Positions 1 through 63,496 of a DNA stretch of 63,496 nucleotides are shown here, in pieces. The notes beneath the pieces were generated by a model. That model made no database searches, was not told where the DNA came from, and saw only the letters and a program-made list of their open reading frames with translations. The stretch comes from an uncultured Gammaproteobacteria bacterium (GTDB taxonomy: Bacteria > Patescibacteriota > Patescibacteriia > CAYHVQ01). The position numbers were made by a program, and so were the translations under genes. The stretch is taken from the NCBI GenBank assembly GCA_964360435.1, contig CAYHVQ010000001.1:1-63496 (forward strand). Direction: 5' to 3'. Positions within the stretch are counted from its first letter, which is position 1. Every line of letters starts with the position of its first letter.

Positions 1-59
1 TATCCTCTCACAGCCGCTCGGATCGTGCGTCCACAGGGCGAGAACAAGGAGGCGAAACA

Positions 60-2330
60 TTGCATCCTGAAACCATTCACGGCATTGTGGTTGTTGCTCT
101 TTTTGTCGTGGCGGCGCTAACGGCACTCTCCCTGGTAGAGCTTTCAGGAGTGATCGGGACATACCTTCACTTGGGAATGAAAGTGGCCTTTGGTTGGGGA
201 CGATACGTCATTCCCCTCTATTTTGTCGCTCTGGGTTTTCTCCTTCTCCGACAGGATCATGACCGGCCCATTCGCGGATCGTTTTACATTGGACTTTTTT
301 TATTTCTTTTGAGCACGTCGGGACTTCTGCACCTTTTTTCCGGATTGGGTGTGGATCGTTTAAGAGATGGAAACGGCGGAGGATTTGTTGGGGTTTTTTT
401 GAGTTACCCGTTTCAGGCGATTATGGGGTTTTGGGCAACCCTGATCGTGCTTTTGGGCCTGACAGTCATCGCGTTTTTGGTGATGCTCAATACCTCTATT
501 GTTCAACTCGCCGGACCCGGGAAGGGCATCGGCCGACTGATGGGGTGGGGCGTGGATTGGTCTCGGAGCGTTTGGGGTCGCTTATGGCGTCGTTCTGATC
601 AAACAACCCTGGAGTCCGGGTCGGGGGCGGAGTCTGTGGAATCGGAGCAGGCGGGAGACCCAAAGTTTTCCCAGCGTGTGATTGTCGAGGGGGTTTCCCG
701 CGAGCCTCAAGCACACGAAGTAGGGCCGATTCAAGAAACCCTGGATTTCGTTGACAAACAACCGAAGCGTCGGAAGCCTCGCCACATTGACATTCCGCTT
801 CAAATCCTCCTTGCAAATCACCAGAAGCCGTTGAGCGGAAACGTGGAGGAGTATAAAGAGAAAATTCGACGAACGCTGGAGAGTTTTGGGATTGAAGTCC
901 AGATGGGTGCGGTGAACATTGGTCCAACAGTGACGCAGTATACGTTTAGGCCGGCGGAGGGCGTTAAACTTGCGCAAATCACCACACTGCAGAATGATAT
1001 CGCGCTTGCTCTTGCGGCGCATCCGATCAGAGTTGAGGCGCCGATTCCCGGGAAATCGCTGGTTGGCATCGAAGTTCCTAATCAAACAACCGCCCTCGTT
1101 CGTCTTCGCGAAATTTTGGAGTCGCAGGATTTTCGTCGGAGCGATCATCCGCTGACCTTTGCGCTTGGCCAGGATGTCGCAGGGAAAAATCAGGTGACGC
1201 ATTTGGAAGAGAAGCCACATCTACTGATTGCGGGCGCAACAGGATCAGGAAAGTCAGTCATGATCAACGCGCTTATCGTCAGCTTGCTTTACCGCAATGG
1301 GCCGGATGATCTCAAATTTATTCTTGTGGATCCTAAAAAAGTCGAGCTTTCGATTTATAACGGAATTCCGCACTTGCTAACCCCTGTGATCACAGAAGTG
1401 GAAAAGACAATCAATGCGTTGCGCTGGGCTGTGGCGGAAATGGATCGTCGGTATCAGCTGTTGTCGGAAACGCATCGTCGAAATATCATGGACTACAATC
1501 AGCACGCCGAGGCACATCTGCCGTACATCGTCATCGTGATTGACGAGCTCGCGGATCTGATGGCGGTCGCTGCTCAAGACGTCGAGGCGGCGATTATTCG
1601 ATTGGCGCAGATGGCTCGAGCGGTTGGAATTCACCTTGTTCTTGCGACACAACGTCCGTCCGTGAATGTCATTACGGGGCTTATTAAGGCGAATATTACC
1701 TCCCGGATTGCATTCACCGTCGCTTCTTCCACGGACTCCCGAACGATTTTGGATTTTTCCGGTGCGGAAAAATTGCTTGGCAAGGGGGATATGCTTTATG
1801 TTTCTGCAGAGCTGTCAAAACCTCGCCGGATTCAAGGTGCGTTCGTGACCGATCAGGAGATTAGTAAGGTGATGATGGTTCTGAAGGCGAAGGCAAAGCC
1901 AGAATATGATCAAGAGGTCGTGGAACGGCCTCGTCACAGTTCTTTAATTTCCGCTCGCGGGTTTTCTGATGAAGATGAGTTGCTTCCAGAGGCAAAAAAT
2001 GTTGTGATTCGTGCAGGGAAGGCCTCGGCGTCCCTTTTGCAGCGGCATTTGCGGGTTGGGTATGCGCGTGCCGCGCGGTTGCTTGATATCTTAGAAGAGT
2101 ATGGTATTATTGGTCCAGCAGATGGATCCAAGCCGCGAGAGATCTTGGCGAACGATTTTGATGATGCCGCCGGATCTTCGCTTCCATCGGGAGAATTACA
2201 GGATCTTCCCCAGCATCCAGAGGAGGATAGCGCGGAAGATATCTCTGATGTGTCGGAAGAAAGCGAGGAGGGTCGCGATCTTGCGGAGGATTCCGATGTT
2301 CCGGAAGATCCGTCGAAGTTATCTTCATAG
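60..2330 (+). CDS. ftsK: DNA translocase FtsK/SpoIIIE
   Basis: N-terminal hydrophobic segments; Walker A GATGSGKS; Walker B VIVIDELADLM; C-terminal winged-helix-like LLQRHLRVGYARAARLLD. TTG start at 60 preceded by AAGGAGG at 46-52. Confidence 0.9.
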   Translation: MHPETIHGIVVVALFVVAALTALSLVELSGVIGTYLHLGMKVAFGWGRYVIPLYFVALGFLLLRQDHDRPIRGSFYIGLFLFLLSTSGLLHLFSGLGVDRLRDGNGGGFVGVFLSYPFQAIMGFWATLIVLLGLTVIAFLVMLNTSIVQLAGPGKGIGRLMGWGVDWSRSVWGRLWRRSDQTTLESGSGAESVESEQAGDPKFSQRVIVEGVSREPQAHEVGPIQETLDFVDKQPKRRKPRHIDIPLQILLANHQKPLSGNVEEYKEKIRRTLESFGIEVQMGAVNIGPTVTQYTFRPAEGVKLAQITTLQNDIALALAAHPIRVEAPIPGKSLVGIEVPNQTTALVRLREILESQDFRRSDHPLTFALGQDVAGKNQVTHLEEKPHLLIAGATGSGKSVMINALIVSLLYRNGPDDLKFILVDPKKVELSIYNGIPHLLTPVITEVEKTINALRWAVAEMDRRYQLLSETHRRNIMDYNQHAEAHLPYIVIVIDELADLMAVAAQDVEAAIIRLAQMARAVGIHLVLATQRPSVNVITGLIKANITSRIAFTVASSTDSRTILDFSGAEKLLGKGDMLYVSAELSKPRRIQGAFVTDQEISKVMMVLKAKAKPEYDQEVVERPRHSSLISARGFSDEDELLPEAKNVVIRAGKASASLLQRHLRVGYARAARLLDILEEYGIIGPADGSKPREILANDFDDAAGSSLPSGELQDLPQHPEEDSAEDISDVSEESEEGRDLAEDSDVPEDPSKLSS

Positions 2331-2338
2331 TCATCACC

Positions 2339-3046
2339 ATGCCAGAGAGCTCGATTCAAACCATGACGGTGTTTCAGGAGAGACAGGTTCCCCAAACTCA
2401 AACGCTGGGCGACCGATTGAGCGAAGTTCGTCGTTCGCTGGGCGTTTCCATTGTGGACGTGTCGCGGACACTGAAAATCAGCGTGGCCTATCTTGAGGCG
2501 CTGGAGCGCGGTCAGTATCATGCCCTCCCCGGTGGAATTTATACCGAAAATTTCCTCAAGCGGTACGCAAATTATTTGGGGTTGCATGAGCGTCGAGTTT
2601 TAGAGCGGTATGCCGAGGAGGATCAAATTGCACAGCAAGTTCGAACGCGTGATGAGCGGGATCCCTATGACTTTGTTCGGGAAGCGACCGACCACCCGAT
2701 TTTTGCATTGTCTCCCGTTTTTTTTCAGCGGATGGCAGTTTCGGGAGTCATTCTCGCGGTCGTGGTCTATTTAGGATTCCAAATCCGTTCCATTGTCAAT
2801 CCTCCGTCGCTCGCCGTCCTTGCTCCGATAGCGGATTTTGTGACCGGGGACGCGACCGTGGTTGTGGAAGGTAAGACGGAAAAAGAAAGCGAAGTCGTCA
2901 TTAACGGACAGAGTGTTTTGACGGATGAAGAAGGTTCATTTCGAGAGGTTGTGGATCTTCAAACCGGCGTCAATGTTCTGACCGTGATCGCGCGGAAGGA
3001 ACATAGCCGCGATCACGTAGTGACGCGAAGGGTTTTAGTAAAGTAG
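2339..3046 (+). CDS. RodZ-like HTH membrane protein
   Basis: N-terminal Xre-type HTH with the RodZ-like motif ISVAYLEALERGQYHALPG, one central TM segment, C-terminal beta-rich domain. Confidence 0.55.
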   Translation: MPESSIQTMTVFQERQVPQTQTLGDRLSEVRRSLGVSIVDVSRTLKISVAYLEALERGQYHALPGGIYTENFLKRYANYLGLHERRVLERYAEEDQIAQQVRTRDERDPYDFVREATDHPIFALSPVFFQRMAVSGVILAVVVYLGFQIRSIVNPPSLAVLAPIADFVTGDATVVVEGKTEKESEVVINGQSVLTDEEGSFREVVDLQTGVNVLTVIARKEHSRDHVVTRRVLVK

Positions 3047-3114
3047 GCCGCAGTGTTGCTTGGGGGTTCTCTGGAGAGGGGCGCCGAATTCTCATTGTTT
3101 AAAACAAGATCCCT

Positions 3115-4146
3115 ATGATCAAAGAACAGACGAAGGATGAACATGAATTGCGTTCGAAGGCGGCGGACTTGGCGATTGAACAGATCCGTACGCGATTTGG
3201 CGAGGGGGCGATTATGCGTTTTAGCGAAACGCGAAAATCCAATGTGGATGTGATCCCAACCGGATGTTTTTCTTTAGACCTCGCCTTGGGCGTTGGCGGG
3301 TTGCCTCGAGGTCGCGTGGTGGAAATTTATGGTCCGGAAGCATCGGGAAAAACAACGCTTGCGCAGCACGTCGTTGCCGAGTGCCAGAAGCGCGGAGGAA
3401 TCGCTGCGTTTATTGATGCCGAGCATGCGCTGGATCCTGATTATGCCCGAAAGATTGGCGTGGATGTGGATAGTCTGTTTATTTCACAGCCGGACACGGG
3501 CGAGCAGGCACTAGAGATTCTCGAAACGTTGGTTCGGTCAAATGCTGTGGATGTTGTGGTTGTGGACTCGGTTGCCGCATTAACGCCGAAGGCGGAAATT
3601 GAGGGTGAAATGGGAGATTCACACATGGGACTTCAGGCGCGGCTCATGAGTCAAGCACTGCGGAAGCTCACGGCAATTGTCAGTAAAACAAAAACAATCG
3701 TGATTTTCATCAACCAAATTCGTATGAAAATCGGCGTTTTTTTCGGCAACCCGGAGACCACTCCCGGAGGAACCGCGCTAAAATTTTATTCCTCCGTCCG
3801 CATTGAAGTTCGGCGATCCGCACAGATCAAACAAGGCGACAAGATTATTGGGAACCGGACAAAGGCAAAAATCGTCAAAAATAAAGTCGCGGCTCCGTTT
3901 CGTACGACGGAGTTTGATATTATGTTCCACGAAGGCGGGATTTCGATTGCCGGAGATCTCCTGGATACGGCGGTGAATTTCGGGGCGGTTCACAAAAACG
4001 GAAATTCCTACAGTTTTGGAGAGGAGAAGCTTGGAGTGGGTCGCGAAAACGCGAAAGCGTTCCTTCGGGCAAATCCAAAGGTGCTGGAGGAGATTCGACG
4101 CTCTGCGCTCAAGGCGGTTCTTGAGCAGGAAAAACAGGAAAGCTAG
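3115..4146 (+). CDS. recA: recombinase RecA
   Basis: [15 protein letters not shown]-loop, FIDAEHALD, typical length of 343 aa. Confidence 0.95.
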
Positions 4147-4178
4147 CGCCCATCAATATCATCTTGCATGTCGCTTAT

Positions 4179-4293
4179 GTCATCCTGAGCGAATGGAGTG
4201 AGCCGAAGGATCTCATTCGTTTTTAGTGGAGATTTTTTACACAGGAGATCCTTCACTATCGCTCAGGGATCGTTGTACTCGGTTCAGGACGAC
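4179..4293. repeat. composite palindromic GTCATCC-type element (two inverted copies)
   Basis: gtcatcctgagcgaatggagtgagccgaaggatctc at 4179-4214 faces its imperfect inverted copy gagatccttcac..gctcagggat..caggacgac. It lies between the convergent recA and efp genes. The 3' flank caaagctatttttgagat resembles the end of the 150-bp element at 47045 and 62662. Confidence 0.6.
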
Positions 4294-4325
4294 ATCGCGT
4301 CGCAAAGCTATTTTTGAGATCAGCG

Positions 4326-4889
4326 TTAATTCACGCGTTCGACGTACGTTCCGCTCTCGGTATTCACGCGGATGCGATCGCCGGCTTTGACGAATAGCGG
4401 CACTTGAACCGTGAACCCGGTTGAGACTTTTGCTGGCTTCATGACGCGTCCTTGAGCGGTGTCTCCCCGAGTTCCGGGCTCCGTCTCGATGATATCCAGT
4501 TCTACCTTGAGGGGGAGTTTGACGGCCACGGGTCTTCCCTCATAGTACAGGACATCCACATCTGTACCTTCTTTGATGTATTCGGAGACTGGCGCAATTT
4601 GATCCTTGGGCAGGGTGAATTGATCGTACGTTTCGTTATTCATGAAGGTGCAGGAGTCTGCATCGGCGTAGAGAAAATTTACGGGCTGATGCGAAAGATC
4701 CGCTTCCTCAACTTTGTCGCCGGATTTGAATGTTCGCTCCAAGACATTTCCTGTGAGCAGATTTTTGAGCTTGGTTCGTAGAACCGCGCTTCCGCGTCCC
4801 ATTTGGACATGTTGCGTGTATTGGATAACATACGGCTGGCCATCCAAGGAAACGGTCATCCCGAGCTTCAGGTCATTCATGAACAGCAT
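4326..4889 (-). CDS. efp: elongation factor P
   Basis: Full-length EF-P-like sequence (KxG..VxxDGxPY, three-domain length). An alternative start at 4880 (MNDLKLG) is equally plausible. Confidence 0.9.
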   Translation of the reverse strand: MLFMNDLKLGMTVSLDGQPYVIQYTQHVQMGRGSAVLRTKLKNLLTGNVLERTFKSGDKVEEADLSHQPVNFLYADADSCTFMNNETYDQFTLPKDQIAPVSEYIKEGTDVDVLYYEGRPVAVKLPLKVELDIIETEPGTRGDTAQGRVMKPAKVSTGFTVQVPLFVKAGDRIRVNTESGTYVERVN

Positions 4890-4897
4890 AGGTCAAA

Positions 4898-5137
4898 TTA
4901 ACGAGTGGTAAACGGAAGAAGTGCCATGGTCCGTGCACGCTTAATCGCCTGGGCGAGTTGGCGTTGATGCTTGGAGCAGGTGCCTGTTCGCCGCCGCGGG
5001 AGGATCTTTGCGTAGGATGAAATAAACCGCTGAAAGATCTGTGGGTCTTTGTAGTCCGCCACTTCCAATCCATTGACGCAAAAATGGCAGTACTTGGGTT
5101 TCGGAAGAAGGGTGTGAAGTTTTTTAATCGTTGGCAT
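4898..5137 (-). CDS. rpsR: 30S ribosomal protein S18
   Basis: 79 aa with CxFC, DYKD and AIKRAR motifs typical of S18. In the rpsF-ssb-rpsR arrangement. Confidence 0.9.
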
Positions 5138-5140
5138 AGG

Positions 5141-5596
5141 TTAAAATGGGATATCCTCAATGTTAATTTCCTCTTCGCCGGGCGCCGTTGGCGCAGACGC
5201 GGTCGCCATCACGGGGGAGGGTGATTCGGATTCGGGAGCCGCCGCTTGCTCTCCGGAGTTTTGACCCGTGGGACTTCCCAGCATAATCATATTGTCGGCG
5301 ACAATTTCCGTGCGGTATTTTTTGTTGCCGCTTTGGTCATCCCATGATCGGGTTTGGAGGCGACCCTCAATGTAAACTTGCTTTCCTTTCTTGAGGTATT
5401 GTCCTACAATGTCTGCTAATTTTCGCCACGCCACAATGTTATGATACTCGGTTCGGCTTTGCGCTTGACCGCTGCTATCTTTCCACTGCTGGCTGGTTGC
5501 TACGGAAAATGTTGCGACGGTCTGACCGGATGGGATGGTGCGAAGTTCGGGATCCCGCGTCAGGCGTCCAATAATCATGACTTTGTTAAGATCCAT
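5141..5596 (-). CDS. ssb: single-stranded DNA-binding protein
   Basis: OB-fold N-terminus ([13 protein letters not shown]), disordered tail, acidic C-terminal tip ending DIPF. Confidence 0.9.
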
Positions 5597-5631
5597 AGGA
5601 GTAGTTTCTAAGGATAAAGCGAAGACGCTCG

Positions 5632-6321
5632 TTATAAAATATCTTCGCCTAAGATTTTATCAAGCCGCTCATCGAGTTCTTCAAGCTTGATTTTCTCTTC
5701 CGCCTTTTTGGCCTTTGCAGAAGGGGTAAAAGCGGGAGAGGTTGCCGGCGTTGGAGATGCCGGCACGGCAGTCGGTTTCTCTTCCGCAGGAGCAGTTGAA
5801 GGAGTCACGGTTTCGGTGGCGGATGGTGTAGTAATCTCGGCGGATTGCGGCTGGACATCTGGCTCAAGCTCTGGCGCTCGGGTTTTTTCTCGAATTTTCG
5901 GCGCGCTGACGACCGGGGTGCTTTGACGCACAGCGGGTCGCGCGATCTTCCCAACGCCGATCGCGCCACGTTCTGCTTCTCGCGCGGTTTGCCGCGCCTT
6001 TGTTTCCGCCTCCCGCGCTTTCTGTTCCTCGGATTTTTCATCCATCTGGACAAGCTGGTAGCGGAGGATTTCAGACATCAGGCGCAGGGTTTGGTGAAGT
6101 TCGGCGACCGCCGCGTTTTCCGCATAAAATCCAAAACTCGCGTACACTCCATGTCGGACGCCTTTAATGCGGTATGCCAGTCGGCGTTTGCCGATTAGCT
6201 CCTCGTAACTTGTTTTGACATTCTTTTGCGCCAGCAGTTGGCGGAGCGATTCCCAGATTGCTTCCACTTCCGGATCCGTCTGGGTTGCGGGGACTAAAAC
6301 CAAAAGATCGTAATGTTGCAT
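5632..6321 (-). CDS. rpsF: 30S ribosomal protein S6 with long low-complexity C-terminal tail
   Basis: S6 core starts at [10 protein letters not shown] (ATG at 6321) and is followed by about 130 aa rich in Ala/Pro/Thr/Glu. The 57 codons upstream in the track ORF (to 6492) overlap the divergent neighbour and do not look like S6. Confidence 0.75.
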
Positions 6322-6476
6322 GTCGTACTCCCGTTCATCTCCCCGCGGCCTTTTGGGGTACGAAGCCCCGGCTCGCATGGATTGTAAAGAGAAGATGAAA
6401 TAATAGTAAATCGGGTCGAGTGTACCACAGCTCGGAAAATTTGGCAAGTCTCGGCCAAGAGGGTATAGTATGGGAC

Positions 6477-7745
6477 ATGACACCTCCCCCATTACTGACT
6501 TTTTCGTCCACCTTTTTTATTCTGGGTAATCATCCGCTACTGGCGCGGGCAGAAATTGAACGAGCCGTTGTTGCGCTAGGCGGTACATGGAAGACGGACG
6601 CCGCGGGCGGGTCTGTTCTTTTGGGTGCGCTTTCCGGAATCGAGCATACGGCACTGCTTTCTCGACTCGGAGGAACGATCAAAGTTGGCCGGGTGCTCTA
6701 TACCGAGCTCCTTTCTGGGCGGTCTCGTCTTTCGGCGATCCGCGATCTCCTCACCCCTGATCGCGTCATTCCATGGCTTGCGTCCACGGATGCTCGCGTG
6801 GAGTTTGGCATGAGTTTATATGCCCTTACCGGATCTGCTCCTTTCCGGTTGACGAAACAATTGACGCCGGTGGGGATGACGATTCGAGAGGCGCTGAAAT
6901 CTCAAGGCAAACGGGCGCGGTGGGTGACGTCTCGTGATGCATCCGCGTTGTCGAGTGTTGTGGTCTCAAAGAATCGCCTTTTGGAACGGGGCGGAGAGGT
7001 TTGCGTTCTGTTTGACGATCAGCGGCTTTGGGTGGGGATGACGGATGCGGTTCAGGATTTTGAAGCCTATGCGCATCGGGATTATGACCGTCCGAGAAGA
7101 GATGCAAAAAGCGGAATGCTTCCGCCAAAGGTCGCACAAATGCTCATCAATTTATCCGGTTTGACGACCAACCATCTTCTTTTAGATCCCTTCTGTGGCA
7201 GTGGAACGATTCTTGCGGAAGCGGCGCGTATGGGATTTGAGCATCTTGCTGGGAGCGATATTAGCACACAAGCGGTCGCCGACACTCGCGAGAATATTTA
7301 TTGGTTGATTCGAACATCGCACCTTCCCGCGCCGGTGATAAATTTGCAGATTTCGGATGTTCGGAAGGTCACCGAGAAATTTTCGGCGAACTCGGTGGAT
7401 GGAATTGTGACAGAGCCGTATTTAGGCCCTCCGCTCCGAGGACGGGAGCGCCCGGAACAGTTACAAAAGAATTTTGACGTGATCCAGAGACTCTACGATG
7501 ATACGGTGCACGTTGTGTCGGGGCTTTTGCGTCCGGGCGGCGTGCTGGTCATGGTTCTGCCAAAAGTTGTCACGTCTCCAAAGACATACTGTGTTTCTCT
7601 GCAGGTTTGGGAGGCGGCTGGGTTTCAGCCCGTTTCACTTCCCGGGATGTCTGTGCGGAAGACCTTTGAATACGGCCGGAAGGATCAATACGTCCATCGT
7701 GAGATTGGGGTCTGGCGTCGGGTGGCATCTCGTGCGACGATCTAA
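6477..7745 (+). CDS. SAM-dependent methyltransferase, UPF0020/Trm11-RlmL-like (putative RNA N-methylase)
   Basis: Motif I DPFCGSGT and motif IV-like VTEPYLGPP. The N-terminal about 170 aa could be a THUMP-like module. Start taken at MTPPPLL (the track ORF starts at 6420). Confidence 0.6.
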   Translation: MTPPPLLTFSSTFFILGNHPLLARAEIERAVVALGGTWKTDAAGGSVLLGALSGIEHTALLSRLGGTIKVGRVLYTELLSGRSRLSAIRDLLTPDRVIPWLASTDARVEFGMSLYALTGSAPFRLTKQLTPVGMTIREALKSQGKRARWVTSRDASALSSVVVSKNRLLERGGEVCVLFDDQRLWVGMTDAVQDFEAYAHRDYDRPRRDAKSGMLPPKVAQMLINLSGLTTNHLLLDPFCGSGTILAEAARMGFEHLAGSDISTQAVADTRENIYWLIRTSHLPAPVINLQISDVRKVTEKFSANSVDGIVTEPYLGPPLRGRERPEQLQKNFDVIQRLYDDTVHVVSGLLRPGGVLVMVLPKVVTSPKTYCVSLQVWEAAGFQPVSLPGMSVRKTFEYGRKDQYVHREIGVWRRVASRATI

Positions 7746-7746
7746 A

Positions 7747-7815
7747 GATCATCCCGGACTTGATCCGGGATCCACGGCGGATAGATTTCGGATCACCTAT
7801 GGGGGTCGGGATGAC
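7747..7815. repeat. GTCATCC-hairpin family element
   Basis: atcatcccggacttgatccgggatcc hairpin at the left end and ..tcgggatgac inverted terminus at the right end. Confidence 0.6.
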
Positions 7816-7881
7816 ATGATGTTGACAATTGCTTTGTATTTCCCTATAACACAATCAGGTTCCCAGGAGAAAGGAGGCAGT

Positions 7882-8055
7882 ATGAGGGATTGGATTGCCC
7901 TGAATGCCAGTCAAGATTCCAATCTTGCCGCGTTTGGGATCGTTCTGGCCGGTTTGGGTGTTGTGGCAATCCTCGGTGGGTTGGGCATTGCCGCGATGAT
8001 TCAATCCGTCTGGCGGTGGAGAAAGCGTTCATGGAACCCGTTTTCTGGATCCTGA
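7882..8055 (+). CDS. small hypothetical membrane protein (57 aa)
   Basis: ATG preceded by GGAGAAAGGAGG; one hydrophobic helix (AAFGIVLAGLGVVAILGGLGIAAMI). Confidence 0.3.
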   Translation: MRDWIALNASQDSNLAAFGIVLAGLGVVAILGGLGIAAMIQSVWRWRKRSWNPFSGS

Positions 8056-8210
8056 TCGCGCTCGCGGTGATCGTCATCGTGATGACCGCCTTCAAGGTCC
8101 TGCTCGCGCTCTTCATGATGCCGTGGTGGGGGATGCTCCTTGCTCTCCTTGCGCTCGCGGTGTCTCTCACCGTCGTCGGCTTACGGTGGATGAGGAAGCC
8201 GATGGGATGA
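8031..8210 (+). CDS. small hypothetical membrane protein (59 aa)
   Basis: ATG with a GGAGAAAG SD; two hydrophobic helices. Overlaps the previous small ORF by 25 nt. Confidence 0.3.
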   Translation: MEPVFWILIALAVIVIVMTAFKVLLALFMMPWWGMLLALLALAVSLTVVGLRWMRKPMG

Positions 8211-8268
8211 GGCTACGGGGATACTGAAACCCGCCTGCCGTTTCGTTGACGGGCGTCATTCGTGAGTG

Positions 8269-8298
8269 GAGTACCGAAGGGGTACTCTCTTTTTGTTT
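8269..8298 (+). terminator. intrinsic terminator
   Basis: gagtacc/ggtactc 7-bp stem, 5-nt loop, then tctttttgttt. Confidence 0.5.
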
Positions 8299-8310
8299 AA
8301 GCTCATCGTA

Positions 8311-9387
8311 TTACCGCGCGTTATGGAGGATGTTCATTTCATCCCCGTCTTGGACAACATATGCTTTTCCCTCGGTTCGGACTTTTCCCCGTTCCCGCGC
8401 GGCGGCGTAAGATCCGGCGTCAACCAGGTCTTTCCAGTTGACGACTTCGGCGCGAATAAAATGTGTTTCAAAATCGGTATGGATGACCCCTGCGGCCTGC
8501 GGTGCTAGCGTTCCGCGACGAATCGTCCATGCTCGCGTTTCCGTTTCGCCGGACGTGAAGAACGTGATCAAGTGAAGCGCTTCATAACTTGCGCGAATGA
8601 GCCGATCTAGCCCGCTTTCCGGAATCCCGAGTTCCTTGAGATAGGTTTTGGCGTCTTCGGGGGGAAGCTCTGCAAGTTCTGCTTCAATTTGTGCCGTGAT
8701 CGGAATGACGCCGGCGTTCTGGAAGGCCGGGGGGATTGAGGGATGTGCCAAATCCTCTTCCCCAACATTCAAGACGATCATCCACGGCTTCATCGTCAAC
8801 AGGTGAAGGGATCGAATGTGTTCGGTTTCTTCATCCGAGAGCGACACGGTTCGTGCTAACGCTCCGGCATCGAGCGCCGTTTTGATTTTTGCGAAGGCTC
8901 CAGTCTGCATTTCGGCAATTTTATCTCCACTCCGCGCCTTTCCTTCTACGCGATCCAGGGCTTTTGTCACCGTCGCCAGATCCGCCATGATGAGTTCCAA
9001 TTGGATGATCGCCAGATCATCGGCAGGATTGACGCGGTTGGCCACGTGAGTGATATTCGGATCCTCAAACGCCCGAACAACGTGGCAGATCGCGTCCACT
9101 TCTCGAATGTGGGATAAAAATTGATTCCCTAACCCCTCGCCTTTATGCGCGCCGGCAACGAGTCCTGCAATATCCACAAATTCGATCGCCGTCGGAATGA
9201 TTTTCGCGGAATGGGAGACACGAGCCAGGGCATCGAGCCGTGGATCTGGAACCGCAACAACGCCGACATTCGGTTCAATGGTGCAGAACGGATAATTTGC
9301 CGCATCCACTTGTTTTTTGGTGAGGGCGTTGAAGAGCGTGGATTTTCCCACGTTCGGGAGGCCGACAATGCCGATGGAGAGAGACAT
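8311..9387 (-). CDS. ychF: ribosome-binding ATPase YchF
   Basis: GIVGLPNVGKSTLFNAL, TGS-like C-terminus, 358 aa. Confidence 0.9.
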   Translation of the reverse strand: MSLSIGIVGLPNVGKSTLFNALTKKQVDAANYPFCTIEPNVGVVAVPDPRLDALARVSHSAKIIPTAIEFVDIAGLVAGAHKGEGLGNQFLSHIREVDAICHVVRAFEDPNITHVANRVNPADDLAIIQLELIMADLATVTKALDRVEGKARSGDKIAEMQTGAFAKIKTALDAGALARTVSLSDEETEHIRSLHLLTMKPWMIVLNVGEEDLAHPSIPPAFQNAGVIPITAQIEAELAELPPEDAKTYLKELGIPESGLDRLIRASYEALHLITFFTSGETETRAWTIRRGTLAPQAAGVIHTDFETHFIRAEVVNWKDLVDAGSYAAARERGKVRTEGKAYVVQDGDEMNILHNAR

Positions 9388-9540
9388 AGGATAGAGAAAA
9401 TAGTCCGTTTCTCATCTTAACCTGTGGCGGGGTGAAATGCAAGGCGCTGTATAAGTGAAAAACCGACTTGGAGCTCTTGTCAAAAAAATAAATGTGTTGT
9501 AGACTGCGGGTGAAAAAGTTTTTATCATTAGAGGTGAACT

Positions 9541-9999
9541 ATGGTTCGTGTCATCTTAGATACCAACGTCCTGATTAACGGGGTTCAAGATGATTATAGC
9601 TACGCGTATCGGATCATTCAGCTTTGTCTGGAAGGAAAATTGCAGGCGGTGGTTTCGAGGCAGATTGAACGAGAGTACCGCCTCAAGGCCGACGAGTTGA
9701 TTATGGACGAGTCCTATTTGGATTTGTTGGATGATCTGTTGGATCGCGCCGAGGAAGTGGAGGTGCACAGCCGCGTGCGGATTGTTGAAGAAGATCCGCA
9801 GGACAATAAATTTTTTTCCTGCGCGCAAGATGGGGAGGCTGATTTTATTGTTTCCGACGACGTCCATCTTCTCGATTTTGGATCCTACAAAAATACCCGC
9901 GTGGTGACGCCCGACGAATTTTGGAGCATTTATAACGAAGAAATCGCTGCTGGAGAAAATGTGGAGTGGAAAGAGTGGGTGCGGACGATGGGAATATAA
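9541..9999 (+). CDS. PIN-domain protein (solitary toxin-like nuclease)
   Basis: VILDTNVLI N-terminus and the acidic residues of a PIN fold (..EREY.., IVSDDVHLL). No obvious adjacent antitoxin. Confidence 0.7.
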   Translation: MVRVILDTNVLINGVQDDYSYAYRIIQLCLEGKLQAVVSRQIEREYRLKADELIMDESYLDLLDDLLDRAEEVEVHSRVRIVEEDPQDNKFFSCAQDGEADFIVSDDVHLLDFGSYKNTRVVTPDEFWSIYNEEIAAGENVEWKEWVRTMGI

Positions 10000-10056
10000 C
10001 GCGAGCGGGAACAGCGGGGGTTTTCCTTCGGTGGTTTTTTGTGGTATGATTAAAAT

Positions 10057-10764
10057 ATGTTTGATCAACCCACAAGTCCAAAGCCATCCTCGGAACAACC
10101 GGATCCGTCCGCGAAAGGATCGGAAACCGACGCAGAACAAAAGCTGAAAGGACTGACGCCGAGCGTCCCTTCGTCTTCCGGCGCGCCTTCTTCTGCGCCG
10201 CGGCTGAATGTCATTGATCAGCACATTCAGGCAACGGCCGCGGCCGCGCCGCTTAGCGAGGGATTAGTTGAGGATGAGTCCGCTCATCGTCGAAATATTC
10301 TCATTATTGCCAGTGTGCTGATCGTTTTGTTGTTTGTGCTGATTTTGGGCGGTTTTTTTGCCGTGAATCTACTCTTTCCGTCATCCAGTAGCGATCTCCT
10401 TCCTGGTCTGATCAACGCGGATCTTGGGAATACGGCGAATATAAGTTTCAATAAAAATGCCAATGCCGCGCCCAGCAATAGCAACACTAACACTGCAAAT
10501 ATCAATGCCGTGACGAATACCGCGCCGCCGGTCAATCCCGCTTCGGACGCAGACGCCGATGGATTAACTTATGCGCAAGAACTGCTCATGGGTACGGATG
10601 CGAATGATCCGGACACCGACAATGATTCCTACCTTGATGGAGCTGAACTTCAAAACGGATACAATCCCTTAGGAGAAGGCGTGGTGCTCGATCATGACGG
10701 CGATGGTGTGGACGATGCGAAAGAGGTTTTTGCTGGAACCGATCCTTACGATGCTAGAGAGTAG
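10057..10764 (+). CDS. membrane-anchored protein with thrombospondin-type-3-like acidic Ca-binding repeats
   Basis: Central TM helix (ILIIASVLIVLLFVLILGGFFAV). C-terminal DADADGL..DPDTDNDSYLDG..DHDGDGVDD repeats. Confidence 0.5.
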   Translation: MFDQPTSPKPSSEQPDPSAKGSETDAEQKLKGLTPSVPSSSGAPSSAPRLNVIDQHIQATAAAAPLSEGLVEDESAHRRNILIIASVLIVLLFVLILGGFFAVNLLFPSSSSDLLPGLINADLGNTANISFNKNANAAPSNSNTNTANINAVTNTAPPVNPASDADADGLTYAQELLMGTDANDPDTDNDSYLDGAELQNGYNPLGEGVVLDHDGDGVDDAKEVFAGTDPYDARE

Positions 10765-11600
10765 GCGGTGAGGACGTTGGATAAGGTGAGGGCAAAGCGA
10801 ACGGGCGCAAGACCGGTGTTCGCATGGCTGATCCATGCGGCTTTTGCGTATAGGCTCGGGTGAAGGCGACGGCTTGGGCTGGACTCGAGGGTTTCCGGAA
10901 TGGTTGCATCAATGACGATCGCGCCGTCTTTAATCATGAGATGCCGGATGTTTTGAAGATCCGTCTGCGCGGTAATCACGATGTCCGCGCGTTGGAGAAC
11001 CGATCGCGCCGAGGGAGAAAGCGTGCGGGGAGCTTCCGCGGGCACGCCGAGGGCTTGGTAGAGCGTTTGCGCCATCACGCGCCGGAACGCGGGATCGTTG
11101 GAAAGGATAACGCCGAATTTTTCCGAAAGCAGATGGTTGCGCGTTGCCACTTGAATAAGCCGCAGAACCCCTTCGACGCGTGGATCTCGGAGCGTGGGTT
11201 TCATTTTGAGTATCCGGCGGGCGGTGTGCGGGTGGAGGCCTCCGACATCTTTTGCTGGAGCGATGGATTCGATGATTTTTTGGGTATTGAGATGCTGGGG
11301 AAGGGGAGCTTGAAGGAAAATTCCCTGGATGTTGGGATCCGCGTTTAATTCATGGATGGTTTGAATGAAGTTGGCGGTGTTGCGGTTTGCGGGAAAGGAA
11401 AATAATCGGCAGGCGACGCCGGTTTCTTCGCAAATGCGGGTCGTGTGAGCAAGAAATGGATCGGCGCGATGGCGCGCGGTGGGAGTTTCCACAGCCAGGA
11501 CAGCCAACGCAGGTGCCAGTCTTCCGCGCTGGATGCGAAGTTGGAGTTCGGCAAGGATGGATGTCGCAATCGCTTTCCCTTCTAAAGTTTTTGCGCTCAT
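10746..11600 (-). CDS. folD: methylenetetrahydrofolate dehydrogenase/cyclohydrolase (divergent FolD)
   Basis: Length and N-terminal LEGKAIA..I resemble FolD, and it lies directly downstream of glyA. The C-terminal motifs are divergent. Confidence 0.7.
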   Translation of the reverse strand: MSAKTLEGKAIATSILAELQLRIQRGRLAPALAVLAVETPTARHRADPFLAHTTRICEETGVACRLFSFPANRNTANFIQTIHELNADPNIQGIFLQAPLPQHLNTQKIIESIAPAKDVGGLHPHTARRILKMKPTLRDPRVEGVLRLIQVATRNHLLSEKFGVILSNDPAFRRVMAQTLYQALGVPAEAPRTLSPSARSVLQRADIVITAQTDLQNIRHLMIKDGAIVIDATIPETLESSPSRRLHPSLYAKAAWISHANTGLAPVRFALTLSNVLTAYSLAS

Positions 11601-11604
11601 AAGT

Positions 11605-12855
11605 TTACGAGAGAACCCCCAGTCCGGGGTAAAGCGGGTGAGTCGCAGTCAGAGCCGCAACCGCGGATCGGACTTCATCGAGGACGGTCGGGTGAGTGGG
11701 GTGTTTGAGAGTTTTTCCGATCAGATGTCCGATGGTGGCCATTTCCTCGGCTACAAATCCGCGGGTTGTGAGGGCTGGCGATCCAACTCGAATCCCCGAT
11801 GGATCCATGGGGGACCGCGGGTCATTCGGAATCATATTTTTGTTGCAGGTGATGTTGACCTGGTCGAGCAGTTCTTGTGCTTGTTTGCCGGAGAGTCCCA
11901 GGGGCGTGACATCGGCGAGAACAAGGTGGTTTTCCGTTCCGCCAAATTGAATCCCGAGTCCCTCGTCGCGCAAGGCTTCACACAGTGCGTGGGCATTTTT
12001 TTTGACGGCGGCGGCGTAGGTTTTGAAAGCGGGTTGCAGAGCTTCGCCGAACGCGACGGCCTTTGCCGCAATGTTGTGCTCGTGGGGTCCACCTTGAAAA
12101 CCCGGGAACACGGATCGGTCAATGGTTTTGGCGAGCGCGTTTTTGCATAAAATCATGCCGCCGCGCGGGCCGCGGAGGGTTTTGTGCGTTGTTGTTGTCA
12201 CCACGTCAAACAGCGGCACGGGGTTGTTCATGACCCCGCCGGCAATAAGCCCGGCAATGTGCGCAATGTCCGCCATCGTCAGTGCGCCCACTTCGTCGGC
12301 AATGGTTTTGACCGCCGCGTAATCAATCTCCCGCGAGTAAGCCGAATATCCCACGAGGATGAGTTTGGGGTGATGCGCCTGTGCGAGCGCGCGGATTTCA
12401 TCGTAATCCATGTTGCCATCTGCCGTGGTTTTGTATCGAATAAAATTGTAGAATTTTGCCATGTGCGTCACCGGATGGCCGTGCGTCAGGTGCCCGCCGT
12501 GCGAAAGATCCATGCCCAGAACCGTATCGCCGGGTTCCAACAGCGCGGTGTACACGGCGATGTTCGCCGGAGCGCCGGATAGCGGCTGGACGTTGACGTG
12601 CTGTGCGCCGAAAAGCTGCTTGGCGCGTTCAATGGCAAGTCCTTCGGTCACATCCACGTACTGCGTGCCGCCGTAGTAGCGCTTGCCGATGTATCCTTCG
12701 GAGTATTTGTTTGTCATCACACTTCCCAAGGCCTCAAGAACGGCGCGCGAAACGAAATTTTCCGACGGAATCAATTCCAGTCCGTCCCGCTGGCGAGCGA
12801 GTTCGTGTTCAATGGCGTGGGCGACTTCGGGGTCTTGTTTGGAAAGGATGGACAT
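11605..12855 (-). CDS. glyA: serine hydroxymethyltransferase
   Basis: Start at [11 protein letters not shown]; conserved [17 protein letters not shown]-lysine region. Confidence 0.95.
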
Positions 12856-12960
12856 ATTTGGAAAGATGAGTGCGTGAGGTTCTCCATTATAATACAAATC
12901 TCCCCTATTGCCAAAGTTGCGAGGTTTCAGTAGGATAAAGAGGAATCATTCTTTTTTCCT

Positions 12961-13821
12961 ATGATCAATATAGAACCTTCCTCCGTCAGCACGCGTAGGG
13001 TCGAGACGGCGCCGCAAGAACCGGATGAGCACGGGGAGCCGCAAGAACAGCGCCGCACGGAGCTTCAGGAGTTGATTTTGGAAGACTTGGAAAAGTTTGG
13101 AATTTTGGAACGCGGCGACCACGGAGAGCCGATCATTGATTTTGCGATCTTTGGAGATGTGTTGAGCGCCATTCTTCGTAACCATCGGCTGATGATTAAG
13201 CGATATCCTGAATTTCATCCGGAGGAGCCGCGGAGATTTTTTGCACTCGTCTTTCAAGGCGTGGATGTGGTGTCGAAAGAAGATTTTGAGCGCGCAAAGC
13301 ACGCTGGCGAACCTGCCGTCCCAAAACCGTTGTTTTATGAACCAGAGTCGCAAGACGCGGCGCTTGATCCCGAAGCGATTCGGGAAGCAGAATTCTACAT
13401 TGGACCATGGGAAATTTTTCGGAAGAGACCGGTGGAGAGTCAGTCTCTGCCAACGTTGTCCGGAGAAGATGTGGACTATCGAGAATCTTCTATTGCCGCG
13501 GTGATTTACCATCCAGAGTACGGCCGAGGGTATCGCGATCCCGAGACCGGAAAATTGATGGTATGGTGGCCCTCGCGGAAGGAATTTCATCCGATTTCGG
13601 TGAATTGGTTTGATCGGGAAATGAGCGAAAGTTTTGCTATTGACGCTGCGGAGTTGACGTCCTTGCGTTCTCCGGGAGTTTTTCTTCCGGAGTTTGCGCC
13701 GCATCTCATTATCTCATTGAAACGGGGGTGCTCACGCCGGACGATTTTCGCACAAAGTCCGGTCGCGATGCCATCGAAGGACTTCGGCAATCTCGCCGGA
13801 TCGGCGTGGGAGGAAGGATGA
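12961..13821 (+). CDS. hypothetical protein, probably the N-terminal fragment of a split larger gene
   Basis: Protein-like composition up to ..EFAPHLI. The remaining 35 codons follow the 8-bp duplication and look out of frame. Confidence 0.5.
   Translation: MINIEPSSVSTRRVETAPQEPDEHGEPQEQRRTELQELILEDLEKFGILERGDHGEPIIDFAIFGDVLSAILRNHRLMIKRYPEFHPEEPRRFFALVFQGVDVVSKEDFERAKHAGEPAVPKPLFYEPESQDAALDPEAIREAEFYIGPWEIFRKRPVESQSLPTLSGEDVDYRESSIAAVIYHPEYGRGYRDPETGKLMVWWPSRKEFHPISVNWFDREMSESFAIDAAELTSLRSPGVFLPEFAPHLIISLKRGCSRRTIFAQSPVAMPSKDFGNLAGSAWEEG
13703..13718 (+). repeat. 8-bp tandem duplication (atctcatt x2) causing a frameshift
   Basis: gc-atctcatt-atctcatt-ga is read directly. Removing one copy joins ..EFAPHLI to ETGVLTPDDFRTKSG.. 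in frame. Confidence 0.9.
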
Positions 13822-15476
13822 TGATTGGAAGTGTGGATTACTTTTTTGGCCGCGGTAGGGAAACTCTGGAAGAGTTGGAATATGCGGAAGCCTTTCCCGT
13901 GGGGCCGTCGTTAGGCGTCATGATTCAAGAGGATCCGGAAACCCAGCGTCGGCATCTCACACACACGTTTCAGATGTTTCAGCACGGGGATCCGCGTCTC
14001 AAGCGCCATAGCGTCACGCAAGGCGGCGCGGAAATTTTTCGCGTCAATCAAGAAGACGCCAACCTTCAAGAATATGATTCCCGCACGTTCCATCGAAAAT
14101 TTCCGAAAGAAAGCGGCGAGGCATTTAAGGCGCGCGTCGAGAGCGTAGAAAATTTTGAGTATCTCCTGCGGATTTCGGACCGGATTCGGACGCAGGGTGG
14201 TCCAGATCTTTTGAAACTTGACTACGACCCGTTGACGTTGATTTCTGCTGTCACTCGCGCGATCACTGCCAATCAAGGGGGATTTGTGCGTTTCGTTCGC
14301 GACTTCGGCTTGAACGGACTCCGATCCGTGGTGGGATTTGACGGAGAGGAAAAGGCCACGCGAGCGCTCTACAAATTGGGCGATGAGCTTCCACAGGCCC
14401 TGGCGCATCGGGTTATGGCGCGGATCGGGCGCGTGGCCAATGCTGTGGCATCGGTCATGAAGCAGGCCAGCGAGCTGCTACCGGAAGGGCAAACGATCCA
14501 GTCGGATGAGGCCGGACAGATTCGCGCTCAATTGCTTCGCCGCGGCGGGGATGTTTTGGCTCAACTCACCCAAGAACTTGCCGTCAGCGATGCTTCCGAG
14601 GCGTCGGTAGAAGCGCGGATCGCGGAAGAGATGAAAAAAATCGAGGCGCCGCTTCTGGTGTTGGCGAGCACCTATAAAGTTCTGCATGATGAAGGCCAGC
14701 GGGTGAAGCTCGAAGACTTGAAAGAGGTTGAGGTGGATGTGGAATCCGGCGCGGAGATTTCAAAAAAGGATCGCTTGGCCATGCGAGAGATTGCAGACGA
14801 GAACTGGTCACAGTATCCGCGCCTTCATGCCGCGGTCGTGGAAGGATTTGACGCCGCCCTGCAGAATCCGGCAAACCGATTTTACATCGCGCGGTATCGT
14901 GGGGAGATGTTGGGGTTTGTGCGGTTTGATGATCTGAAAAACGGGAACGTCTATGCCGGTTCGCTCAATATCCGGCCCGAGCTTCGCGGGTCTTCGCTTG
15001 GGGAGACGATTTTGAAAATGGCGATTGTGCAGGAATCCCGAAATCATCCTGTGGAGGCGACGGCATATCCAAAGTTGCCCATTGCCGAGCGGTATATTGG
15101 GGATTTCGGCTTTGTTGTCTCTGGCATGATTCCCAATTTTGAAAAAACCGGCGAGGCGTTTTTTAAGATGGAAATTGATCCGCGCGCAAACCCTTCCTAT
15201 CGTTACCTCAATGCCCCGCTTGCGGAAATCAAAAAAGACGCGCGTCCGCGTCCGCCGGCGCGAATCGAATCAGAACCGTTCGTGTTACAGTTTGACCTTC
15301 ACGGCGATTACAATGCGTTTCTCGAAGCATGTAACCAGATTCTCCGCGACGGAGGTATGGTCATGACCGCGTACCGGCGGGACCGGAAGGAGCCGGGGAT
15401 GGTCTGGGTGGGGTTTGAACCGAAGGCGACGGCGTCTGCAGCATCGTCGGCCGCGGGGAAGAAGGCGCGGCGCTAG
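13818..15476 (+). CDS. hypothetical protein with C-terminal GNAT acetyltransferase-like domain (C-terminal part of the split gene)
   Basis: ATG at 13818 with a GGAGGAAGG SD; the frame is open from GTG at 13728. GNAT-like FYIARYRGEMLGFVRFDD..RGSSLGETILKMAI. Confidence 0.55.
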   Translation: MMIGSVDYFFGRGRETLEELEYAEAFPVGPSLGVMIQEDPETQRRHLTHTFQMFQHGDPRLKRHSVTQGGAEIFRVNQEDANLQEYDSRTFHRKFPKESGEAFKARVESVENFEYLLRISDRIRTQGGPDLLKLDYDPLTLISAVTRAITANQGGFVRFVRDFGLNGLRSVVGFDGEEKATRALYKLGDELPQALAHRVMARIGRVANAVASVMKQASELLPEGQTIQSDEAGQIRAQLLRRGGDVLAQLTQELAVSDASEASVEARIAEEMKKIEAPLLVLASTYKVLHDEGQRVKLEDLKEVEVDVESGAEISKKDRLAMREIADENWSQYPRLHAAVVEGFDAALQNPANRFYIARYRGEMLGFVRFDDLKNGNVYAGSLNIRPELRGSSLGETILKMAIVQESRNHPVEATAYPKLPIAERYIGDFGFVVSGMIPNFEKTGEAFFKMEIDPRANPSYRYLNAPLAEIKKDARPRPPARIESEPFVLQFDLHGDYNAFLEACNQILRDGGMVMTAYRRDRKEPGMVWVGFEPKATASAASSAAGKKARR

Positions 15477-16248
15477 TGGTAGGTTGCGGGCCGGTGGTTT
15501 GTGCGGTGGTCCAGGCGTATTCAAACAACGCGCGGTGCATGATTGCAATCGAGGCGTTATCCACAATGACGCCGATTTTGGTTTTTTCGCTTACCGTGAT
15601 GTAAGAAATTTTTGTGTCATAGATCTGCATGACGGTTTGAAACTTTGGAAACGGGAAATTGATGAATCGGACATTGGTTTCCTCCGGGCCGAGTTTTTTG
15701 AAATACGTTTTGTTGTAGGGGGAGTTGGTCACGAGCACTTTCTTTTTGATATGCATCCGTCGCCGTCTGGCGATATAGTCCACGTTGAGTCTGTGCGCGT
15801 AAGTTTCTACGGCCTCCACATCCGCATAGGAGTAGATTTCCGTTTTCGCGGTGAGCGAGTCTTCGGCGACCCGTCGAATGCCGTCGTCGCCCTCAAAGAA
15901 GAGAACGCCGGGTTTGTCGGAAATGAGGTTGAAGTCGGAAATGAGGGAGGAGAGGACCCCAGAAAGCGCCAACTGGGCGTCTCGGGCCTGTTGTTCGCGT
16001 TTTTCCGAGAGTTCTTGGAGTTTGAGCGGATGTTTGGGAGTAAATTCCGCCACTTTTCCGGATGCTTCCTGCTTTTCGATCAAATCCAATTCCACAAGTT
16101 CATCCAGGGTTTTATAGACCAATCCGCGCTTCAGCGGACTTTTTTGGGCGATTTTTCCAGCCCGAAGCGGCCCATTTTTGAGCAAAATCTCGTAAATCGC
16201 GGCCTGATGGGCAGAAAGCCCCGTTTCTGTCAAAAATTGTTCGTACAT
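15361..16248 (-). CDS. TrmB-family transcriptional regulator
   Basis: N-terminal wHTH LSAHQAAIYEILLKNGPLRAGKIAQKSPLKRGLVYKTLDELVELDLIE. The P/S/T-rich last about 45 aa overlap the convergent upstream gene. Confidence 0.6.
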   Translation of the reverse strand: MYEQFLTETGLSAHQAAIYEILLKNGPLRAGKIAQKSPLKRGLVYKTLDELVELDLIEKQEASGKVAEFTPKHPLKLQELSEKREQQARDAQLALSGVLSSLISDFNLISDKPGVLFFEGDDGIRRVAEDSLTAKTEIYSYADVEAVETYAHRLNVDYIARRRRMHIKKKVLVTNSPYNKTYFKKLGPEETNVRFINFPFPKFQTVMQIYDTKISYITVSEKTKIGVIVDNASIAIMHRALFEYAWTTAQTTGPQPTTSAAPSSPRPTMLQTPSPSVQTPPRPSPAPSGPAGTRS

Positions 16249-16417
16249 GTGTTCGTTGGTTAATGGATCCTGTGGAGCAATTCATGTCATCTCAAATTAT
16301 ATCGCACCTTTTTATAAATGTCAATACTTTATGACAAAATAATATAATAAATATCGCAATAATGAACAAACATGATAGTATTATTATACATATTCTGCCA
16401 ATTCAAGTCACAAGCCC

Positions 16418-16446
16418 TTGACAAAATATGCGACATGATATATACT
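16418..16446 (+). promoter_or_regulatory. near-consensus sigma70-type promoter facing the ORF-poor tract
   Basis: TTGACA (16418-16423), 17-nt spacer, TATACT (16441-16446). Preceded by a very AT-rich stretch. Confidence 0.45.
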
Positions 16447-16819
16447 GCGGCGTTACGATGAAAAACCGAAAAGAAAGCAAGCCCTGATTCCCTTGCACCT
16501 TCCCAATCACCACGCATCCATTCCCGAGAAGAGAGAGCTCGAGAAAGCGGACATCCCTCCTTGTATGAAGGAGCGCGATGCCCCCTTTAAGAGCCGCTCT
16601 CGTCGAGCGGATTGTTTATTTGATTTTATCTCCGACCTCTGGACGGCCAAGGTGTGGCTCACGCGATCGCTCTGCGCTCGCCGAAAGTCCCCGTACCCTA
16701 GAGAGGAACACCCGGAGAAACCCTAAGTTCGAAGATCGCAAAAGGGCTGTGAGGACAGCAGTCGAGAGAGAATCATTGTCCTCAATATCCTTTGCGCTTC
16801 GAGCGTCCTCCCCGGTTAT

Positions 16820-16923
16820 GTCATCCCGGACTCGATCCGGGATCCACACCCGCGGGAGGGGCGGATAAACGGTGGACTTACCGATACTGCCCCATGGTCG
16901 TCCCGAGCTTGTCGAAGGATGAC
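16820..16923. repeat. GTCATCC-hairpin family element
   Basis: gtcatcccggactcgatccgggatcc at the left end, ..gtcgaaggatgac at the right end. Confidence 0.6.
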
Positions 16924-17025
16924 CGTGGAGGCGGCTAGGAAAACAATTCCGTTGACGCTTCACGTGCGCCCGCCTCGGTCTGGAAAAGGACAGAGGCGAG
17001 GCAGGCGAAGAGTCTTCTCAATCAT

Positions 17026-17062
17026 GTCATCCTGAAGTCGCCTAAGGCGACTAAAGGATCTC
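17026..17062. repeat. GTCATCC-hairpin family element (single unit)
   Basis: gtcatcctgaag-tcgcctaaggcga-ctaaaggatctc. Confidence 0.55.
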
Positions 17063-17355
17063 ATGTTCGAGCGACATCGTGATGCCGAAGAGAAAAGGCG
17101 ACTTCGACGAACTTTGAAAATTGAGTTCCCTCGAGAAGAGGAGGAAGAACCCTCGAACTCCTTGAAATCATATTTCGAGTCTCCAGGGTTTTACAGACTC
17201 ATCTTCTCAAGGGAGTCTCTCACGTTAGTGGGAGATTAACTGTCATCCATGAGGATCAATTTCCTTCACCGTCTGCCCGTACGCGAATGCGGGTAAACGG
17301 TGGCGGAAAGTGTTTCAGGAAACCGAATAGAGCTGGCGGATGCAGCCGTCGGCGC

Positions 17356-17574
17356 GAGAGCTCTGCATTAAGCTCTCTGTGGGTTTGAATCCCACCTACG
17401 ACCTAATGTCGTAGAATGTTTCCTCGGAGCATGAAAGAGAAAAGAGGGGAGTCGGGCGGAAACGGCAGGTGTTGGGATGTCTGGTGGTTCAAGTCCACCC
17501 ATGGGCACTGCTCATGACCATTCAGCCTGTCGTGGAAACACGATGACTCTTGAGGGTTCAACTCCCTCCCGTCA
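17356..17574 (+). ncRNA. candidate structured RNA region with three tRNA T-arm-like modules
   Basis: Module 1 (17379-17395): gtggg-tttgaat-cccac, followed by the 7-bp hairpin ctacgac/gtcgtag. Module 2 (17483-17499): ggtgg-ttcaagt-ccacc, followed by the 7-bp hairpin catgggc/gctcatg. Module 3 (17552-17568): gaggg-ttcaact-ccctc, preceded by a GAAA-tetraloop hairpin at 17530-17543. No full cloverleaf can be drawn. Confidence 0.3.
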
Positions 17575-17706
17575 CACGTTTTACGCCCAGTTCTGTGCAC
17601 ACGCACGGGGCTTGGGCGCCGGTGGGGGCAGGATTCGCGCACGCGTTCCTGCCTCCACCAACCTTTCTTTATGGCATGTTGTTCTCTTTAGGGACAGTTC
17701 ATCATT

Positions 17707-17780
17707 GTCATTCCCGCGAATGCGGGAATCCAGATGTCATCCTCGCACAGGCGGGGATCCCCGATCAAGTCGGGGATGAC
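17707..17780. repeat. GTCATCC-hairpin family element (three hairpins)
   Basis: gtcattcccgcgaatgcgggaatcc, gtcatcctcgcacaggcggggatcc, ccgatcaagtcggggatgac. Confidence 0.6.
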
Positions 17781-17894
17781 AAGTCTCTAAACAGGACAAC
17801 CTGCGAAGGCACAACCCCAGAGGAAATGCGTCGCGAGTGCGATGCAAATCCTTGAGGTTGGACTGCCTTCGAGTGCTCGAAGGGAGCACAAAAA

Positions 17895-18158
17895 ATGTCG
17901 CAGATCATTTCTGTTCCCACCTCCCCCGCCGAAGGTCGGCGGGCGGTGTCCTGTTACCGCCGCGCAAAGCGCGCGGCCCAGCGGGACGCCAGCCGTCGCG
18001 AGTCCATCGCGACGGCACAGTGGACGGCGCTCGTGGCCGTCCGGGCGACGCTCGAGACCGCGGCAACGCGGCTCGGGCTCCCCGCCTCCGCCCTCCACTG
18101 GAGGGACGGGGGCGTGTACATCGGGGACGCCCGGGTCCCCGACGCCGTCTACGCTTGA
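17895..18158 (+). CDS. hypothetical protein (87 aa), GC-rich
   Basis: ATG with an AGGGAG SD 8 nt upstream. Strong G/C preference at third codon positions in this frame only. Confidence 0.45.
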   Translation: MSQIISVPTSPAEGRRAVSCYRRAKRAAQRDASRRESIATAQWTALVAVRATLETAATRLGLPASALHWRDGGVYIGDARVPDAVYA

Positions 18159-18302
18159 CGGAAACGGCGCGTGAGGCGTCGCAGGGCAAATCGCCCAACC
18201 TCACTCGACCCGCTTTCGGTCGGCTCGCACGCACGCGAGAAATAGAAGCAAAAGGAAGGCGAGGTCGTGCACAACGTTTTCTCGCCGCCCTTTCTTACGA
18301 CC

Positions 18303-18495
18303 GGTGGCATTCAACCACCCACAGGTCTTGAGAATCGGTTTTTCTTAACCATCACCCCGTCTCACGCGGGCATTCGTGAGAATGCATGAAGAGTGCTTTG
18401 ATAAGGCTTCTTCGTGCGTATCCTTTCGTGATGGTTAGGATACGTGCAGGAAGTCTCATTAAAGTCCTCTTCAGCAAGAAGAGGATTTTTTGTTT
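18303..18495 (+). ncRNA. candidate leader/sRNA element, copy 1
   Basis: ggtgg-cattcaa-ccacc hairpin. AACCA(C/T)CAC boxes at 18312 and 18347. gtgatggtt (18428-18436) can pair with 18347-18355 or be sequestered in the cgtatcc/ggatacg hairpin. Ends in an intrinsic terminator. Similar to 20231-20430. Confidence 0.3.
18465..18495 (+). terminator. intrinsic terminator
   Basis: tcctcttc/gaagagga 8-bp stem, then ttttttgttt. Confidence 0.6.
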
Positions 18496-18520
18496 GAGAT
18501 TTTTCTCACTGTTTTTTTCT

Positions 18521-18545
18521 GTCATGCCGGACTCGATCCGGCATC
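18521..18545. repeat. GTCATCC-hairpin family element (single hairpin)
   Basis: gtcatgccggactcgatccggcatc. Confidence 0.55.
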
Positions 18546-18680
18546 TAGGGTGTAACAAGAAAAAACTGTGAGGGAAACCTCAACGGATAGGGAATGGGTT
18601 GCGGCGCCAAACATGCGTGCCGCAGGTAACTCCAATTTTGGAGCCCAAACCTTGTTCGCGCTTCCTGAAAGGGGAGCAAA

Positions 18681-19097
18681 GTGAATACCAAGCAGGTGGT
18701 GTTGGCGGGGATCGAGACGGCCGCGTTCGAAGTGTGCGAGGGGCTGTGGGCCATTTCGGCTCTGGCCCACCCGTGCATCTTCGAGTCGGGGGGCGAGCTC
18801 CCCCCGAACCCGGCGCTCGCCAAGGTCGTCAAGGCCGAGATGGCCGAGACGACCTTCGGGAAGGTGGGGAAGGCCACGCTCGTGGTGGCCGAGCCCCTGC
18901 CGGACCCTGCCGCCCTGGCCGCTCTGACGAAGTTCCGGGAGGAGTACCCGGACGTGAAGGTCGTGAGCTCCATGCTCTCGATCTCCGCGTTCCGTGGAGC
19001 CCTTCCGGGGCTCGTCGTGGGCCCGGTCGTCACGCCGGAGACCTGCCGTTCGGCGCCGGCCGACAAGCGGTGCTACCGGGATCGCTGGAGCTGCTAG
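18681..19097 (+). CDS. hypothetical protein (138 aa), GC-rich
   Basis: GTG start with an AGGGGAG SD; high GC3; no motif I recognise. Confidence 0.5.
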   Translation: MNTKQVVLAGIETAAFEVCEGLWAISALAHPCIFESGGELPPNPALAKVVKAEMAETTFGKVGKATLVVAEPLPDPAALAALTKFREEYPDVKVVSSMLSISAFRGALPGLVVGPVVTPETCRSAPADKRCYRDRWSC

Positions 19098-19387
19098 GAA
19101 GTTCCACCTCCTGACGCGCCGCACCCTCTCCTCACCCACGGGGTGGTGAGGAACTCGAGAGGTTCATAACCCCACAACAGGTCCCCGCGCTCCTTGGGTC
19201 AGCGCGGGAACACGGCCTTGAAAGACCCACAACCTCTTCGGCGGCTCCTCTGACTCGCACGTCATGAGCCGCCCTTCTTTCCCACTCGCTCTTCTTTACA
19301 AAAGGGCGGGTGAGAAGGATGCTCTTTCGTGGTTGCGTTGATGTTATCCTGGGATATGGAGTTCAGCATGACATACGTTTGCGTCTG

Positions 19388-19447
19388 TTCCTTTTTCCGC
19401 GGCTTTGCAAACGCAAAGGCGCCGAGAAAGGACGGCATCAGTCAAGA
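19388..19447 (+). repeat. 60-bp direct repeat, left copy, flanking the vapBC cassette
   Basis: ttcctttttccgcggctttgcaaacgcaaaggcgccgagaaaggacggcatcagtcaaga. 57/60 identical to 20090-20149. Contains the hairpin ctttgc-aaac-gcaaag. Confidence 0.85.
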
Positions 19448-19468
19448 GGTTCTTGAAGGATGTGTTTA

Positions 19469-19840
19469 CTACGGTTCGTTTCTGACCATCAATCCCCGGA
19501 TGCGACTAAAGTCACGAATGTTTTTGGTGATGATCGGAATGTGGAGCTCCAACGCTGTTGCTGCGATGAGCAGATCCGGACGTTGACTGCGCTTTGTCCA
19601 TGTTCGAGCGAGAAACCCCGCTCTTTTGGCGATTTCCTTCGTGAGCGGAACAATGGAAAGGAATAGGAGTGCGGCATCAATCCGTCGTTCTTCATCTTTT
19701 GACATTCCTGAAAGCGCATAAAGTTCGGCGATGCTGACCGTGGAAATAAAAACATCACAGCGATCGAAGGTATGCGGGTCTCCGATTCCATTGAGAATTT
19801 CAATGACAATGTTGGTGTCCAGTAGTACCGGATCTTTCAT
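19469..19840 (-). CDS. vapC: type II toxin VapC (PIN domain)
   Basis: LLDTNIVIE, ..SIAELY.., LLIAATALE..PIITKNIRDF. 123 aa. Confidence 0.85.
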   Translation of the reverse strand: MKDPVLLDTNIVIEILNGIGDPHTFDRCDVFISTVSIAELYALSGMSKDEERRIDAALLFLSIVPLTKEIAKRAGFLARTWTKRSQRPDLLIAATALELHIPIITKNIRDFSRIRGLMVRNEP

Positions 19841-19843
19841 AAG

Positions 19844-20023
19844 TTATGCCTTGCCCCACAATCGCCTTCGGATTTCCGAAAGATTTCGCGCCGTTCGTTT
19901 CTTTTTTGCCCAAAGTCCATGTAGCTGAAGAAGACCGTTATTGGGGGGATTCCATTCCGAACGAACAACTCCGCGCCACAGGAGAGATTCTTTTGTCAGT
20001 TTTTTCGTAGCGGTTGCATGCAT
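19844..20023 (-). CDS. putative cognate antitoxin (59 aa)
   Basis: Hand-translated ORF MHATATKKLTKESLLWRG..LSEIRRRLWGKA. It stops 3 nt before the vapC ATG. Position and size fit VapB, but no fold was recognised. Confidence 0.4.
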   Translation of the reverse strand: MHATATKKLTKESLLWRGVVRSEWNPPNNGLLQLHGLWAKKKRTARNLSEIRRRLWGKA

Positions 20024-20089
20024 AAGTTAGTGAGTTATAGTGATGTTCGTATCTTATCGCTCTCATCCTGTTTCGTCAAATCTCGCATT

Positions 20090-20149
20090 TTCCTTTTTCT
20101 GCGGCTTTGCAAACGCAAAGGTGCCGAGAAAGGACGGCATCAGCCAAGA
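20090..20149 (+). repeat. 60-bp direct repeat, right copy
   Basis: ttcctttttctgcggctttgcaaacgcaaaggtgccgagaaaggacggcatcagccaaga. Confidence 0.85.
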
Positions 20150-20230
20150 AATTTTTGGAGGAATGGTGCCGCGCTCCCGTCTCTTTCGGTGATCTTCTCT
20201 CGAGCTCGGGAGGAGGTTAGTGTTTGAGAT

Positions 20231-20430
20231 TCAACCACCACAAAATGCCATCACGTGAGGAGCGTGAGGCATGAACCACCACATCGGTCCGCGGAACAAA
20301 AGCCCAAAAGAGATCTTTGATGAGAGCTCTTTGGGGCGTGTCTTTTCTGTGGTGGTTAAGATGCGCTCTCAAAGGTTCTCATCCAAGCCCTCTTTCGGGA
20401 TTCCCCGTGAAGAGGGCTTTTGTTTTTTTT
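20231..20430 (+). ncRNA. candidate leader/sRNA element, copy 2
   Basis: AACCACCACA boxes at 20233 and 20274. tgtggtggtt (20348-20357) is a 10-nt complement. Shares cgtgag..gcatgaa, ctttgat.ag and gtg.tggtta.gat.cg blocks with copy 1. Ends in a terminator. Confidence 0.3.
20385..20430 (+). terminator. intrinsic terminator
   Basis: aagccctctt/aagagggctt 10-bp stem, then tttgtttttttt. Confidence 0.65.
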
Positions 20431-20497
20431 CGTCGAATTTCGGATCATGTTTCTGCAACAGGTTTTGAGTGGTGTCAAATGTCATTTTGTGAACAAT

Positions 20498-20569
20498 GTC
20501 ATCCTGAAGGCGAAGCCTGAAGGATCTCTTGTACAAGAGATCCTTCGTCGCCCTGCTCCTTAGGATGAC
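20498..20569. repeat. GTCATCC-hairpin family element (full palindromic pair)
   Basis: gtcatcctgaaggcgaagcctgaaggatctc-ttgtacaa-gagatccttcgtcgccctgctccttaggatgac. Confidence 0.65.
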
Positions 20570-20662
20570 ATAGAGGTGAAATGTGTTGCAGAGCCGTGAT
20601 CGTCACGTGCTCGTTGTCTTCGGCGCAGGTTGCGCCAACCCACCCCTACTAAGGAGGGTAAT

Positions 20663-21886
20663 GTGGGAATCAAAGTCGCCGTGGGTGGGCCTCCCCACTC
20701 CGGCAAGAGCGTCTTCCTTTCCCTCCTGCGCGGGCTGCTCCCTCGGGAGCAGTTTGCGATGGTGGAGGGGGCTCCGGACGGTGAGGGAATCACCGGCTGG
20801 AGTCACGAGGGGGACGCGGAACTTTCCCGCGCGATCCGGCGCAAGGGGAAGTTCTTGGTGGAGTTCGTGGACTGGGTCGCGCGATCCGTCCGGGGCTCCA
20901 CCGCCCCAGTCACGTTGGTTGACCTCGGCGGAATCCGCTCACCGGAAAATGAGCGGATCCTTCGGGAGTGCACGCACTTCATTGTGCTGGCCTCCCCGAA
21001 GTACGAGGCCGAGGTGGCTCCGTGGATCGACTTCGGCAAGGCGTGCGGGTGCGAACCCCTCGCCGTGTTGGAGTCGGTCCTGGAAGGGGCCGACGACGAG
21101 ATTTTTTCGGCGGGAACCCCGCTTCGCGCGCGGATCACGCGTCTCGATCGGGAAAACCCGCCGGTTGGGTCGCCGACCGCCCGCGCGGTGGCTCAAAGGA
21201 TTCTCGAGCTGGCGGGCAGGGGGAACGCCGAGGACACGGGCGAGGCGGACGCGGGGGCAAACTTCCCGCGCCTTGCCGAGCTCCTCGGTCTCCCGCTCCG
21301 GAATGGCGGTCCGGGGCGGGACTGGATCCCGAGTTGTCTCCCTCAGCTCCTTTCGGTGGTGCTCGCAGAGACTGCGGGTCAGCTGGAAGTGCGGCTGTGG
21401 GGGAACTGCTCGGCCGGGTTCCCCTACCATGCTCTCGCGTGCGCGGTCGCGGCGCGGGTGAGCTTCTACGACCCCAAATTGGCGGGGTACGTGGAGCTCC
21501 CTGCGCTCGCGATCGCGGGCGAGGGCAACAACCTCCTTGCGTGGCGGCGCGAGGAGAGGGATGACCACTCCCTGGTGGAGTACGGCATCCCGGGGCAGGT
21601 GTTCGACGTGCCGAACCTGCCCGTCGTCATTCCGCCCACCGTCCCCACCGACCGCGGTGTGGTGGTGTCCGGCAAAGGCCCCTGGTGGTTGACCGGGGCG
21701 ATTTGTCGGGCGTACCACCGCGCCAGCGTGGCGTGGGTGGCGGTGTTCACGCCGCAGGAGTCCGCGCGCCTTCTTGCCGACGGGCGCGCGTGGGCGGAGC
21801 TTCATCCCGGCTGTGGGCCGGCGGTTGTGGTCGCATCGCGCGACGCCGCTACCCCGGTCGGGACGGTTGTTCCGTTCCGGCTCTAG
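20663..21886 (+). CDS. P-loop NTPase fused to two Csx3-like (Crn3 ring-nuclease family) modules
   Basis: GTG at 20663 follows AAGGAGGG (the track ORF opens at TTG 20630). Walker A is GGPPHSGKS, with APDGEGITGW nearby. The first Csx3-like motif is VSFYDPKLAGYVEL. The second is RGVVVSGKGPWWL..YHRASVAWVAVF..AVVVASRD. For comparison, archaeal Csx3 as I recall it has GVVISGRGPIWL..VAVYDPRLGAVVV. Confidence 0.55.
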   Translation: MGIKVAVGGPPHSGKSVFLSLLRGLLPREQFAMVEGAPDGEGITGWSHEGDAELSRAIRRKGKFLVEFVDWVARSVRGSTAPVTLVDLGGIRSPENERILRECTHFIVLASPKYEAEVAPWIDFGKACGCEPLAVLESVLEGADDEIFSAGTPLRARITRLDRENPPVGSPTARAVAQRILELAGRGNAEDTGEADAGANFPRLAELLGLPLRNGGPGRDWIPSCLPQLLSVVLAETAGQLEVRLWGNCSAGFPYHALACAVAARVSFYDPKLAGYVELPALAIAGEGNNLLAWRREERDDHSLVEYGIPGQVFDVPNLPVVIPPTVPTDRGVVVSGKGPWWLTGAICRAYHRASVAWVAVFTPQESARLLADGRAWAELHPGCGPAVVVASRDAATPVGTVVPFRL

Positions 21887-21910
21887 ATCCCGCATCAAGT
21901 GCGGGATGAC
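21886..21910. repeat. GTCATCC-hairpin family element (inverted orientation)
   Basis: gatcccgcatcaagtgcgggatgac, starting in the stop codon of the upstream gene. Confidence 0.55.
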
Positions 21911-21999
21911 AGATCGGCTGGCCGGCGGTCATCTGACGAGAAAGTCGGCCGCTTCCGCAGGGCATGGGGATCCTCGCGGGAGTTGTACACCAATCCCTC

Positions 22000-22038
22000 G
22001 GCGAAACGACTGCACATCGTTTCGCCCTTCATCTTTTT
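22000..22038 (+). terminator. intrinsic terminator
   Basis: ggcgaaacga/tcgtttcgcc 10-bp stem, then cttcatcttttt. Confidence 0.6.
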
Positions 22039-22160
22039 GCGGATCGTTGGATCTGCCAAGAGATGAGGACACCTCACAAAAGCGATGCTGGTTGGCGCGC
22101 AAATGCCGCCGATCCATGATGGAGCCAGCTTCACTTTTGCATCCGAAAGGATGGGGCGCC

Positions 22161-22833
22161 ATGATGTGCGCCTGTTGCGGAAATTGTCCGGTTTTGGTCG
22201 AGGGGCTTTGCGCGTCCTGCGATAGGGACGTGCAGGAGTGGGACGCGGCCCACGGAGGCCGCGACCCGATGGCGGATCTGTACGACGAGGACGGGGAAAT
22301 GGAGCCCCCCCAGCCTCGAGCAGATCTTGCGGTCGGTCGAGGCGCTCGTGGCCCAGTGGCAGATTGCCCTGGGTCCGAGCGTCGAGGTCGTCCTCGGCTG
22401 GTCGCTGGTGTCCGGTCTCCTCATTCTTGACGAGGAGACGCGGGTGATCGACGTGGATGCTCGGTTCCTCGTCGAGAACCCGCAGGACCCGGCGCTCTGC
22501 CGGGCGGTCGAGGCCGCCACCGGCCTCCGATACCGCAAGACCATCACGGTCGGCGACTGGCCGGAAGGTCAGAGCGTCGGCGTGATGGTGGAGGGGTAGA
22601 TCACCCTCGCGGGCGTTCCGCTCCCGCTCGAGGTCGAGGGTTGCATCCGCAACCCGAAGTACGTCGGCTGGGGGCGGTTCTACCGAGAGGTTCTGACGCC
22701 GGAAGAATTGGAGGACTTCCGGCGTCGGAAAGTGGAGCTCCGCCACAACAAAGCGGAGTACAAGCGCATGAAGGCCAACATGCGCCTGGAGGTCGAGCGG
22801 CGGTGCATCGAGCGGGGGCTCGTGCAGCGTTAG
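22161..22833 (+). pseudogene. three collinear coding-like segments: disrupted small gene or coupled mini-ORFs
   Basis: Segment 1 is MMCACCGNCPVLVEGLCASCDRD..GEMEPP. The coding-like signal then moves to the next frame at a C7 run (22305-22311): SLEQILRSVEALVAQWQ..GVMVEG. TAG follows at 22597-22599. The same frame then continues protein-like (ITLAGVPLPLEVEGC..RGLVQR) to TAG at 22831-22833, with no ATG/GTG/TTG near its start. Confidence 0.3.
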
Positions 22834-23069
22834 CTCTTGCGAGTCGGCTTGGCGCGCGAGGCGTCATCAGGGAATGATCCCATCCTCGCGCCGCGGTTTT
22901 GGAACACGGGCCAATCCGCGGACAGCACACCCTGTGGGGAAGGTAAGCGTTTTTCACACACGACTTACCCCCCCCTCTCTTAGAACACCGAAAGAGCCGC
23001 GATGTTTTGAGAGAGGGGAATGGCGATGGATTCCAACCGCGGTCAGTAATGGCCGCAAGAAAGGACGAC

Positions 23070-23882
23070 ATGAAAGACGTGATCATCCACGTCACGCCGG
23101 ATCTGGACGCCTGCATGTGCGTCGCGCTTTCGGGCGCGGACGTACAGGCCGTCCATTTCGTGCCAGCGGGCGCGCCGGAAATTCCGGCCGTCTGCCCGTG
23201 CTGTGGTTCGCGGCTGTCCGGTGCCGAGCGCGTCCTGGATCACCCCTTGGGTGAGAAAGGTCGGCTCGACCCAGACGGCACGCGTCACGCAGCTGCGTGC
23301 TCGATGCCGGAGGCCGCGAACGCGGATCCTAGGCTCCTCGAGGAGGTGGAGGAGCAGGATTCCACGGGACGGATTCTCCAGCCGCGGATCCCGCTCCCGC
23401 GGGTTCTGGCGGCGATCCGCACCGAGGCGCGGAACCGCGGACTGCGGGGAGTCGAGCTCGACCGCGAGGTCGTGACCGCGATGACCCGCGTTCTGCGGGG
23501 ACTCAACCTCCTCCACACTGCGCGCGGGGACGCCTTCGAGGTGGCCTCGCGCGCGCGGATCGAGACGGTTGGCGGCTTCAAGGTCGCCGTCCTCCCGGTT
23601 GGCGGCCAAGCGCCGCAGGTGGGGTTCGTGCTCGAGGAGGAGTTCGGGGTATCGTGCGCGATCTATGCCGACGGGTTTGCCCGCGGCATCTCGCGCTACC
23701 CCGGACACAACGAGCCGGACTTGCGCCGCCTCACGCCGTTCCTTCGCGGGTGGTTCGTCCACACCGCGGGGTTCCTGGCGTGTTGGGGCTCTCGCAAGAG
23801 CCCGGCCACGTCCCCGCCCCCCTCCGGAACGCCGCAAACGCAGGAGGAGCTCCTCGAGCTTCTTCGCCGCGTTTTCGGTTAG
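23070..23882 (+). CDS. hypothetical protein, DHH/MYG1(UPF0160)-like N-terminus (weak)
   Basis: Start at MKDVIIHVTPDLDACMCVAL (H..D.DA, as in DHH/MYG1 motif I), then VLDHPLGEKGRLD. Alignable by eye with the low-GC ORF 54702-55907. Confidence 0.5.
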   Translation: MKDVIIHVTPDLDACMCVALSGADVQAVHFVPAGAPEIPAVCPCCGSRLSGAERVLDHPLGEKGRLDPDGTRHAAACSMPEAANADPRLLEEVEEQDSTGRILQPRIPLPRVLAAIRTEARNRGLRGVELDREVVTAMTRVLRGLNLLHTARGDAFEVASRARIETVGGFKVAVLPVGGQAPQVGFVLEEEFGVSCAIYADGFARGISRYPGHNEPDLRRLTPFLRGWFVHTAGFLACWGSRKSPATSPPPSGTPQTQEELLELLRRVFG

Positions 23883-24049
23883 CCGGTCTTGCCGTGCGCC
23901 TGCGGGATTCGTGCGGAGTTTACTCCAAACGATCCTGTGGGCGCACGGCACTCTTCTTGTGTTGGTCTCTCTCTTTTTGAAATGGTGAGGCCGACATCAG
24001 CTGGAGAAACTCAACTGCCGCGGGAATCCCTGCGGCAAAGGAGAGTCAG

Positions 24050-25258
24050 ATGGACGCGATTCTGTCCAAGGCGGTTGCTCTTGCCGCCAGCATCAAGAGC
24101 ATTACTGCCGATGTGTGTGCCCGTCACATCGGCCGCCAGGACGTGGTTCACGCCACGCTCTTGGCGCTCGTTTCGGGCCGTCCGGCATTTTTCCTCGGAA
24201 CGCCGGGCGTGGACAAGACTGGAACGGTCGAGTCGCTGGCGGATCGGATTGTGGGCGCGAAGTTTTTCAACGCGCTCATGCCGACCATGACCAGCGCGGA
24301 CCACCTTCTGGTGGAGTCTACGCGGATCGAAGAGGAGCCCACTGCGAGCGGCGGAAAGTCCGTCCGCATTCGCGGTGAGCTGGGTCGCGCCGCGGCCGCG
24401 CACATCGTCTTTGCAGATGAGATCTGGAAGTCGGAGCCGTATGTGCTCCAGACGCTTCTGGACCTCGCCAAAGGCGGCGGGGTGCGGCACGAAGGCGCGA
24501 ATGTGCGGACGCCGCTCCTTGCGTTTTTGGCGGCGTCGAATGAGCTCCCGGACTCCGAAGGGAACTTGGGCGCGGTGTGGTCTCGCATGACCCTCCGCGT
24601 TCCGGTGCGTTCCCTGGATCGGGGCGGGAAGCTCCAGCTCGTGTCGTCTCGGCTGGCGCATGGCCGCTCGGCGAGCAACAGCAACACGGTTTCGGCCGTG
24701 ACGCTGACGCTCGACGAGGTGGCCGTGCTTCGCGCCGGGCGGACGCACGTCATCGTGTCCGATGAGATTGTCGAGAGCGTGTTGGGAATCTACCAACAGC
24801 TCCTCGAAACTCACACCGACGGCACGTTCCAGTGGCTCTGGGACGACGACCGTCGCTTCGGGCGCGTGTTTGATATTTTGCAGGCCGAGGCCCTGCTTTC
24901 GGGACGAACTGTGGTAGCCAAGTCGGACCTTCGGGTGCTGAAGTGGCTGCTGTGGGACACCCCCGAGCAGATCGCCGCGGTCGAGGCCGTGCTCGCGCCG
25001 CTGTGCCGGACTCCGGCAAGCGAGGCGCGCGAGATGGCCGATGCCCTCCTGGCCGCAGGGGGTGTCGTGGATAGCTTCTTGTCTGGCGCGTCCGAGCGCA
25101 TCACCGATTCCTTGCGCCAGTGCAAGGATGCGGCTGACCAGCTCGAGCAGCTCGCAACCCAAGCGACGGGGAGCGAGGCGGACCTGGTCCGCGCGGTGCT
25201 CGACGAGGTGCGTGGAGTCCGGCAGCGTGTCGCCAACAAGGCTGCCGGGATCGAGTAG
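24050..25258 (+). CDS. RavA-like MoxR-family AAA+ ATPase
   Basis: AAGGAG SD. Walker A LGTPGVDKT, Walker B HIVFADEIWK, LLDLAKGG, sensor AASNELP. Collinear with E. coli RavA as I recall it. Confidence 0.75.
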   Translation: MDAILSKAVALAASIKSITADVCARHIGRQDVVHATLLALVSGRPAFFLGTPGVDKTGTVESLADRIVGAKFFNALMPTMTSADHLLVESTRIEEEPTASGGKSVRIRGELGRAAAAHIVFADEIWKSEPYVLQTLLDLAKGGGVRHEGANVRTPLLAFLAASNELPDSEGNLGAVWSRMTLRVPVRSLDRGGKLQLVSSRLAHGRSASNSNTVSAVTLTLDEVAVLRAGRTHVIVSDEIVESVLGIYQQLLETHTDGTFQWLWDDDRRFGRVFDILQAEALLSGRTVVAKSDLRVLKWLLWDTPEQIAAVEAVLAPLCRTPASEAREMADALLAAGGVVDSFLSGASERITDSLRQCKDAADQLEQLATQATGSEADLVRAVLDEVRGVRQRVANKAAGIE

Positions 25259-25273
25259 CCCCAAGGAGGAGAG

Positions 25274-26995
25274 ATGGACGCGAAAAAAAACATCGCTCCT
25301 CCGCTCGCCCCGGGGGAGTTGCTTCCAGCGATGGTGTCCGAGGCGGATGTGTTTACCGTCCTCGGCTACTGCCGCACGCGGGAGCAGACTCCCGCAATTT
25401 GGGAGCTCGAGAAGAATGGGGCGAAGGTGTTGCCGGGGGTGACTGCCGCCCTGGGTGACACGTACAACGTGTTGTGGTCCGAGGAGGCAGGACTCAAGCC
25501 CTCGGATCAAGTTCCTCCCAGCCGTCAGTATTGGCGCGGGATGCTCGGAGAAACGGTCGAGACGGCCGCGTTTGAAGAGCTCCATGCCAAGACACGCGGA
25601 GACCGCGTGTTGGCGATGGCGGGAACGATTGAAGCCGCCCGAACCATCCTGCGGCTCGTTTCCGCGGATGACGCGGAACAGCTCGAGCGCGTGGCAGAGG
25701 CAGACGCCGAAGCCGACCAGCTCGAGCAAACGGCGCAGGATGCCCAGGCCGAGGCCGACGCTCTGCAGGAGCTTTGCGACCAGATGATGGCGCAGGCTCA
25801 AGCAGGCGGGGGCCAATGTCCTGGCGAGAAGGCGGACGGCACGGCAGATGGCGCTCCCCAGTCCGGCAACGGTTCACCTTCGGGTGCGCCGAAGGCCGGC
25901 CGCGGGTCGCTTACGGTGGCGCAGGCTCAAGCGCTTGCGGACAAACTTGCTCAAGCGAAAGCGCGAGTGGGTGACGTCCGGGCGCAGGCCGATGTCGCAC
26001 ACCAGCACGCGCAAGCCGAGGCCGACGCGCTCATGGGGAAACCTGGGAGCGCAGAGGCAGAGGCGAAAATGCGCGAGTTGGCACGAGCGGGGCACGCGGC
26101 TCTGGCCGAGGCGGGGAAGGTGGTCGAGGAGCTGTCCGAGACCATCGAGGCCTGGGGCTTGGAGCGCGGGGAACTGCATCAGATGGAGGTGCCCGAGGCA
26201 TTCGGGCTACTCCAGAAGATGCGGAAAAACCGTGCCTTCGAGTCCTTTGCGCGGCTCTTGGGCCGGCTGCGAGCAATCGCGGCCAAAAAGGCCCGGAGCG
26301 AAAGCCGCGCGGAAGGCCGGCGCGTGCCGCAACCCGAGCGCGGGCGGGACATTGCCCGCGCGCACGTAAGCGAGTTGGCCGCGCTCACGCATCCCGCCAC
26401 CCGCATCCCGGCGCTTCAACGCTGGATGCGGGGGGAGCTTCGGCTTCACGGCATCCGATCTCGGCGACCGCTGGGAGAGGGGCCTGTGATCGTCTGCGAG
26501 GACGCCTCCGGTTCGATGGACGGCGCCAAGCAGCAGTGGGCCAAGGGCGTGACGCTCGCTCTGGCCTGCTACGCCAAGCTGCGGCGCCGCGCGTTTGGTT
26601 GGATTTTGTTTGACGCGGTGGTTCACCGTGCCGAGCATTATCCGGCCGGGCGTGTGGGCGCACGCCAAATGCTCCAGATCGCCGAGGCGCGGGCCGGCGG
26701 AGGGACGAACTTCGAGCAGCCGTTTCGTCGCGCAGTGGCCATGATTGCACGGGAAGGCCTGAAGAAGGCCGACATCGTGCTGGTCACTGACGGCGACTGC
26801 GCGGTCTCGGAGGCGTTCCTCCAAGAGCTTTCGGCCGCCAAACGGGCGCATGAGTTCTCGGTGCTCACAGTGATCTGTGATGTCCCGGGAACACATGTGA
26901 CTGATGCGGCGGTCCGGCTCTTCTCGGAGCGCGTCGAGCGCGTTTCCGCCTTCACGGCAGAGGAGGCGGAGCAGAAGGTCTTTCGCAACCTGTGA
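25274..26995 (+). CDS. ViaA-like VWA-domain protein
   Basis: AAGGAGGAG SD 16 nt after the AAA+ stop. C-terminal VWA with MIDAS residues VCEDASGSM, GGGTNF, LVTDGD. Long Ala/Gln/Glu-rich coiled-coil-like middle region. Confidence 0.7.
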   Translation: MDAKKNIAPPLAPGELLPAMVSEADVFTVLGYCRTREQTPAIWELEKNGAKVLPGVTAALGDTYNVLWSEEAGLKPSDQVPPSRQYWRGMLGETVETAAFEELHAKTRGDRVLAMAGTIEAARTILRLVSADDAEQLERVAEADAEADQLEQTAQDAQAEADALQELCDQMMAQAQAGGGQCPGEKADGTADGAPQSGNGSPSGAPKAGRGSLTVAQAQALADKLAQAKARVGDVRAQADVAHQHAQAEADALMGKPGSAEAEAKMRELARAGHAALAEAGKVVEELSETIEAWGLERGELHQMEVPEAFGLLQKMRKNRAFESFARLLGRLRAIAAKKARSESRAEGRRVPQPERGRDIARAHVSELAALTHPATRIPALQRWMRGELRLHGIRSRRPLGEGPVIVCEDASGSMDGAKQQWAKGVTLALACYAKLRRRAFGWILFDAVVHRAEHYPAGRVGARQMLQIAEARAGGGTNFEQPFRRAVAMIAREGLKKADIVLVTDGDCAVSEAFLQELSAAKRAHEFSVLTVICDVPGTHVTDAAVRLFSERVERVSAFTAEEAEQKVFRNL

Positions 26996-27024
26996 GGTCG
27001 GGTCTGCCAACCCGTCTCACCTTC

Positions 27025-27070
27025 CCCCGCACCCATACGCAAGTGTGTGGTGCGGGGCTTCTTCTCTTCG
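27025..27070 (+). terminator. terminator-like hairpin
   Basis: ccccgcacc/ggtgcgggg 9-bp stem, 15-nt loop, C-interrupted T tract cttcttctcttcg. Confidence 0.4.
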
Positions 27071-27150
27071 TCGTGAACACATCTCGTGTTCGTGGCGAGA
27101 AGATCAAGTTTGAGCCGCTCCGTTCGCGGAGCATGGGAGGGAGGTGAGTC

Positions 27151-28701
27151 ATGGTCGAAGAGCTGATCGTCACGCTGACTGCCGAGCGCGGCAGGAAGTT
27201 TGATGAGACGCAGGAGGCCATCGCCTCCTACCGTGCCAGCGAGCGGGCGCGGCACGCCTCGATCGTCTTCATGCCCCGTGGAACCGAGCCCGAGAAAAAC
27301 TATCGGGTTCGGCTGCAGGCGATCCGCGAGGACGCCAGTGGCCGGATGATGTACCGCGGGGCTCCTGCCAGCCCGGAGTTTTCCGAGCGCTGGCACGACA
27401 ACGGCGACGGGACGATCGCCCTCGCGACCATCTGCACGGACTGGAAGCTGAACGAGTCCGTGTTTGGGGAGCGGGAGCGGAGGCCCAAGGATCGCCGGAC
27501 GATCAAAACCACGGTCGTTTCCAACCCTCGACTGGTTCTGGGGGCGGACATGGCGTCCTCGTTCGTTGAGGATACGCCGGTCCAGCGCCTCGTGGACCAG
27601 GAGGAGGCCGTGGAGAGCGGCGCGGTCGTGTGGCGCGCGGTTTCCAACCGCGAAGAAGATCTCCCGAGGGTGCAATATCCCATCAGGGAGATCGAGGTGA
27701 CGACGGAGTCCGAGTGGTGGCAACACCGCTTGGATCCCACGTACCGCGCGGTTTGGAAGATCACTGCCACTGCAGTCTACGACGCTGGCGGCACCAGTAC
27801 CACGGCAAAAATTGCCATTCCATGCACCACATGGATGGATTTGCCGGGCTGGTGTCGGCGGGAGCTGGAGGAGCGTTTTACGCTCTGTTCCTGCGCCCGC
27901 AGTCGAGTAGATTTGTTGGCAGATGCTGCGGTCTGTACTTCGTGTCAAAGCGAGGCAAGTCAGATCGCGGATATTGAGGCGGGTCTTCCGCCGGCCCGCC
28001 GCGAGACGTTTGCGGGTGAAGCGCGCGCGTTGTTGGCTGGCGTTTGTTTCTCGCAGGCGGTTGGGGAGGAGATTGCGAGCGCTCTGGCCACGGGAGATAG
28101 CCGAGAGTTTGCGGCCACGGAAGTGAAGGGTTACCCCTTCTACTACCGCACGGCTGACGGCGTGTTCGGGTCGAAGTTTTCCCCCGAGGCACTGGAGCTC
28201 TTCGCGAATCTTCCGGCGGCTCGCGGTCGCGGACTCGTCCGCTTGGCTGCGTGGCTCTCGGATGCCCACCGGCGGAGCGAGGTGGAGGCGCGGGATTACT
28301 ACTTCCGGACCCAAACGGCCGGAGCGGTGATTCCCTTTCCCACACTCTCGCCCGATGTCCTCGGCCGCGCAATCCTTGCGGTGCGGGTCGTGGACCTTGT
28401 TGGTTTTCGCCGGCGGCAGGAGCGGGCGGCGCGGCGATCCGAGCCCGTGGTTGTCCCGGACGGTCCCTTCCGTCCGATCGGCAGCCGCGAGTTTCATTGT
28501 CCGTCCGGTCACAGCGTTCGGCTCACAAAGAGTGAGTTCCGGACGTATGAGACCGGCGAAACCGTTCACATTTCTTGTTCGCTTTGCGCATCCTCCGGCT
28601 TGGTGCGGAAGGAGCGTTTGCTGACCGAGACGGCGGGCGCAAGCGACGAGGAACTCATGGCGGCGAAGATCAACCAGCTTCGGAAGAAATGGTTGAGATA
28701 G
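27151..28701 (+). CDS. hypothetical protein (516 aa) with Cys-pair zinc-ribbon-like motifs
   Basis: GGGAGGGAGG SD. CSCARSRVDLLADAAVCTSC, and a C-terminal FHCPSGH..ISCSLC. No family recognised. Confidence 0.6.
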   Translation: MVEELIVTLTAERGRKFDETQEAIASYRASERARHASIVFMPRGTEPEKNYRVRLQAIREDASGRMMYRGAPASPEFSERWHDNGDGTIALATICTDWKLNESVFGERERRPKDRRTIKTTVVSNPRLVLGADMASSFVEDTPVQRLVDQEEAVESGAVVWRAVSNREEDLPRVQYPIREIEVTTESEWWQHRLDPTYRAVWKITATAVYDAGGTSTTAKIAIPCTTWMDLPGWCRRELEERFTLCSCARSRVDLLADAAVCTSCQSEASQIADIEAGLPPARRETFAGEARALLAGVCFSQAVGEEIASALATGDSREFAATEVKGYPFYYRTADGVFGSKFSPEALELFANLPAARGRGLVRLAAWLSDAHRRSEVEARDYYFRTQTAGAVIPFPTLSPDVLGRAILAVRVVDLVGFRRRQERAARRSEPVVVPDGPFRPIGSREFHCPSGHSVRLTKSEFRTYETGETVHISCSLCASSGLVRKERLLTETAGASDEELMAAKINQLRKKWLR

Positions 28702-28720
28702 CCGCAGAGAGGAGAATCTC

Positions 28721-28761
28721 GGGGAGCTCTGCTTGCGCATCACGCCGGCATCTCCCCACCC
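28721..28761 (+). repeat. 41-45-nt hairpin repeat, copy 1
   Basis: ggggagctctgcttgcgc..catctccccaccc. The 18-nt and 13-nt blocks are identical to those in 30713-30757. Confidence 0.8.
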
Positions 28762-28898
28762 ATCTTTATGATGTTGTCTCTTCATCACACTTCTGGAGCG
28801 GATCAGCTCTGATCCTTTCGAGAAGCGTCATGAGCGCAATCCGGAATTTCTGCAAGGCGCAGGAAACGGGATTTTGTTCAGACGCGGGAGACACGGAA

Positions 28899-30005
28899 AT
28901 GTTGAATCGTGCAGAACTGTGTGACCTCGCGGCGCGCGTTCTTCCGGCCGACCTGGTGTCGGCAGTGGAGCGTTCGTTCTGGACCCCCCAGTTCGGCCCC
29001 AACCACAATGAGGGCCCGTACATGGACAGCCACCTTTCGCTCGTCATCGAAACCCTTGAGAAAATTTCTCGGGGTAAGGTGAGGAGGGTGGTGCCGGTGG
29101 TGGCGAGGCACATGATGGTGATGGCTGTACGCGAGTACGGCCTGGTCACATGTCGTATCTACGCGCTGCTCCACGACGTCGCGAAGCAGGACTGCATGAC
29201 CCTCGTCTACGCCGACGGCCGCAAGGTCGCGGTGACGTGGAACGAGTGGCAGGCAATCCTCTTTGATGGCGGGGAGAGCGGCTGTGCTTCGCTCGTGGGC
29301 GACGGTGACGCGCAGACTCGGTTCTGCCAGGAGCAGGGGATCGAGAAGATCTCCTACTTCCAGAAGACCGAGAACGGCCAGCGCGCTCACGGGCGCGTGG
29401 CGGCCGAGTGGCTCCGCGGCCGGACGGACATCCCCGGGCTGGTCGTTCGGGCGATCGAAACCCACGAGATCGCCTACCAGTTCGGCGGGAAGGGTGGGAT
29501 TAACCTCCCGCTCTTCGAGAAGACGTTCGGCGGCTGGACCGAGGCCGAGGTCGGATTCGCACTGGCTGTCAATTACGCCGATCAGATGGCATCGCTCGAC
29601 ACCACGGGAAAGCCTGTGATCGAGGATGTTGTTTGGTTGGCGAGGACGGCTCTGGCGGCTCGGGACCTCGCGACGCTTTCGGCTCGCCTCGAGGCCACGC
29701 CGCAACTGGACGTGGCCAGGGTCGAGAAGGCCCTCGTTGCCCTGAACGGGTCCCGAGCCGCCTTCCAGACCGAGACGGTCGAGCAGGTGTACGCGCGGAT
29801 CGTGGCCGAGTGTCGCCTCCCGGAGGTGACCGAGGTCCAGATCCGGGACGCGCTCGTTCCGGTGGTCGAGGCGGGGCTTTCGGACGAGCTGACCGACCGG
29901 ATCGTCATCGAGATGGTGGCGAACGGAAAGCTCTCGGCCGAGACCGGAAAGGCGCTGGGCGGGTTCAACCGCCTCGTGCGTCCGGCCCTGGCCAAGCTGG
30001 GCTGA
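28899..30005 (+). CDS. HD-domain-like phosphohydrolase (weak)
   Basis: ALLHDVAKQD with His residues upstream and downstream (MDSHLS, RAHGRV, ETHEIA). Start taken at the ATG with a GGGAGA SD. ATG 28830 is possible. The track start at 28575 overlaps the upstream gene. Confidence 0.45.
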   Translation: MLNRAELCDLAARVLPADLVSAVERSFWTPQFGPNHNEGPYMDSHLSLVIETLEKISRGKVRRVVPVVARHMMVMAVREYGLVTCRIYALLHDVAKQDCMTLVYADGRKVAVTWNEWQAILFDGGESGCASLVGDGDAQTRFCQEQGIEKISYFQKTENGQRAHGRVAAEWLRGRTDIPGLVVRAIETHEIAYQFGGKGGINLPLFEKTFGGWTEAEVGFALAVNYADQMASLDTTGKPVIEDVVWLARTALAARDLATLSARLEATPQLDVARVEKALVALNGSRAAFQTETVEQVYARIVAECRLPEVTEVQIRDALVPVVEAGLSDELTDRIVIEMVANGKLSAETGKALGGFNRLVRPALAKLG

Positions 30006-30019
30006 TTCGACTACAATTC

Positions 30020-30056
30020 GGGAAGGTCGCGGCGCAGAATTGCCCGCGGCCTTCCC
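30020..30056 (+). other. 13-bp intergenic hairpin
   Basis: gggaaggtcgcgg/ccgcggccttccc (one G-U pair), 11-nt loop, no T tract. Confidence 0.6.
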
Positions 30057-30098
30057 AAACAACGCCCGCCGCATCCGCGGTCGGGCAAGGATACTGAA

Positions 30099-30698
30099 AT
30101 GAAAAAGCAATGTGGAGGCGGAGAGATCCGCCTCATCTGCGCCGACATCTTGTCGGCCTTCTACGCGTTGACGGTCGGGACGAAAGTCACCGACCCCGAG
30201 CGGTTCCTTGCGGCGTTTCCGGCCGCAATCGCCGCCCACGATCCCACCACCGACCGCGTTCCGGGACAGCACTTCATCGTGCTTTCCCCGGAGTTTCGGG
30301 CGTGGGTCTCGGCGGGCGTCGGGCGTCGGACGCAGGATCCGGCCGACTACGTCCTGCGAACGCACCGCGGCGGGGTCTCGGCGTTCCTGCACCGCAGGCT
30401 GGCCGCCGGGGTCGAGGGGGTTGCGGTCGTGGTGTACACCGCCGCCGCGTACCTCGCCGACCCCGAGGTCAACGAGTCCGAAAACGAGTCGGCACGCGTC
30501 CGCGAAAGCGGCGCGACGCACGTCATTGTCGCGGTCCTCGCCTTTGCCGGGCCGCAGGCGCCCTTGACCCCCCACCGGCTGGTTTCCAACCTCGCCGGAG
30601 GGAACAAGGAGGCGTTGACCTGGAGTGCGGACGAGATCCGCGCCAAGGCGAAGGCGGTCGCGGGCTACTGGGACGACTGGGAGGTCGTCGCAGATTAG
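30099..30698 (+). CDS. hypothetical protein (199 aa)
   Basis: AAGGA SD, high GC3, no motif recognised. Confidence 0.55.
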   Translation: MKKQCGGGEIRLICADILSAFYALTVGTKVTDPERFLAAFPAAIAAHDPTTDRVPGQHFIVLSPEFRAWVSAGVGRRTQDPADYVLRTHRGGVSAFLHRRLAAGVEGVAVVVYTAAAYLADPEVNESENESARVRESGATHVIVAVLAFAGPQAPLTPHRLVSNLAGGNKEALTWSADEIRAKAKAVAGYWDDWEVVAD

Positions 30699-30712
30699 TC
30701 CGACAAAAAAAA

Positions 30713-30757
30713 GGGGAGCTCTGCTTGCGCGAAATCCGCGTCAGCATCTCCCCACCC
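30713..30757 (+). repeat. 41-45-nt hairpin repeat, copy 2
   Basis: ggggagctctgcttgcgcgaaatccgcgtcagcatctccccaccc. It is preceded by A8, so on the minus strand it reads as hairpin plus T8 (terminator-like). Confidence 0.8.
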
Positions 30758-31321
30758 TACACGAGTACAGGAAGAGCTGAGTGGAATCTGTCCTTTGGAA
30801 ACAAAGCACACTTTCCACTTGGCACTCTCTCCTTCCTGTGCTCATGCGGGGTTTGTGGAGGGATATCACGCCAAAGGAGACGGCATGCTGAAGCCCAGTT
30901 GCTTCGCGAGGCGACGGCGTCGCTGGTTCGGGATACGGCGAAGGATCCCGCGACCGCTCTTGAGAAAGGGGCTACGGCGCGCATCGCCGAGGTTCATCTC
31001 CTTGAGGGAATGCAAGACCGGCTTGGGCGGATCGAGCGGAGGTAGTGTATGGAGGCCGTGGAGGAGGTGCGACATCTGCCATCTGCGTCGGGCGGGATCG
31101 GGAAGAGCGCTGTCGAGATCACAATCGGAGATGGAGTTGTTCCTAGAGGCTCTGTTCGCTGGGTCCTTTGCTAGTTGTGAGCAGGAACCCAAGTACAGGA
31201 TTTTTGAGAGAATGAGGGGTGTCTTGGATCTCCTTCATGTTTCTCCGCCGGCAAACGAGCGCGATGATGTGTGTTTTCTTCTGATCGCAGGAGCTTACAG
31301 CCTCACACATTATGTCGAGGC

Positions 31322-31810
31322 TTATTTTGTTTTGATGAAATTTTTCAGATCCGAAAGAACCTCTGTGGCGTGAATGGCAGGTTTGACGTGGGGATAAATT
31401 TTCGCAATCCGGCCTTCAGGATCAATCAGAAATGACGTGCGTTTGGTTCCAGTGAGAGATCGGACGCCATAAAGCTGAACCACGGTTTTTTCGTGATCTG
31501 AAAGGAGCGTGAATGGGAGCTGGTATTTTTCCGCAAATTTTTTATGGCTTTCCGCGGAATCCGTGCTTACGCCGAAAACTTTGAGACGTGCTTCGTTGAA
31601 CTGCGGGAATTGATCGCGAATCGTGCAAGCCTCGGTGGCGCAACCCGGCGTAGCGTCTTTGGGGTAGAAATACAACAATATCCACTGACCACGCTGGTCA
31701 GCAAGGTGATGAGATTTTCCATCTTGGTCTGGGAGCGTGAAATCCGGAGCGAGATCATGCGCGTTTAACATACGAGTTGAAGAAGGATTATTTTGTATAG
31801 TTGCTTTCAT
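31322..31810 (-). CDS. bcp: peroxiredoxin Bcp
   Basis: APDFTLPDQDGK..YFYPKDATPGCATEA. Start at 31810 or 31771; the track ORF extends to 31909. Confidence 0.8.
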   Translation of the reverse strand: MKATIQNNPSSTRMLNAHDLAPDFTLPDQDGKSHHLADQRGQWILLYFYPKDATPGCATEACTIRDQFPQFNEARLKVFGVSTDSAESHKKFAEKYQLPFTLLSDHEKTVVQLYGVRSLTGTKRTSFLIDPEGRIAKIYPHVKPAIHATEVLSDLKNFIKTK

Positions 31811-33372
31811 TCGAGTTTTTTTATCATGTATGTTCCTTCGAGGTGGTAGCCACGTTTGTGATAGTATTCCCGGACCCCAATACCGGCAATGACCGCCAGT
31901 TTTTTCCATCCGTATTCTGCGGCCATTTTTTCTGCACGCGTCATCAGCTCCTTGCCGAGTCCAAGATGTTGAACGCTCGTGCTTTTTCCACCAACCGGCA
32001 TGAGCTCGCCGTAGGTATGGAGTTCTCGAACCAGTGCTGCATTGTGAAGTTCTGGGAGAAAAGGGTGTTTGTGCGATCCATTGAATCGCAGGCGAAGAAA
32101 GGCGTAGAGGATCGTTCGGTCACGGGATTCAAAACTCAAAAAGTGCTCGGCGCCGCTAGATGCTGGATAGCTTCGAAGGACAAATTCCAGATTCTTGAGA
32201 TCAATTTTTTGATTGCGGGCCTCGCGACAGCGCAAGCATACGCACGGTATCCCTTGCGCGCGCAGGCGTTCCTGAAGAAGTTGACGAATGTTTGTAATTG
32301 CGCTTCCGGCCTGAATGCTCTCCCCGGGGAAATCGCGGAAGATGCGCGCGATGCGAACGTGCGGCGGAACCATCCTTTTGAGTTCTCCGAGAAGCGTGTC
32401 CAGTGTGTCGTCGTCATAAGGGATAAACCGCCCGTCCTTCCACCACTGGTAAAGCTCGGCGTGTTTGTTGACGAGGCAGGGGTAGATTTTGATTTGGTCG
32501 GGCTGATAGTGCGGATCGGAGAAAATGGTCTGGAACATTTTCCGATCGCGTTCTGGAGTGGATCCGGGAAGGCCGGGCATGAGGTGGTAGGTGATTTTGA
32601 ATCCCGCATTTTTGAAAAGTTCTGTTGCTCGCCAAACGGCATCCACGCCGTGACCGCGCGCAATGAGATTTAAGACATCGGGAAAGATGCTTTGGACACC
32701 GAGTTCCACCCGCGTGGCGCCATAGCGCCGCCATCGTTGGATTTCTTCTTCCGTGATCCAATCCGGTCGGGTTTCTAGCGTCATCCCGACACACCGATGC
32801 GCCGCAGTTTCATTCCATGCTTGTGCTTCTTCCAGACTTTTCGCGCGTCGGCCGTTAAAGCCATCGAAACATCCTTTGAGAAATGTTTCTTGGTAGCGCT
32901 TGGGGTGCGCGGACCAGGTTCCGCCCATGACAATGAGTTCGCATTTGTCCGTGGTGTGGCCGTTGCTCTCGAGCATGGCGATGCGGCTGGCAACCATCCG
33001 ATCGGGATCAAAATCATTGGCCATAGATCGTTTCACCGCGGGTTGGGTTGAAAGATAGCTCTTTGGCATGCGGTCTTCTGTAGGGCAGTAAACGCATTTT
33101 CCCGGGCATCCGAGGGGCTTGGTATGAACCGCGATCGGTGCCACGCCGGACAGCGTTCGAATGCTGCGAATTTTAAGGAGTTGCTCAAGCATTGGTGCGG
33201 GAGGAGCGGCGTTTTTTTCGCGCAACTTGCGGTATTCTGCTAAGATGGTACGATTTTGGGGGAGGGAAGTTTTCTGCGCAAGCGCATACCCTCGTTTCAG
33301 ACGTCGAAGATCCTCCGGGGTTTTCACGGTTTCGATCGCCTCATGAATGAATAATTGAAGAGCCGTTGACAT
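31807..33372 (-). CDS. elp3: Elp3-type radical-SAM/GNAT tRNA U34 carboxymethyl-modification enzyme
   Basis: Radical-SAM cluster GCPGKCVYCP and a C-terminal GNAT (GLGKELMTRAE..GVREYYHKRGY). Start at MSTALQL (33372). Confidence 0.8.
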   Translation of the reverse strand: MSTALQLFIHEAIETVKTPEDLRRLKRGYALAQKTSLPQNRTILAEYRKLREKNAAPPAPMLEQLLKIRSIRTLSGVAPIAVHTKPLGCPGKCVYCPTEDRMPKSYLSTQPAVKRSMANDFDPDRMVASRIAMLESNGHTTDKCELIVMGGTWSAHPKRYQETFLKGCFDGFNGRRAKSLEEAQAWNETAAHRCVGMTLETRPDWITEEEIQRWRRYGATRVELGVQSIFPDVLNLIARGHGVDAVWRATELFKNAGFKITYHLMPGLPGSTPERDRKMFQTIFSDPHYQPDQIKIYPCLVNKHAELYQWWKDGRFIPYDDDTLDTLLGELKRMVPPHVRIARIFRDFPGESIQAGSAITNIRQLLQERLRAQGIPCVCLRCREARNQKIDLKNLEFVLRSYPASSGAEHFLSFESRDRTILYAFLRLRFNGSHKHPFLPELHNAALVRELHTYGELMPVGGKSTSVQHLGLGKELMTRAEKMAAEYGWKKLAVIAGIGVREYYHKRGYHLEGTYMIKKLE

Positions 33373-34069
33373 GACGCAAGATCCAAAAAAAATCATCGAA
33401 GCAACTCGGCAGGCGTATGACACGATTGCTCCGCATTTTGACCAAACGCGGCGGCATCAATACTGGGCGGAGTTTCGTTGGCTGGAGAAGTTGGTGTCTC
33501 CCGGGCAAGAGCTGTTGGATGTCGGGTGCGGGAGTGGTCGTCTTCTGGAGTTTCTCTCTGGCGTGACCTACACGGGTATTGACCTTTCTCCGCAGTTGAT
33601 TCGCCTTGCTCAAGAACAGCATCCGGAGTGCGCGAGTCAATTTCAGGTGGCGGACATGCACGCGCTTCCTTTTTCCGATGCGTCCTTTGACCGTGTTGTT
33701 GCGATTTCGAGCCTCTATCATAGTCCGAACCGCGCGTTCCGTCAACGAGTACTTCGTGAAATTTTTCGCGTTTTGCGTCCAGGCGGCGCAGTTTTTCTGA
33801 TCAACTGGAACGGTTGGCAGAAACGGTTTTGGAAAGATCGCGTGCGAGCGTTCCTTGCCGGTCATCCATCCTTTTTTTGGATTCCGTGGAAATCTCCGCA
33901 GGGGGAAGTCCAGACTCAACGGTTTTTTTCTGTCTTGACGAAGCGGCAGATGCGGCAAGATTTGCAAAAAGCGGGATTTTGCGATTTTCAGCAGATGTAT
34001 GTTCGTCACGGCATTCCGGCCGGCGTTTTTCGGGCAAGTAACCTGTTGAGTATTGCGAGAAAGGCATGA
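33371..34069 (+). CDS. class I SAM methyltransferase, Trm9/ALKBH8-MT-like
   Basis: AYDTIAPHFDQTRRHQYW resembles the Trm9 N-terminal signature (VYNEIAPHFSQTR, as I recall it). Motif I is LLDVGCGSGRL. Confidence 0.7.
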   Translation: MTQDPKKIIEATRQAYDTIAPHFDQTRRHQYWAEFRWLEKLVSPGQELLDVGCGSGRLLEFLSGVTYTGIDLSPQLIRLAQEQHPECASQFQVADMHALPFSDASFDRVVAISSLYHSPNRAFRQRVLREIFRVLRPGGAVFLINWNGWQKRFWKDRVRAFLAGHPSFFWIPWKSPQGEVQTQRFFSVLTKRQMRQDLQKAGFCDFQQMYVRHGIPAGVFRASNLLSIARKA

Positions 34070-34082
34070 AAAGTGCTACAAT

Positions 34083-35309
34083 ATGTCTACTCTAAGTTCA
34101 TTCTTAAAGACGATTTTCATGAACATTCACCGCCTGATTTTTGTGTTTGCGATCGCTTTCGTCGCGGCGTTTTTTCCGTTGGAAACATTTGCGCTTACGA
34201 TTGACACGCAAAAGGTTGTGACGATTGTTGATGAGGTTGTTGACGGGAGCATGGTTGGCGTTGGAGAAAAAGTGACTGTGGATTCGACAGTGAGGGGAGA
34301 TGTTATTGTCGCGGGCGGGACGGTGACCGTGTCTGGCGTGGTGGAGGGGGATGTGATCGCCGCTGGCGGAAATGTGGTGATTAATGCGGACATTCAGGGC
34401 GACCTTCGCGCGGCCGGCGGAACGATTGAATTGTCTGGAACCGTGGGAAAACAAGTCACGATTTTTGGGGGAACGTTGACGGTGAAAGAAGGGGCTAAAA
34501 TCGGTGGAGATGTTATTTTTGGAGGAGGTGTTGTGACGCTAGACGGAAGCGTGGGTCGAGATGTTTGGGGTGGAGCTGGGAGCTCGACTGTTGGCGCGCA
34601 TATCGGTCGGGATTTTTCCTTTAATGCCGTGGGAGATGACGATGGCGCCGTACTTCAAGTCACCAAGACTGCGAAAATTGGTCGAGATTTCATTCATAAC
34701 GACAAGTCGAATATCACGATTGCAGATGCCGTGACGATCGGCGGAGAAAAGAAAGTTGTGGCGATCGCCAGCCGGAACGCGGGTGATCCCTGGGCTCGAT
34801 ACGCGTCCGGCGCGTACTATTACAGCCGGATGATTGCGCTGTTCAGTTTGTGGGTTATGGGGCTTGTGGCGCTTTGGGTGATTCGACCGTTTGTTCTGAC
34901 CACCGCGGCACAGATGGATCAACGTACGGGCTGGCATCTCTTGATGGGCTTTGTTGCTGTCCTTTCCATTCCCTTCGTGATGTTTTTACTCCTCCTCACG
35001 ATTATCGGCGCGCCCTTAAGCATTGTGCTTGGGGCATTAACTCTGGTGCTGTTCTTCATTTCAAAGGCGGTGTTGAGTGTGTGGGTAGGAATGATGGTGA
35101 TGAGATTTTCTCAATTAGATTCTGCGCAAAAAGAGAATAAATTGCTTGGCGCGTTTCTGCTTGGCGCGTTTCTTGTCGTGGTTGTTGGGTCTTTGCCGGT
35201 TGTTGGGTGGGCGCTCGTCGGCATCGGGGTTCTGTGGAGTTTTGGCGCCCTTCTATCTATTCTAAAGACCAAGCTTAAAAGCGAATCGGCGACCCCTAAG
35301 GTTTCTTAA
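34083..35309 (+). CDS. membrane protein with bactofilin-like repeat domain
   Basis: N-terminal TM, repeated GDVI.AGG.V.. units, four or more C-terminal TM helices. Confidence 0.5.
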   Translation: MSTLSSFLKTIFMNIHRLIFVFAIAFVAAFFPLETFALTIDTQKVVTIVDEVVDGSMVGVGEKVTVDSTVRGDVIVAGGTVTVSGVVEGDVIAAGGNVVINADIQGDLRAAGGTIELSGTVGKQVTIFGGTLTVKEGAKIGGDVIFGGGVVTLDGSVGRDVWGGAGSSTVGAHIGRDFSFNAVGDDDGAVLQVTKTAKIGRDFIHNDKSNITIADAVTIGGEKKVVAIASRNAGDPWARYASGAYYYSRMIALFSLWVMGLVALWVIRPFVLTTAAQMDQRTGWHLLMGFVAVLSIPFVMFLLLLTIIGAPLSIVLGALTLVLFFISKAVLSVWVGMMVMRFSQLDSAQKENKLLGAFLLGAFLVVVVGSLPVVGWALVGIGVLWSFGALLSILKTKLKSESATPKVS

Positions 35310-35323
35310 ACATTTTTTCTTTT

Positions 35324-36670
35324 ATGGCAACCAATCATCCATCCATTTTTAAGGCGTACGATTTTCGTGGAAAATATCCAGCGGATTTTGAGGACGATTT
35401 CGGTTACTGGCTTGGGCGTGCGTGCGCCGTATTTTTTGGCATTCCTGATATTGCCCTTGGGTGGGATATGCGCGCCGGTGATCAGGCGTTTGCTAAGCGA
35501 TTTACCGCAGGCGCCAATGAACAAGGTGTGAATGTCACACAGGTTGGGCGGATCGCCACGGATATGATCTACTTTGCCGCTGGGCATCTGAATATGCCGG
35601 GAGTGGTCTTTACGGCGTCGCATAATCCTGCCGGATGGGTGGGGGCGAAGTTTTGCCGAGCGGGTGCGTCTCCCGTGAGCGAGGAAACTGGACTGAAAGA
35701 CATTCGCGCGTTGCTTGAGAGTAAAGCGTTTCCGGCATCTGCTGCGACCGGTACAGTGCAAAGCGTGGATATTCTTCCCGCGTACGTTCAACATTTTTCG
35801 ACCATCGTGGATGTTCCCGCAATCCGTCCTCTGAAAATTGTGGCGGATGCCGGAAACGGGATGGCGGGGGATGTTGTTCCAAAAGTTTTTGGATCTTTCC
35901 CTGTCGAAATCATCCCGATGTATTTTGAACTTGATGAAACTTTTCCGAATCATCCGCCAAGCCCGATCGAGCCGGAAAATGTTCAAGATTTGATTGCAAA
36001 GGTTCAGGCGGTGGGAGCGGATTTTGGGATGGCATTCGACGGGGATGCGGATCGCGTTTACTTCATTGATGAAAACGGCGGACGGATTAGCGCGTCGTTT
36101 ATCACAGCCATGATCGCGGAGCGGATGCTCGCCAAAGAACCCGGCGCGTCCGTCGTGTATAATGTCCCCTCTTCGCACATTGTCCGCGAGGTCGTTGAGG
36201 CGCGCGGGGGAAAAGCGATCCGCGAGCGCGTCGGGCATTCGTTCATTAAAGCGACGATGCGGACGAATGACTGTATTTTTGGAGGAGAACATTCTGGCCA
36301 CTTCTTCTATCGCGACATGTATTTTGCCGACAGTGCGATTGTGACGGCCGCCGTCGTGATGGAAATTGTCTCGAAGTCCGGAAAGAAGTTTTCCGAGCTT
36401 GTCCGCGGATATGAGCGGTATTTTGCGATCGAAGAAACAAATTTTTCCGTAGAGGATAAGGCCGCTGTAACGAAAAAATTAGAAGATCAATATGGCGCGG
36501 TCGCGAACAGCGTTGACCGCCTCGATGGGATCACGTTTGAATTTGAGGATTGGTGGTTTAATGTTCGGGGGTCGAATACCGAGCCGAAACTCCGGTTGAA
36601 TCTGGAGGCGACGACGGTGGAATTGCGGGACGCAAAATTTGCCGAACTCGGCGCGGTGTTGAAAGGATGA
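35324..36670 (+). CDS. phosphomannomutase/phosphoglucomutase
   Basis: Active-site TASHNPAG, metal site FDGDADR, GGEHSGH sugar-binding loop. Confidence 0.85.
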   Translation: MATNHPSIFKAYDFRGKYPADFEDDFGYWLGRACAVFFGIPDIALGWDMRAGDQAFAKRFTAGANEQGVNVTQVGRIATDMIYFAAGHLNMPGVVFTASHNPAGWVGAKFCRAGASPVSEETGLKDIRALLESKAFPASAATGTVQSVDILPAYVQHFSTIVDVPAIRPLKIVADAGNGMAGDVVPKVFGSFPVEIIPMYFELDETFPNHPPSPIEPENVQDLIAKVQAVGADFGMAFDGDADRVYFIDENGGRISASFITAMIAERMLAKEPGASVVYNVPSSHIVREVVEARGGKAIRERVGHSFIKATMRTNDCIFGGEHSGHFFYRDMYFADSAIVTAAVVMEIVSKSGKKFSELVRGYERYFAIEETNFSVEDKAAVTKKLEDQYGAVANSVDRLDGITFEFEDWWFNVRGSNTEPKLRLNLEATTVELRDAKFAELGAVLKG

Positions 36671-37413
36671 TCGGGTTTTTTGATTCCGGCATTGGCGGCT
36701 TGGGAATTTGGCGCGCGGTGCGGTCGCGCCTTCCCCATGTCTCCACCTGCTATGTTGCGGATCAAGCGTTTTGTCCCTACGGGACGAAGGCGGTTAAGGA
36801 AATTGTGGAGCGCGCGCGTCGGATTTCTCAATGGCTCATTCAGGAGGGCTGCACGATGATTGTTGTGGCTTGCAATACCGCTACCGTGAATGCCATGGAT
36901 CGGTTGCGAGCGGAGTTTGACGTTCCGTTTGTTGGGACAGAACCCGGTATCAAACCCGCGCAACAAGTCTCTCGAACGGGGACGATCGCAGTCTTGGCAA
37001 CAGCTCGAACGATTGGGCGATATGCACAAGCGTCTGATGTTCAGTTGTTGACGGCGCAGGGATTGGTAGAAGAGATCGAAAAATTTGATTGGGAAACGAG
37101 TGCGCGGCTCCAAGCCATTCTAGAGGAGGTTAAAACGCAACTCGCCCCTCGTGTGGATACGTTGGTCTTAGGCTCGACACATTTTGCGCTGATTGAGGAT
37201 GTTGTCCAGCAGGTTTTTGGAGATGAGATTACGCTCATCAATACGAATGATGCGGTTGCTTCTCAAGTAGAACGAGTCGCAAAAACCGTGGCGTTGGATC
37301 GCGGCGATCATCAGTGGCTGACCACGGGAGCATCCGATGATGTCTTGCAAAAGTTAAAAATCGTTTGGCAGTGCAAGGAGGTGAGGATTGATCGAGGAGA
37401 GATTCCGTGTTAA
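36667..37413 (+). CDS. murI: glutamate racemase-like (second catalytic Cys replaced by Ser)
   Basis: FFDSGIGGL, VVACNTAT, VLGSTHF (Ser170 codon tcg at 37174-37176, where GCTH is expected). Confidence 0.75.
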   Translation: MIGFFDSGIGGLGIWRAVRSRLPHVSTCYVADQAFCPYGTKAVKEIVERARRISQWLIQEGCTMIVVACNTATVNAMDRLRAEFDVPFVGTEPGIKPAQQVSRTGTIAVLATARTIGRYAQASDVQLLTAQGLVEEIEKFDWETSARLQAILEEVKTQLAPRVDTLVLGSTHFALIEDVVQQVFGDEITLINTNDAVASQVERVAKTVALDRGDHQWLTTGASDDVLQKLKIVWQCKEVRIDRGEIPC

Positions 37414-37428
37414 GCGTGGAATGACACA

Positions 37429-38403
37429 TCACCGTAGTCCCATGGCTGAAAGGGCGATCGTGAGTGTTTTTTCAGCGATCGCGTTGGCACGCTGGGCTCC
37501 GTCGTGGAGCATTGCGTCAAGTTCGCGATCCGAGATCGCGTGGTAGCGTTCTCGAATAGGTTGAAGAAACGCATTGATGATTTGAACGAGATCTTGTTTG
37601 AAAGTGCCGTAGCTTTTTCCCGCGTATTGTTTTTCTAGTTCAGCAATCGGGGAATTGGTTAGCAAACTCATAATCGTTAGTAAGTTCGTGAGCGCGGGTT
37701 TATCTTTTCCGGCGCAGATTTCCGTTCCGGAATCCGTGACGGCGCGTTTAATTTTTTTCTCTACGGACGGCGCGTCATCCAAGAGAGAAATATAATTGAA
37801 TGGTGTCGGGGCTGATGCGCTCATTTTCCGCGCGGGATTGTCGAGTCCCATGATCCGCGCGCCTTGCTTCGGAATGTATGCCTGGGGCAATATGAAAATT
37901 TCGCCGAAGCGTTTATTGAACCGTTCTGCAATGGTTCGCGTCAGTTCAATATGTTGCTGTTGATCTTCTCCCACGGGAACAAGTTGGGGATGATAGAGGA
38001 GAATGTCTGCGGCCATGAGCGCGGGATACGTTAAGAGTCCCGCATTGATATTTTCCCCATGCTGGGAGGATTTATCTTTGAATTGCGTCATCCGCTCCAA
38101 TTCGGTGATTTTGGTGATCGTACTTAGCATCCATCCTAAGGTCGCGTGCGCAGGGACGTGGGATTGAACGAAGACCGTGCTCTTTTTGGGATTCAGGCCG
38201 AAGGCAAGGTAGAACCGAGCAAGCGCGCGAATGTTTTGGCGGAGATGTTCCGGATCTTGGCGGATGGTGATTGCGTGAAGATCCACGACACAGTAAAACG
38301 CCTCATAGGTTTCTTGAAGTTCAATCCAGTTTCGGATGGCGCCGAGATAGTTGCCGAGGTGAAGTTCCCCGGATGGTTGAATACCGGAAAGCACGCGTTG
38401 CAT
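37429..38403 (-). CDS. trpS: tryptophan--tRNA ligase
   Basis: GIQPSGELHLGNYLGA and KMSAS. Start at MQRVLSG. Confidence 0.9.
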   Translation of the reverse strand: MQRVLSGIQPSGELHLGNYLGAIRNWIELQETYEAFYCVVDLHAITIRQDPEHLRQNIRALARFYLAFGLNPKKSTVFVQSHVPAHATLGWMLSTITKITELERMTQFKDKSSQHGENINAGLLTYPALMAADILLYHPQLVPVGEDQQQHIELTRTIAERFNKRFGEIFILPQAYIPKQGARIMGLDNPARKMSASAPTPFNYISLLDDAPSVEKKIKRAVTDSGTEICAGKDKPALTNLLTIMSLLTNSPIAELEKQYAGKSYGTFKQDLVQIINAFLQPIRERYHAISDRELDAMLHDGAQRANAIAEKTLTIALSAMGLR

Positions 38404-38462
38404 ACAAGACGGAGTGTAACAGATCGGTGATGTTTTTGTCAAAATGACGCTCAAGTTACACC

Positions 38463-38522
38463 GTCATCCCGGGCTTGATCCGGGATCTATGGTATGCTGG
38501 ATCCTGTGTCGAGCACGGGATC
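38463..38522. repeat. GTCATCC-hairpin family element
   Basis: gtcatcccgggcttgatccgggatc ... cacgggatc. Confidence 0.55.
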
Positions 38523-38593
38523 TTGGATGTTAAGGAGGTGTGAACCCAAAAACCCCGCTCGGGACGTGAGCGGGGTTTGGAGGTTATTTGTTC

Positions 38594-41500
38594 CTATTGG
38601 GTGATCTCGTTGAGAATCACGCCGCCGCGGAAGTTTTTAGCAAGCGCCATGAATTGCTTGGACGCTTTTCCGCGTACATCAAAGATTTTGACGGACGGTT
38701 CCAGATCCGTTCCGCCGCCGGTCACAATGTCATCTTTCCCGTTTCCGTCTACATCCGCAAGCAAGCTATAGAATTTTCCCTTGGTTGAATTTGCGGGATA
38801 GGCGAAGAAGGTGCTGATGAGTTTTCCGTTACGGTCGAAGATGCGGGCGTGGGCGGATCCTGTTTCATTCGGGAAGGCGACGATTTCTAAGTCATTCCCA
38901 CCATTCACGTTTCCAACGCTAACGCGCGCGCCTCCTTTGGAGCCAGCGGTATAGGCGTTAAATTCGCGATTGAGCTTTCCGTCGGAGGAGTAAACGCGGA
39001 TTGCATTCCCGCCTTTATCCATTGAAACAACAATTTCGGATTTCCCGTCGCCGTCGAGATCGCGTACATGGAGCGATTCAATCCCGTTTTCCCACCCTTT
39101 GCCCGTTACATTGATCTGCCGCCGGACGGTGCGGTTATCATTGTAGATCGAAACGCGAGAAAGATCATCCGGCGTTGCCACAATCATCTCCAGCTTGCCA
39201 TTGTTATCCATATCCTCCAGCTCGAGGAGGCCGGCTTTCGGTGTCCCCAGTGCGGGGCTGATGAGTTTTCCTTTGCGATCGTGGATCAAAAGTGGTTTAT
39301 CTCCTTTGTGGGATGTTGTGACAATTTCCACTTTTCCGTCTCCATTAAGATCGCCTGCTCGGACATGGATGCGTCCGCGGTATTGATTTCCATACGGGAA
39401 GAATTGGCCGAGAAGTTTTCCGGCTGACGTGAACATCCGAACATGCGCGACAACATTATCGTGGGCAGGATAGGCGATGATATCCTCTTTTCCATTTCCA
39501 TCAAGATCGGCAATTTCGGTGTCCACGCCCAGACGGGTGGAGGGGCCGTACGCCATCCACGAGCCAACCATTTTTCCGTCTTTGTTCCAGATGGCGATCT
39601 GGGGGCCGCCTTTTGCGCGCGGCGTCACAACGAGATTTTTTGTTTTGCTTTGAATCGCCACTTTGGCTGCGCCGCCGCCCGAGGAGCTGTTCACGCTAAA
39701 GATGGTGAAGTGATCCACCTGCGCCTCAAAGTAATTATCGTCGGGATTCTGGGTCCCGTCCGCGGATTCATAGGAATTTTTGCTCTCATTCCAGAAGTCT
39801 AACCCGAGGTCTTTTTCGTCAATCCCATCGTCTTTGAGAACATCCTGGAGGTAGGGGATGCGGATGGTGACTGGGGTGTTGAACTTGGTAATGGACTCAT
39901 TGCTCGCGTTCACTGCATCAAAGTCCATGCCGTATGCAACCGGCATCTTTGCGGCCATGCGGCGAAGATCCGCAGTTGGGGAGCCGGTGACGGTGACGGT
40001 TTCGCCGCTGTTTCCAAGCGAACCGGATTCAATAACGAGCTGGGTTCCGTCCCGGAACGTGAGACGCTGGCTAACACCCGCATCGAACGAAAATGCTTCG
40101 GATGGAGGGACATCAAAACTTTCTTTCGCTAGCTTGAGATTCAAGGTCTGCGCCCCGCCGCTGTAAGTGATTTGCGTTTCCACCGCGCGATAGAATGTTG
40201 TTCCCTGCATGGAGTCTGAACCAACAAACCAGTTTCCTTTTGTGAGTGGTAGGGAGAATTTTCCGTCTTCAACCGGTGTCCAGCTGTGCGGACCTTCTGG
40301 GCTCCAAGCGTATACCCCGCCATGTTTGATTGTTTGTCCGCTGTCGGCATACGTTACGGTTCCTGTGAGTTGACCGTCAGATTTTTTGAATTGGAGCACC
40401 GCGGAAAGATTAGCGCCATCCGTAACCGTGAGCCGCGCCATATCCGGAGGAATGTAGTCACTCATGCGATCCGGAGGAAGACCGGCCGAGCAATCCCATG
40501 TGCCGGACGCTGCTGCGAGTGTTCCTTCGCCAGCGCTATTCGCTTCGCCTCCGATATTGAAGTGCCTGCCACCCTTGAAGTCACCGATGGCTTCGAGTCC
40601 TGGGCCATTGTCGCACCAGAGCCACGGGAAGCCGATGCGTCCGCCGTTCGGGTCAAGAACGGTGAGTTTAATGGATGCCGTTGCATTGGTAATATTGAGG
40701 TCGTGGGTGTAGGTTTGACCCGGATTGATAGTCAATACTGTTCCTTGCTCCCCATGCGTATTGAGGTATTTCGCGGAATTAAATAGATTATATCCCTGCA
40801 TGTATTGGCGTCCACCAAGGAGGTCAATGCGGTATTTTCCCGTTGCTTGGTCTACACGACCGTTTCTCCAGCTGGGGAAATTGACGTCCATAACATAGAT
40901 TTCCGCTTCCACGCCAGTGATGGCTTTTCCGTTGTCGTCTTTTAGGGTTCCCTGAATCGCGGCATCATTTTTGAGCGCCTTTAGGGTCACGTTGTAGTTT
41001 TGTCCGCTGACAGGATTGTCAACGGTTTGCGGACTCTCGATGGAGTATCCGGATTCTGGAGGGAAGAAAGCCATGATTTCGAATGCCGATGGGCCGGAGA
41101 CTGCGCGGATCGTTGCTGTGCCGTTGTTGATGCCCGCCCAGTAGCGGCTTTGGCCGTAGGGGTCGGTTTTGTCGTATGCTTCCGAATGTCCCCAGATATT
41201 CGAGACGAGGTTGCCGTCTGTGTCCACCAGTCGGACGAAAATGCTGATGTCGGAGAGTTTGACGTGAAGGGTTACGCCGGTGATCGTCTGATTGTCGGCG
41301 ACGTCAAACTCAAACTGCTGGCGATTGGTGTCTGTTTGAACGTAGTTATTATTTTCTCGTCCTTGATCCACATTCACGCCCCACCGGACGCCATCGCCGC
41401 CGAAAACCGGGATCGCCCAGGATCCATCGGCAAGGGAGGTTGTATTGCTCCATCCGTTGACGTTTTTGGAAGGATCGGGGTTGCGATTGATTGTCCACGC

Positions 41501-42952
41501 ATTGATGGGAACGCCGGAGACTCCCGTGCCACTGGCATCCACGACGGTTCCTTTGATCCAGGAGCTTTTGGTCTGCATGCTTAACGTCCCAACGTCTAGG
41601 GTTTGACTGGGGGCAAGCGTGATATTTACTGGTGTAAAGTAGTTTGTACTGTCTCCCTGCGTCCAAATATTGATCGTGTAGCTCCCGCTCGGCAGGGGAA
41701 TGGCAAATTTTCCGTTCTTATCGGTTTGACCCCAGTTGCCGATTCCCTCTTTATTGCGGATATCCAGTCCTTGATTTGCCAGTGCGACGCCATTGGAGTC
41801 CACAACGCTTCCGGTGACGGTGGTGTCTGTTTTTGTTACTTCAAAGGTGTAGGAGAATGTCTCTGGCGTGGAGTCGTCTGCAAATGTCACCGTCGGCGAG
41901 AGTCCGCGGTCATTGTAAATCCAATCCGCAGTGATCTGTCGCTGGTTTTCTTGATCCCATTTCGGATTGATCCCAAGGCGATAGGTTTTTCCCTTGGGAA
42001 CGAAAAATTCGGCTTGACCCGTGATGGCATCTACATCTTCCCCCATGCCGCCTTCGCCGGAAACCGGTGAGACCCATGCATTTGCCGTGGCGACGGGTGT
42101 TGTGGTGCCGGCGTAGAAGACTTTTAAGGTCACCTGTTTCACGGCGGCTTCTAAGGTTTTGTTTTTGAAGACGGTTGTTCCACTATAGGTAAAGCGTTCA
42201 GAGGCCGGTGCGACGTTCCCGTCTCGAAGGGCTTCGGGGAGGCCAATGGAGAGTTCATATCCCGTTCCAGTGATCAGGCCACCAATGGCGTATTGACCAT
42301 CGGGTCCGGTGCTGGTTCCGTATCCGCGGAGATTGGGGTTGTCGTATGGCCACACATTCACCCAGACGTCCGGCGCGCCCACGCCATTTTTATCCAAAAT
42401 TGTTCCTTGAACCGAAGGCGCTCCGTAAATGAGCGAATTCGATGCCGAGAGTTCAAGCTGCTCTCCGGATTGATAGGATGAAAGGTTGACGCGCTGAATG
42501 CCGATGATGCCGGGGTTGGTGACATTTTTAAAGGTGATGGAATGCGCTCCAGCGGAAAGATCAGCAGTCAGGTTAATCCAGACGTAGTTATAGATGGTGT
42601 CTTCTTCGTTCCGACTCATTGTTCCGGTAATCGTTGCGCTGGTAAATGTGGTTGCTTTTGCGATTTGAATCATGCAGGTTGACGACCAGTTTTCGCAGTT
42701 TCCAGCAGGTTGCGTGTTCACATTTAGCGTTTCCCCGGAACGGATCGCAGAAGGGAGTTGAAAGGTGAGCGTCAGATCCGCGGTGGCACTAAGCACCGTG
42801 CTCGTGGTCTGAACGGTAAAGTTCGGATCTGTATCGGCGGCTCGAGCTTTTTGATCCGGTCCGTGCGCGGGTAATGCTTGGGCAGGAAGAGACCAGACCG
42901 CAAGCAAAAGCCCGAAGACGAGAGCGGGGAGCGTGCGAACAAATGTTCTCAT
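38594..42952 (-). CDS. giant secreted protein: Ig/carboxypeptidase-regulatory-like repeats plus C-terminal FG-GAP/VCBS repeats
   Basis: Signal peptide MRTFVRTLPALVFGLLLAVWSLPAQA. Repeated G.V.D..G.. beta-sandwich-like units. C-terminal DLDGNGK.DI / DLNGDGKVEIV repeats. The 42991 start lies inside the upstream terminator hairpin. Confidence 0.7.
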   Translation of the reverse strand: MRTFVRTLPALVFGLLLAVWSLPAQALPAHGPDQKARAADTDPNFTVQTTSTVLSATADLTLTFQLPSAIRSGETLNVNTQPAGNCENWSSTCMIQIAKATTFTSATITGTMSRNEEDTIYNYVWINLTADLSAGAHSITFKNVTNPGIIGIQRVNLSSYQSGEQLELSASNSLIYGAPSVQGTILDKNGVGAPDVWVNVWPYDNPNLRGYGTSTGPDGQYAIGGLITGTGYELSIGLPEALRDGNVAPASERFTYSGTTVFKNKTLEAAVKQVTLKVFYAGTTTPVATANAWVSPVSGEGGMGEDVDAITGQAEFFVPKGKTYRLGINPKWDQENQRQITADWIYNDRGLSPTVTFADDSTPETFSYTFEVTKTDTTVTGSVVDSNGVALANQGLDIRNKEGIGNWGQTDKNGKFAIPLPSGSYTINIWTQGDSTNYFTPVNITLAPSQTLDVGTLSMQTKSSWIKGTVVDASGTGVSGVPINAWTINRNPDPSKNVNGWSNTTSLADGSWAIPVFGGDGVRWGVNVDQGRENNNYVQTDTNRQQFEFDVADNQTITGVTLHVKLSDISIFVRLVDTDGNLVSNIWGHSEAYDKTDPYGQSRYWAGINNGTATIRAVSGPSAFEIMAFFPPESGYSIESPQTVDNPVSGQNYNVTLKALKNDAAIQGTLKDDNGKAITGVEAEIYVMDVNFPSWRNGRVDQATGKYRIDLLGGRQYMQGYNLFNSAKYLNTHGEQGTVLTINPGQTYTHDLNITNATASIKLTVLDPNGGRIGFPWLWCDNGPGLEAIGDFKGGRHFNIGGEANSAGEGTLAAASGTWDCSAGLPPDRMSDYIPPDMARLTVTDGANLSAVLQFKKSDGQLTGTVTYADSGQTIKHGGVYAWSPEGPHSWTPVEDGKFSLPLTKGNWFVGSDSMQGTTFYRAVETQITYSGGAQTLNLKLAKESFDVPPSEAFSFDAGVSQRLTFRDGTQLVIESGSLGNSGETVTVTGSPTADLRRMAAKMPVAYGMDFDAVNASNESITKFNTPVTIRIPYLQDVLKDDGIDEKDLGLDFWNESKNSYESADGTQNPDDNYFEAQVDHFTIFSVNSSSGGGAAKVAIQSKTKNLVVTPRAKGGPQIAIWNKDGKMVGSWMAYGPSTRLGVDTEIADLDGNGKEDIIAYPAHDNVVAHVRMFTSAGKLLGQFFPYGNQYRGRIHVRAGDLNGDGKVEIVTTSHKGDKPLLIHDRKGKLISPALGTPKAGLLELEDMDNNGKLEMIVATPDDLSRVSIYNDNRTVRRQINVTGKGWENGIESLHVRDLDGDGKSEIVVSMDKGGNAIRVYSSDGKLNREFNAYTAGSKGGARVSVGNVNGGNDLEIVAFPNETGSAHARIFDRNGKLISTFFAYPANSTKGKFYSLLADVDGNGKDDIVTGGGTDLEPSVKIFDVRGKASKQFMALAKNFRGGVILNEITQ

Positions 42953-42973
42953 AGCTTTTTTGTCTATGCTAAT

Positions 42974-43001
42974 TAAAACAAAAACCGCCATTGCTGGCGG
43001 G
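42974..43001 (-). terminator. terminator-like hairpin (minus strand)
   Basis: Minus strand reads ccgcc-agcaat-ggcgg followed by tttttgtttt. Confidence 0.4.
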
Positions 43002-43221
43002 TTATAAAATGATTCACTGTGCCATGATTGCGGCCAGGATCAGCACTCCATCCAAAATACCGGTCATCTTCCTCCATCATCCGAAGTTTTGTCTACGATA
43101 ATAGAGTCATTATATCATAAATGAGTGCGTCCAGCAAATCCCAGCGAGGATGCTCCTACGCCGTGTTGATCGAGATGTCATCATGGATCCTATGTCAGGT
43201 ATGGGATAAGCTTAATCCTTT

Positions 43222-43291
43222 GTCATCTCGGACTCGATCCGGGATCTATGAAATAGATAGATTCCGGACGGCCAAGAGCCTCCGGAATGAC
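43222..43291. repeat. GTCATCC-hairpin family element
   Basis: gtcatctcggactcgatccgggatc ... tccggacggccaagagcctccggaatgac. Confidence 0.6.
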
Positions 43292-43294
43292 AAT

Positions 43295-45067
43295 TTACAC
43301 ATTGATCACAACCGGAATAATAAGCGGCTGGCGTTCGGTTTTGGTAAAGAGGAATTGGCCGATATCCTCCTGGAGTTTTTCCCGCAGGAACGTGGGGTTG
43401 GCGGCAAGATCGGGATTTTTGTCCTGCAGAATTTTTCGTGCGAGGTCTCGGGTTTCCTCAATTAACCCTTTGGAGTTTTTCATGTACACAAACCCGCGGG
43501 AGATGATATCTGGATTGCCCAGGAGTCGCCCGGTTCGGCTGTCGAGGTTGGCAATGATGACGACAATACCGTTATTGGCCATGTGCTGACGGTCGCGGAG
43601 GACGACGTGCGAAACATCGCCGACGCCTAATCCATCCACAAAGACGTAATCTGTTGGGACGCGAACTTTCGTGAGCGCGACTTCTCCGTGGGCGAGTTCC
43701 ATCACCTGACCATTGAGCGGTGTCATGACGTGTTTGTCATCATAGCCGATGCGTTTCGCCACCGACTCCGCATCTTTGAGGAAGGAGTGTTCTCCCATAA
43801 TCGGAGCGATATAGGCGGGGCGAACGAGGGAAAAGAGCAGCTTAAGATCCTCTTGTTGGGCGTGTCCGCCGGCGTGAATATCCATCATCTGATAATGGTA
43901 GACTGCCGCGCCTTCTTTCAGAAGAGCGTCGCGCAGACGAGCCACGGATCGTTCATTTCCCGGAACCACGGAAGAGGAAAAAATGACGCTATCCCCGGGT
44001 TCGATGTTAAAGAATCGGTGCTCGCGTGAGGCAATCCGCATGAGCGCCGCGCGATCTTCTCCTTGCGCGCCTGTGCACATGATGACGACGCGAGACGGGG
44101 GGAGTTTATTTGCTTGCTGGGGGGAGATGAGTAAATCTTTTGGGATGTTTAAATAGCCGAGCTGATGGGCGACTTCCGTTGTTGTCCGCATGCTGAATCC
44201 CTCAATGACCAGCCGACGTTTGTATTTTTGCGTCAGCCAAATCACCTGCTGAACGCGGGAAAGCAGGGAGGAGAAGGTTGCGACAATAATGCGTTTTTCC
44301 GCTTGAGTAAAGATTTTTTCGAGTTCTTTCCCGATTTCGGATTCCGATAGCTGATGCCCGGGCTTATTGGCGTTCGTCGAGTCGGAGAGGAGGAGATGCA
44401 CCCCTTGTTTGCCGAGAGTGGCGATACGGCCGAAATCCGCAGGCTGGTCAATGACTGGCGTGAAATCAAACTTCATGTCCCCGGTATGCATGATGTTGCC
44501 CTCGGGAGTTTTGACCACCATGCCGACGCAATCGGGGATGTTGTGGTTGACGCGGAAAAATTCAATGGTAAATGCTCCGAGGCGGATCGGACGATCCGGG
44601 TCAATGATGTGTAAATCGAGCGCGCCGAGGTGTTCAAAATCCGCGTGGCGTTTTTTGATAATGCCTACGGTTAGTTTTGTGCCAAAGACGGGTGGATTGC
44701 CGAGTTTGGGGGCAATGTGATCAATGCCGCCGATGTGGTCGTAGTGGCCATGTGTGATGACCATCCCGCGCACATTGCGTTCTTTTCCTTTGAGGTAGGA
44801 GATATTGGGGATGACATAATCAATCCCTGGCATGTCCTCCTCGGGAAATTGCAGGCCGCAGTCAATGAGGATGATGTCGTTCTTGTATTCGATGAGCGTA
44901 CAATTGCGGCCGACTTCTTCAGCGCCACCCAAGACAATAATGTTGACGTGTGCTCCGCGGGACGGCTCCGCGCCTTTGGTTGGAGAAAATCGGTGAACCG
45001 GACGGCGCGTTCGTTCGCGCATGGGGCGATGCGGTCGGTGAGACCGCCCTCCTAATGTTGATTGCAT
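43295..45067 (-). CDS. rnj: ribonuclease J
   Basis: MBL motif VITHGHYDHIGG, beta-CASP region, about 555-aa core with a basic N-terminal extension. Confidence 0.85.
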   Translation of the reverse strand: MQSTLGGRSHRPHRPMRERTRRPVHRFSPTKGAEPSRGAHVNIIVLGGAEEVGRNCTLIEYKNDIILIDCGLQFPEEDMPGIDYVIPNISYLKGKERNVRGMVITHGHYDHIGGIDHIAPKLGNPPVFGTKLTVGIIKKRHADFEHLGALDLHIIDPDRPIRLGAFTIEFFRVNHNIPDCVGMVVKTPEGNIMHTGDMKFDFTPVIDQPADFGRIATLGKQGVHLLLSDSTNANKPGHQLSESEIGKELEKIFTQAEKRIIVATFSSLLSRVQQVIWLTQKYKRRLVIEGFSMRTTTEVAHQLGYLNIPKDLLISPQQANKLPPSRVVIMCTGAQGEDRAALMRIASREHRFFNIEPGDSVIFSSSVVPGNERSVARLRDALLKEGAAVYHYQMMDIHAGGHAQQEDLKLLFSLVRPAYIAPIMGEHSFLKDAESVAKRIGYDDKHVMTPLNGQVMELAHGEVALTKVRVPTDYVFVDGLGVGDVSHVVLRDRQHMANNGIVVIIANLDSRTGRLLGNPDIISRGFVYMKNSKGLIEETRDLARKILQDKNPDLAANPTFLREKLQEDIGQFLFTKTERQPLIIPVVINV

Positions 45068-45149
45068 AAATAGAAGATCGGATAAAATTAAAAGTGATGG
45101 GATCGCTCGATTGAGAGGGATGAATCGAGCGGAAAATAGGGAAGAGATG

Positions 45150-45233
45150 TGCCACGGGAGAGATTTGAACTCTCACCCACGAACGTGGACAGCGCTCTGA
45201 ACGCTGCGTGTCTACCAGTTTCACCACCGTGGC
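45150..45233 (-). tRNA. tRNA-Leu (anticodon CAG)
   Basis: Cloverleaf drawn by hand. Acceptor GCCACGG/CCGTGGC; 3-bp D stem; anticodon stem CAGCG/CGCTG with loop TTCAGAG; long variable arm CCAC/GTGG; T arm GAGAG-TTCAAAT-CTCTC; discriminator A. CCA is not encoded. Confidence 0.9.
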
Positions 45234-45239
45234 TCGGAT

Positions 45240-47033
45240 CTATTGATTTATTTTCCAGCGCCGATCTGTTTTGATGTACCATTCAGAGATGCTCGCAAAG
45301 CGATCGGCTGGCGAGGTGATGTAGGACGACCGAACGCCTTTGACGCGGCGGTCAACGGCGTAAACATACGTTGGGCTGTAGAGGAAGATTGCGGGAAATT
45401 CTTCTTCCGCAAGGATATTTTGAAAGGCAATATATTTTTTTCCGCGTTCGTTGTCATCCTTTTCTTTCCGCGCATCTTCCAGGAGCCGGTTGACGGTTTT
45501 GTTGAAGAAGATGGCAAGATTGAGACCGGGATCCACGGCTTGCGAGGAGTGCCAAAACGGATAGGGATCTGGATCGCTGCCGACAATTTGTCCAAAAACG
45601 AGCGCGTCATAGTTTCGGGGTTTGATGACATCGCGGAAGACATTGGCCTGATCCACAGTTTTGAGATCCACCCGAGCTCCGATTTTTTCCCAATCTTCCT
45701 TGAGGATTGTGACGGTTTTTTGCAATTCCGGCTGGGTGGATGTTGTGAGGGAAAAATTTAGCTCCACAGAATCTTTCCATCGTACGCCGTTTTTTTCAGG
45801 TTTCCAGCCGGCGGCGTCCAAGATCGTTTTTGCTTCTTCAATATTCAGGAGATATTTTTTTACATCGGAATGATAGCCGCTGTAGCCCGGAAGGATTGGT
45901 CCATGAATCACTTGACCCTCGCCGTTTAGCGCTTCTCGGATGATGCGTTCTTTGTCGGTTGCTTGAGTGAGCGCTTCTCGAATTTTAGCGCTTGCGAGGA
46001 TTTTGCTTTGGTTTTGATTAAAGAAAACGGCGGAGTATTGCGGAAGACTAAGGTTGTAGAAACGTAGGGTTTGATTATTTTTTTCCAGCTCGACTCGCGT
46101 CTGTTTCGGAATGAAGCTGATACCGTCCACGATTTTTTGTTCGGTTGCATTGATGGCGCCGTACAGGTCGCTGTAGAGCTGGAATGTCAGTTTTTCGATA
46201 TGCGGAACATCGCGGTAAAATCTCGCATTGCGAATGAGTCGGTAGGATCGGATGAATCCGTTATCTTCTTTAATCAGTTGATCAAATTGGTAGGAGCCGG
46301 TTCCAATCGGACGGATGTTGCGCTCATTGAGTTTTGCGGCATCGGGCGGGATGTCCTGCCATAAGTGTTTGGGAAGAATGCCGACCGTTAGACTGGAAAG
46401 AAAGGGTGTGAAGGCTTCCGGAAGAATAAATTGAATCGTCGCGGGATCTGTCACGTTGATCTGCGCGCCAGCGAAGCTCCCTCGGAGCGGGCTGGCGTAT
46501 GCGGGATTTTGAATCGCAAGGATCGTGAACGCCACGTCTTCCGCGGTGAAGGATTGCCCGTCATGAAACCGGACGTCATCGCGGAGGTGGAAGGTGTAGG
46601 TGAGCTGGTCTTCGCTGATTTCGTAACCTGTTGCAAGATCAGGAATGAGTTTTTGTTCTTTGTTCACGCGCAGAAGGCCGGTGTAAACCAGCTGGGTGAG
46701 ATCAAGATCCGTATCGGATGTGCTCGCATACAATGGATTGATAAATTGGGGCGCGCCAACAAGCGCTTCGGTGTATTCGCCACCGCTTGCTGGAATGGCG
46801 ATCGTATTTGCATGGTAGCCCCGGCCGAGCAGGATGCCTGCGCAAATCGCAATGGTGAAGATGAACGCAAGGAGTCGGCGAGATTCTTTAGGATCGAGGT
46901 AATGACGAAGAACCTTCCATTGCTTCCAGGAGGGAAAGGTGCTGTTTTTTTTGAGCGACACTGCCCACCGTTCGGCACGCTGATTTTGTTCCCTGCGATC
47001 TTCGGTTGTAACCGGAGGATGCGCTTCAGTCAT
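45240..47033 (-). CDS. ABC transporter substrate-binding protein (family 5, peptide/nickel type)
   Basis: N-terminal TM anchor, about 560-aa SBP_bac_5-like body. Confidence 0.7.
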   Translation of the reverse strand: MTEAHPPVTTEDRREQNQRAERWAVSLKKNSTFPSWKQWKVLRHYLDPKESRRLLAFIFTIAICAGILLGRGYHANTIAIPASGGEYTEALVGAPQFINPLYASTSDTDLDLTQLVYTGLLRVNKEQKLIPDLATGYEISEDQLTYTFHLRDDVRFHDGQSFTAEDVAFTILAIQNPAYASPLRGSFAGAQINVTDPATIQFILPEAFTPFLSSLTVGILPKHLWQDIPPDAAKLNERNIRPIGTGSYQFDQLIKEDNGFIRSYRLIRNARFYRDVPHIEKLTFQLYSDLYGAINATEQKIVDGISFIPKQTRVELEKNNQTLRFYNLSLPQYSAVFFNQNQSKILASAKIREALTQATDKERIIREALNGEGQVIHGPILPGYSGYHSDVKKYLLNIEEAKTILDAAGWKPEKNGVRWKDSVELNFSLTTSTQPELQKTVTILKEDWEKIGARVDLKTVDQANVFRDVIKPRNYDALVFGQIVGSDPDPYPFWHSSQAVDPGLNLAIFFNKTVNRLLEDARKEKDDNERGKKYIAFQNILAEEEFPAIFLYSPTYVYAVDRRVKGVRSSYITSPADRFASISEWYIKTDRRWKINQ

Positions 47034-47044
47034 GGATTAGGGTT

Positions 47045-47194
47045 CATCTCAAAAATAATCTTCTGCCCGACTGGGCGTCCTGCAGTCTGCAAATCTCCTC
47101 ATCGCTCGTCGCAATATTAGGAACATTCCTCCTCGCGTTTGGGGTTTCGGCTCGGCGGTCATCCCAACCGCTACAAAGCTGTTTTTGAGATGAC
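47045..47194. repeat. about 150-bp element with 12-nt terminal inverted repeats, copy 1
   Basis: catctcaaaaat...gtttttgagatg. Roughly 80-85% identical by eye to 62662-62813. Confidence 0.8.
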
Positions 47195-47196
47195 TT

Positions 47197-47415
47197 CTAG
47201 ATAAAGATACTGACGAGCGCGAGACCCACAAAGGCAACGCCAACGACTACGGTCGCCTGAAAAATGATCTTTTCTGCGCCGCGTCGCGTCCGGTATGCTC
47301 CACTCGAATCTCCGCCAAAAGCGGAACCAAGTCCTCCCTCGCGTTGTTGAAGAAGGACGAGAATGATCAGAAAAACCGATAAAACAATCTCAATAACCTG
47401 AAGGATTGTTTTCAT
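47197..47415 (-). CDS. secG: preprotein translocase subunit SecG
   Basis: 72 aa, two TM helices, LLQQREGGLGSAFGG motif. Confidence 0.8.
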   Translation of the reverse strand: MKTILQVIEIVLSVFLIILVLLQQREGGLGSAFGGDSSGAYRTRRGAEKIIFQATVVVGVAFVGLALVSIFI

Positions 47416-47616
47416 AATGCGTAATAAAGATTTTGAAAGTGCATCTACTCTACCACATCCTCAATCATGCGTCAAGAATCCAGGATGTTAAAATTTGCCG
47501 TTATTGTCCTGGGTAATTCTTATGTCGGGATGACATCGCGCTGGGTTTGTCGAAAAGCCGCTTGACATCCTATATACTATGTGATAAATAGTATTTAGTA
47601 AATCATTTTTAATTCG

Positions 47617-47958
47617 ATGATTATGAATTTTTCTCGGGAAATGCTTAAGGGCGCGGCCGAGGTCATTGTCCTCCATGCTCTTCAAGAGATGAAAACGTCT
47701 TACGGGTATCAGCTTCTTCGTTCCATTCGCGAAGAAAGTAAGGGAATTTTCGATTTCCAAGAAGGTACACTTTACCCCTTACTCTACCGGTTGGAAGAGC
47801 GTGGGTTGGTGACGAGTAAGGAGCAGGAGATGCCGAGCGGGAAAACGCGGCGTTACTATCGCCTAACATCGCAGGGTCGCAGGAGTTATGAACATCGGCG
47901 CACGGAGTATGTTTTGTTTTTTCAGGGGATGCGAAAAATTTTGGGATTCAGTCTATGA
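47617..47958 (+). CDS. PadR-family transcriptional regulator
   Basis: YGYQLLRSI..EGTLYPLLYRLEERGLV. Confidence 0.85.
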   Translation: MIMNFSREMLKGAAEVIVLHALQEMKTSYGYQLLRSIREESKGIFDFQEGTLYPLLYRLEERGLVTSKEQEMPSGKTRRYYRLTSQGRRSYEHRRTEYVLFFQGMRKILGFSL

Positions 47959-49577
47959 ACAAGCCATCATCTTTTTTTGAAAAGCTACAGTGTCAGTTGC
48001 CGAAAACCGCGTACACCGATCGTTACCTTCAGGAATTGGAGGATCACATTGAAGATGCGGTGGATGATGCGCGTTTGCAAGGAACCTCCGAGGATCAAGC
48101 GCAGACAGAGGCGTTTGAGCGCCTTGGCGATGCCAATGTTCTCCATGAGGCGTTTCGTCGAGCAGTAGTTCCTCCGCGGCTTTCGTTTGAATTGGATATT
48201 TTTTTGGTCAGCCTGTTTCTGATTCCGTTCTATGCCGTTGGCATTTGGATTGCGGCGCGGGAGGTTTCGGAAGTGATTGCGAGCAGAGGAGTGTTGGTGC
48301 CGAGTCTTGCAGAGTTGGTTTTTGAGGTTACGATTTTTTCCGGAGCAATATTTTTATTTTTTTGTTTGTACTATCTTTTTACACTTCCGCGGCTGTTGGC
48401 GTGGCCCGGACGGGCGGTTTCGTTATGGGGGCTGTTTGCGCGTTTGCAAGCCATTGTTTTTTTTGGCTTTGCACTCATTGGAGGGATTCTGTTTTCCGCG
48501 GGCGGAAGTTCGGAGTTGACGGTTGCGCAGATTCTCATGCTCGTGTATGTCTGGAGTCTTTCTGCCGCGGCATTTTTCGCAATCATCTATTTTCTCCACT
48601 GGCGATCTCGCCGAATGATCCAGCGCGGGATGACGAGGCTGTTTCAGCCGATGAGCTCGGGGTGGAAGAGCGCAGGGTTTTTCGCGGGTGCAGTCATTGC
48701 GGTGTTTGCCGTCGGCGGGGCGGTTGCGATGTGGTGGGTGGAGTCGCAAGGGGTGGGCATTGCCGTCAGCCCTCCAGCGATCGTTTCGGTATTTCTCTTC
48801 CGCGGTTTTTTCGATTTCGTTTTTCGCATCCTCTCGCTCATGTCCGTTTCTTGGCTCCCGCGCCATGTCTCCGTTTGGGCGCACGCCGCGCTCTTTGTCG
48901 GGATCATGGTATTGATTGCGACGAGCGTGATTTTGCATCTCTATCGTGCCGCTGGACGCCGCGTTCCGTGGATTCGTCTTGGGCTCGTGGTTTATCTTTT
49001 GACGTTTTTTACTCTGCCTACGGGCGTTCCGCATGTGGAATGGAGGGTGCCGGCTGTTGAACTTTCCCGCGTCATGGAGACCCAGCAGTTGGGGCCACTG
49101 TATCGTCTGGTGAAGGCGCTCAACCGGAACGAAAGCTGGATTTTTCACTATCAAATTTTAGAGCGCGATGGCGCGTTCGAGATCATTCAAAATACCGGCG
49201 GGATCTATCGCCTTTCCGAGATCCAATCCGTTTCAACCTATCGCATCCAACGTCGGAGCGTGGATGAAAAGATCGCCGGCGGCGCGCTGTTCGGTGATAT
49301 TCCCGAGGGTTTTCGCTGTGTGAACCGCACGGTTCCGGATCGGTTCTTTTTTCCGCCAGAACCCGTGCCGGGTGCCGAGCAGAATCTTATGGAAGCGGGA
49401 CAACGGGAATGTCACGAGTTGTGGTATCGCGACCAACAACTCTTTGAGCAAGATGACCCGCGAACGATTGAGGATATCGAGCTCTCGAGCGACGGCCGGT
49501 GGATGCTGTTGGTGATGTACACTGCCGGCGTGTACGAACCGAACACCGTGTTTCTTGTCGACCTCCGCTCCATCTGA
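47955..49577 (+). CDS. polytopic membrane protein with C-terminal soluble domain, coupled to PadR
   Basis: ATGA overlap with padR. N-terminal helical region as in PadR-associated anti-regulator-like proteins; 8 or more TM helices. Confidence 0.5.
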   Translation: MNKPSSFFEKLQCQLPKTAYTDRYLQELEDHIEDAVDDARLQGTSEDQAQTEAFERLGDANVLHEAFRRAVVPPRLSFELDIFLVSLFLIPFYAVGIWIAAREVSEVIASRGVLVPSLAELVFEVTIFSGAIFLFFCLYYLFTLPRLLAWPGRAVSLWGLFARLQAIVFFGFALIGGILFSAGGSSELTVAQILMLVYVWSLSAAAFFAIIYFLHWRSRRMIQRGMTRLFQPMSSGWKSAGFFAGAVIAVFAVGGAVAMWWVESQGVGIAVSPPAIVSVFLFRGFFDFVFRILSLMSVSWLPRHVSVWAHAALFVGIMVLIATSVILHLYRAAGRRVPWIRLGLVVYLLTFFTLPTGVPHVEWRVPAVELSRVMETQQLGPLYRLVKALNRNESWIFHYQILERDGAFEIIQNTGGIYRLSEIQSVSTYRIQRRSVDEKIAGGALFGDIPEGFRCVNRTVPDRFFFPPEPVPGAEQNLMEAGQRECHELWYRDQQLFEQDDPRTIEDIELSSDGRWMLLVMYTAGVYEPNTVFLVDLRSI

Positions 49578-49591
49578 TAAGATGAGGCGGC

Positions 49592-51745
49592 ATGACACCG
49601 GATCAACTTCTTCAATCTTTGAATGAGCAACAACAGAGGGCGGTTTTGGCAACCGACGGCCCGGTGTTGATTTTGGCTGGGGCGGGGTCGGGGAAAACTC
49701 GAACACTTGTCCATCGGATCGCGTATCTCATCGCGATAAAAAAAGCGCGGCCGCACGAACTCCTTGCGGTGACGTTCACAAATAAGGCGGCAAATGAGAT
49801 GAAGGCGCGAACGGCGAAACTCCTCGGCCGCCCGTGGAATGTTGGAAATCGTTGGGACGCGTTTTCGGCCACAGATCCGACCGTGGGAACCTTCCACGCG
49901 ATCTGCGCGCAGATCCTGCGTCAGGAAAGCGAGCGACTCGGCTTTAAAAAACATTTTGTTATTTACGATGACGATGACCAGACGAGTCTCATTCGAAAAA
50001 TTTTGCAATCCTTAAATTTCGACACAACGCGCGTGACTCCACAGGCCGTGGGGCATCTCATCTCGCAGGCGAAGAACGCGCTGCAAACGCCAGAGGATCT
50101 TTTGGGCTCGGCTTCGGGATATTTGGAAGAGATCGCCGTTCGAGTTTACGCCGAGTACCAAAGACAGCTCCACGAAAACCATGCGATGGACTTTAATGAT
50201 CTCATTGTGAATACCGTGCGGTTGTGGCAACAGGAGCCGGAAATTCTCAAGAAATATCAAACCCATTTTCCCTATCTCCTCATTGACGAATATCAGGACA
50301 CGAATCACGCGCAGTATGTATGGGCGTCGCTTCTGGCACAGGCGACGAAAAATATTTGCGTGGTGGGGGATGACGCGCAGGGAATCTATTCGTGGCGTGG
50401 CGCGAACATCCAAAATATTTTGGATTTTGAAAAAGACTACCCGCAAGCGACTGTGGTAAAGTTGGAGCAGAATTATCGCTCGACGCAAACGATTGTGGAG
50501 GCCAGTAATGCTATCATTCGGAAAAACGCGCGGCAAAAACCAAAAAAACTCTGGACAGAAAATCCCCACGGCAAAAAAATTTCCGTTTTTGAAGTCGCGG
50601 ATGAGCGGGCGGAGGGCGATTTGGTTGCGCGGATGATCTTAGGTTTTGAGCCGGAGACGCAAGAGGCCTCGGTCGAAGGAGAGCTGGTGTATGAGGCGGA
50701 AGAAGATGTGTCATCGAACGAACGGACATCGCTCTTAGATCGTGTGCTCGCATCCCATCGCGGCAACATGCTCGGGCGCGAAAAACGTCCGACGCCTGCA
50801 CTCGAACGAGCCATGGTCGAACGAGCGCGATCCGGCGATGTGCGCTATCAGGATTTTGTTGTGCTCTACCGGACAAATGCGCAGTCTCGAGCGATTGAAG
50901 AAGTCTTTTTGCGTACAAGCATCCCGTATATGATTATCGGCGGCGTCAAGTTTTATGAACGGAGGGAAGTCAAAGATCTCCTCGCCTACCTGCGAGCGCT
51001 TGCGCATCCGGAAGATGCGCTGGCCATCAAGCGGATCATCAATATTCCCGCGCGGAGTTTAGGGGAAAAATCCGTGGCGGTTTTGGAGTCCTTTGCTCAA
51101 GCCCGAGGGATGCATCTCTTGGATGCGGCAGCTCATGCGTCTGAGATTTCCCAGCTTGGTGCTCGGGCGCAAACTGCCCTGCAATCCTTTGCGCGCCTGA
51201 TCAGCGGTTTGGTGCAGGAAAGCGTGCGGCGTTCTCCTCGAGAGATCATGGATCTTGTCATGTCGCGAAGCGGATATCGGGAGATGCTGAACGACGGAAC
51301 TTCGGAAGGTGAGGCACGTCTGGAAAATATCGAAGAGTTGAAAACCGTGGCCACGGCGTTTGACGATGCATTGGGAGTGGAGGGGTTACAGCGATTTCTT
51401 GAGGAGGTTGCGTTGGTCTCGGACGTGGACACCATTGATGAAAACGCGCCGCATGTGACGCTAATGACGGTTCATGCCGCCAAAGGACTGGAATTTCCAA
51501 CCGTCTTTGTTGTGGGCATGGAGGAGGGGGTGTTTCCACACAGTCGGAGTATTTTTGAGCCGGGAGAAATGGAAGAAGAGCGGCGGCTGTGCTATGTCGC
51601 GTTTACGCGCGCCAAAGAGCGGTTGATCATTATTCATACCGCCCAGCGTCATTTGTACGGATCTACGCAAGTGAATATGCCTTCGCGTTTTTTAGACGAT
51701 CTTCCCGAGCGTCTTGTGGAGCGCCGCACAACCGCAGGAGTTTGA
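49592..51745 (+). CDS. uvrD: ATP-dependent DNA helicase UvrD/PcrA
   Basis: AGAGSGKT, DEYQDTN, VTLMTVHAAKGLEF, CYVAFTRAK. Confidence 0.9.
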   Translation: MTPDQLLQSLNEQQQRAVLATDGPVLILAGAGSGKTRTLVHRIAYLIAIKKARPHELLAVTFTNKAANEMKARTAKLLGRPWNVGNRWDAFSATDPTVGTFHAICAQILRQESERLGFKKHFVIYDDDDQTSLIRKILQSLNFDTTRVTPQAVGHLISQAKNALQTPEDLLGSASGYLEEIAVRVYAEYQRQLHENHAMDFNDLIVNTVRLWQQEPEILKKYQTHFPYLLIDEYQDTNHAQYVWASLLAQATKNICVVGDDAQGIYSWRGANIQNILDFEKDYPQATVVKLEQNYRSTQTIVEASNAIIRKNARQKPKKLWTENPHGKKISVFEVADERAEGDLVARMILGFEPETQEASVEGELVYEAEEDVSSNERTSLLDRVLASHRGNMLGREKRPTPALERAMVERARSGDVRYQDFVVLYRTNAQSRAIEEVFLRTSIPYMIIGGVKFYERREVKDLLAYLRALAHPEDALAIKRIINIPARSLGEKSVAVLESFAQARGMHLLDAAAHASEISQLGARAQTALQSFARLISGLVQESVRRSPREIMDLVMSRSGYREMLNDGTSEGEARLENIEELKTVATAFDDALGVEGLQRFLEEVALVSDVDTIDENAPHVTLMTVHAAKGLEFPTVFVVGMEEGVFPHSRSIFEPGEMEEERRLCYVAFTRAKERLIIIHTAQRHLYGSTQVNMPSRFLDDLPERLVERRTTAGV

Positions 51746-51801
51746 TAAAAATTTCGGAGGGTGATAGAATGATCTCGAAGAAAAAATAATAGGAGGATAT
51801 C

Positions 51802-52134
51802 ATGGCAACAAAACAAAAAACCAACACCATAGAGGGTGAGTCAGTCTTGGGTGCGGCGATCGTGTCCGTACCAAAGAAACGGAAACCTACGGCGCGGAGA
51901 AAACCTGCAGAGGCATTGAAGGTGAAGTCGACCCCGTCAACGCCTCGGCCAGTTCGCCATCAAAAGCGTTCTGTAAGGACGCCGAAGCGTCAGGAGATCG
52001 CCGAGGTTCGTACCGAACGTGAGGAGGTCGCGCATGTTGAAGCTGAAGGCGCGGCAATCCTCGTGCTCACGGTTGTTCTCCTTGCGATCCTTTTAATTGT
52101 CGGAGGATTTCTCTATCTTTCCTTCTCGTTATGA
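51802..52134 (+). CDS. small basic tail-anchored membrane protein
   Basis: AGGAGG SD; Lys/Arg/Pro-rich N-terminus; C-terminal TM helix. Confidence 0.35.
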   Translation: MATKQKTNTIEGESVLGAAIVSVPKKRKPTARRKPAEALKVKSTPSTPRPVRHQKRSVRTPKRQEIAEVRTEREEVAHVEAEGAAILVLTVVLLAILLIVGGFLYLSFSL

Positions 52135-52700
52135 AGCAGCAAAAATTACTCATGGGAATGGGGTTGGTACTCGTGTTTGGAGGACTGGTTGGGCTGATGG
52201 TCTGGAGCGCGATGGATCGTCAGGGAGGAGCGCCGAAGAGCGTTCGTGGCGTTGTGACGGTTCCAGAGAATACTTCCGTGGCTGAAAAAGCAGTTCCCAA
52301 GGCAACGCTCGAACTCTGTGAGAAGATTCAAGATCAAAAAGCAAAGGATCAATGTTTTTCGAGTTTAGCGGAAGTGTCAGGCGACAAGGCCGTCTGCGAA
52401 AAAATGACCGACCCCTTGGAAAGGGGTTCGTGTTTGACGAAGATCGCGGTTCGGAATCAGGATGTGGCGCTGTGTAATGAAGCAAAGATACCGACCGAGC
52501 GAGATCGGTGCGTAAAATCCGTTGCCGAGGGGACATTGAATGTCGCCATTTGCCAGCAGATTGCGGATCCGACCGCCAAGGATTCTTGCGTTTTTACGGT
52601 GGCGGCGCGGCGGCGGGATCCCTTGCAGTGCACGCAAATCCAAAATGAGGATCAAAAAGCGGCCTGTGAGCAGCTCCTCGGGAAGAAAGAGTCTAAATGA
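52131..52700 (+). CDS. membrane-anchored protein with five Cys-pair repeats
   Basis: N-terminal TM. Five repeats of about 24 aa of the form C..(I/M).D....(K/R)(D/G).C.....A. Confidence 0.45.
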   Translation: MKQQKLLMGMGLVLVFGGLVGLMVWSAMDRQGGAPKSVRGVVTVPENTSVAEKAVPKATLELCEKIQDQKAKDQCFSSLAEVSGDKAVCEKMTDPLERGSCLTKIAVRNQDVALCNEAKIPTERDRCVKSVAEGTLNVAICQQIADPTAKDSCVFTVAARRRDPLQCTQIQNEDQKAACEQLLGKKESK

Positions 52701-52753
52701 ATTTGATCGGGCATAAGGGATGTCCCCGAGAAGCTGATATGAACGCATTTAAT

Positions 52754-54601
52754 CTACAGATATTCTTTTAAGCGTTCGGCGGTTTTTTTGCCGACAACCT
52801 CGACAAGTTCTTCCTCTGAAGCGCGTTTGATTTGCGGAAGCGAGCCAAATCGGTCAAAAAGTTTTCGTCGAGTTTTTGACCCAATGCCGGGAATGTTGTC
52901 CAGTCGAGAGCCGACGAGCTTTTTCCCATGCGTTGCTCGGAAGAAGGTAATCGCAAACCGGTGAGCCTCATCGCGCATTCGCTGAACCAGGTACAGCGCT
53001 TCGGATGTCCGTGGCAAGAGCAAAGGTTCGGATGTGCCGACCTGGAAAAGCTCTTCTTGGCGTTTCGCAAGTGCGACGACAGGAAGATCGGGATGATAGT
53101 AGTGAATGATCGGCTCCACCGCATGGAGTTGACCTTTTCCGCCGTCTAAGATGATGAGATCAGGAATCGGCCACGCGTTTTTGTCCGCAACATCCTGCGC
53201 CTGTCTGCCGTGTTTTGCCAACCGGCGTTCCAATACTTCCTGAAGCATTGCGTAATCATTGGCGCCGAGCACGGTTTTGATGTGAAATTTTCGGTAGGCG
53301 TCTTTTTTTGGAAGTCCGTCTTCAAAGACAATCATGGATCCCACGGGCGAGGTTCCCTGAATATTTGAGATGTCGTACACTTCAATGCGTTTTGGCGGAA
53401 GGGGGAGCTGAAGCGCTTTCGCGAGTTCTGCAAGCGCTCGTTCGGCTTTTTGTTCATCCCGCTCGAATGCCGCGTGCTGATGGGCAAGAAATTCTTGCGC
53501 ATTGATGTTTCCAAGACAGAGAAGGTTTCGTTTGACGCCTCGGTGCGGAACAGTGAAATGGATCGGTGTCGAAGGAAGATGAGGCATTGCTATGTTGCGC
53601 CATGTTTGCACGGCGGAGGCAAGGGAAGGATCGTCGAGGGCAACGGGCGTCACAATTTCATGGGGGATGTCCGTGGCGGATGGATAGTATTGTTTCAGAA
53701 AACTGATGAGGAGCTCCTCATTGGACGAGCCTTGAACGTGCGTTAGCGTGAACACTTGTTTCGTGATGAGCTTCCCGTCTCGAATCATAAATAGGTTGAT
53801 CGCACCCAGCGGAGGGTCGAGAGCCAGACTTAAGACATCCATATTTTCCCGCCCGAGCGTTGGGAGCGCAGTTCGTATGCGTGTTACATGCTCGATGCTT
53901 CGAATTTGATCCCGAAGTCGCGCGGCGCGTTCGAATGCCTGCACCTGGACGGCCTGCTTCATTTGCACTTGGAGCTCCCAACACAAGGCGTCAGTTTTTC
54001 CTTCTAAGAACTCAATGGCTTGGTTCATGATGGCGCGGTAGTCGGCTTGCGAAATTTTTTGGATGCATGGGGCGGGACAGTGCTTGAGATGATATTCCAA
54101 GCAGGGACGCTTCGGCAAGACGTTGCAGATGCGATAAGGAAAAAGTTTTTTGAGCAGATGGAGCGTCTGTCGTACGGATCCGCTGGATGTATAGGGTCCA
54201 AAATATCGTGATCGGGGTGCACGATTTCGCTCGATCGCCGGACGACGCACCACAATAACACGAGGAAATTCCTCCTCGAGCGTCACTTTGATATAAACCC
54301 AACTTTTGTCGTCTTTGAGTTGGATATTAAACGGCGGTTCGTGCTTGCGGATTAAGGCAGATTCCAAAAGAAGCGCGTCGTGTTCTGTGGACACGCGGAT
54401 CGTTTCCAACGCGGATATTTTTTGGATCATGATTTGCTTTGGAGGTTCCAATTTTGCGTTGACCGCAAAATAGGATCGGACACGGGAGCGCAGGCTTTTT
54501 GCTTTACCGATATACAAAATATTTCCGTCACGGTCTTTAAAGAGATAGCATCCGGGTTTTGGCGGAAGGGTCTTCAGTTGTTCGGCAAGCATCGATGTCA
54601 T
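52754..54601 (-). CDS. uvrC: excinuclease ABC subunit C
   Basis: GIY-YIG N-terminus (GCYLFKD..ILYIGKAKSLRSR), UvrBC domain, C-terminal (HhH)2. Confidence 0.9.
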   Translation of the reverse strand: MTSMLAEQLKTLPPKPGCYLFKDRDGNILYIGKAKSLRSRVRSYFAVNAKLEPPKQIMIQKISALETIRVSTEHDALLLESALIRKHEPPFNIQLKDDKSWVYIKVTLEEEFPRVIVVRRPAIERNRAPRSRYFGPYTSSGSVRQTLHLLKKLFPYRICNVLPKRPCLEYHLKHCPAPCIQKISQADYRAIMNQAIEFLEGKTDALCWELQVQMKQAVQVQAFERAARLRDQIRSIEHVTRIRTALPTLGRENMDVLSLALDPPLGAINLFMIRDGKLITKQVFTLTHVQGSSNEELLISFLKQYYPSATDIPHEIVTPVALDDPSLASAVQTWRNIAMPHLPSTPIHFTVPHRGVKRNLLCLGNINAQEFLAHQHAAFERDEQKAERALAELAKALQLPLPPKRIEVYDISNIQGTSPVGSMIVFEDGLPKKDAYRKFHIKTVLGANDYAMLQEVLERRLAKHGRQAQDVADKNAWPIPDLIILDGGKGQLHAVEPIIHYYHPDLPVVALAKRQEELFQVGTSEPLLLPRTSEALYLVQRMRDEAHRFAITFFRATHGKKLVGSRLDNIPGIGSKTRRKLFDRFGSLPQIKRASEEELVEVVGKKTAERLKEYL

Positions 54602-54646
54602 AAGGGCATGGTAGAAAGATTGCGCAGAAATGTCAAAGATGACATG

Positions 54647-54700
54647 ATTACAACACTTTCATATCAGAAAGGAAACCCCATCTTGAGAGACTAAGTCTCC
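54647..54700 (+). promoter_or_regulatory. about 54-bp conserved upstream motif, copy 1
   Basis: attacaacactttcatatcagaaaggaaaccccatcttgagagactaagtctcc, with the dyad gagac-taa-gtctc. About 80% identical to 61041-61094. A TTGACG hexamer lies 9 nt downstream. Confidence 0.4.
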
Positions 54701-54701
54701 A

Positions 54702-55907
54702 ATGATCGTTGACGGTTTTCGTTTTTCTTGCTTTCATATAGACATGACACCAACACCAATCAAAAAAATTCTCACTCTTCCCCGCATCCAAATTGATCTT
54801 TTAGTTGCGATTATTTTATTACGCCGTTATGGTCGGGATGTTTTTCCGGGAATTGAGCACGCAACGCTCGAATTTCGGTCAACACCGCCGGAGGGAAAGA
54901 CACCAGAAGATGTTGAACGTCTCGGCATCCTTTTATTGGATTTGGGTGGCGGACGATTTGACCATCATGCCGCCACCGAAGAGCATGCCTCGGTAACGAC
55001 GTTGGTGGCAAGGACATTGGGGATTTTCGAAAATAAAGAACTGTCAAAGCTTTTTCAATTTGTCGAGCGCGACGAAGTGAAGGGACAGGGAATTATCTCG
55101 AAGGATCCGCTGGATCGCGCGTTCGGCCTTTCGGGATTGCTCATGAGTTTGAACTGGATCTATCAGGAAAACCCGGCTACGGTGGTGGATCTTTTGGTTC
55201 CGGTGCTGACGGCTCATATTGACGAGCAATATCGCCGCAATGTGTTGTTTCCTACGATTTACCAGGAGTTGCGAGAAAAAGGTGATGTCATTCTCAAGCA
55301 AATTCGGAACAACGGCCGCGTGCGAAAAGTGGCATTTCTCCGATCCGACGTGCAGGGGCTAGTTGGATTTTTGCGGGCGTATCGGAAAGTGGATGCGGAT
55401 TTGGTGGTGCAGTGTCATTCAAGCGGCCATACAAATCTTATTTCCAAGCAGACCCAGCGTCTTTTGCTCGGGCGCGTTGTGGTTCGATTGCGTTCGGAAG
55501 AGTTGCGGCTCAAAGGAAAAGATCTCACGTTGGTTCCCGAGGGAGAGCTTGAGCAGTCCGGCCGCATGAACGATGTTCCGGAGTGGTATTACGATACGGT
55601 GACCAACAGTATTCAAAATGGCGGTGTTGCATTGGATCAAGTTTCCGCCACGCAAATTCCATTTGAAAAAATGATCGAAATTGTGACGGCGGGCATGGAG
55701 GATCTTGCACAAGAGCAGGGAGCAAAACGCGAGCCGGTAGTTTCACGCCCAAGTATTGCGGTTGTTTCGTCAGCCGAGCCTGCAATGAAGTCCACAATTC
55801 CTCGAAAGCTAGAACCGGTTCCTGTAGTTGCATCCGCCGTCCGAGCCGTGCCTGCCGTGGAGCGTCCCGTAGCTCCTCCTTCGAGTGATGTGTTGAAGAT
55901 TGAATAA
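54702..55907 (+). CDS. hypothetical protein, MYG1/UPF0160-like (degenerate), low-GC relative of 23070-23882
   Basis: LLLDLGGGRFDHHA resembles the MYG1 VDVGG..(R)YDHHQ block as I recall it. The N-terminal H/D motif is not conserved. An alternative start is ATG 54744. Confidence 0.55.
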   Translation: MIVDGFRFSCFHIDMTPTPIKKILTLPRIQIDLLVAIILLRRYGRDVFPGIEHATLEFRSTPPEGKTPEDVERLGILLLDLGGGRFDHHAATEEHASVTTLVARTLGIFENKELSKLFQFVERDEVKGQGIISKDPLDRAFGLSGLLMSLNWIYQENPATVVDLLVPVLTAHIDEQYRRNVLFPTIYQELREKGDVILKQIRNNGRVRKVAFLRSDVQGLVGFLRAYRKVDADLVVQCHSSGHTNLISKQTQRLLLGRVVVRLRSEELRLKGKDLTLVPEGELEQSGRMNDVPEWYYDTVTNSIQNGGVALDQVSATQIPFEKMIEIVTAGMEDLAQEQGAKREPVVSRPSIAVVSSAEPAMKSTIPRKLEPVPVVASAVRAVPAVERPVAPPSSDVLKIE

Positions 55908-55922
55908 AGGATATCGTGGGTG

Positions 55923-55952
55923 GATCCGATCGCCTGCGGCGTTCGGGATGAC
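55923..55952. repeat. GTCATCC-hairpin family element (inverted orientation)
   Basis: gatccgatcgcctgcggcgttcgggatgac. Confidence 0.5.
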
Positions 55953-55989
55953 ATTACAGCTAAAACTAGCTAAATTTTTCATTTTCCCC

Positions 55990-56017
55990 TTGACAAAATT
56001 AGGGAATGTGTTATCTT
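55990..56017 (+). promoter_or_regulatory. candidate promoter
   Basis: TTGACA, 16-nt spacer, TATCTT. Confidence 0.3.
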
Positions 56018-56195
56018 TTTTCGTTACGCTTTGGGTGTAAATGTTGGGATTGTTGGGGGGTTGCGTAAGCATTTCTCGACGAAACCAGCCGCGCGCTCAC
56101 AGCGAGCACTTTCAACTCAAACAGTTCGAACGCCTGCGCACGTTTTTGTGTTGCGGGCATTTCCCCTACATCGTAGTAGGGAGAAAGGTAGAGAG

Positions 56196-57494
56196 ATGAA
56201 CGCTGGACTTCTCACCAGTCGCCCCGCGACCGTGCTCGACCCCCAGAATTACAAGGGGATCGCGATGGGCTACGCGCCGGACAACCGGTACATCGTGAGC
56301 GCATTCCTGGCGGCGTACGCCATGGCGAAGGCGTCCGAGCAGCTCCTCACGGAGTTCGTCGAGGCGGTTCCGATCTGGGTGTACAACCCAGATCAGCCGA
56401 ACGTCCCGCCCGGGGATTTCTACCCGGTTGGGGTCGGGACGGGGGACTACCACGACTACGAGAGAATCAAGACGCCCTTCTGCCTCGTCGCATCGCAGTT
56501 CTTGCTGGATTGCGACTGCGGTGACAGCGACGACGCTCGCGTGCTCCGGAAGTTCCGGGACGCGGTCGCCGCGGGCAAGCGCGCCGCGCCTGCCGGTTTC
56601 GACGGTCGCGACAACATCTGGCCGTTGCTCGGGTTTTTGCCCGGCAACTTGCCGATGATTCCCGCGTCCGAGTGGGTGCTGATCATCCGAGAGGCCTTCC
56701 GCGTGTTCGCGCACGCCCTGCTCGGGACGGAGCGGACCGAGGAGGAGCTCGCGTACGTGCAGGAGCTCTCCGCGCCCGCGCTCAAGATGTACGCGGCGCA
56801 CTGGACATCCGAAAACGTCAAGAACCCGCTCACGTGGGATGGCTACGCCTATCGGCAGATCCTTTACGGGGTCGCGCCGGAGAGCGTGCTCGAGCACGTC
56901 CGGTTCTGGACAGCGCTCGGCGAGCGGTCCCGCGAGGGATTCGCCCGTCAGCGCAAGGAGGCCGAGGAGAGCTTCCAGCGCGCGGCATCCGGACCCGTAG
57001 ACCTCGGGTTCGGCCAGAGCGTCGTGATCGTCCGGTCGAACACGGTCAACAACCAGTTCGGGCCGGAGGCGAGGAAGCGGGGAATTCCCCTGTTCATCGC
57101 CGCGCAGGACGGCGGTCGGCACCTCGTGATCCAGACGGATCGCGATCGGGGTATCAATCTCGGCGGCCTTCCGATGTGTCTCGTGACCCAGGGCTTCCCG
57201 GAGTTCGAGATCCGGGCCGACCAGTGGTCCGGGTCGGTGATCGTCGGCGGCACGCGGAGGCAGCCGCTCGAGCTCCGGGTCAGCCAGGGCGTGTACAACG
57301 TCGAGGCGGCGGTTCGCGCCCTCGGCGAGCTCGTGAAAATCGAGCATAACAAGAGGCGCATGGCCAAGCCCTCGCAGCCCGCGCGCCAGAACGGCCACGC
57401 CCCGGAGGAGAGCGACCCCAACCGCAACCTGCGGCGCCGCCACCAGAGCCGCCCGGCGTCCAACGGCGGCGGTAACGGCGGCAGGCAGCGGTAG
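56196..57494 (+). CDS. hypothetical protein (432 aa), GC-rich solo gene
   Basis: ATG after GGGAGAAAGG. High GC3. Basic Gly/Arg-rich C-terminal tail. Shares blocks with 61284-62585 (for example HVRFWTALGE versus EIKFWTRVCE). Confidence 0.6.
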   Translation: MNAGLLTSRPATVLDPQNYKGIAMGYAPDNRYIVSAFLAAYAMAKASEQLLTEFVEAVPIWVYNPDQPNVPPGDFYPVGVGTGDYHDYERIKTPFCLVASQFLLDCDCGDSDDARVLRKFRDAVAAGKRAAPAGFDGRDNIWPLLGFLPGNLPMIPASEWVLIIREAFRVFAHALLGTERTEEELAYVQELSAPALKMYAAHWTSENVKNPLTWDGYAYRQILYGVAPESVLEHVRFWTALGERSREGFARQRKEAEESFQRAASGPVDLGFGQSVVIVRSNTVNNQFGPEARKRGIPLFIAAQDGGRHLVIQTDRDRGINLGGLPMCLVTQGFPEFEIRADQWSGSVIVGGTRRQPLELRVSQGVYNVEAAVRALGELVKIEHNKRRMAKPSQPARQNGHAPEESDPNRNLRRRHQSRPASNGGGNGGRQR

Positions 57495-57568
57495 CCGCCC
57501 CCCAACCTTTCGAACATTGCCATCCGTCGCAATTTAGCGACCGATGAGCAGAACAGGAGTTGAAAGGG

Positions 57569-57606
57569 CCCCTCGTCAGCTTGCTGATGTAGGGGTTCTT
57601 TTTTTA
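57569..57606 (+). terminator. terminator-like hairpin
   Basis: cccct..agggg outer stem and tcag/ctga inner stem, then ttcttttttt. Confidence 0.45.
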
Positions 57607-57614
57607 GTGTGCAG

Positions 57615-57652
57615 GAGATTCTTCGTCCCGATCAATCGGGATTCAGAATGAC
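57615..57652. repeat. GTCATCC-hairpin family element (inverted orientation)
   Basis: gagattcttcgtcccgatcaatcgggattcagaatgac. Confidence 0.55.
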
Positions 57653-57717
57653 GTTGAAAAAAAGTATTTTCTCATATTCTTCAACTATGCTACAATGACC
57701 AAAAGAAAATTAACATC

Positions 57718-60700
57718 ATGATGATGCGGAAGACCCCTTGGACATTTTTTTTCTTTTTTTTCATTGGCGTCTTTCCTTCCGCGACCTTTGCCGCATTTGG
57801 AGACACAATAACGTGGGTTGGCGCACTCGTCGGCGGGGACGGCGGATCCCAAACCGAGGCGCAATTTGATCAGCCGCAGGATTGGGTGCGCGACGGCGAC
57901 ACATGGTATATCGCAGACAGCTCCAATCACGTCATCCGTAAAATTGATGGCAGCGGAATAGTATCGCGCGTGGCAGGAACGGGCGCGCTCGGCGACCAGG
58001 ACGGCGCGGCCTCGAACGCACAGTTTAAAAATCCATCCGCGATCACGCGGGACAGCAACGGCGATTTGTACATTGCCGACACCGGCAACCACAAAATCAA
58101 AAAAATTTCCGGAGGCCAAGTATCCACGCTCGTCAGCAGCGGACTAAGCAACCCGCGGGGATTGCGAATTTCCGGCGATACGCTTTACATTGCCGACACG
58201 GGAAATCACGCCATCAAGTCCGTGGCAAAAACCGGCGGGAGTGTCCGCACGATCGTCTCCACGTCCTTGAGTAGTCCCACCAAACTCGAACCTTCCGCCG
58301 ATGGCTCCGTGTTGTATGTTGCGGACACGGGGAATTACCGCGTTGCAAAAGTGACGGTCTCGAACGGCGCCATAGAGCTTCTCGCGGGTTCCGGAACGAA
58401 CGCCTATCGCGAAGGAACCGGATCGGGGGCAAGTTTCACCGTGATCGGCGGACTCAAACTCGACGGTTCGACGCTCTACGTTGTAGATGGCGACGGGTTT
58501 TTCGATCAGTTGAGCCGCGTCAATATCGTAACCGGTCAGGTTTCGCTCATCCGCAACGATCCGCAAATGATCACGATCAACACCGCGCGCGGGATCGAAC
58601 TTTACAACAACAATTACTACATTTTAAACGGCGGCTCGAGTCAGATTTACCGTATTCCGTTCAGCGACACCGGTATCGGAGAATGGGTTGCCGGCACCGC
58701 GCGATTCGGGAACAAAAACGGGAGCGGCGCCGAGGCGTGGGTTGGCCGTCCGTGGGATGTGGCGTTCAACCGCGATCGAACGACGCTCTATCTTTCGGAA
58801 AACAATAAACTTCGGCAGATTGACCGCGCGACTGCCGCGGTGTCCTCGCTTGTCGGATCAGATATTGATCATTACGTGGAGGGAACACGCACTGCGGCGC
58901 GGTTCAGCAATGTCATGGGCATTGCGCTCAACAGCACAGGCGATGCGCTGTATGTGGTGGATCGCAACAATCATCGGATTCGCAAAGTGGATCTTGCGTC
59001 TCAAACAACATCGCTCGTCTCCGGCGCCGGATTGACGAATTTCGGCGTGACCGGAACGAATGGCTATCAAGAAGGAGCGCGGTGTGAAACCGAGCAGACG
59101 GGTGTTGTGGGTTGCGCGTATTTCCAGCGGCCGACCGGGCTTGCAATCACCTCGGACGATCGTTTTCTCTATGTCGCGGACACCGGCAATAACCGCATCC
59201 GGCGCGTGCAGATTTCCAACGGCGAAACAACGCTCGTTGCCGGTTCGGGTACAGCGGGATTTACGAATGGCACGGGAAGCGCGGCGTCGTTTAAGAGTCC
59301 GTTCGGGCTCGCGCTCGACGCGTCCGAACAAAATCTTTTCGTTGCGGATCGGGATAATCACGCGATTCGCAAGATTCGATTGAGTACGGGCGAGGTGACG
59401 ACGGTCGCCGGAACGGGAAGTGCGGGATTTCGGGACGCGGTCGGCACTGGCGCGTATTTTTCCGTTCCGGAATTTTTGGAATACGACCCTGCGGGATTTT
59501 TGTACGTTTCGGAGGTCGGTGGCCAGCGGATCCGCGTCATTCAGCTTTCCAGTGGTTTGGTTTCCACGGTTGCTGGCGACGGCATCGCCGGATTTGTGGA
59601 CGGCAATCAAACGACAACGCGATGGAATAGTCCGACGGGAATGGCGCTGGATCCAGCCGAAGATCGTCTTTATGTGGCGGACGGGTCGAATGATCTCATT
59701 CGGCGCGTGGATGTTTCCGGAGACATTGTCCTTCCGGACGATCCGCCGACCGTGACGCGCCTTTCGCACACGAAGTTTGAAAAAGCTGGAAAGTCCACGG
59801 ACACGAAAATGATTGAGGTCGTGGGCACGGGGTTTCGCCATCCGGTTGCCGCAAAGTTTGGGCCATTCACCGTGGAGACGTTTTTAGGTAGCAGCACGTC
59901 CATGGCCGTTCGCATGCCGTTCGGACTCATGCCGCCAGGAACGTATGATGTCACGGTCATCAATCCCGACACGCAATATAATGTCTTGGAAAACGCGTTT
60001 CAGATTACGGACGGCGGGAAGGTTCCGGAGTCGCATTATACCGCGGACTCGACAATTCCAACGGGTATTGAACCGGCCGCGCAATCGTTTATGGCCTACG
60101 ACGCTCGTTTGCGCGGAGAGTTTTTTGTGGCGGCAGGAAATTTGGAAGGAGATAAGGCCGAGGAGATCGTGACCGGAACCGGCGTGCGGTTCGGCCCGCA
60201 TATTCGAACCTTCAGCCGATCTGGCGCAGTCCTCCGATCATTTTTCGCGTACAGTCCGCGATTGCGTTCTGGGATTCGGTTGGCGGTGGGAGATCTTGAG
60301 GGAGATGGTCTACGGGAGATTGTTACGGTCGCCGGTCCGTCCGGTCGCCCACATGTACAGGTGTTTAATGCTAGTGGTCGCCTGCTGACGCCGGGATTTT
60401 TTGCGCTGGATGGGAAGTTCTCCGGTGGTGCGTTCGTGGCCGTGGGAGATGTGAATGGGGACAAGAAAGATGAAATTGTCGTTTCGGCTGGCCGTGGCGG
60501 GAGTCCGCTTGTGACGATTCACAAGAAAGACGGAACGAAGATCGCGAGTTTCCTTGCCTATGACGCGGGTTCTCGCGGTGGAGTTCGTGTTGCAGTTGCG
60601 GATGTAGACGGCGACGGCGTGGACGAGATTCTCACTGTTCCGGATCGCGGAACGACGCATGTCCGGAGGTTTCGTTTGGAGGGATCACAAATCAAACTCG

Positions 60701-61002
60701 CGCATCCTGGATTTTTTGCTTTCTCCTCGGCGTTCAAGAACGGCGCTTCGGTCGCTGGCGCAGATCTTGATGGCGACGGCAATGATGAGATTGTGGTCGG
60801 CATGGGAGAGGGTAGCGCTCCGCATGTCCGCGTCTTTAGTCACACGGGAAAACAGGAAGATGACTTTTATGGCTTTGCGCCGGGATTTATGGGTGGGGTG
60901 AATGTCGCCAGTGGGGATGTGGATGGCGATGGCGTGGATGAGATTTTAGTGATCCCTCGTTCCGGCGGGAGCCCGAATGTTCGAGTGATCTCTCGCGAGT
61001 AA
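57718..61002 (+). CDS. giant secreted NHL-repeat / IPT-like / FG-GAP(VCBS)-repeat protein
   Basis: Signal peptide. At least 10 NHL-like units (ADTGNH.I.K..). C-terminal DLEGDG..EIV and DVDGDGVDEIL repeats. Confidence 0.75.
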   Translation: MMMRKTPWTFFFFFFIGVFPSATFAAFGDTITWVGALVGGDGGSQTEAQFDQPQDWVRDGDTWYIADSSNHVIRKIDGSGIVSRVAGTGALGDQDGAASNAQFKNPSAITRDSNGDLYIADTGNHKIKKISGGQVSTLVSSGLSNPRGLRISGDTLYIADTGNHAIKSVAKTGGSVRTIVSTSLSSPTKLEPSADGSVLYVADTGNYRVAKVTVSNGAIELLAGSGTNAYREGTGSGASFTVIGGLKLDGSTLYVVDGDGFFDQLSRVNIVTGQVSLIRNDPQMITINTARGIELYNNNYYILNGGSSQIYRIPFSDTGIGEWVAGTARFGNKNGSGAEAWVGRPWDVAFNRDRTTLYLSENNKLRQIDRATAAVSSLVGSDIDHYVEGTRTAARFSNVMGIALNSTGDALYVVDRNNHRIRKVDLASQTTSLVSGAGLTNFGVTGTNGYQEGARCETEQTGVVGCAYFQRPTGLAITSDDRFLYVADTGNNRIRRVQISNGETTLVAGSGTAGFTNGTGSAASFKSPFGLALDASEQNLFVADRDNHAIRKIRLSTGEVTTVAGTGSAGFRDAVGTGAYFSVPEFLEYDPAGFLYVSEVGGQRIRVIQLSSGLVSTVAGDGIAGFVDGNQTTTRWNSPTGMALDPAEDRLYVADGSNDLIRRVDVSGDIVLPDDPPTVTRLSHTKFEKAGKSTDTKMIEVVGTGFRHPVAAKFGPFTVETFLGSSTSMAVRMPFGLMPPGTYDVTVINPDTQYNVLENAFQITDGGKVPESHYTADSTIPTGIEPAAQSFMAYDARLRGEFFVAAGNLEGDKAEEIVTGTGVRFGPHIRTFSRSGAVLRSFFAYSPRLRSGIRLAVGDLEGDGLREIVTVAGPSGRPHVQVFNASGRLLTPGFFALDGKFSGGAFVAVGDVNGDKKDEIVVSAGRGGSPLVTIHKKDGTKIASFLAYDAGSRGGVRVAVADVDGDGVDEILTVPDRGTTHVRRFRLEGSQIKLAHPGFFAFSSAFKNGASVAGADLDGDGNDEIVVGMGEGSAPHVRVFSHTGKQEDDFYGFAPGFMGGVNVASGDVDGDGVDEILVIPRSGGSPNVRVISRE

Positions 61003-61040
61003 GGGCTATCCTGATGAAGGCCATGCACACGTTTAGGTTT

Positions 61041-61094
61041 ATTACAACATCTTCACATTGAAAAGGAAACCCCTCCCTGAGAGACTAAATCTCC
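61041..61094 (+). promoter_or_regulatory. about 54-bp conserved upstream motif, copy 2
   Basis: attacaacatcttcacattgaaaaggaaacccctccctgagagactaaatctcc. TTGACA lies 14 nt downstream. Confidence 0.4.
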
Positions 61095-61107
61095 TACCTT
61101 AGCGCGC

Positions 61108-61136
61108 TTGACAAATATTGAAGTCCATTGTAAAGT
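61108..61136 (+). promoter_or_regulatory. candidate promoter
   Basis: TTGACA, 17-nt spacer, TAAAGT. Confidence 0.3.
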
Positions 61137-61139
61137 GAT

Positions 61140-61173
61140 CTACCCTGAACTTGCAGGGTGGGTTTTGTTCTTC
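61140..61173 (+). terminator. terminator-like hairpin (for the NHL gene, or a 5' attenuator)
   Basis: accctg-aacttg-cagggt with flanking pairs, then ttttgttcttc. Confidence 0.45.
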
Positions 61174-61283
61174 ATAATAAAACAAACCGGTCACTCGCCA
61201 GTTTGACATCAGCGGTGATCGGCGACAGATCCTGCGAGCGGGGCAGGATCCCAATACGAATGTAGCCACAGGGAGGTGACGAA

Positions 61284-62585
61284 ATGGATCTCATCCACTC
61301 GATCCACCTGCCGCCGTGGCCGTCCTTCGCTGAAGTTGTGGCCGCCTATATCGCCCGGAAGCGGGCGGGATTGAGAGGGGATCATGAGGTTGGGATTCAG
61401 CGAATGTGGCCAGGCCAGGGATCGGCCGGAGAGACGAAGACGTTCGAAATCAACACCGGCGCGGCGCCGTGGGTTCCCGAGCGTGACGTCCTTCGGCGAA
61501 CTGCAGAGCGGGTCGGCATTGGGAACTTCCCGACCGACCATGAGCTCCTCTGGATGATTCGGGACGCAGAAGGTGTTCTGAGGGGAGATGTTGAACAGCG
61601 CTGGGAACAGCGCGAGCACAACCTCTTCGACGTGTTCGAGGAGGCGTGGTACTGGTGGGACATCGTGGAATCGGCGGCAGAAGAGGCGGGATTCGAGCTG
61701 GATGAGGATGGGTTTCTTGCGAAAGCGATCCTCCTCATTGACGCTTGGTTCCGTTCCTTGAGCCAACCTGCCCGAAGTCAAGATGCGGCAGAAGCGCTTG
61801 CTGCGCTTCAGGCCTTCCGGCGTCAGCTACCGATCTACCAGACGCCGGGGAACCTCCACTACTTTTTCACTCGGTTGCTTGCGGTCGGACATCGTCCGGA
61901 CACGGCAATCCGAGAGATCAAGTTTTGGACACGCGTCTGCGAGCAGGTGAACGCGCGTCGGGGCGCGCACGTTCGCCAGATCCGAGACTGGTTTGTCGCG
62001 CGGGGGAATCAGCGCTTGCTGCCCCGCGATCGTCCGCAGTATCATCCGATGGACACTCTAGGCATCCGTGTCTTCCGAGTTTGTCTGGATGCGGGCGAAC
62101 ATCACGTTCATCATCTGCCTGGTCATGCAGATGTCACGGACGCGTCAAGTCCGTGTCGGTTGGTTCTTTGTGCGATCGTCCGCACGGAGATCCCGGCAGC
62201 TGCCGAATTTTTGTCTACACGGGCAAATTGGCCCGCCTATGTCATCCATCCGGAGCGTGCGGCGGGTTTGGCTCCGGTGGAGTGGGAACGCTTTGATCTC
62301 GTGGTGGTCGAGGTCGAGGACGGCGCTGTCATTGCCGCGCGTCCCCAGGCAACGCTTGCGCTTGACGCTGTCGCGCGCGAGCTGAACTGGCGGGAGCCTG
62401 GTCAGTGGTTCTCACAAGGCTCTAATCAGCTCCGGTCGTACGCCACGCGCATTGACCGAAATGAGCTGATGAAGATCCTTCGGATGCGTCTTCCGAGACG
62501 CGAAATAGCCATCACTCGCGACCGCCGATCGGCGCGACCGAACATTGAGCACTGCATGATCACTGCCCCATGGGTAGGGGTTTGA
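61284..62585 (+). CDS. hypothetical protein (433 aa), GC-rich solo gene, distant paralog of 56196-57494
   Basis: ATG after GGGAGG; high GC3; no family recognised. Confidence 0.6.
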   Translation: MDLIHSIHLPPWPSFAEVVAAYIARKRAGLRGDHEVGIQRMWPGQGSAGETKTFEINTGAAPWVPERDVLRRTAERVGIGNFPTDHELLWMIRDAEGVLRGDVEQRWEQREHNLFDVFEEAWYWWDIVESAAEEAGFELDEDGFLAKAILLIDAWFRSLSQPARSQDAAEALAALQAFRRQLPIYQTPGNLHYFFTRLLAVGHRPDTAIREIKFWTRVCEQVNARRGAHVRQIRDWFVARGNQRLLPRDRPQYHPMDTLGIRVFRVCLDAGEHHVHHLPGHADVTDASSPCRLVLCAIVRTEIPAAAEFLSTRANWPAYVIHPERAAGLAPVEWERFDLVVVEVEDGAVIAARPQATLALDAVARELNWREPGQWFSQGSNQLRSYATRIDRNELMKILRMRLPRREIAITRDRRSARPNIEHCMITAPWVGV

Positions 62586-62589
62586 CAGA

Positions 62590-62623
62590 AGGGTCTCTCC
62601 AACACGAGACTCTCTTTTTTATT
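62590..62623 (+). terminator. intrinsic terminator
   Basis: aagggtctc/gagactct stem (8 bp including one G-U), then tttttt. Confidence 0.55.
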
Positions 62624-62661
62624 GTCAAAACACAAAAAATGCGCTACGCTTGTCATGAGGC

Positions 62662-62813
62662 CATCTCAAAAATACTCTTCTGCCCGGTTGGGCGTCCTGC
62701 GGCCTGCAAACACCCTCATCGCTCGTCGGAATATGGGGAATATTCCTCCTCACGCTTCGGGGTTTTCGGCTCGCATGCCATCTCAACCGCCACAAAGCTA
62801 TTTTTCAGATGAC
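62662..62813. repeat. about 150-bp element with terminal inverted repeats, copy 2
   Basis: catctcaaaaat...atttttcagatgac; see 47045-47194. Confidence 0.8.
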
Positions 62814-62819
62814 CTCCGT

Positions 62820-63496
62820 ATGAAGTTTACGATCTTGGGATCGGGGACGTGCGTTCCGCGCAAGGATGCGGGAACCGCAGGGTATCTCGTCCAAACCAAA
62901 AATAAAAATATTCTCATGGATGGAGGATCGGGGACATTAGATCGTCTCGCCAACACCCAAGTGAGTTATAAGGAGATTGATATGATGATTGTCAGTCACT
63001 TTCATCCGGATCATACGCTGACGATCCCGGCGCTTTGTCAATCGTTGAATTTTACGCCGCAGTATAATCGGACAAAGCCGCTGTTTTTGGCTGGCCCGCC
63101 CGGATTTAAAACATTTTGGGAGCAGATCAATGTTGTGTGGAATTGCGCACCTCGACCGGATACATACGAAATTAAAGTTTTTGAAATCAGCGGTCGCGCG
63201 GATTTTCAAGGTTTGGCGATCACAACACTGGTCTACCCCGAAGGCGTTCACTATGGCTCGTGCCAGGCGATCAAGATTGAGGAAGATGGGAAGTCGCTCG
63301 TGTATACCGGAGACATGGGGTACTGGGAGGGGATTGTGGATTTTGCACGCGGGTGCGATGTTCTGATTGCAGATTGTTCGTATCCGGTGAAAGATACACC
63401 CGGTCATCTCTCACTTCCTTCGGTTATGAAGTTGGCCGGAAAAATTCAGCCGCGGGCGGTGATCCTTTCGCACCTTTATTATCCGCGCAAAAAATA
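62820..63496 (+). CDS. MBL-fold hydrolase, RNase Z/BN-like (3' end outside window)
   Basis: Hand-translated MKFTILGSGTCVP.. with HFHPDH. It is not in the ORF track because no stop falls within the window. Confidence 0.75.
   Translation, partial: MKFTILGSGTCVPRKDAGTAGYLVQTKNKNILMDGGSGTLDRLANTQVSYKEIDMMIVSHFHPDHTLTIPALCQSLNFTPQYNRTKPLFLAGPPGFKTFWEQINVVWNCAPRPDTYEIKVFEISGRADFQGLAITTLVYPEGVHYGSCQAIKIEEDGKSLVYTGDMGYWEGIVDFARGCDVLIADCSYPVKDTPGHLSLPSVMKLAGKIQPRAVILSHLYYPRKK

What the first reader, a model, noticed from the sequence alone, without database searches (positions are those of the whole stretch)
16418..17894. Promoter-driven 1.4-kb ORF-poor tract carrying three tRNA T-arm-like modules, directly upstream of the island
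A near-consensus promoter (TTGACA-17-TATACT) points into about 1.4 kb with no convincing ORF in any frame. Within 220 nt there are three hairpins with 5-bp stems and T-loop-like 7-nt loops (tttgaat, ttcaagt, ttcaact). Two of them are immediately followed by a closed 7-bp hairpin, at the position where a tRNA would have its acceptor stem. The third is preceded by a GAAA-tetraloop hairpin. This looks like tRNA mimicry, as described for bacterial Y RNAs (YrlA), which are encoded next to Ro60/VWA and RNA-repair genes. The alternative is a set of tRNA 3'-end remnants left by repeated integrations.
Basis: partly seen in the sequence, partly recalled or inferred. Interest (0 to 1): 0.6.

Follow-up and report, generated by a model that had tools for sequence, protein, structure and literature searches.

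The report
Orphan tRNA gene ends, not Y RNA
The three tRNA-like hairpin modules are real, but they are most likely leftover 3' ends of three different tRNA genes inside a 1-kb species-specific insertion in a tiny groundwater (Patescibacteria) genome, not a Y-RNA-like tRNA mimic.

Summary
The promoter at 16418-16446 matches the consensus at 11 of 12 positions and is conserved in the closest relative. No ORF in the tract hits a protein family. There are three canonical T-arms, and two are directly followed by a closed 7-bp hairpin. That combination occurs nowhere else in the 1.02-Mb genome and in none of five shuffled genomes.

The tract is composite. Structured blocks at 16447-16620 and 16938-17234 are conserved. 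All three modules lie in a 1.02-kb stretch (17236-18257) that the closest relative lacks.

- Module 2 matches the 3' third of tRNA-Ile(UAU) genes of other genomes of the same class at 33 of 34 bases.
- Module 3 carries a 22/22 exact tRNA-Leu T-arm block.
- Module 1 resembles a serine-type tRNA end.
- None matches this genome's own tRNAs.

No Ro60 gene, no Rfam match and no homologue in about 700 same-class genome searches were found. Other loci of this class show tRNA genes trailed by orphan copies of their ends.

Best reading (0.55): footprints of rearrangements that target tRNA genes. The 7-bp hairpins are unexplained. A working tRNA mimic is not excluded (about 0.15-0.2).

The parts
16418..16446 (+). 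Sigma-70-type promoter: TTGACA, 17-nt spacer, TATACT
   Evidence: 11 of 12 matches. Conserved as TTGACA-17-TATAAT in L018.
16447..16625 (+). Conserved structured unit of about 170 nt that ends in a terminator-like hairpin (16594-16610) and a T-rich run. It may be a small RNA or a leader.
   Evidence: 76% identical to L018. Two compensatory base-pair changes and a conserved terminator hairpin. Terminator scan.
16819..16845 (.). Copy of the GTCATYC...GGATC palindromic repeat family. Absent at this site in L018.
16938..17234 (+). Conserved block of long hairpins. A repeat copy lies at 17024-17060.
   Evidence: 70% identical to L018. 73 predicted pairs, 5 with both sides changed. z is about -6 on both strands.
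17236..18257 (.). 1.02-kb stretch absent from the closest relative (insertion or deletion). It holds all three tRNA-like modules.
   Evidence: The L018 alignment jumps from window 17234 to 18266 across only about 6 nt of L018. Present and identical in the same-species assemblies L019, L112 and L113.
17260..17309 (+). Repeat-like long hairpin. It competes for GTGGCGG (17300-17306), the only possible 5' partner of module 3's acceptor strand.
   Evidence: Pairing probability is 0.98 for this hairpin and about 0 for the 'outer acceptor' helix.
17310..17432 (+). Five-helix domain: a 14-bp closing stem, arm A (17332-17353), arm B (17356-17377), T1 and the capped hairpin. The loops of arms A and B are complementary at 6 of 6 positions.
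   Evidence: MFE and helix probabilities of 0.95-1.0. z is -5.7 on + and -4.3 on -.
17356..17414 (+). Module 1: variable-arm-like hairpin, T-arm (17379-17395), acceptor 3' strand CTACGAC plus C, loop TAAT, inverted copy GTCGTAG.
   Evidence: Best tRNA match is this genome's own tRNA-Ser(GGA) end, 25 of 27, which is not above the background similarity between unrelated tRNA ends. No tRNA within 3 mismatches in 150 class genomes.
17475..17516 (+). Module 2: copy of a tRNA-Ile(UAU) 3' third (variable loop, T-arm 17483-17499, CATGGGC plus A), then CT, then the inverted copy GCTCATG.
   Evidence: 33/34 identical to tRNA-Ile(UAU) of G307. The five best matches are all tRNA-Ile(UAU). Score 55 against a shuffle maximum of 28.
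17529..17576 (+). Module 3: GAAA-capped hairpin resembling a variable arm (17529-17544), then a tRNA-Leu end (CTT, T-arm 17552-17568, CCGTCAC plus A).
   Evidence: CTTGAGGGTTCAACTCCCTCCC is 22/22 identical to tRNA-Leu genes of other class members. The five best matches are all tRNA-Leu.
17584..17675 (+). Two GC-rich hairpins. The second (17621-17659) is followed by a T-rich run and looks like a terminator.
   Evidence: (probability 1.0).
17706..17781 (.). Two more copies of the GTCATYC repeat family in inverted orientation
17895..18158 (+). GC-rich 87-aa orphan ORF with an AAGGGAG ribosome-binding site. It is uncertain whether this is a real gene.
   Evidence: No Pfam, PHROGs, NCBIfam or PDB match. 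Found only in the same species. A strain variant carries three 1-nt deletions that shift about 23 codons.

Best explanation
The tract is not one gene. It is a composite non-coding region in a roughly 1-Mb Patescibacteria genome.

An older locus is conserved. It has a promoter, a structured unit of about 170 nt ending in a terminator-like hairpin, and a second hairpin-rich block. This locus is peppered with copies of a palindromic repeat family. It is interrupted by a 1.02-kb stretch (17236-18257) that the closest relative lacks.

The three T-arm modules lie in that stretch. They are orphan 3' ends ('tails') of three different tRNA genes: a serine-type or class-II-like tail, a tRNA-Ile(UAU) tail and a tRNA-Leu tail.

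The likely mechanism is inferred. DNA rearrangements that target tRNA genes split or copy the 3' part of a tRNA gene and leave displaced or element-borne tails behind. Integrative elements do this, and so do the small tail-copying insertions common behind tRNA genes in this class. Because such tails serve, or recently served, as the working end of a tRNA gene, their T-arm and acceptor geometry is perfect.

Each closed 7-bp hairpin is the tail's acceptor 3' strand paired with an adjoining inverted copy. That copy has the sequence of the matching acceptor 5' strand.

If the region is transcribed, the capped 12-bp minihelices would look like tRNA to RNase P and to T-arm enzymes. I regard that as a by-product, not the reason the sequence exists.
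For: What is shown directly:
- Module 2 plus its 7 upstream bases is 33/34 identical to positions 42-74 of tRNA-Ile(UAU) of G307. Its five best matches among 83 tRNAs are all tRNA-Ile(UAU). The alignment score is 55 against a shuffle maximum of 28.
- Module 3 shares an exact 22-mer with tRNA-Leu genes of several class members, and its five best matches are all tRNA-Leu. A GAAA-capped hairpin lies 7 nt upstream of its T-arm; in class-II tRNAs the variable arm lies about 2 nt upstream. One tRNA-Leu (L108) has a GAAA-capped variable arm.
- All three modules lie in a stretch absent from the closest relative.
- Nothing but the tails and the dispersed repeats of this stretch matches 11 class genomes whose tRNAs have matching tails.
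- Two covariance models of the module region find only same-species copies. They were run on 300 and 400 class genomes and on 55 loci.
- Orphan tRNA tails are common in this class. tRNA-Leu genes in L101, L103, L107, L108 and L111 are followed by orphan tRNA tails, several of them 3' halves. L107 has three T-arm tails 64 nt apart. tRNA-Ile(UAU) in L106 is followed by a diverged copy of its 3' half. L098 shows tail, then inverted copy, then direct copy.
- There is no tRNA, tmRNA or Rfam hit in the tract, and no Ro60 gene.

From published work: integration splits the target tRNA gene, the island restores it, and a displaced fragment marks the island's end (Islander paper, PMC4383910).
Against: - No tail matches this genome's own tRNAs. 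Its own tRNA-Ile(UAU) tail is different.
- No intact partner tRNA gene lies in direct orientation on the contig.
- No integrase was seen among the ORFs scanned.
- The three tails come from three different tRNA types. Serial integration into one tRNA gene would not give that.
- The abutting 7-nt inverted copies occur nowhere else in the genome or in the other loci scanned. In L098 the inverted copy is separated from the tail by a long hairpin. The inverted copies are therefore only loosely explained.
- Every stem is intact, and the + strand folds far better than the - strand (z -5.8 against -2.4). That would also fit selection on an RNA.
- Whether the 1.02 kb was gained here or lost in L018 cannot be decided without an outgroup.
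- Module 1's tRNA origin is not above background.
Confidence: 0.55

Rival explanations
1. A working, Ro60-independent tRNA-mimic RNA. The region 17296-17675 is transcribed. Its capped minihelices (T-arm plus a 7-bp acceptor-like stem) are recognised by RNase P, TruB or the CCA-adding enzyme. RNase P cuts at U|G in the hairpin loops, as it does in M. smegmatis YrlA. Alternatively the modules act as decoys for tRNA-binding proteins. The tRNA-derived sequence would be the raw material, not a scar.
For: - All three modules have the exact 5 + 7 = 12-bp stack.
- Both capped loops have U at -1 and G at +1.
- The motif is unique in the genome.
- Fold z is -5.8 on the + strand and -2.4 on the - strand, with G-U pairs only on +.
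- A terminator-like hairpin follows.
- The sequence is identical in four assemblies.
- There is a precedent: the 7-bp capped stem of M. smegmatis YrlA is cut by RNase P and receives CCA (PMC4201824).
Against: - No homologue anywhere, and the region is absent in the closest relative.
- No covariation data exist.
- No promoter of its own was found, and a terminator-like hairpin lies between the 16418 promoter and the modules.
- The domain holding modules 2 and 3 is no more stable than shuffles (z -1.15).
- No D-arm, no Ro60 and no Rfam hit.
- Modules 2 and 3 are near-exact copies of real tRNA ends, which a scar explains without any function.
Confidence: 0.18
2. A disrupted tRNA-Leu gene. A 5' fragment (ACGGTGGCGGAA, 17297-17308) and a 3' part (variable-arm-like hairpin, T3, CCGTCAC-A) were once one tRNA-Leu gene. 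About 200 nt carrying the other two tails split it, and a palindromic repeat overwrote its first bases.
For: - GGTGGCGGAA is the conserved start of tRNA-Leu in this class, at positions 6-15.
- ACGG pairs with CCGT of module 3's acceptor strand.
- GTGGCGG can pair 7/7 with CCGTCAC in the minimum-energy fold of 17296-17590.
- Module 3 is of tRNA-Leu type.
Against: - The similarity of the 5' segment to tRNAs is not significant (p about 0.6).
- The same 15-mer, GCGGxTAAACGGTGG, recurs at 16861-16875 in a block conserved in L018, which lacks the modules.
- The stretch between IR2 and T3 shows no significant tRNA similarity (p = 0.66).
- The outer helix has a probability of about 0 in its sequence context.
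- ARAGORN finds nothing credible even at relaxed thresholds.
Confidence: 0.1
3. A decayed stack of the tRNA-trailing structured elements of Patescibacteria. Each such element is bracketed by an inverted and a direct copy of a tRNA tail around a conserved folded core. Earlier notes of this scan describe them as an undescribed and possibly mobile family. In this reading the stack has become detached from its tRNA gene.
For: - I saw the layout 'tail, then inverted copy of the acceptor strand, then direct copy' in L098.
- Domain 17310-17432 is a five-helix element of about 125 nt, a size and shape that the notes mention.
- This overlaps with the best explanation.
Against: - It is not next to any tRNA gene.
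- There is no direct-repeat copy of any tail.
- The inverted copy is only 7 nt and abuts the tail.
- The T-arms are complete, whereas the element copies in L098 start inside the T-loop.
- None of this genome's 34 tRNA genes carries such an element.
- No sequence or model similarity to any other locus was found.
- The family itself rests on unchecked AI notes.
Confidence: 0.12
4. Chance hairpins in an AT/GC-balanced spacer
For: About 16 T-arm-like hairpins per genome are expected by chance.
Against: - The T-arm plus abutting 7-bp hairpin appears in none of five shuffled genomes, against two within 140 nt here.
- The 33/34 and 22/22 matches to real tRNA ends.
Confidence: 0.01

Closest known systems
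Displaced tRNA-gene fragments and element-borne tRNA 3' ends at the borders of integrated genomic islands and prophages (attL/attR; Islander database paper PMC4383910; sublocation classes of Williams 2002, recalled from memory)
   Same: Copies of the 3' part of a tRNA gene, from the variable loop or T-arm to the discriminator base. They are in tRNA orientation, lie beside compositionally foreign DNA, and are absent from the closest relative.
   Different: No intact partner tRNA in direct orientation and no integrase. The three tails come from three different tRNA types. The tails match tRNAs of other genomes and not the host's. Two tails carry an abutting 7-nt inverted copy.
Orphan tRNA 3' halves and tail-copying insertions behind tRNA genes in this Patescibacteria class. 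Seen here in L098, L101, L103, L106, L107, L108 and L111. Earlier notes of this scan describe them as an undescribed family. The E. coli tRNA-linked repeats (RtT) are the nearest published analogue that I recall.
   Same: Intact T-arm and acceptor tails without a tRNA body, sometimes several in a row 60-100 nt apart. In L098 an inverted copy of the acceptor strand is also present.
   Different: Those copies trail an intact tRNA gene of the same type and repeat its own tail. Here there is no tRNA gene, the tails are of mixed types, and no shared core was found.
YrlA-type bacterial Y RNAs (tRNA-like module; PMC4201824; bioRxiv 10.1101/312249)
   Same: The order is variable region, T-arm, closed acceptor-like stem. 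The stem is 7 bp, the length that lets RNase P cut M. smegmatis YrlA.
   Different: No Ro60 gene in the genome, no D-arm, no Ro60-binding helix in the module region, no Rfam match and no conservation. There are three modules in tandem, and at least two are near-exact copies of real tRNA ends.
Two-piece (circularly permuted) tmRNA and permuted tRNA genes
   Same: The acceptor 3' strand lies before the complementary 5' strand, joined by a short loop.
   Different: The genome has an ordinary one-piece tmRNA elsewhere (C38, 93 bits). There is no tag frame and no complete tRNA body on either side of the junction.

Membership tests
Bacterial Y RNA / YrlA | Encoded beside, and bound by, a Ro60 orthologue (Rsr, TROVE domain) | tested here: not met
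   PF05731 gives no match in the 93.7%-complete genome. The controls found it in D. radiodurans and B. thetaiotaomicron.
Bacterial Y RNA / YrlA | tRNA-like module with a T-arm, a closed acceptor-like stem and a D-arm | tested here: inconclusive
   The T-arm and the closed 7-bp stem are present twice. No D-arm-like stem-loop follows either one.
Bacterial Y RNA / YrlA | Ro60-binding helix with the motif GNCGAAN0-1G at the paired RNA ends | tested here: not met
   The motif is absent from 17236-17700. The five copies found lie at 16680-17108 (four on the + strand, one on the -).
Bacterial Y RNA / YrlA | Match to a curated RNA family model | tested here: not met
   No Rfam 15 family reaches its gathering score. 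The only tRNA-like matches score 15.8-19.4 bits.
tRNA gene, intact or intron-bearing | Cloverleaf with acceptor stem, D arm, anticodon arm and T arm | tested here: not met
   ARAGORN finds none at default settings or at thresholds relaxed to 80%. With introns allowed it gives only two poor models. Rfam tRNA models stay below threshold.
tmRNA, one-piece or two-piece | tRNA-like domain plus a tag reading frame; one per genome | tested here: not met
   tmRNA is at C38:69-474, 93 bits. ARAGORN finds no tmRNA in the tract.
Displaced or element-borne tRNA gene 3' fragment (att-type scar) | Near-identity to the 3' part of a real tRNA gene, ending at the discriminator or CCA | tested here: met
   Module 2 is 33/34 identical to tRNA-Ile(UAU). 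Module 3 is 22/22 identical to a tRNA-Leu block. Module 1 is 25/27 identical to a tRNA-Ser end, which is at background level.
Displaced or element-borne tRNA gene 3' fragment (att-type scar) | An intact copy of the same tRNA gene at the other end of the island, in direct orientation | tested here: not met
   The only tRNAs on the contig are tRNA-Leu(CAG), on the opposite strand at 45149-45233, and tRNA-Ser(GGA) at 80459. Neither is placed as a partner. No 13-mer of any tail recurs in a tRNA of the genome.
Displaced or element-borne tRNA gene 3' fragment (att-type scar) | An integrase or recombinase gene next to the site | tested here: inconclusive
   None among the 20 ORFs scanned with Pfam, which lie at 12.9-21.9 kb and 21.9-30.6 kb. 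The rest of the window was not scanned.
tRNA-trailing inverted/direct-repeat elements of Patescibacteria (earlier notes of this scan) | Sits directly behind an intact tRNA gene and repeats that gene's tail in both orientations | tested here: not met
   There is no tRNA gene here. The inverted copy is only 7 nt and no direct repeat exists. None of the genome's own tRNAs is trailed by such an element.
tRNA-trailing inverted/direct-repeat elements of Patescibacteria (earlier notes of this scan) | Conserved folded core shared among members | not testable with these tools
   The notes give no sequences. My two models of this region match nothing else. No similarity to the L098 elements is visible by eye.

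The most novel reading that the evidence does not exclude
The capped T-arm/acceptor minihelices are working parts of a lineage-specific RNA of about 0.4 kb, built from captured tRNA ends. RNase P would cut at the U|G steps in the two hairpin loops. The pieces would stay base-paired and carry tRNA-like ends, as in two-piece tmRNA or M. smegmatis YrlA. Alternatively the modules would soak up tRNA-binding enzymes or toxins. Either way this would be a Ro60-independent tRNA mimic in an ultra-small bacterium.
Probability: 0.15. Interest if true: 0.65.

Novelty: new variant of a known kind. Interest (0 to 1): 0.3.

Why it matters
Mostly this finding is a caution. Perfect T-arm and acceptor geometry in a non-coding tract does not by itself mean tRNA mimicry. 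tRNA gene ends carried by mobile DNA keep that geometry because they periodically serve as the real end of a tRNA gene.

It also adds a data point on how heavily tRNA genes of Patescibacteria are worked over by DNA rearrangements. Here, tails of three different tRNA types, two of them matching the tRNAs of other families, have ended up together far from any tRNA gene. They sit in a locus that also collects palindromic repeats and foreign GC-rich DNA.

If the minority reading were right, the region would be a compact natural example of an RNA assembled from recycled tRNA parts.

Tried and rejected
Known RNA genes:
- tmRNA and RNase P RNA were rejected. Both are found elsewhere in the genome (C38 and C10).
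- Rfam was searched three times: the whole window at gathering scores, 15000-19500 at E<=5, and 17236-17700 at E<=10. Only sub-threshold tRNA-like matches came up.
- ARAGORN was run with relaxed thresholds and with introns. Nothing credible.

Homologues and origin:
- Two single-sequence covariance models (R1: 17444-17580; R2: 17308-17434) were searched in 300 and 400 same-class genomes and in 55 loci. Only same-species copies were found. The weak R1 hits I checked were ordinary class-II tRNAs or adjacent tRNA genes.
- Synteny was followed through the neighbouring TrmB-like regulator. It gave one relative at 73% identity (L018), while 80 more distant loci share only the regulator's own promoter region.
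- VapC as a second anchor gave no further relatives.
- Phage and plasmid collections gave nothing.
- Four exact-pattern scans of viral contigs gave nothing.
- The exact module 2 tail was absent from 185,579 species genomes. A looser pattern hit mostly tRNA-Leu genes of other phyla, which at first misled me about module 2's type.

Similarity to tRNAs outside the tails:
- Outside the T-arms, similarity to this genome's own tRNAs is not significant.
- The idea that the strand after module 2 is the 5' start of tRNA-Ile is only suggestive (p = 0.64 in an open search).

The 87-aa ORF:
- The excisionase idea found no support in Pfam, PHROGs, NCBIfam or PDB sequences.

Tools that failed:
- The record behind L018 is not held for searching.

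Correction:
- My first probability for the GAAA hairpin used coordinates shifted by 2 nt. It was corrected.
Full report
**Setting.** The window is the first 63.5 kb of an 80.7-kb contig. The assembly has 50 contigs, totals 1.02 Mb and is 93.7% complete. ARAGORN finds 34 tRNA genes by default, and more when introns are allowed. tmRNA lies on contig 38 and RNase P RNA on contig 10. The tract is therefore neither of those.

- The + strand promoter is TTGACA, 17 nt, TATACT at 16418-16446, an 11/12 match.
- The tract has no ORF longer than 115 aa. None hits Pfam, and the two longest tested have no PHROGs hit.
- Three hairpins have every hallmark of a tRNA T-arm: T1 at 17379-17395, T2 at 17483-17499 and T3 at 17552-17568.
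- T1 and T2 are each followed, with no gap, by a perfect 7-bp hairpin (17396-17414 and 17500-17516).
- I scanned both strands of the whole genome for a T-arm with a directly abutting closed 7-bp hairpin. Only these two sites came up. Five shuffled genomes gave none, and about 0.5 Mb of other Patescibacteria loci gave none beyond same-species copies.
- The + strand of 17270-17650 folds at z = -5.8 and the - strand at z = -2.4.
- An independent assembly, L019, is 100% identical over 17236-17700.

**The tract is composite.** The divergently transcribed neighbour is a TrmB-like regulator. Its closest homologue, at 73% identity, lies on a 48.9-kb JGI contig fetched as L018, which is syntenic.
- L018 aligns to window 16417-16610 at 76% identity and to 16938-17234 at 70%. 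After about 6 nt it continues with 18266-18513 at 81%. Window 17236-18257 therefore has no counterpart in L018. That stretch holds all three modules, two repeat copies, a long hairpin and a GC-rich 87-aa ORF.
- The shared parts look like structured non-coding RNA. The promoter is conserved. A hairpin at 16537-16593 keeps two pairs through changes on both sides. A terminator-like hairpin at 16594-16610 with a T-rich run is also conserved. Block 16938-17234 consists of long conserved hairpins, with 5 of 73 pairs changed on both sides.
- With only two sequences this is suggestive and no more.
- Because of the terminator-like hairpin about 150 nt after the promoter, the phrase 'promoter-driven 1.4 kb' is not secure.
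- Copies of a GTCATYC...GGATC palindromic repeat sit at different places in the two genomes.

**What the modules are.** I first treated them as a possible structured RNA.
- The minimum-energy fold of 17296-17590 gives a nested picture. A five-helix domain (17310-17432) holds T1 and its capped hairpin. A second domain holds T2 and its capped hairpin. T3's acceptor strand, CCGTCAC, pairs with GTGGCGG at 17300-17306.
- In context that outer helix has a probability of about 0, because GTGGCGG is taken up by a repeat-like hairpin with probability 0.98.
- The second domain is no more stable than shuffled sequence (z = -1.15). The first is very stable on both strands (z = -5.7 and -4.3).
- Models built from the two domains found only same-species copies in 300 and 400 genomes of the class and in 55 fetched loci.
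- Phage, plasmid and viral collections gave nothing.

**The turning point.** Earlier notes of this scan report that Patescibacteria tRNA genes are often trailed by copies of their own ends. That was a lead, not evidence, so I compared the modules with real tRNA ends from other genomes.
- *Module 2.* Searching 400 class genomes for its 25-nt tail with up to three mismatches hit eight genomes. In the seven where my script printed the matching gene, it was the 3' end of a tRNA-Ile, five with anticodon UAU and two with GAU. The best, G307, differs at one base. With the seven bases upstream (the variable loop GGATGTC) the match is 33/34. The alignment score is 55 against a maximum of 28 in 2000 shuffles.
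- *Module 3.* It shares the exact 22-mer CTTGAGGGTTCAACTCCCTCCC with tRNA-Leu genes of several class members, and its five best matches are all tRNA-Leu. One relative (L108) has a GAAA-capped variable arm there.
- *Module 1.* Its best match is the variable-arm 3' strand plus T-arm of this genome's own tRNA-Ser(GGA), 25/27. That score is at the level seen between unrelated tRNA ends. No tRNA within three mismatches was found in 150 genomes.
- None of the tails matches a tRNA of this genome. Its own tRNA-Ile(UAU) has a different end.

**Orphan tails are common in this class.** In the loci I had fetched for other reasons:
- tRNA-Leu genes are followed by orphan tRNA tails, several of them 3' halves, in L101, L103, L107, L108 and L111.
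- L107 has three T-arm tails 64 nt apart.
- tRNA-Ile(UAU) in L106 is followed by a diverged copy of its 3' half, with a compensatory change in the T-stem.
- L098 shows a tail, an inverted copy of the acceptor strand and T-arm, and then a direct copy.

The published principle is that integration splits a tRNA gene, the island restores it, and a displaced fragment is left at the island's end (PMC4383910). Element-borne tails serve as the working end of a tRNA gene whenever the element is integrated. That explains why orphan tails keep perfect T-arm and acceptor geometry.

**Best explanation.** The modules are orphan tRNA gene ends of three types. They were brought together in a species-specific 1-kb stretch by rearrangements that target tRNA genes.

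**Weak points of this explanation.**
- No partner tRNA and no integrase were found.
- The tails are of mixed types.
- The direction of the insertion or deletion is unknown.
- The two abutting 7-nt inverted copies are unexplained.
  - They have the sequence of the matching acceptor 5' strand. For module 2 this is GCTCATG, against GCCCATG at the start of tRNA-Ile.
  - The following bases, ACCATTCAGC, faintly recall TAGCTCAGC. A head-to-tail junction of two tRNA copies is therefore possible, but the similarity is not significant.
  - tRNA genes only 3 nt apart do occur in this class (L104).

**Y RNA reading.** The topology does match YrlA, which runs variable region, T, closed acceptor-like stem, D. 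M. smegmatis YrlA, whose stem is 7 bp, is cut by RNase P and receives CCA (PMC4201824). Membership fails on several counts:
- no TROVE/Ro60 gene;
- no D-arm;
- no Ro60-binding motif in the module region;
- no Rfam match;
- no conservation.

The island's VWA protein pairs with a MoxR ATPase and is not Ro60. A working mimic that does not depend on Ro60 remains possible. Both capped loops have U at -1 and G at +1, and all three modules have the 12-bp stack. I put this at about 0.15-0.2.

**Verdict.** The region is an unusual arrangement of a known kind of thing, and its interest is modest.

Noticed in passing
window 17706-17734 and 16819-16845; also 7749-7775, 18517-18545 and 43221-43246: A 26-30-nt palindromic repeat (GTCATTCCCGCGAATGCGGGAATCC and variants) recurs in this genome. 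At 90-100% identity it also occurs many times in 20 of 41 genomes from other families of the class. That is striking conservation for a dispersed repeat.
   Followed up: partly
window 16447-16625: A conserved promoter is followed by a structured unit of about 170 nt that ends in a conserved terminator-like hairpin. Two base pairs are kept through changes on both sides compared with L018. This may be a small RNA or a leader with no Rfam match. The - strand folds even better (z -4.2 against -2.7).
   Followed up: partly
window 16938-17234: A block of long hairpins is conserved with L018 at 70% identity. In L018 a repeat copy is inserted in the tip of one hairpin. The function of this block is unknown.
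   Followed up: partly
window 16307-16354: The stretch upstream of the TrmB-like regulator gene includes a 12/12 consensus promoter on the - strand at 16324-16296. It is the only part of the intergenic region conserved in about 15 distant loci, so it is probably the regulator's own promoter and operator.
   Followed up: no
window 17895-18158: An 87-aa GC-rich orphan ORF has a good ribosome-binding site. In two other samples of the same species it carries three separate 1-nt deletions that shift about 23 codons yet keep the frame open (86 aa, 75% identity).
   Followed up: partly
window 45149-45233: ARAGORN calls tRNA-Leu(CAG) here. The whole-window Rfam search at gathering scores listed no match at all, not even tRNA.
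   Followed up: no
genome contig C5:20680-20992 (outside the window): tRNA-Leu(UAA) has a 226-nt intervening sequence in the anticodon loop, probably a group I intron. Several tRNA types (Asn, His, most Arg) are not found without introns in this 94%-complete assembly.
   Followed up: no
loci L098, L101, L103, L106, L107, L108, L111 (other Patescibacteria): tRNA genes are followed by orphan copies of their own or other tRNA 3' halves. L107 has two extra tRNA-Leu 3' halves 64 nt apart. L098 has a tail, an inverted copy and a direct copy around small hairpins.
   Followed up: partly
window 17340-17345 and 17363-17368: The loops of two adjacent hairpins (AUGCAG and CUGCAU) are perfectly complementary over 6 nt. 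They could form a kissing interaction or an alternative pairing.
   Followed up: no
window 12000-22000 compared with L112 and L113: Differences between strains (1.3-1.9% overall) are concentrated in 12750-16000, which covers the GNAT-domain gene and the TrmB-like gene. There are none at all in 16545-17948.
   Followed up: no

What the first reader, a model, noticed from the sequence alone, without database searches (positions are those of the whole stretch)
20498..30757. Orphan GC-rich gene island combining Csx3-like, DHH/MYG1-like, RavA-ViaA, zinc-ribbon and HD-like proteins: candidate undescribed system
Seen in sequence: eight co-oriented coding units with strong SD sites, internal terminators (22000, 27025) and private hairpin repeats. 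I find no cas genes, CRISPR array, integrase, transposase or phage structural genes. Established knowledge: Csx3/Crn3 proteins cleave cyclic tetra-adenylate and were first described as RNA deadenylases. MoxR-family AAA+ plus VWA pairs form the core of NTP-dependent ternary conflict systems. Comparative-genomics work (Aravind group) also reports them in Ro60/RtcB-type RNA-repair operons. HD and DHH folds are phosphoesterases acting on nucleotides or RNA ends. Inference: I do not recognise this combination as any named defence or repair system. It could be a signalling-nucleotide or RNA-3'-end-directed conflict or repair module, possibly working with the tRNA-like RNA region upstream.
Basis: partly seen in the sequence, partly recalled or inferred. 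Interest (0 to 1): 0.8.

Follow-up and report, generated by a model that had tools for sequence, protein, structure and literature searches.

The report
Cas-less CRISPR-type signalling genes plus MoxR-VWA
A GC-rich, laterally acquired 10-kb block in a Patescibacteria (CPR) chromosome joins two genes normally tied to type III CRISPR signalling (an AAA-Csx3 sensor and a new DHH-fold phosphodiesterase family) to a phage-related MoxR-VWA ATPase pair with its own zinc-ribbon partner; it is a rare, undescribed gene neighbourhood, not a tight eight-gene operon.

Summary
Window 20.6-30.7 kb is 62-69% GC against about 52% in the flanks. It carries eight co-oriented coding units separated by significant hairpins, with no cas gene, CRISPR array or integrase found. 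The host is a Patescibacteria MAG.

The domain calls hold: AAA-Csx3, DHH fold (p270), RavA/ViaA-like MoxR-VWA, and HD. Three corrections apply:
- The "zinc-ribbon" unit is a broken gene.
- The Csx3 domain lacks three residues conserved in ring nucleases, so it is probably a sensor.
- The block is modular.

MoxR-VWA-p516 is a tight triad, conserved in about six loci; p516 has four other homologue clusters among 5.8 billion proteins. AAA-Csx3 and p270 recur upstream of it. HD and p199 form a loose cassette bracketed by a 47-nt hairpin repeat, and p199 lies without the other island genes in 101 other loci.

The main new result is that p270 relatives sit inside type III-D2-like and next to III-B cas operons, and also in phage-like contigs. 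That distribution matches signal-degrading "off-switch" enzymes such as NrN and ring nucleases.

Best reading (confidence 0.4): a cas-less, nucleotide-signal-linked conflict module built on a MoxR-VWA ternary core. The main rival is a mosaic of independent cassettes. I rate it a new variant of known kinds, interest 0.6.

The parts
20663..21886 (+). AAA-Csx3: an N-terminal P-loop NTPase domain (GPPHSGKS, CPDGEG, LVDLGG motifs) fused to a C-terminal Csx3 domain with a degenerate catalytic site. Predicted adenylate-signal or RNA sensor.
   Evidence: PADLOC C3a67 AAA-Csx3 5.7e-52 and Pfam Cas_csx3 1.2e-10. phmmer to A. fulgidus Csx3 structures gives 4.5e-5; H60 is kept, but H57 is R, D69 is T and R71 is Q. 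Relatives in L014, L012 and L015 are equally degenerate.
22107..22832 (+). Disrupted gene: an N-terminal CxxC...CxxC zinc ribbon plus a domain of unknown kind. It is broken by a frameshift at a C7 run (22305-22311) and by an in-frame TAG (22597-22599).
   Evidence: The GC3 frame profile and the translations show this. L001 has the same frames. There is no Pfam hit and no homologue in any fetched locus.
23070..23882 (+). p270: a DHH/DHHA1-fold phosphoesterase of an unannotated family. Predicted phosphodiesterase for a nucleotide second messenger or a short oligonucleotide.
   Evidence: AF2 pLDDT is 95.5. Foldseek hits include NrnA, NrN bound to SAM-AMP, RecJ, PPase II and PAP phosphatase, with probability up to 0.96 and TM 0.25-0.35. 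H7, D11 and D13 are invariant; D57 and H58 are nearly invariant. There are 87 homologue clusters. Relatives sit in type III cas operons.
24050..25258 (+). MoxR/RavA-like AAA+ ATPase, 402 aa, without a LARA domain.
   Evidence: Pfam bpMoxR 5.7e-18, AAA_lid_8 4.2e-12, AAA_5 1.1e-10. NCBIfam RavA 5.6e-29, below the curated cut-off. phrog_19600 8.4e-34. Walker A GTPGVDKT, Walker B FADE and sensor-1 ASN are visible in the sequence.
25274..26995 (+). ViaA/CoxE-like VWA protein: a helical, low-complexity N-terminal half and a C-terminal VWA domain with an intact MIDAS motif (DASGS...T...D).
   Evidence: Pfam VWA_CoxE 1.3e-9. NCBIfam ViaA 8e-12, below the cut-off. phrog_24053 1.2e-41. The start codon lies 16 nt after the MoxR stop.
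27151..28701 (+). p516: the private third partner of the MoxR-VWA pair. It has a conserved N-terminal domain, an invariant CxC...CxxC zinc ribbon, a conserved helical GSKFSPEALEL region and a second C-terminal zinc ribbon.
   Evidence: Only four other homologue clusters exist among 5.8 billion proteins. It lies directly downstream of VWA in L006-8, L009-10, L011 and L014. No Pfam, PHROG, PADLOC or PDB match was found.
28899..30005 (+). HD-superfamily phosphohydrolase of an unannotated family (161 clusters at 50% identity). Its motifs resemble the HD domain of CCA/A-adding enzymes.
   Evidence: An exhaustive HMMER search was run. H36, E38, H45, H92, D93, H164 and D228 are invariant. PF01966 is hit by 9 of 49 members. 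The best PDB match is the HD region of the A. aeolicus A-adding enzyme, E = 0.0018.
30099..30698 (+). p199: a distant DUF3228-like protein, widespread in Patescibacteria and in phage-like contigs. Biochemical function unknown.
   Evidence: More than 344 homologue clusters at 50-70% identity. AF2 pLDDT is 94.5. Foldseek matches 4fbd and 2pd0 with probability 1.0 and TM about 0.5. Two members hit DUF3228 weakly. It sits next to the HD-like gene in L130, with a relic of the pair in L014.
28719..28762 (+). Copy 1 of a 47-nt hairpin repeat (GGGGAGCTCTGCTTGCGC...GCATCTCCCCACCC), just after p516.
   Evidence: z = -3.3.
30711..30758 (+). Copy 2 of the same hairpin repeat, just after p199. The two copies bracket the HD + p199 pair.
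   Evidence: z = -5.2. The repeat occurs only in this genome among all fetched loci.
18681..19097 (+). p138: a small GC-rich ORF in the same variable region. It is linked to the island genes by co-occurrence elsewhere.
   Evidence: A homologue lies between Csx3-AAA and p270 in L012 (8.5e-8). Homologues lie directly after p199 in L026 and L027.

Best explanation
The block is a laterally acquired, lineage-restricted gene neighbourhood. It sits in a variable locus of a Patescibacteria chromosome, between a trmB-like regulator and prxQ. It is built from three linked modules.

(i) A type III-CRISPR-style nucleotide-signal module without cas genes. AAA-Csx3 has a degenerate ring-nuclease site, so it most likely binds an adenylate signal (cA4-like) or an RNA 3' end rather than cleaving it. 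p270 is a DHH-fold phosphodiesterase that most likely hydrolyses such a signal, acting as an off-switch in the way NrN and the ring nucleases do.

(ii) A RavA/ViaA-like MoxR AAA+ ATPase and VWA adaptor with a private zinc-ribbon partner, p516. This is a ternary core in which ATP-driven remodelling by MoxR, delivered through the VWA MIDAS domain, would load, release or activate p516.

(iii) A loosely attached cassette of an HD phosphohydrolase and a DUF3228-like protein, bracketed by a hairpin repeat.

Taken together, it most likely acts as a nucleotide-signal-linked conflict module (defence, or regulation of defence) that no longer depends on an adjacent Cas10.

Shown: composition, gene anatomy, domain and fold identities, residue conservation, and the gene-neighbourhood network. 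Inferred: ligand identity, which component is the effector, and that the modules act together.
For: Lateral origin and location:
- GC is 62-69% against 52% in the flanks.
- The same genes are GC-rich against low-GC flanks in L006, L009, L011 and L130.
- The host is a Patescibacteria MAG with housekeeping flanks.
- A close relative, L014, which shares RecA at 90% identity or more, carries a rearranged version.

Ternary core:
- MoxR-VWA-p516 are adjacent in the window, L006-8, L009-10, L011 and L014.
- MoxR and VWA are 59-87% identical among these loci. p516 is only 29-60% identical, so the third partner evolves fastest.
- L012 keeps MoxR-VWA with a different 534-aa third gene.

Link to Csx3 and p270:
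- AAA-Csx3 lies directly upstream of MoxR in L014.
- L012 has Csx3-AAA, a p138-like gene, p270, MoxR, VWA in that order.
- L015 has AAA-Csx3 followed by p270.

p270 as a type III-associated phosphodiesterase:
- It has a DHH fold, and its hits include NrN bound to SAM-AMP.
- In L016 and L022 its start or stop codons abut or overlap those of neighbouring genes in operons of RAMP-fusion proteins (L021 carries the same gene cluster). These proteins match type III-D2 and Cas7-11 structures.
- In L131 it lies 1.7 kb from Cas10/Cmr3/Cmr4/Cmr5 and a CARF protein.
- It also occurs in phage- or MGE-like contigs.
- NrN and ring nucleases are known off-switches with this kind of distribution (PMC10600005, PMC7371418, PMC13294483).

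Other points:
- The Csx3 catalytic residues are lost.
- Walker A/B, MIDAS and HD motifs are intact.
- Neighbours typical of defence islands are present: VapBC, HepT/MNT and an AAA_14/DUF4143 ATPase.
Against: - No Cas10, CD-NTase or other signal synthase lies in the window or in L012 or L014.
- Terminator-like hairpins separate the modules.
- p199 never accompanies the other genes in 101 loci.
- p270 stands without MoxR-VWA in every Planctomycete, III-B and phage-like locus.
- The MoxR-VWA subfamily is common in phages without any of the other genes.
- The co-occurrence evidence comes from few, related and mostly short metagenomic contigs, so shared ancestry inflates it.
- One island gene is a pseudogene, which hints at decay.
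- There is no experimental datum for any protein.
Confidence: 0.4

Rival explanations
1. It is a mosaic, not a system. The region is a recombination hot spot (variable or defence island) that has collected independently acting, laterally transferred cassettes: orphaned type III ancillary genes, a phage-derived MoxR-VWA-p516 unit, an HD/p199 cassette, toxin-antitoxin pairs and a pseudogene. Proximity reflects the insertion site, not joint function.
For: - Hairpins or terminators follow AAA-Csx3, p270, VWA, p516 and p199, and a 47-nt repeat brackets HD+p199.
- Gene order and content differ between close relatives (window against L014, with HD/p199 relics).
- p199, p270, the HD-like gene and the MoxR-VWA pair each occur without the others in many loci.
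- One gene is broken.
- REP-like palindromes are enriched in the region.
- TrmB marks the same hot spot in L014 and L130.
Against: The same partners recur in different orders and at different divergence: AAA-Csx3 with MoxR-VWA in three loci, p270 with Csx3 in three, p516 with HD in L128, and p199 with HD in L130. That is more than a single shared insertion would give. All the enzymes share a nucleotide or phosphoester theme.
Confidence: 0.3
2. It is a counter-defence island of a mobile element. Enzymes that bind or destroy immune second messengers (a Csx3 sponge or sensor, a DHH phosphodiesterase, an HD hydrolase) are carried by an integrated or decayed phage or MGE, together with a phage MoxR-VWA chaperone pair. 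They blunt type III CRISPR or CBASS-like signalling.
For: - p270 relatives occur in IMG/VR and phage- or MGE-like contigs.
- The MoxR-VWA subfamily is found in 39 IMG/VR contigs and two jumbo phages.
- p199 lies in 21 IMG/VR contigs.
- Some HD-like family members carry tape-measure or holin domains.
- Viral ring nucleases and SAM-AMP lyases set a precedent (PMC7371418, PMC12255297).
- The foreign GC content fits.
Against: - No integrase, structural or replication genes lie in or beside the island.
- The locus is chromosomal and syntenic in a relative.
- GenBank phages have no p516, HD-like or p199 homologue.
- Some IMG/VR calls on large contigs may be misassigned cellular DNA.
Confidence: 0.12
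3. It is an RNA-end healing or repair module. A P-loop NTPase acts as a kinase. HD and DHH phosphoesterases heal 2',3'-cyclic-phosphate or 3'-phosphate ends or trim 3' tails. Csx3 acts as an RNA 3'-end binder or deadenylase. p199 is an unknown partner, and MoxR-VWA is the chaperone, as proposed for Ro60/RtcB operons.
For: - The HD motifs resemble the HD domain of CCA/A-adding enzymes.
- In other loci p199 recurs next to calcineurin-like phosphatase (13 loci) and AAA_33 kinase (8 loci) genes, a Pnkp-like healing pair.
- A PolyA_pol/CCA-type gene lies downstream of the triad in L009.
- Csx3 was first described as a deadenylase (cited in PMC7371418 and PMC7159879).
Against: - No ligase (RtcB, Rnl, Pnkp ligase), Hen1, Ro60/TROVE or archease was found.
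- The AAA-Csx3 P-loop domain matches no kinase family.
- The Csx3 active site is degenerate.
- The upstream tRNA-like elements are recognised by neither ARAGORN nor Rfam.
- The CRISPR-operon context of p270 points to signalling instead.
Confidence: 0.12
4. It is a remnant of a phage assembly-chaperone system. MoxR-VWA acts as a chaperone and co-chaperone for a structural or other client (p516), as in Acidianus two-tailed virus. The other genes are unrelated.
For: - Strong PHROG hits.
- A weak tblastn hit to the ATV VWA co-chaperone.
- The literature proposes assembly roles for the ATV pair and for a jumbo-phage MoxR-vWA pair with a peptidase fusion (PMC7824862).
Against: - No virion genes are nearby.
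- In the 39 viral loci the pair sits among replication- and recombination-type genes and never with p516.
- The triad is kept intact in several cellular-looking loci.
Confidence: 0.05

Closest known systems
MoxR-vWA-centred ternary conflict systems (VMAP, iSTAND, FtsH and beta-propeller types; Kaur, Burroughs, Iyer and Aravind 2020, PMC7159879)
   Same: A MoxR AAA+ gene is followed directly by a vWA gene, and then by a conserved third component that diverges faster. The Pfam bpMoxR model matches. The cluster has defence-island-like neighbours. A Csx3 domain was reported once as an effector in those systems.
   Different: The third component, p516, matches none of VMAP, iSTAND, FtsH or beta-propeller. 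Here the VWA domain is C-terminal with no effector domain after it, whereas in those systems effectors are fused C-terminally to vWA. The lid and best equivalog are RavA/ViaA-type. The host is a unicellular, small-genome CPR bacterium, whereas those systems are enriched in multicellular prokaryotes.
E. coli RavA-ViaA
   Same: These are the best NCBIfam models for both proteins. The AAA_lid_8 domain matches, as do the gene order and the architecture of a helical N-terminus plus a C-terminal VWA.
   Different: Scores are far below the equivalog cut-offs (101 against 681 bits; 45 against 500 bits). There is no LARA domain (402 aa against 498). The partners differ: there is no LdcI, Nuo or Frd context.
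Phage MoxR-VWA pair (phrog_19600 / phrog_24053; Bacillus phage 0305phi8-36 gp66/gp63; Moorella phage MTATph1)
   Same: This is the closest broad relative of the pair, at 25-35% identity. The MoxR-then-VWA order is the same in 35 of 39 IMG/VR loci.
   Different: The phage loci lack p516, Csx3, p270, HD and p199 even by HMM search, and they sit among replication- and recombination-type genes.
AAA-Csx3 / Csx3-AAA type III CRISPR accessory proteins (clusters 67 and 35 of Shah et al. 2018, PMC6546367) and the Crn3/Csx3 ring nuclease (PMC7371418)
   Same: It is a full-length match to the PADLOC C3a67 AAA-Csx3 model (residues 16-379, 5.7e-52). The Csx3 core motif SG[KR]GPxW is kept, as is H60.
   Different: No cas genes are nearby. 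H57, D69 and R71 are replaced, and D69A abolishes while R71A strongly reduces ring-nuclease activity in AfCsx3. It scores below the NCBIfam Crn3 cut-off (26.9 against 55.4 bits).
NrN, the DHH-family SAM-AMP phosphodiesterase of CorA-type type III CRISPR systems (Chi et al. 2023, PMC10600005), and the NrnA/GdpP/PggH nanoRNases
   Same: p270 has the DHH/DHHA1 fold, and NrN bound to SAM-AMP is among the top structural hits. The family is encoded within or beside type III operons, including III-D2-like ones, a subtype shown to make SAM-AMP (PMC13294483).
   Different: About 10% sequence identity and TM-scores of only 0.25-0.35. Motif III reads DHP rather than DHH. No CorA-like membrane protein was seen next to p270. 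The substrate is unknown.
Pnkp/Hen1 and RtcB-type RNA repair operons
   Same: They share a phosphoesterase plus P-loop theme. p199 lies next to Metallophos and AAA_33 genes in other loci.
   Different: No ligase, methyltransferase, Ro60 or archease is present.

Membership tests
Crn3/Csx3 ring nuclease | Csx3 domain detectable by a family model | tested here: met
   Pfam PF09620 scores 41.6 bits against a cut-off of 21. Several PADLOC Csx3 models match.
Crn3/Csx3 ring nuclease | Residues H57, H60, D69, R71 (H80 could not be aligned), described as absolutely conserved or catalytic in PMC7371418 | tested here: not met
   The phmmer alignment to AF_1864 keeps H60, but H57 is R, D69 is T and R71 is Q. 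The relative in L014 also loses H60. It also scores below the TIGR02579 cut-off.
Type III CRISPR accessory AAA-Csx3 (C3a67) | P-loop domain followed by a Csx3 domain, matching the family model over its full length | tested here: met
   PDLC01059 at 5.7e-52; residues 16-379 match positions 7-359 of a 382-position profile.
Type III CRISPR accessory AAA-Csx3 (C3a67) | Encoded next to a type III cas cassette | tested here: not met
   No cas gene or array in the 63-kb window, nor in L012 or L014.
MoxR-vWA ternary conflict systems | Adjacent MoxR AAA+ and vWA genes | tested here: met
   bpMoxR, AAA_5 and AAA_lid_8 for MoxR; VWA_CoxE and VWA_2 for the VWA protein; a 16-nt gap between the genes.
MoxR-vWA ternary conflict systems | Third core component of a described type (VMAP, iSTAND, FtsH or beta-propeller) | tested here: not met
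   p516 has no Pfam, PADLOC, PHROG or PDB match. A conserved third gene does exist, but it is of a new kind.
MoxR-vWA ternary conflict systems | Variable effector domains fused C-terminally to the vWA component | tested here: not met
   The VWA domain (residues about 389-528) reaches almost to the C-terminus of the 573-aa protein.
RavA-ViaA | Equivalog-level similarity and the RavA LARA domain | tested here: not met
   101.5 bits against a 681 cut-off, and 45.1 against 500. The match covers only positions 4-312 of the 498-position RavA model.
DHH/DHHA1 phosphoesterases (NrnA, NrN, RecJ, PPase II) | Two-domain DHH/DHHA1 fold | tested here: met
   The model has pLDDT 95.5. The Foldseek hits down to about E = 0.1 are nearly all DHH-family proteins (the rest are the DHHA1-type C-terminal domain of alanyl-tRNA synthetase), with probability up to 0.96-0.99. 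TM-scores are low, at 0.25-0.35.
DHH/DHHA1 phosphoesterases (NrnA, NrN, RecJ, PPase II) | Metal-binding motifs I-IV (DxD, D, DHH, D) | tested here: inconclusive
   H7, D11 and D13 are invariant; D57, H58, H73, D97 and D131 are nearly invariant. Motif III reads DHP, and no residue-level superposition was made. No Pfam DHH or DHHA1 hit.
MYG1/UPF0160 | Match to the UPF0160 family model | tested here: not met
   No Pfam or NCBIfam hit of any kind for p270.
HD-superfamily phosphohydrolases | H...HD...H...D metal-binding signature and a match to the family model | tested here: met
   H45, H92, D93, H164 and D228 are invariant across 49 members. PF01966 is hit by 9 members, though not by the window protein itself.
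DUF3228 | Match to PF11539 or to its solved representatives | tested here: inconclusive
   Foldseek probability 1.0 and TM about 0.5 to 2pd0 and 4fbd. Only 2 of 33 family members hit PF11539, at 0.0024.
RNA repair operons (RtcB/Pnkp-Hen1/Ro60) | Presence of an RNA ligase or Ro60/TROVE protein | tested here: not met
   None appeared among the island proteins in Pfam, NCBIfam or PADLOC scans.

The most novel reading that the evidence does not exclude
Two linked claims. First, p270 founds a new family of type III CRISPR-associated DHH phosphodiesterases that switch off an adenylate second messenger (SAM-AMP, SAM-AMP2 or cOA). Second, in Patescibacteria this enzyme and a catalytically dead AAA-Csx3 sensor have been rewired to control a new MoxR-VWA-zinc-ribbon ternary effector that works without a neighbouring Cas10. 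That would make it a stand-alone, signal-gated AAA+ conflict system in ultra-small symbiotic bacteria.
Probability: 0.2. Interest if true: 0.8.

Novelty: new variant of a known kind. Interest (0 to 1): 0.6.

Why it matters
CPR/Patescibacteria have tiny genomes and few recognised immune systems, so a 10-kb foreign block devoted to nucleotide and phosphoester enzymes plus an AAA+ machine is a large investment.

The work gives three directly testable leads:
1. p270 is an unannotated DHH-fold family embedded in type III-D2-like and III-B operons. It is a candidate new off-switch, or anti-CRISPR when phage-borne, for SAM-AMP or cOA signalling.
2. p516 is a fifth kind of third component for MoxR-vWA ternary systems.
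3. The Csx3 domain here is degenerate and fused to a P-loop NTPase. It may show how ring nucleases become sensors.

If the modules turn out to be independent, the value drops to three orphan protein families and a well-documented variable locus.

Tried and rejected
- A TRAM-like RNA-binding domain at the p516 N-terminus. This was suggested by the pattern G.AIA...vF.P.g.pG..y.V. hhalign against a recalled RlmD TRAM sequence gave probability 0.5%, and the PDB profile search gave only a weak eL37 zinc-ribbon match. Dropped.
- A nucleotidyltransferase identity for the disrupted gene at 22107-22832, suggested by a GS...DxD-like motif. No Pfam hit even at E = 5. Dropped.
- A kinase identity for the AAA-Csx3 P-loop domain. 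No Pfam hit at E = 0.1. Unresolved.
- Integron-like cassettes. The hairpins lack the attC R/L box consensus and no IntI is present. Judged by eye only.
- Known RNAs in the upstream region 16.2-20.7 kb. An Rfam E-value scan gave only chance-level miRNA and leader hits, and ARAGORN found no tRNA there.
- GenBank phage searches with p516, HD-like and p199 found nothing.
- IMG/VR scans with single VWA and Csx3 proteins found nothing because the patterns were too specific. The HD alignments were too divergent to give scan patterns.
- Fold search of p199 against viral structures gave nothing significant.
- Cas10 and Cmr proteins from L131, and the RAMP proteins from L016 and L022, were searched against all other loci. 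No hits outside those three Planctomycete loci, so the CRISPR link of p270 does not extend to the window, L012 or L014.
- No structure prediction was run for p516.

Full report
**1. What is there**

The window is a chromosomal piece of a Patescibacteria (CPR) metagenome-assembled genome. Exact matches of flanking proteins are named RecA, UvrC, UvrD-helicase and ABC transporter from a "Patescibacteria group bacterium". The same locus occurs on a Hainich groundwater contig. Flanking genes are housekeeping: FtsK, YchF, SHMT and a TrmB-type regulator on the left; PrxQ, Elp3 and phosphoglucomutase on the right.

Between TrmB (15361-16248, minus strand) and PrxQ (31322-31909, minus strand) lies a 15-kb variable region. 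Its right-hand 10 kb is the reported block. GC there is 0.62-0.69 in every 1-kb bin from 21 to 31 kb, against about 0.52 elsewhere.

The + strand carries the following genes:
- AAA-Csx3 (20663-21886)
- a disrupted gene (22107-22832)
- p270 (23070-23882)
- MoxR (24050-25258)
- VWA (25274-26995)
- p516 (27151-28701)
- an HD-like protein (28899-30005)
- p199 (30099-30698)

Stable hairpins follow AAA-Csx3, p270, VWA, p516 and p199, with z-scores from -3.3 to -6.3 against shuffles. The hairpins after p516 and p199 are two copies of one 47-nt element that brackets HD+p199. That element is found only in this genome among all loci I fetched. No CRISPR array, Rfam family or tRNA is present in the region.

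The small "zinc-ribbon" unit is one gene broken twice. The zinc-ribbon frame looks protein-like up to a C7 run at 22305-22311. From there the high-GC3 signal (0.86-0.92) continues in another frame, across an in-frame TAG at 22597, and on to 22832. A second assembly has the same reading frames.

**2. Identities**

*AAA-Csx3.* It matches the PADLOC model for the type III accessory family C3a67 over its full length (5.7e-52) and Pfam Cas_csx3 (1.2e-10). I aligned it to the A. fulgidus Csx3 structures and read it against the mutational study of that enzyme (PMC7371418). H60 is kept, but H57 is R, D69 is T and R71 is Q. D69A abolishes ring-nuclease activity in AfCsx3, and R71A strongly reduces it. 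The relatives in L014, L012 and L015 are equally degenerate. So I treat this Csx3 domain as a ligand-binding module, not a nuclease. The P-loop domain matches no Pfam family.

*MoxR and VWA.* MoxR hits bpMoxR, AAA_lid_8 and AAA_5, and the RavA equivalog far below its cut-off. VWA hits VWA_CoxE and VWA_2, and ViaA below its cut-off. Walker A (GTPGVDKT), Walker B, sensor-1 and the MIDAS motif (DASGS...T...D) are intact in the sequence.

*HD-like.* The window protein has no Pfam hit itself. An exhaustive HMMER search found 161 representative relatives. They share invariant H36, E38, H45, H92, D93, H164 and D228, and 9 of 49 hit PF01966. The best PDB match is the HD region of the A. aeolicus A-adding enzyme.

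*p270.* It has 87 homologue clusters and no family annotation. Its AlphaFold model (pLDDT 95.5) retrieves almost only DHH/DHHA1 proteins: NrnA, NrN bound to SAM-AMP, RecJ, family II pyrophosphatase and PAP phosphatase. Probabilities reach 0.96, but TM-scores are low at 0.25-0.35. H7, D11 and D13 are invariant, and D57 and H58 are nearly so. MYG1 membership was not shown.

*p199.* It has more than 344 homologue clusters at 50-70% identity, several named as Patescibacteria. Its model (pLDDT 94.5) matches two apicomplexan hypothetical proteins, 2pd0 and 4fbd (probability 1.0, TM about 0.5). Two family members hit DUF3228 weakly.

*p516.* It has four other homologue clusters among 5.8 billion proteins and no match in any library. 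The alignment shows a conserved N-terminal domain, an invariant CxC...CxxC zinc ribbon and a conserved helical region.

**3. Do the genes belong together?**

I rebuilt the neighbourhoods of every relative I could fetch.

The triad MoxR-VWA-p516 is adjacent in four further sets of contigs (L006-8, L009-10, L011, L014). MoxR and VWA are 59-87% identical among these loci, and p516 only 29-60%, so the third gene evolves fastest.

L014 comes from a close relative; its contig also carries a RecA at least 90% identical. Its order is p199, AAA-Csx3, MoxR, VWA, p516-like (630 aa), then a 426-aa unknown, with relic fragments of HD and p199 elsewhere in the locus.

L012 is more distant, with MoxR 32% and VWA 31-41% identical. 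Its order is HD_4, Csx3-AAA (the domains in opposite order), a p138-like gene, p270 (64% identical), MoxR, VWA, then a different 534-aa gene.

Further links:
- L015, a Saccharibacteria MAG, has AAA-Csx3 followed by p270.
- L128 has a p516 C-terminus, a 152-aa gene, then the HD-like gene.
- L130 has TrmB, p199, then the HD-like gene.
- L026 and L027 have p199 followed by p138.

In these loci the genes are again GC-rich against low-GC flanks.

Against a single system:
- In 101 p199 loci from metagenomes and IMG/VR, none of the other island genes is present.
- p270 has no MoxR-VWA next to it in the Planctomycete, III-B and phage-like loci.
- 39 IMG/VR contigs carry relatives of the VWA, and 35 of them have the MoxR gene upstream of it. 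None has any of the other genes, even by HMM search.

The structure is therefore modular: a tight triad, two frequent partners (AAA-Csx3 and p270), and a loose HD/p199 cassette.

**4. The unexpected link**

In three Planctomycete loci (L016, L021, L022) p270 follows a co-oriented run of genes. The run is a 600-aa protein, two RAMP-domain proteins of about 790 and 575 aa, a 248-aa protein, and an 880-aa protein. In L016 and L022 the start or stop codon of p270 abuts or overlaps that of its neighbour. The 880-aa protein matches solved TIGR03986-family RAMP and Cas7-11 structures by phmmer, and the 800-aa RAMP protein matches a chain deposited as "Cas7-Cas5-Cas11". From memory and from the match to 9wxh, I take these chains to be type III-Dv/D2 effector subunits.

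In L131 a 65%-identical p270 lies 1.7 kb from Cas10, Cmr3, Cmr4, a Cmr5-FtsK-like fusion and a CARF protein. Other relatives sit in dense small-ORF, phage- or MGE-like contigs (L132, L134) and in IMG/VR contigs.

So 7 of about 13 p270 loci with usable flanks have a type III-related neighbour (cas genes or Csx3). This cellular-CRISPR-plus-virus distribution is the one known for ring nucleases and for NrN and the SAM-AMP lyases (PMC7371418, PMC10600005, PMC12255297). Type III-D2 complexes were recently shown to make SAM-AMP and SAM-AMP2 (PMC13294483).

The cas proteins of these loci have no homologues in the window, L012 or L014. In the CPR loci, AAA-Csx3 and p270 are therefore orphaned from cas genes.

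**5. Mechanism**

Best reading (confidence 0.4): the block is a laterally acquired, nucleotide-signal-linked conflict module. AAA-Csx3 binds an adenylate signal or an RNA end without cleaving it. p270, and perhaps the HD enzyme, hydrolyse the signal. The MoxR ATPase, acting through the VWA MIDAS adaptor, remodels or activates the zinc-ribbon protein p516. This is analogous to the described MoxR-vWA ternary conflict systems (PMC7159879), but with a new third component and a RavA/ViaA-like, phage-related pair.

Shown: anatomy, folds, motifs and neighbourhoods. Inferred: the ligand, the direction of control, and that the modules cooperate.

Rivals:
- A mosaic of independent cassettes in a recombination hot spot (0.3). 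Hairpin-bounded units, rearrangements, a pseudogene and the promiscuity of p199 favour this.
- A counter-defence island of a mobile element (0.12).
- An RNA-end healing module (0.12). p199 elsewhere neighbours calcineurin-like phosphatase and AAA_33 kinase genes, and the HD motifs are CCA-enzyme-like. But no ligase is present.
- A phage assembly-chaperone remnant (0.05).

**6. Comparison and novelty**

No membership in a named system is met in full:
- Ring nuclease: the catalytic residues are not met.
- C3a67 accessory family: the architecture is met, the cas adjacency is not.
- MoxR-vWA ternary systems: the pair is met, the third component and the vWA effector fusions are not.
- RavA-ViaA: far below the cut-offs.
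- DHH family: the fold is met, the motifs are inconclusive.
- HD superfamily: met.

I rate it a new variant of known kinds, namely type III ancillary signalling genes combined with a MoxR-vWA ternary core, and not categorically new. Interest is 0.6, mainly for the p270 family as a testable new CRISPR-associated phosphodiesterase, and for a new ternary partner in CPR bacteria.

**7. Limits**

- The evidence rests on few, mostly short and related metagenomic contigs.
- IMG/VR "viral" calls on large contigs may include cellular DNA.
- Only the 63-kb window of the genome was visible.
- p516 was not modelled.
- Nothing here is experimental.

Noticed in passing
L016:289-12444, L021 and L022 (Planctomycete MAG loci); L131:2054-11571: p270 relatives follow type III-D2-like cas gene runs (two RAMP-fusion proteins and an 880-aa TIGR03986/Cas7-11-like protein). 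In L016 and L022 the p270 start or stop codon abuts or overlaps a neighbouring gene. In L131 a relative sits beside a III-B Cmr cassette that also has a CARF protein and a Cmr5-FtsK/HerA-like fusion.
   Followed up: partly
L025-L125 (101 p199 loci): The DUF3228-like p199 family is scattered over genomes of 28-69% GC and over IMG/VR contigs. Its recurrent neighbours are a calcineurin-like phosphoesterase (13 loci), an AAA_33 kinase (8), a topoisomerase IB (8) and a DUF6011 protein (8). This hints at a role in nucleic-acid end processing in phage-like elements.
   Followed up: partly
ARAGORN and Rfam do not recognise them.
   Followed up: partly
window 18310-18500 and 20228-20420: Two similarly organised structured segments of about 190 nt, each beginning ...TTCAACCACC... 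and ending in a strong terminator-like hairpin with a T run. One follows p87 and the other follows the VapBC cassette. They may be repeated non-coding RNA or terminator modules.
   Followed up: no
window 19388-19460 and 20090-20162: A 73-nt direct repeat (90% identical) brackets the VapC (PIN) toxin-antitoxin cassette at 19469-19840 (minus strand). This suggests the cassette was inserted as a unit.
   Followed up: no
window-wide; 8 of 15 copies lie at 16.8-21.9 kb: The octamers TGTCATCC and GGATGACA occur 15 times against about 1.8 expected. They form the ends of long palindromes such as 20496-20571 (z = -8.3). This is a REP- or MITE-like element enriched in the variable region.
   Followed up: partly
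window 22107-22832: A gene is disrupted by a frameshift at a C7 homopolymer and by an in-frame TAG, yet GC3 stays at 0.86-0.92 across both. It is either a recent pseudogene or a case of slippage or read-through.
   Followed up: partly
L001:6873-8081: In the Hainich contig the MoxR gene is called as two pieces (70 + 323 aa), whereas it is intact (402 aa) in the window. This is either an assembly error or a strain-level frameshift.
   Followed up: no
L135-L173 (IMG/VR loci): The phage MoxR-VWA pair is preceded in 24 of 39 loci by a conserved unknown gene of about 325 aa. It is often followed by AAA_24-like ATPase and PD-(D/E)XK-like genes (judged by eye from the sequences), so it sits in a replication or recombination neighbourhood rather than a virion one.
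   Followed up: no
window 56000-58000: A second GC-rich patch (0.60-0.63). It contains a 487-aa ORF (56031-57494) with no Pfam hit, next to a 1094-aa NHL/FG-GAP repeat protein.
   Followed up: no
window 24200-24226 (MoxR residues 51-59): The Walker A motif reads GTPGVDKT, with Asp where MoxR and RavA proteins usually have Ala or Gly (from memory). I did not check whether this is conserved across the clade.
   Followed up: no
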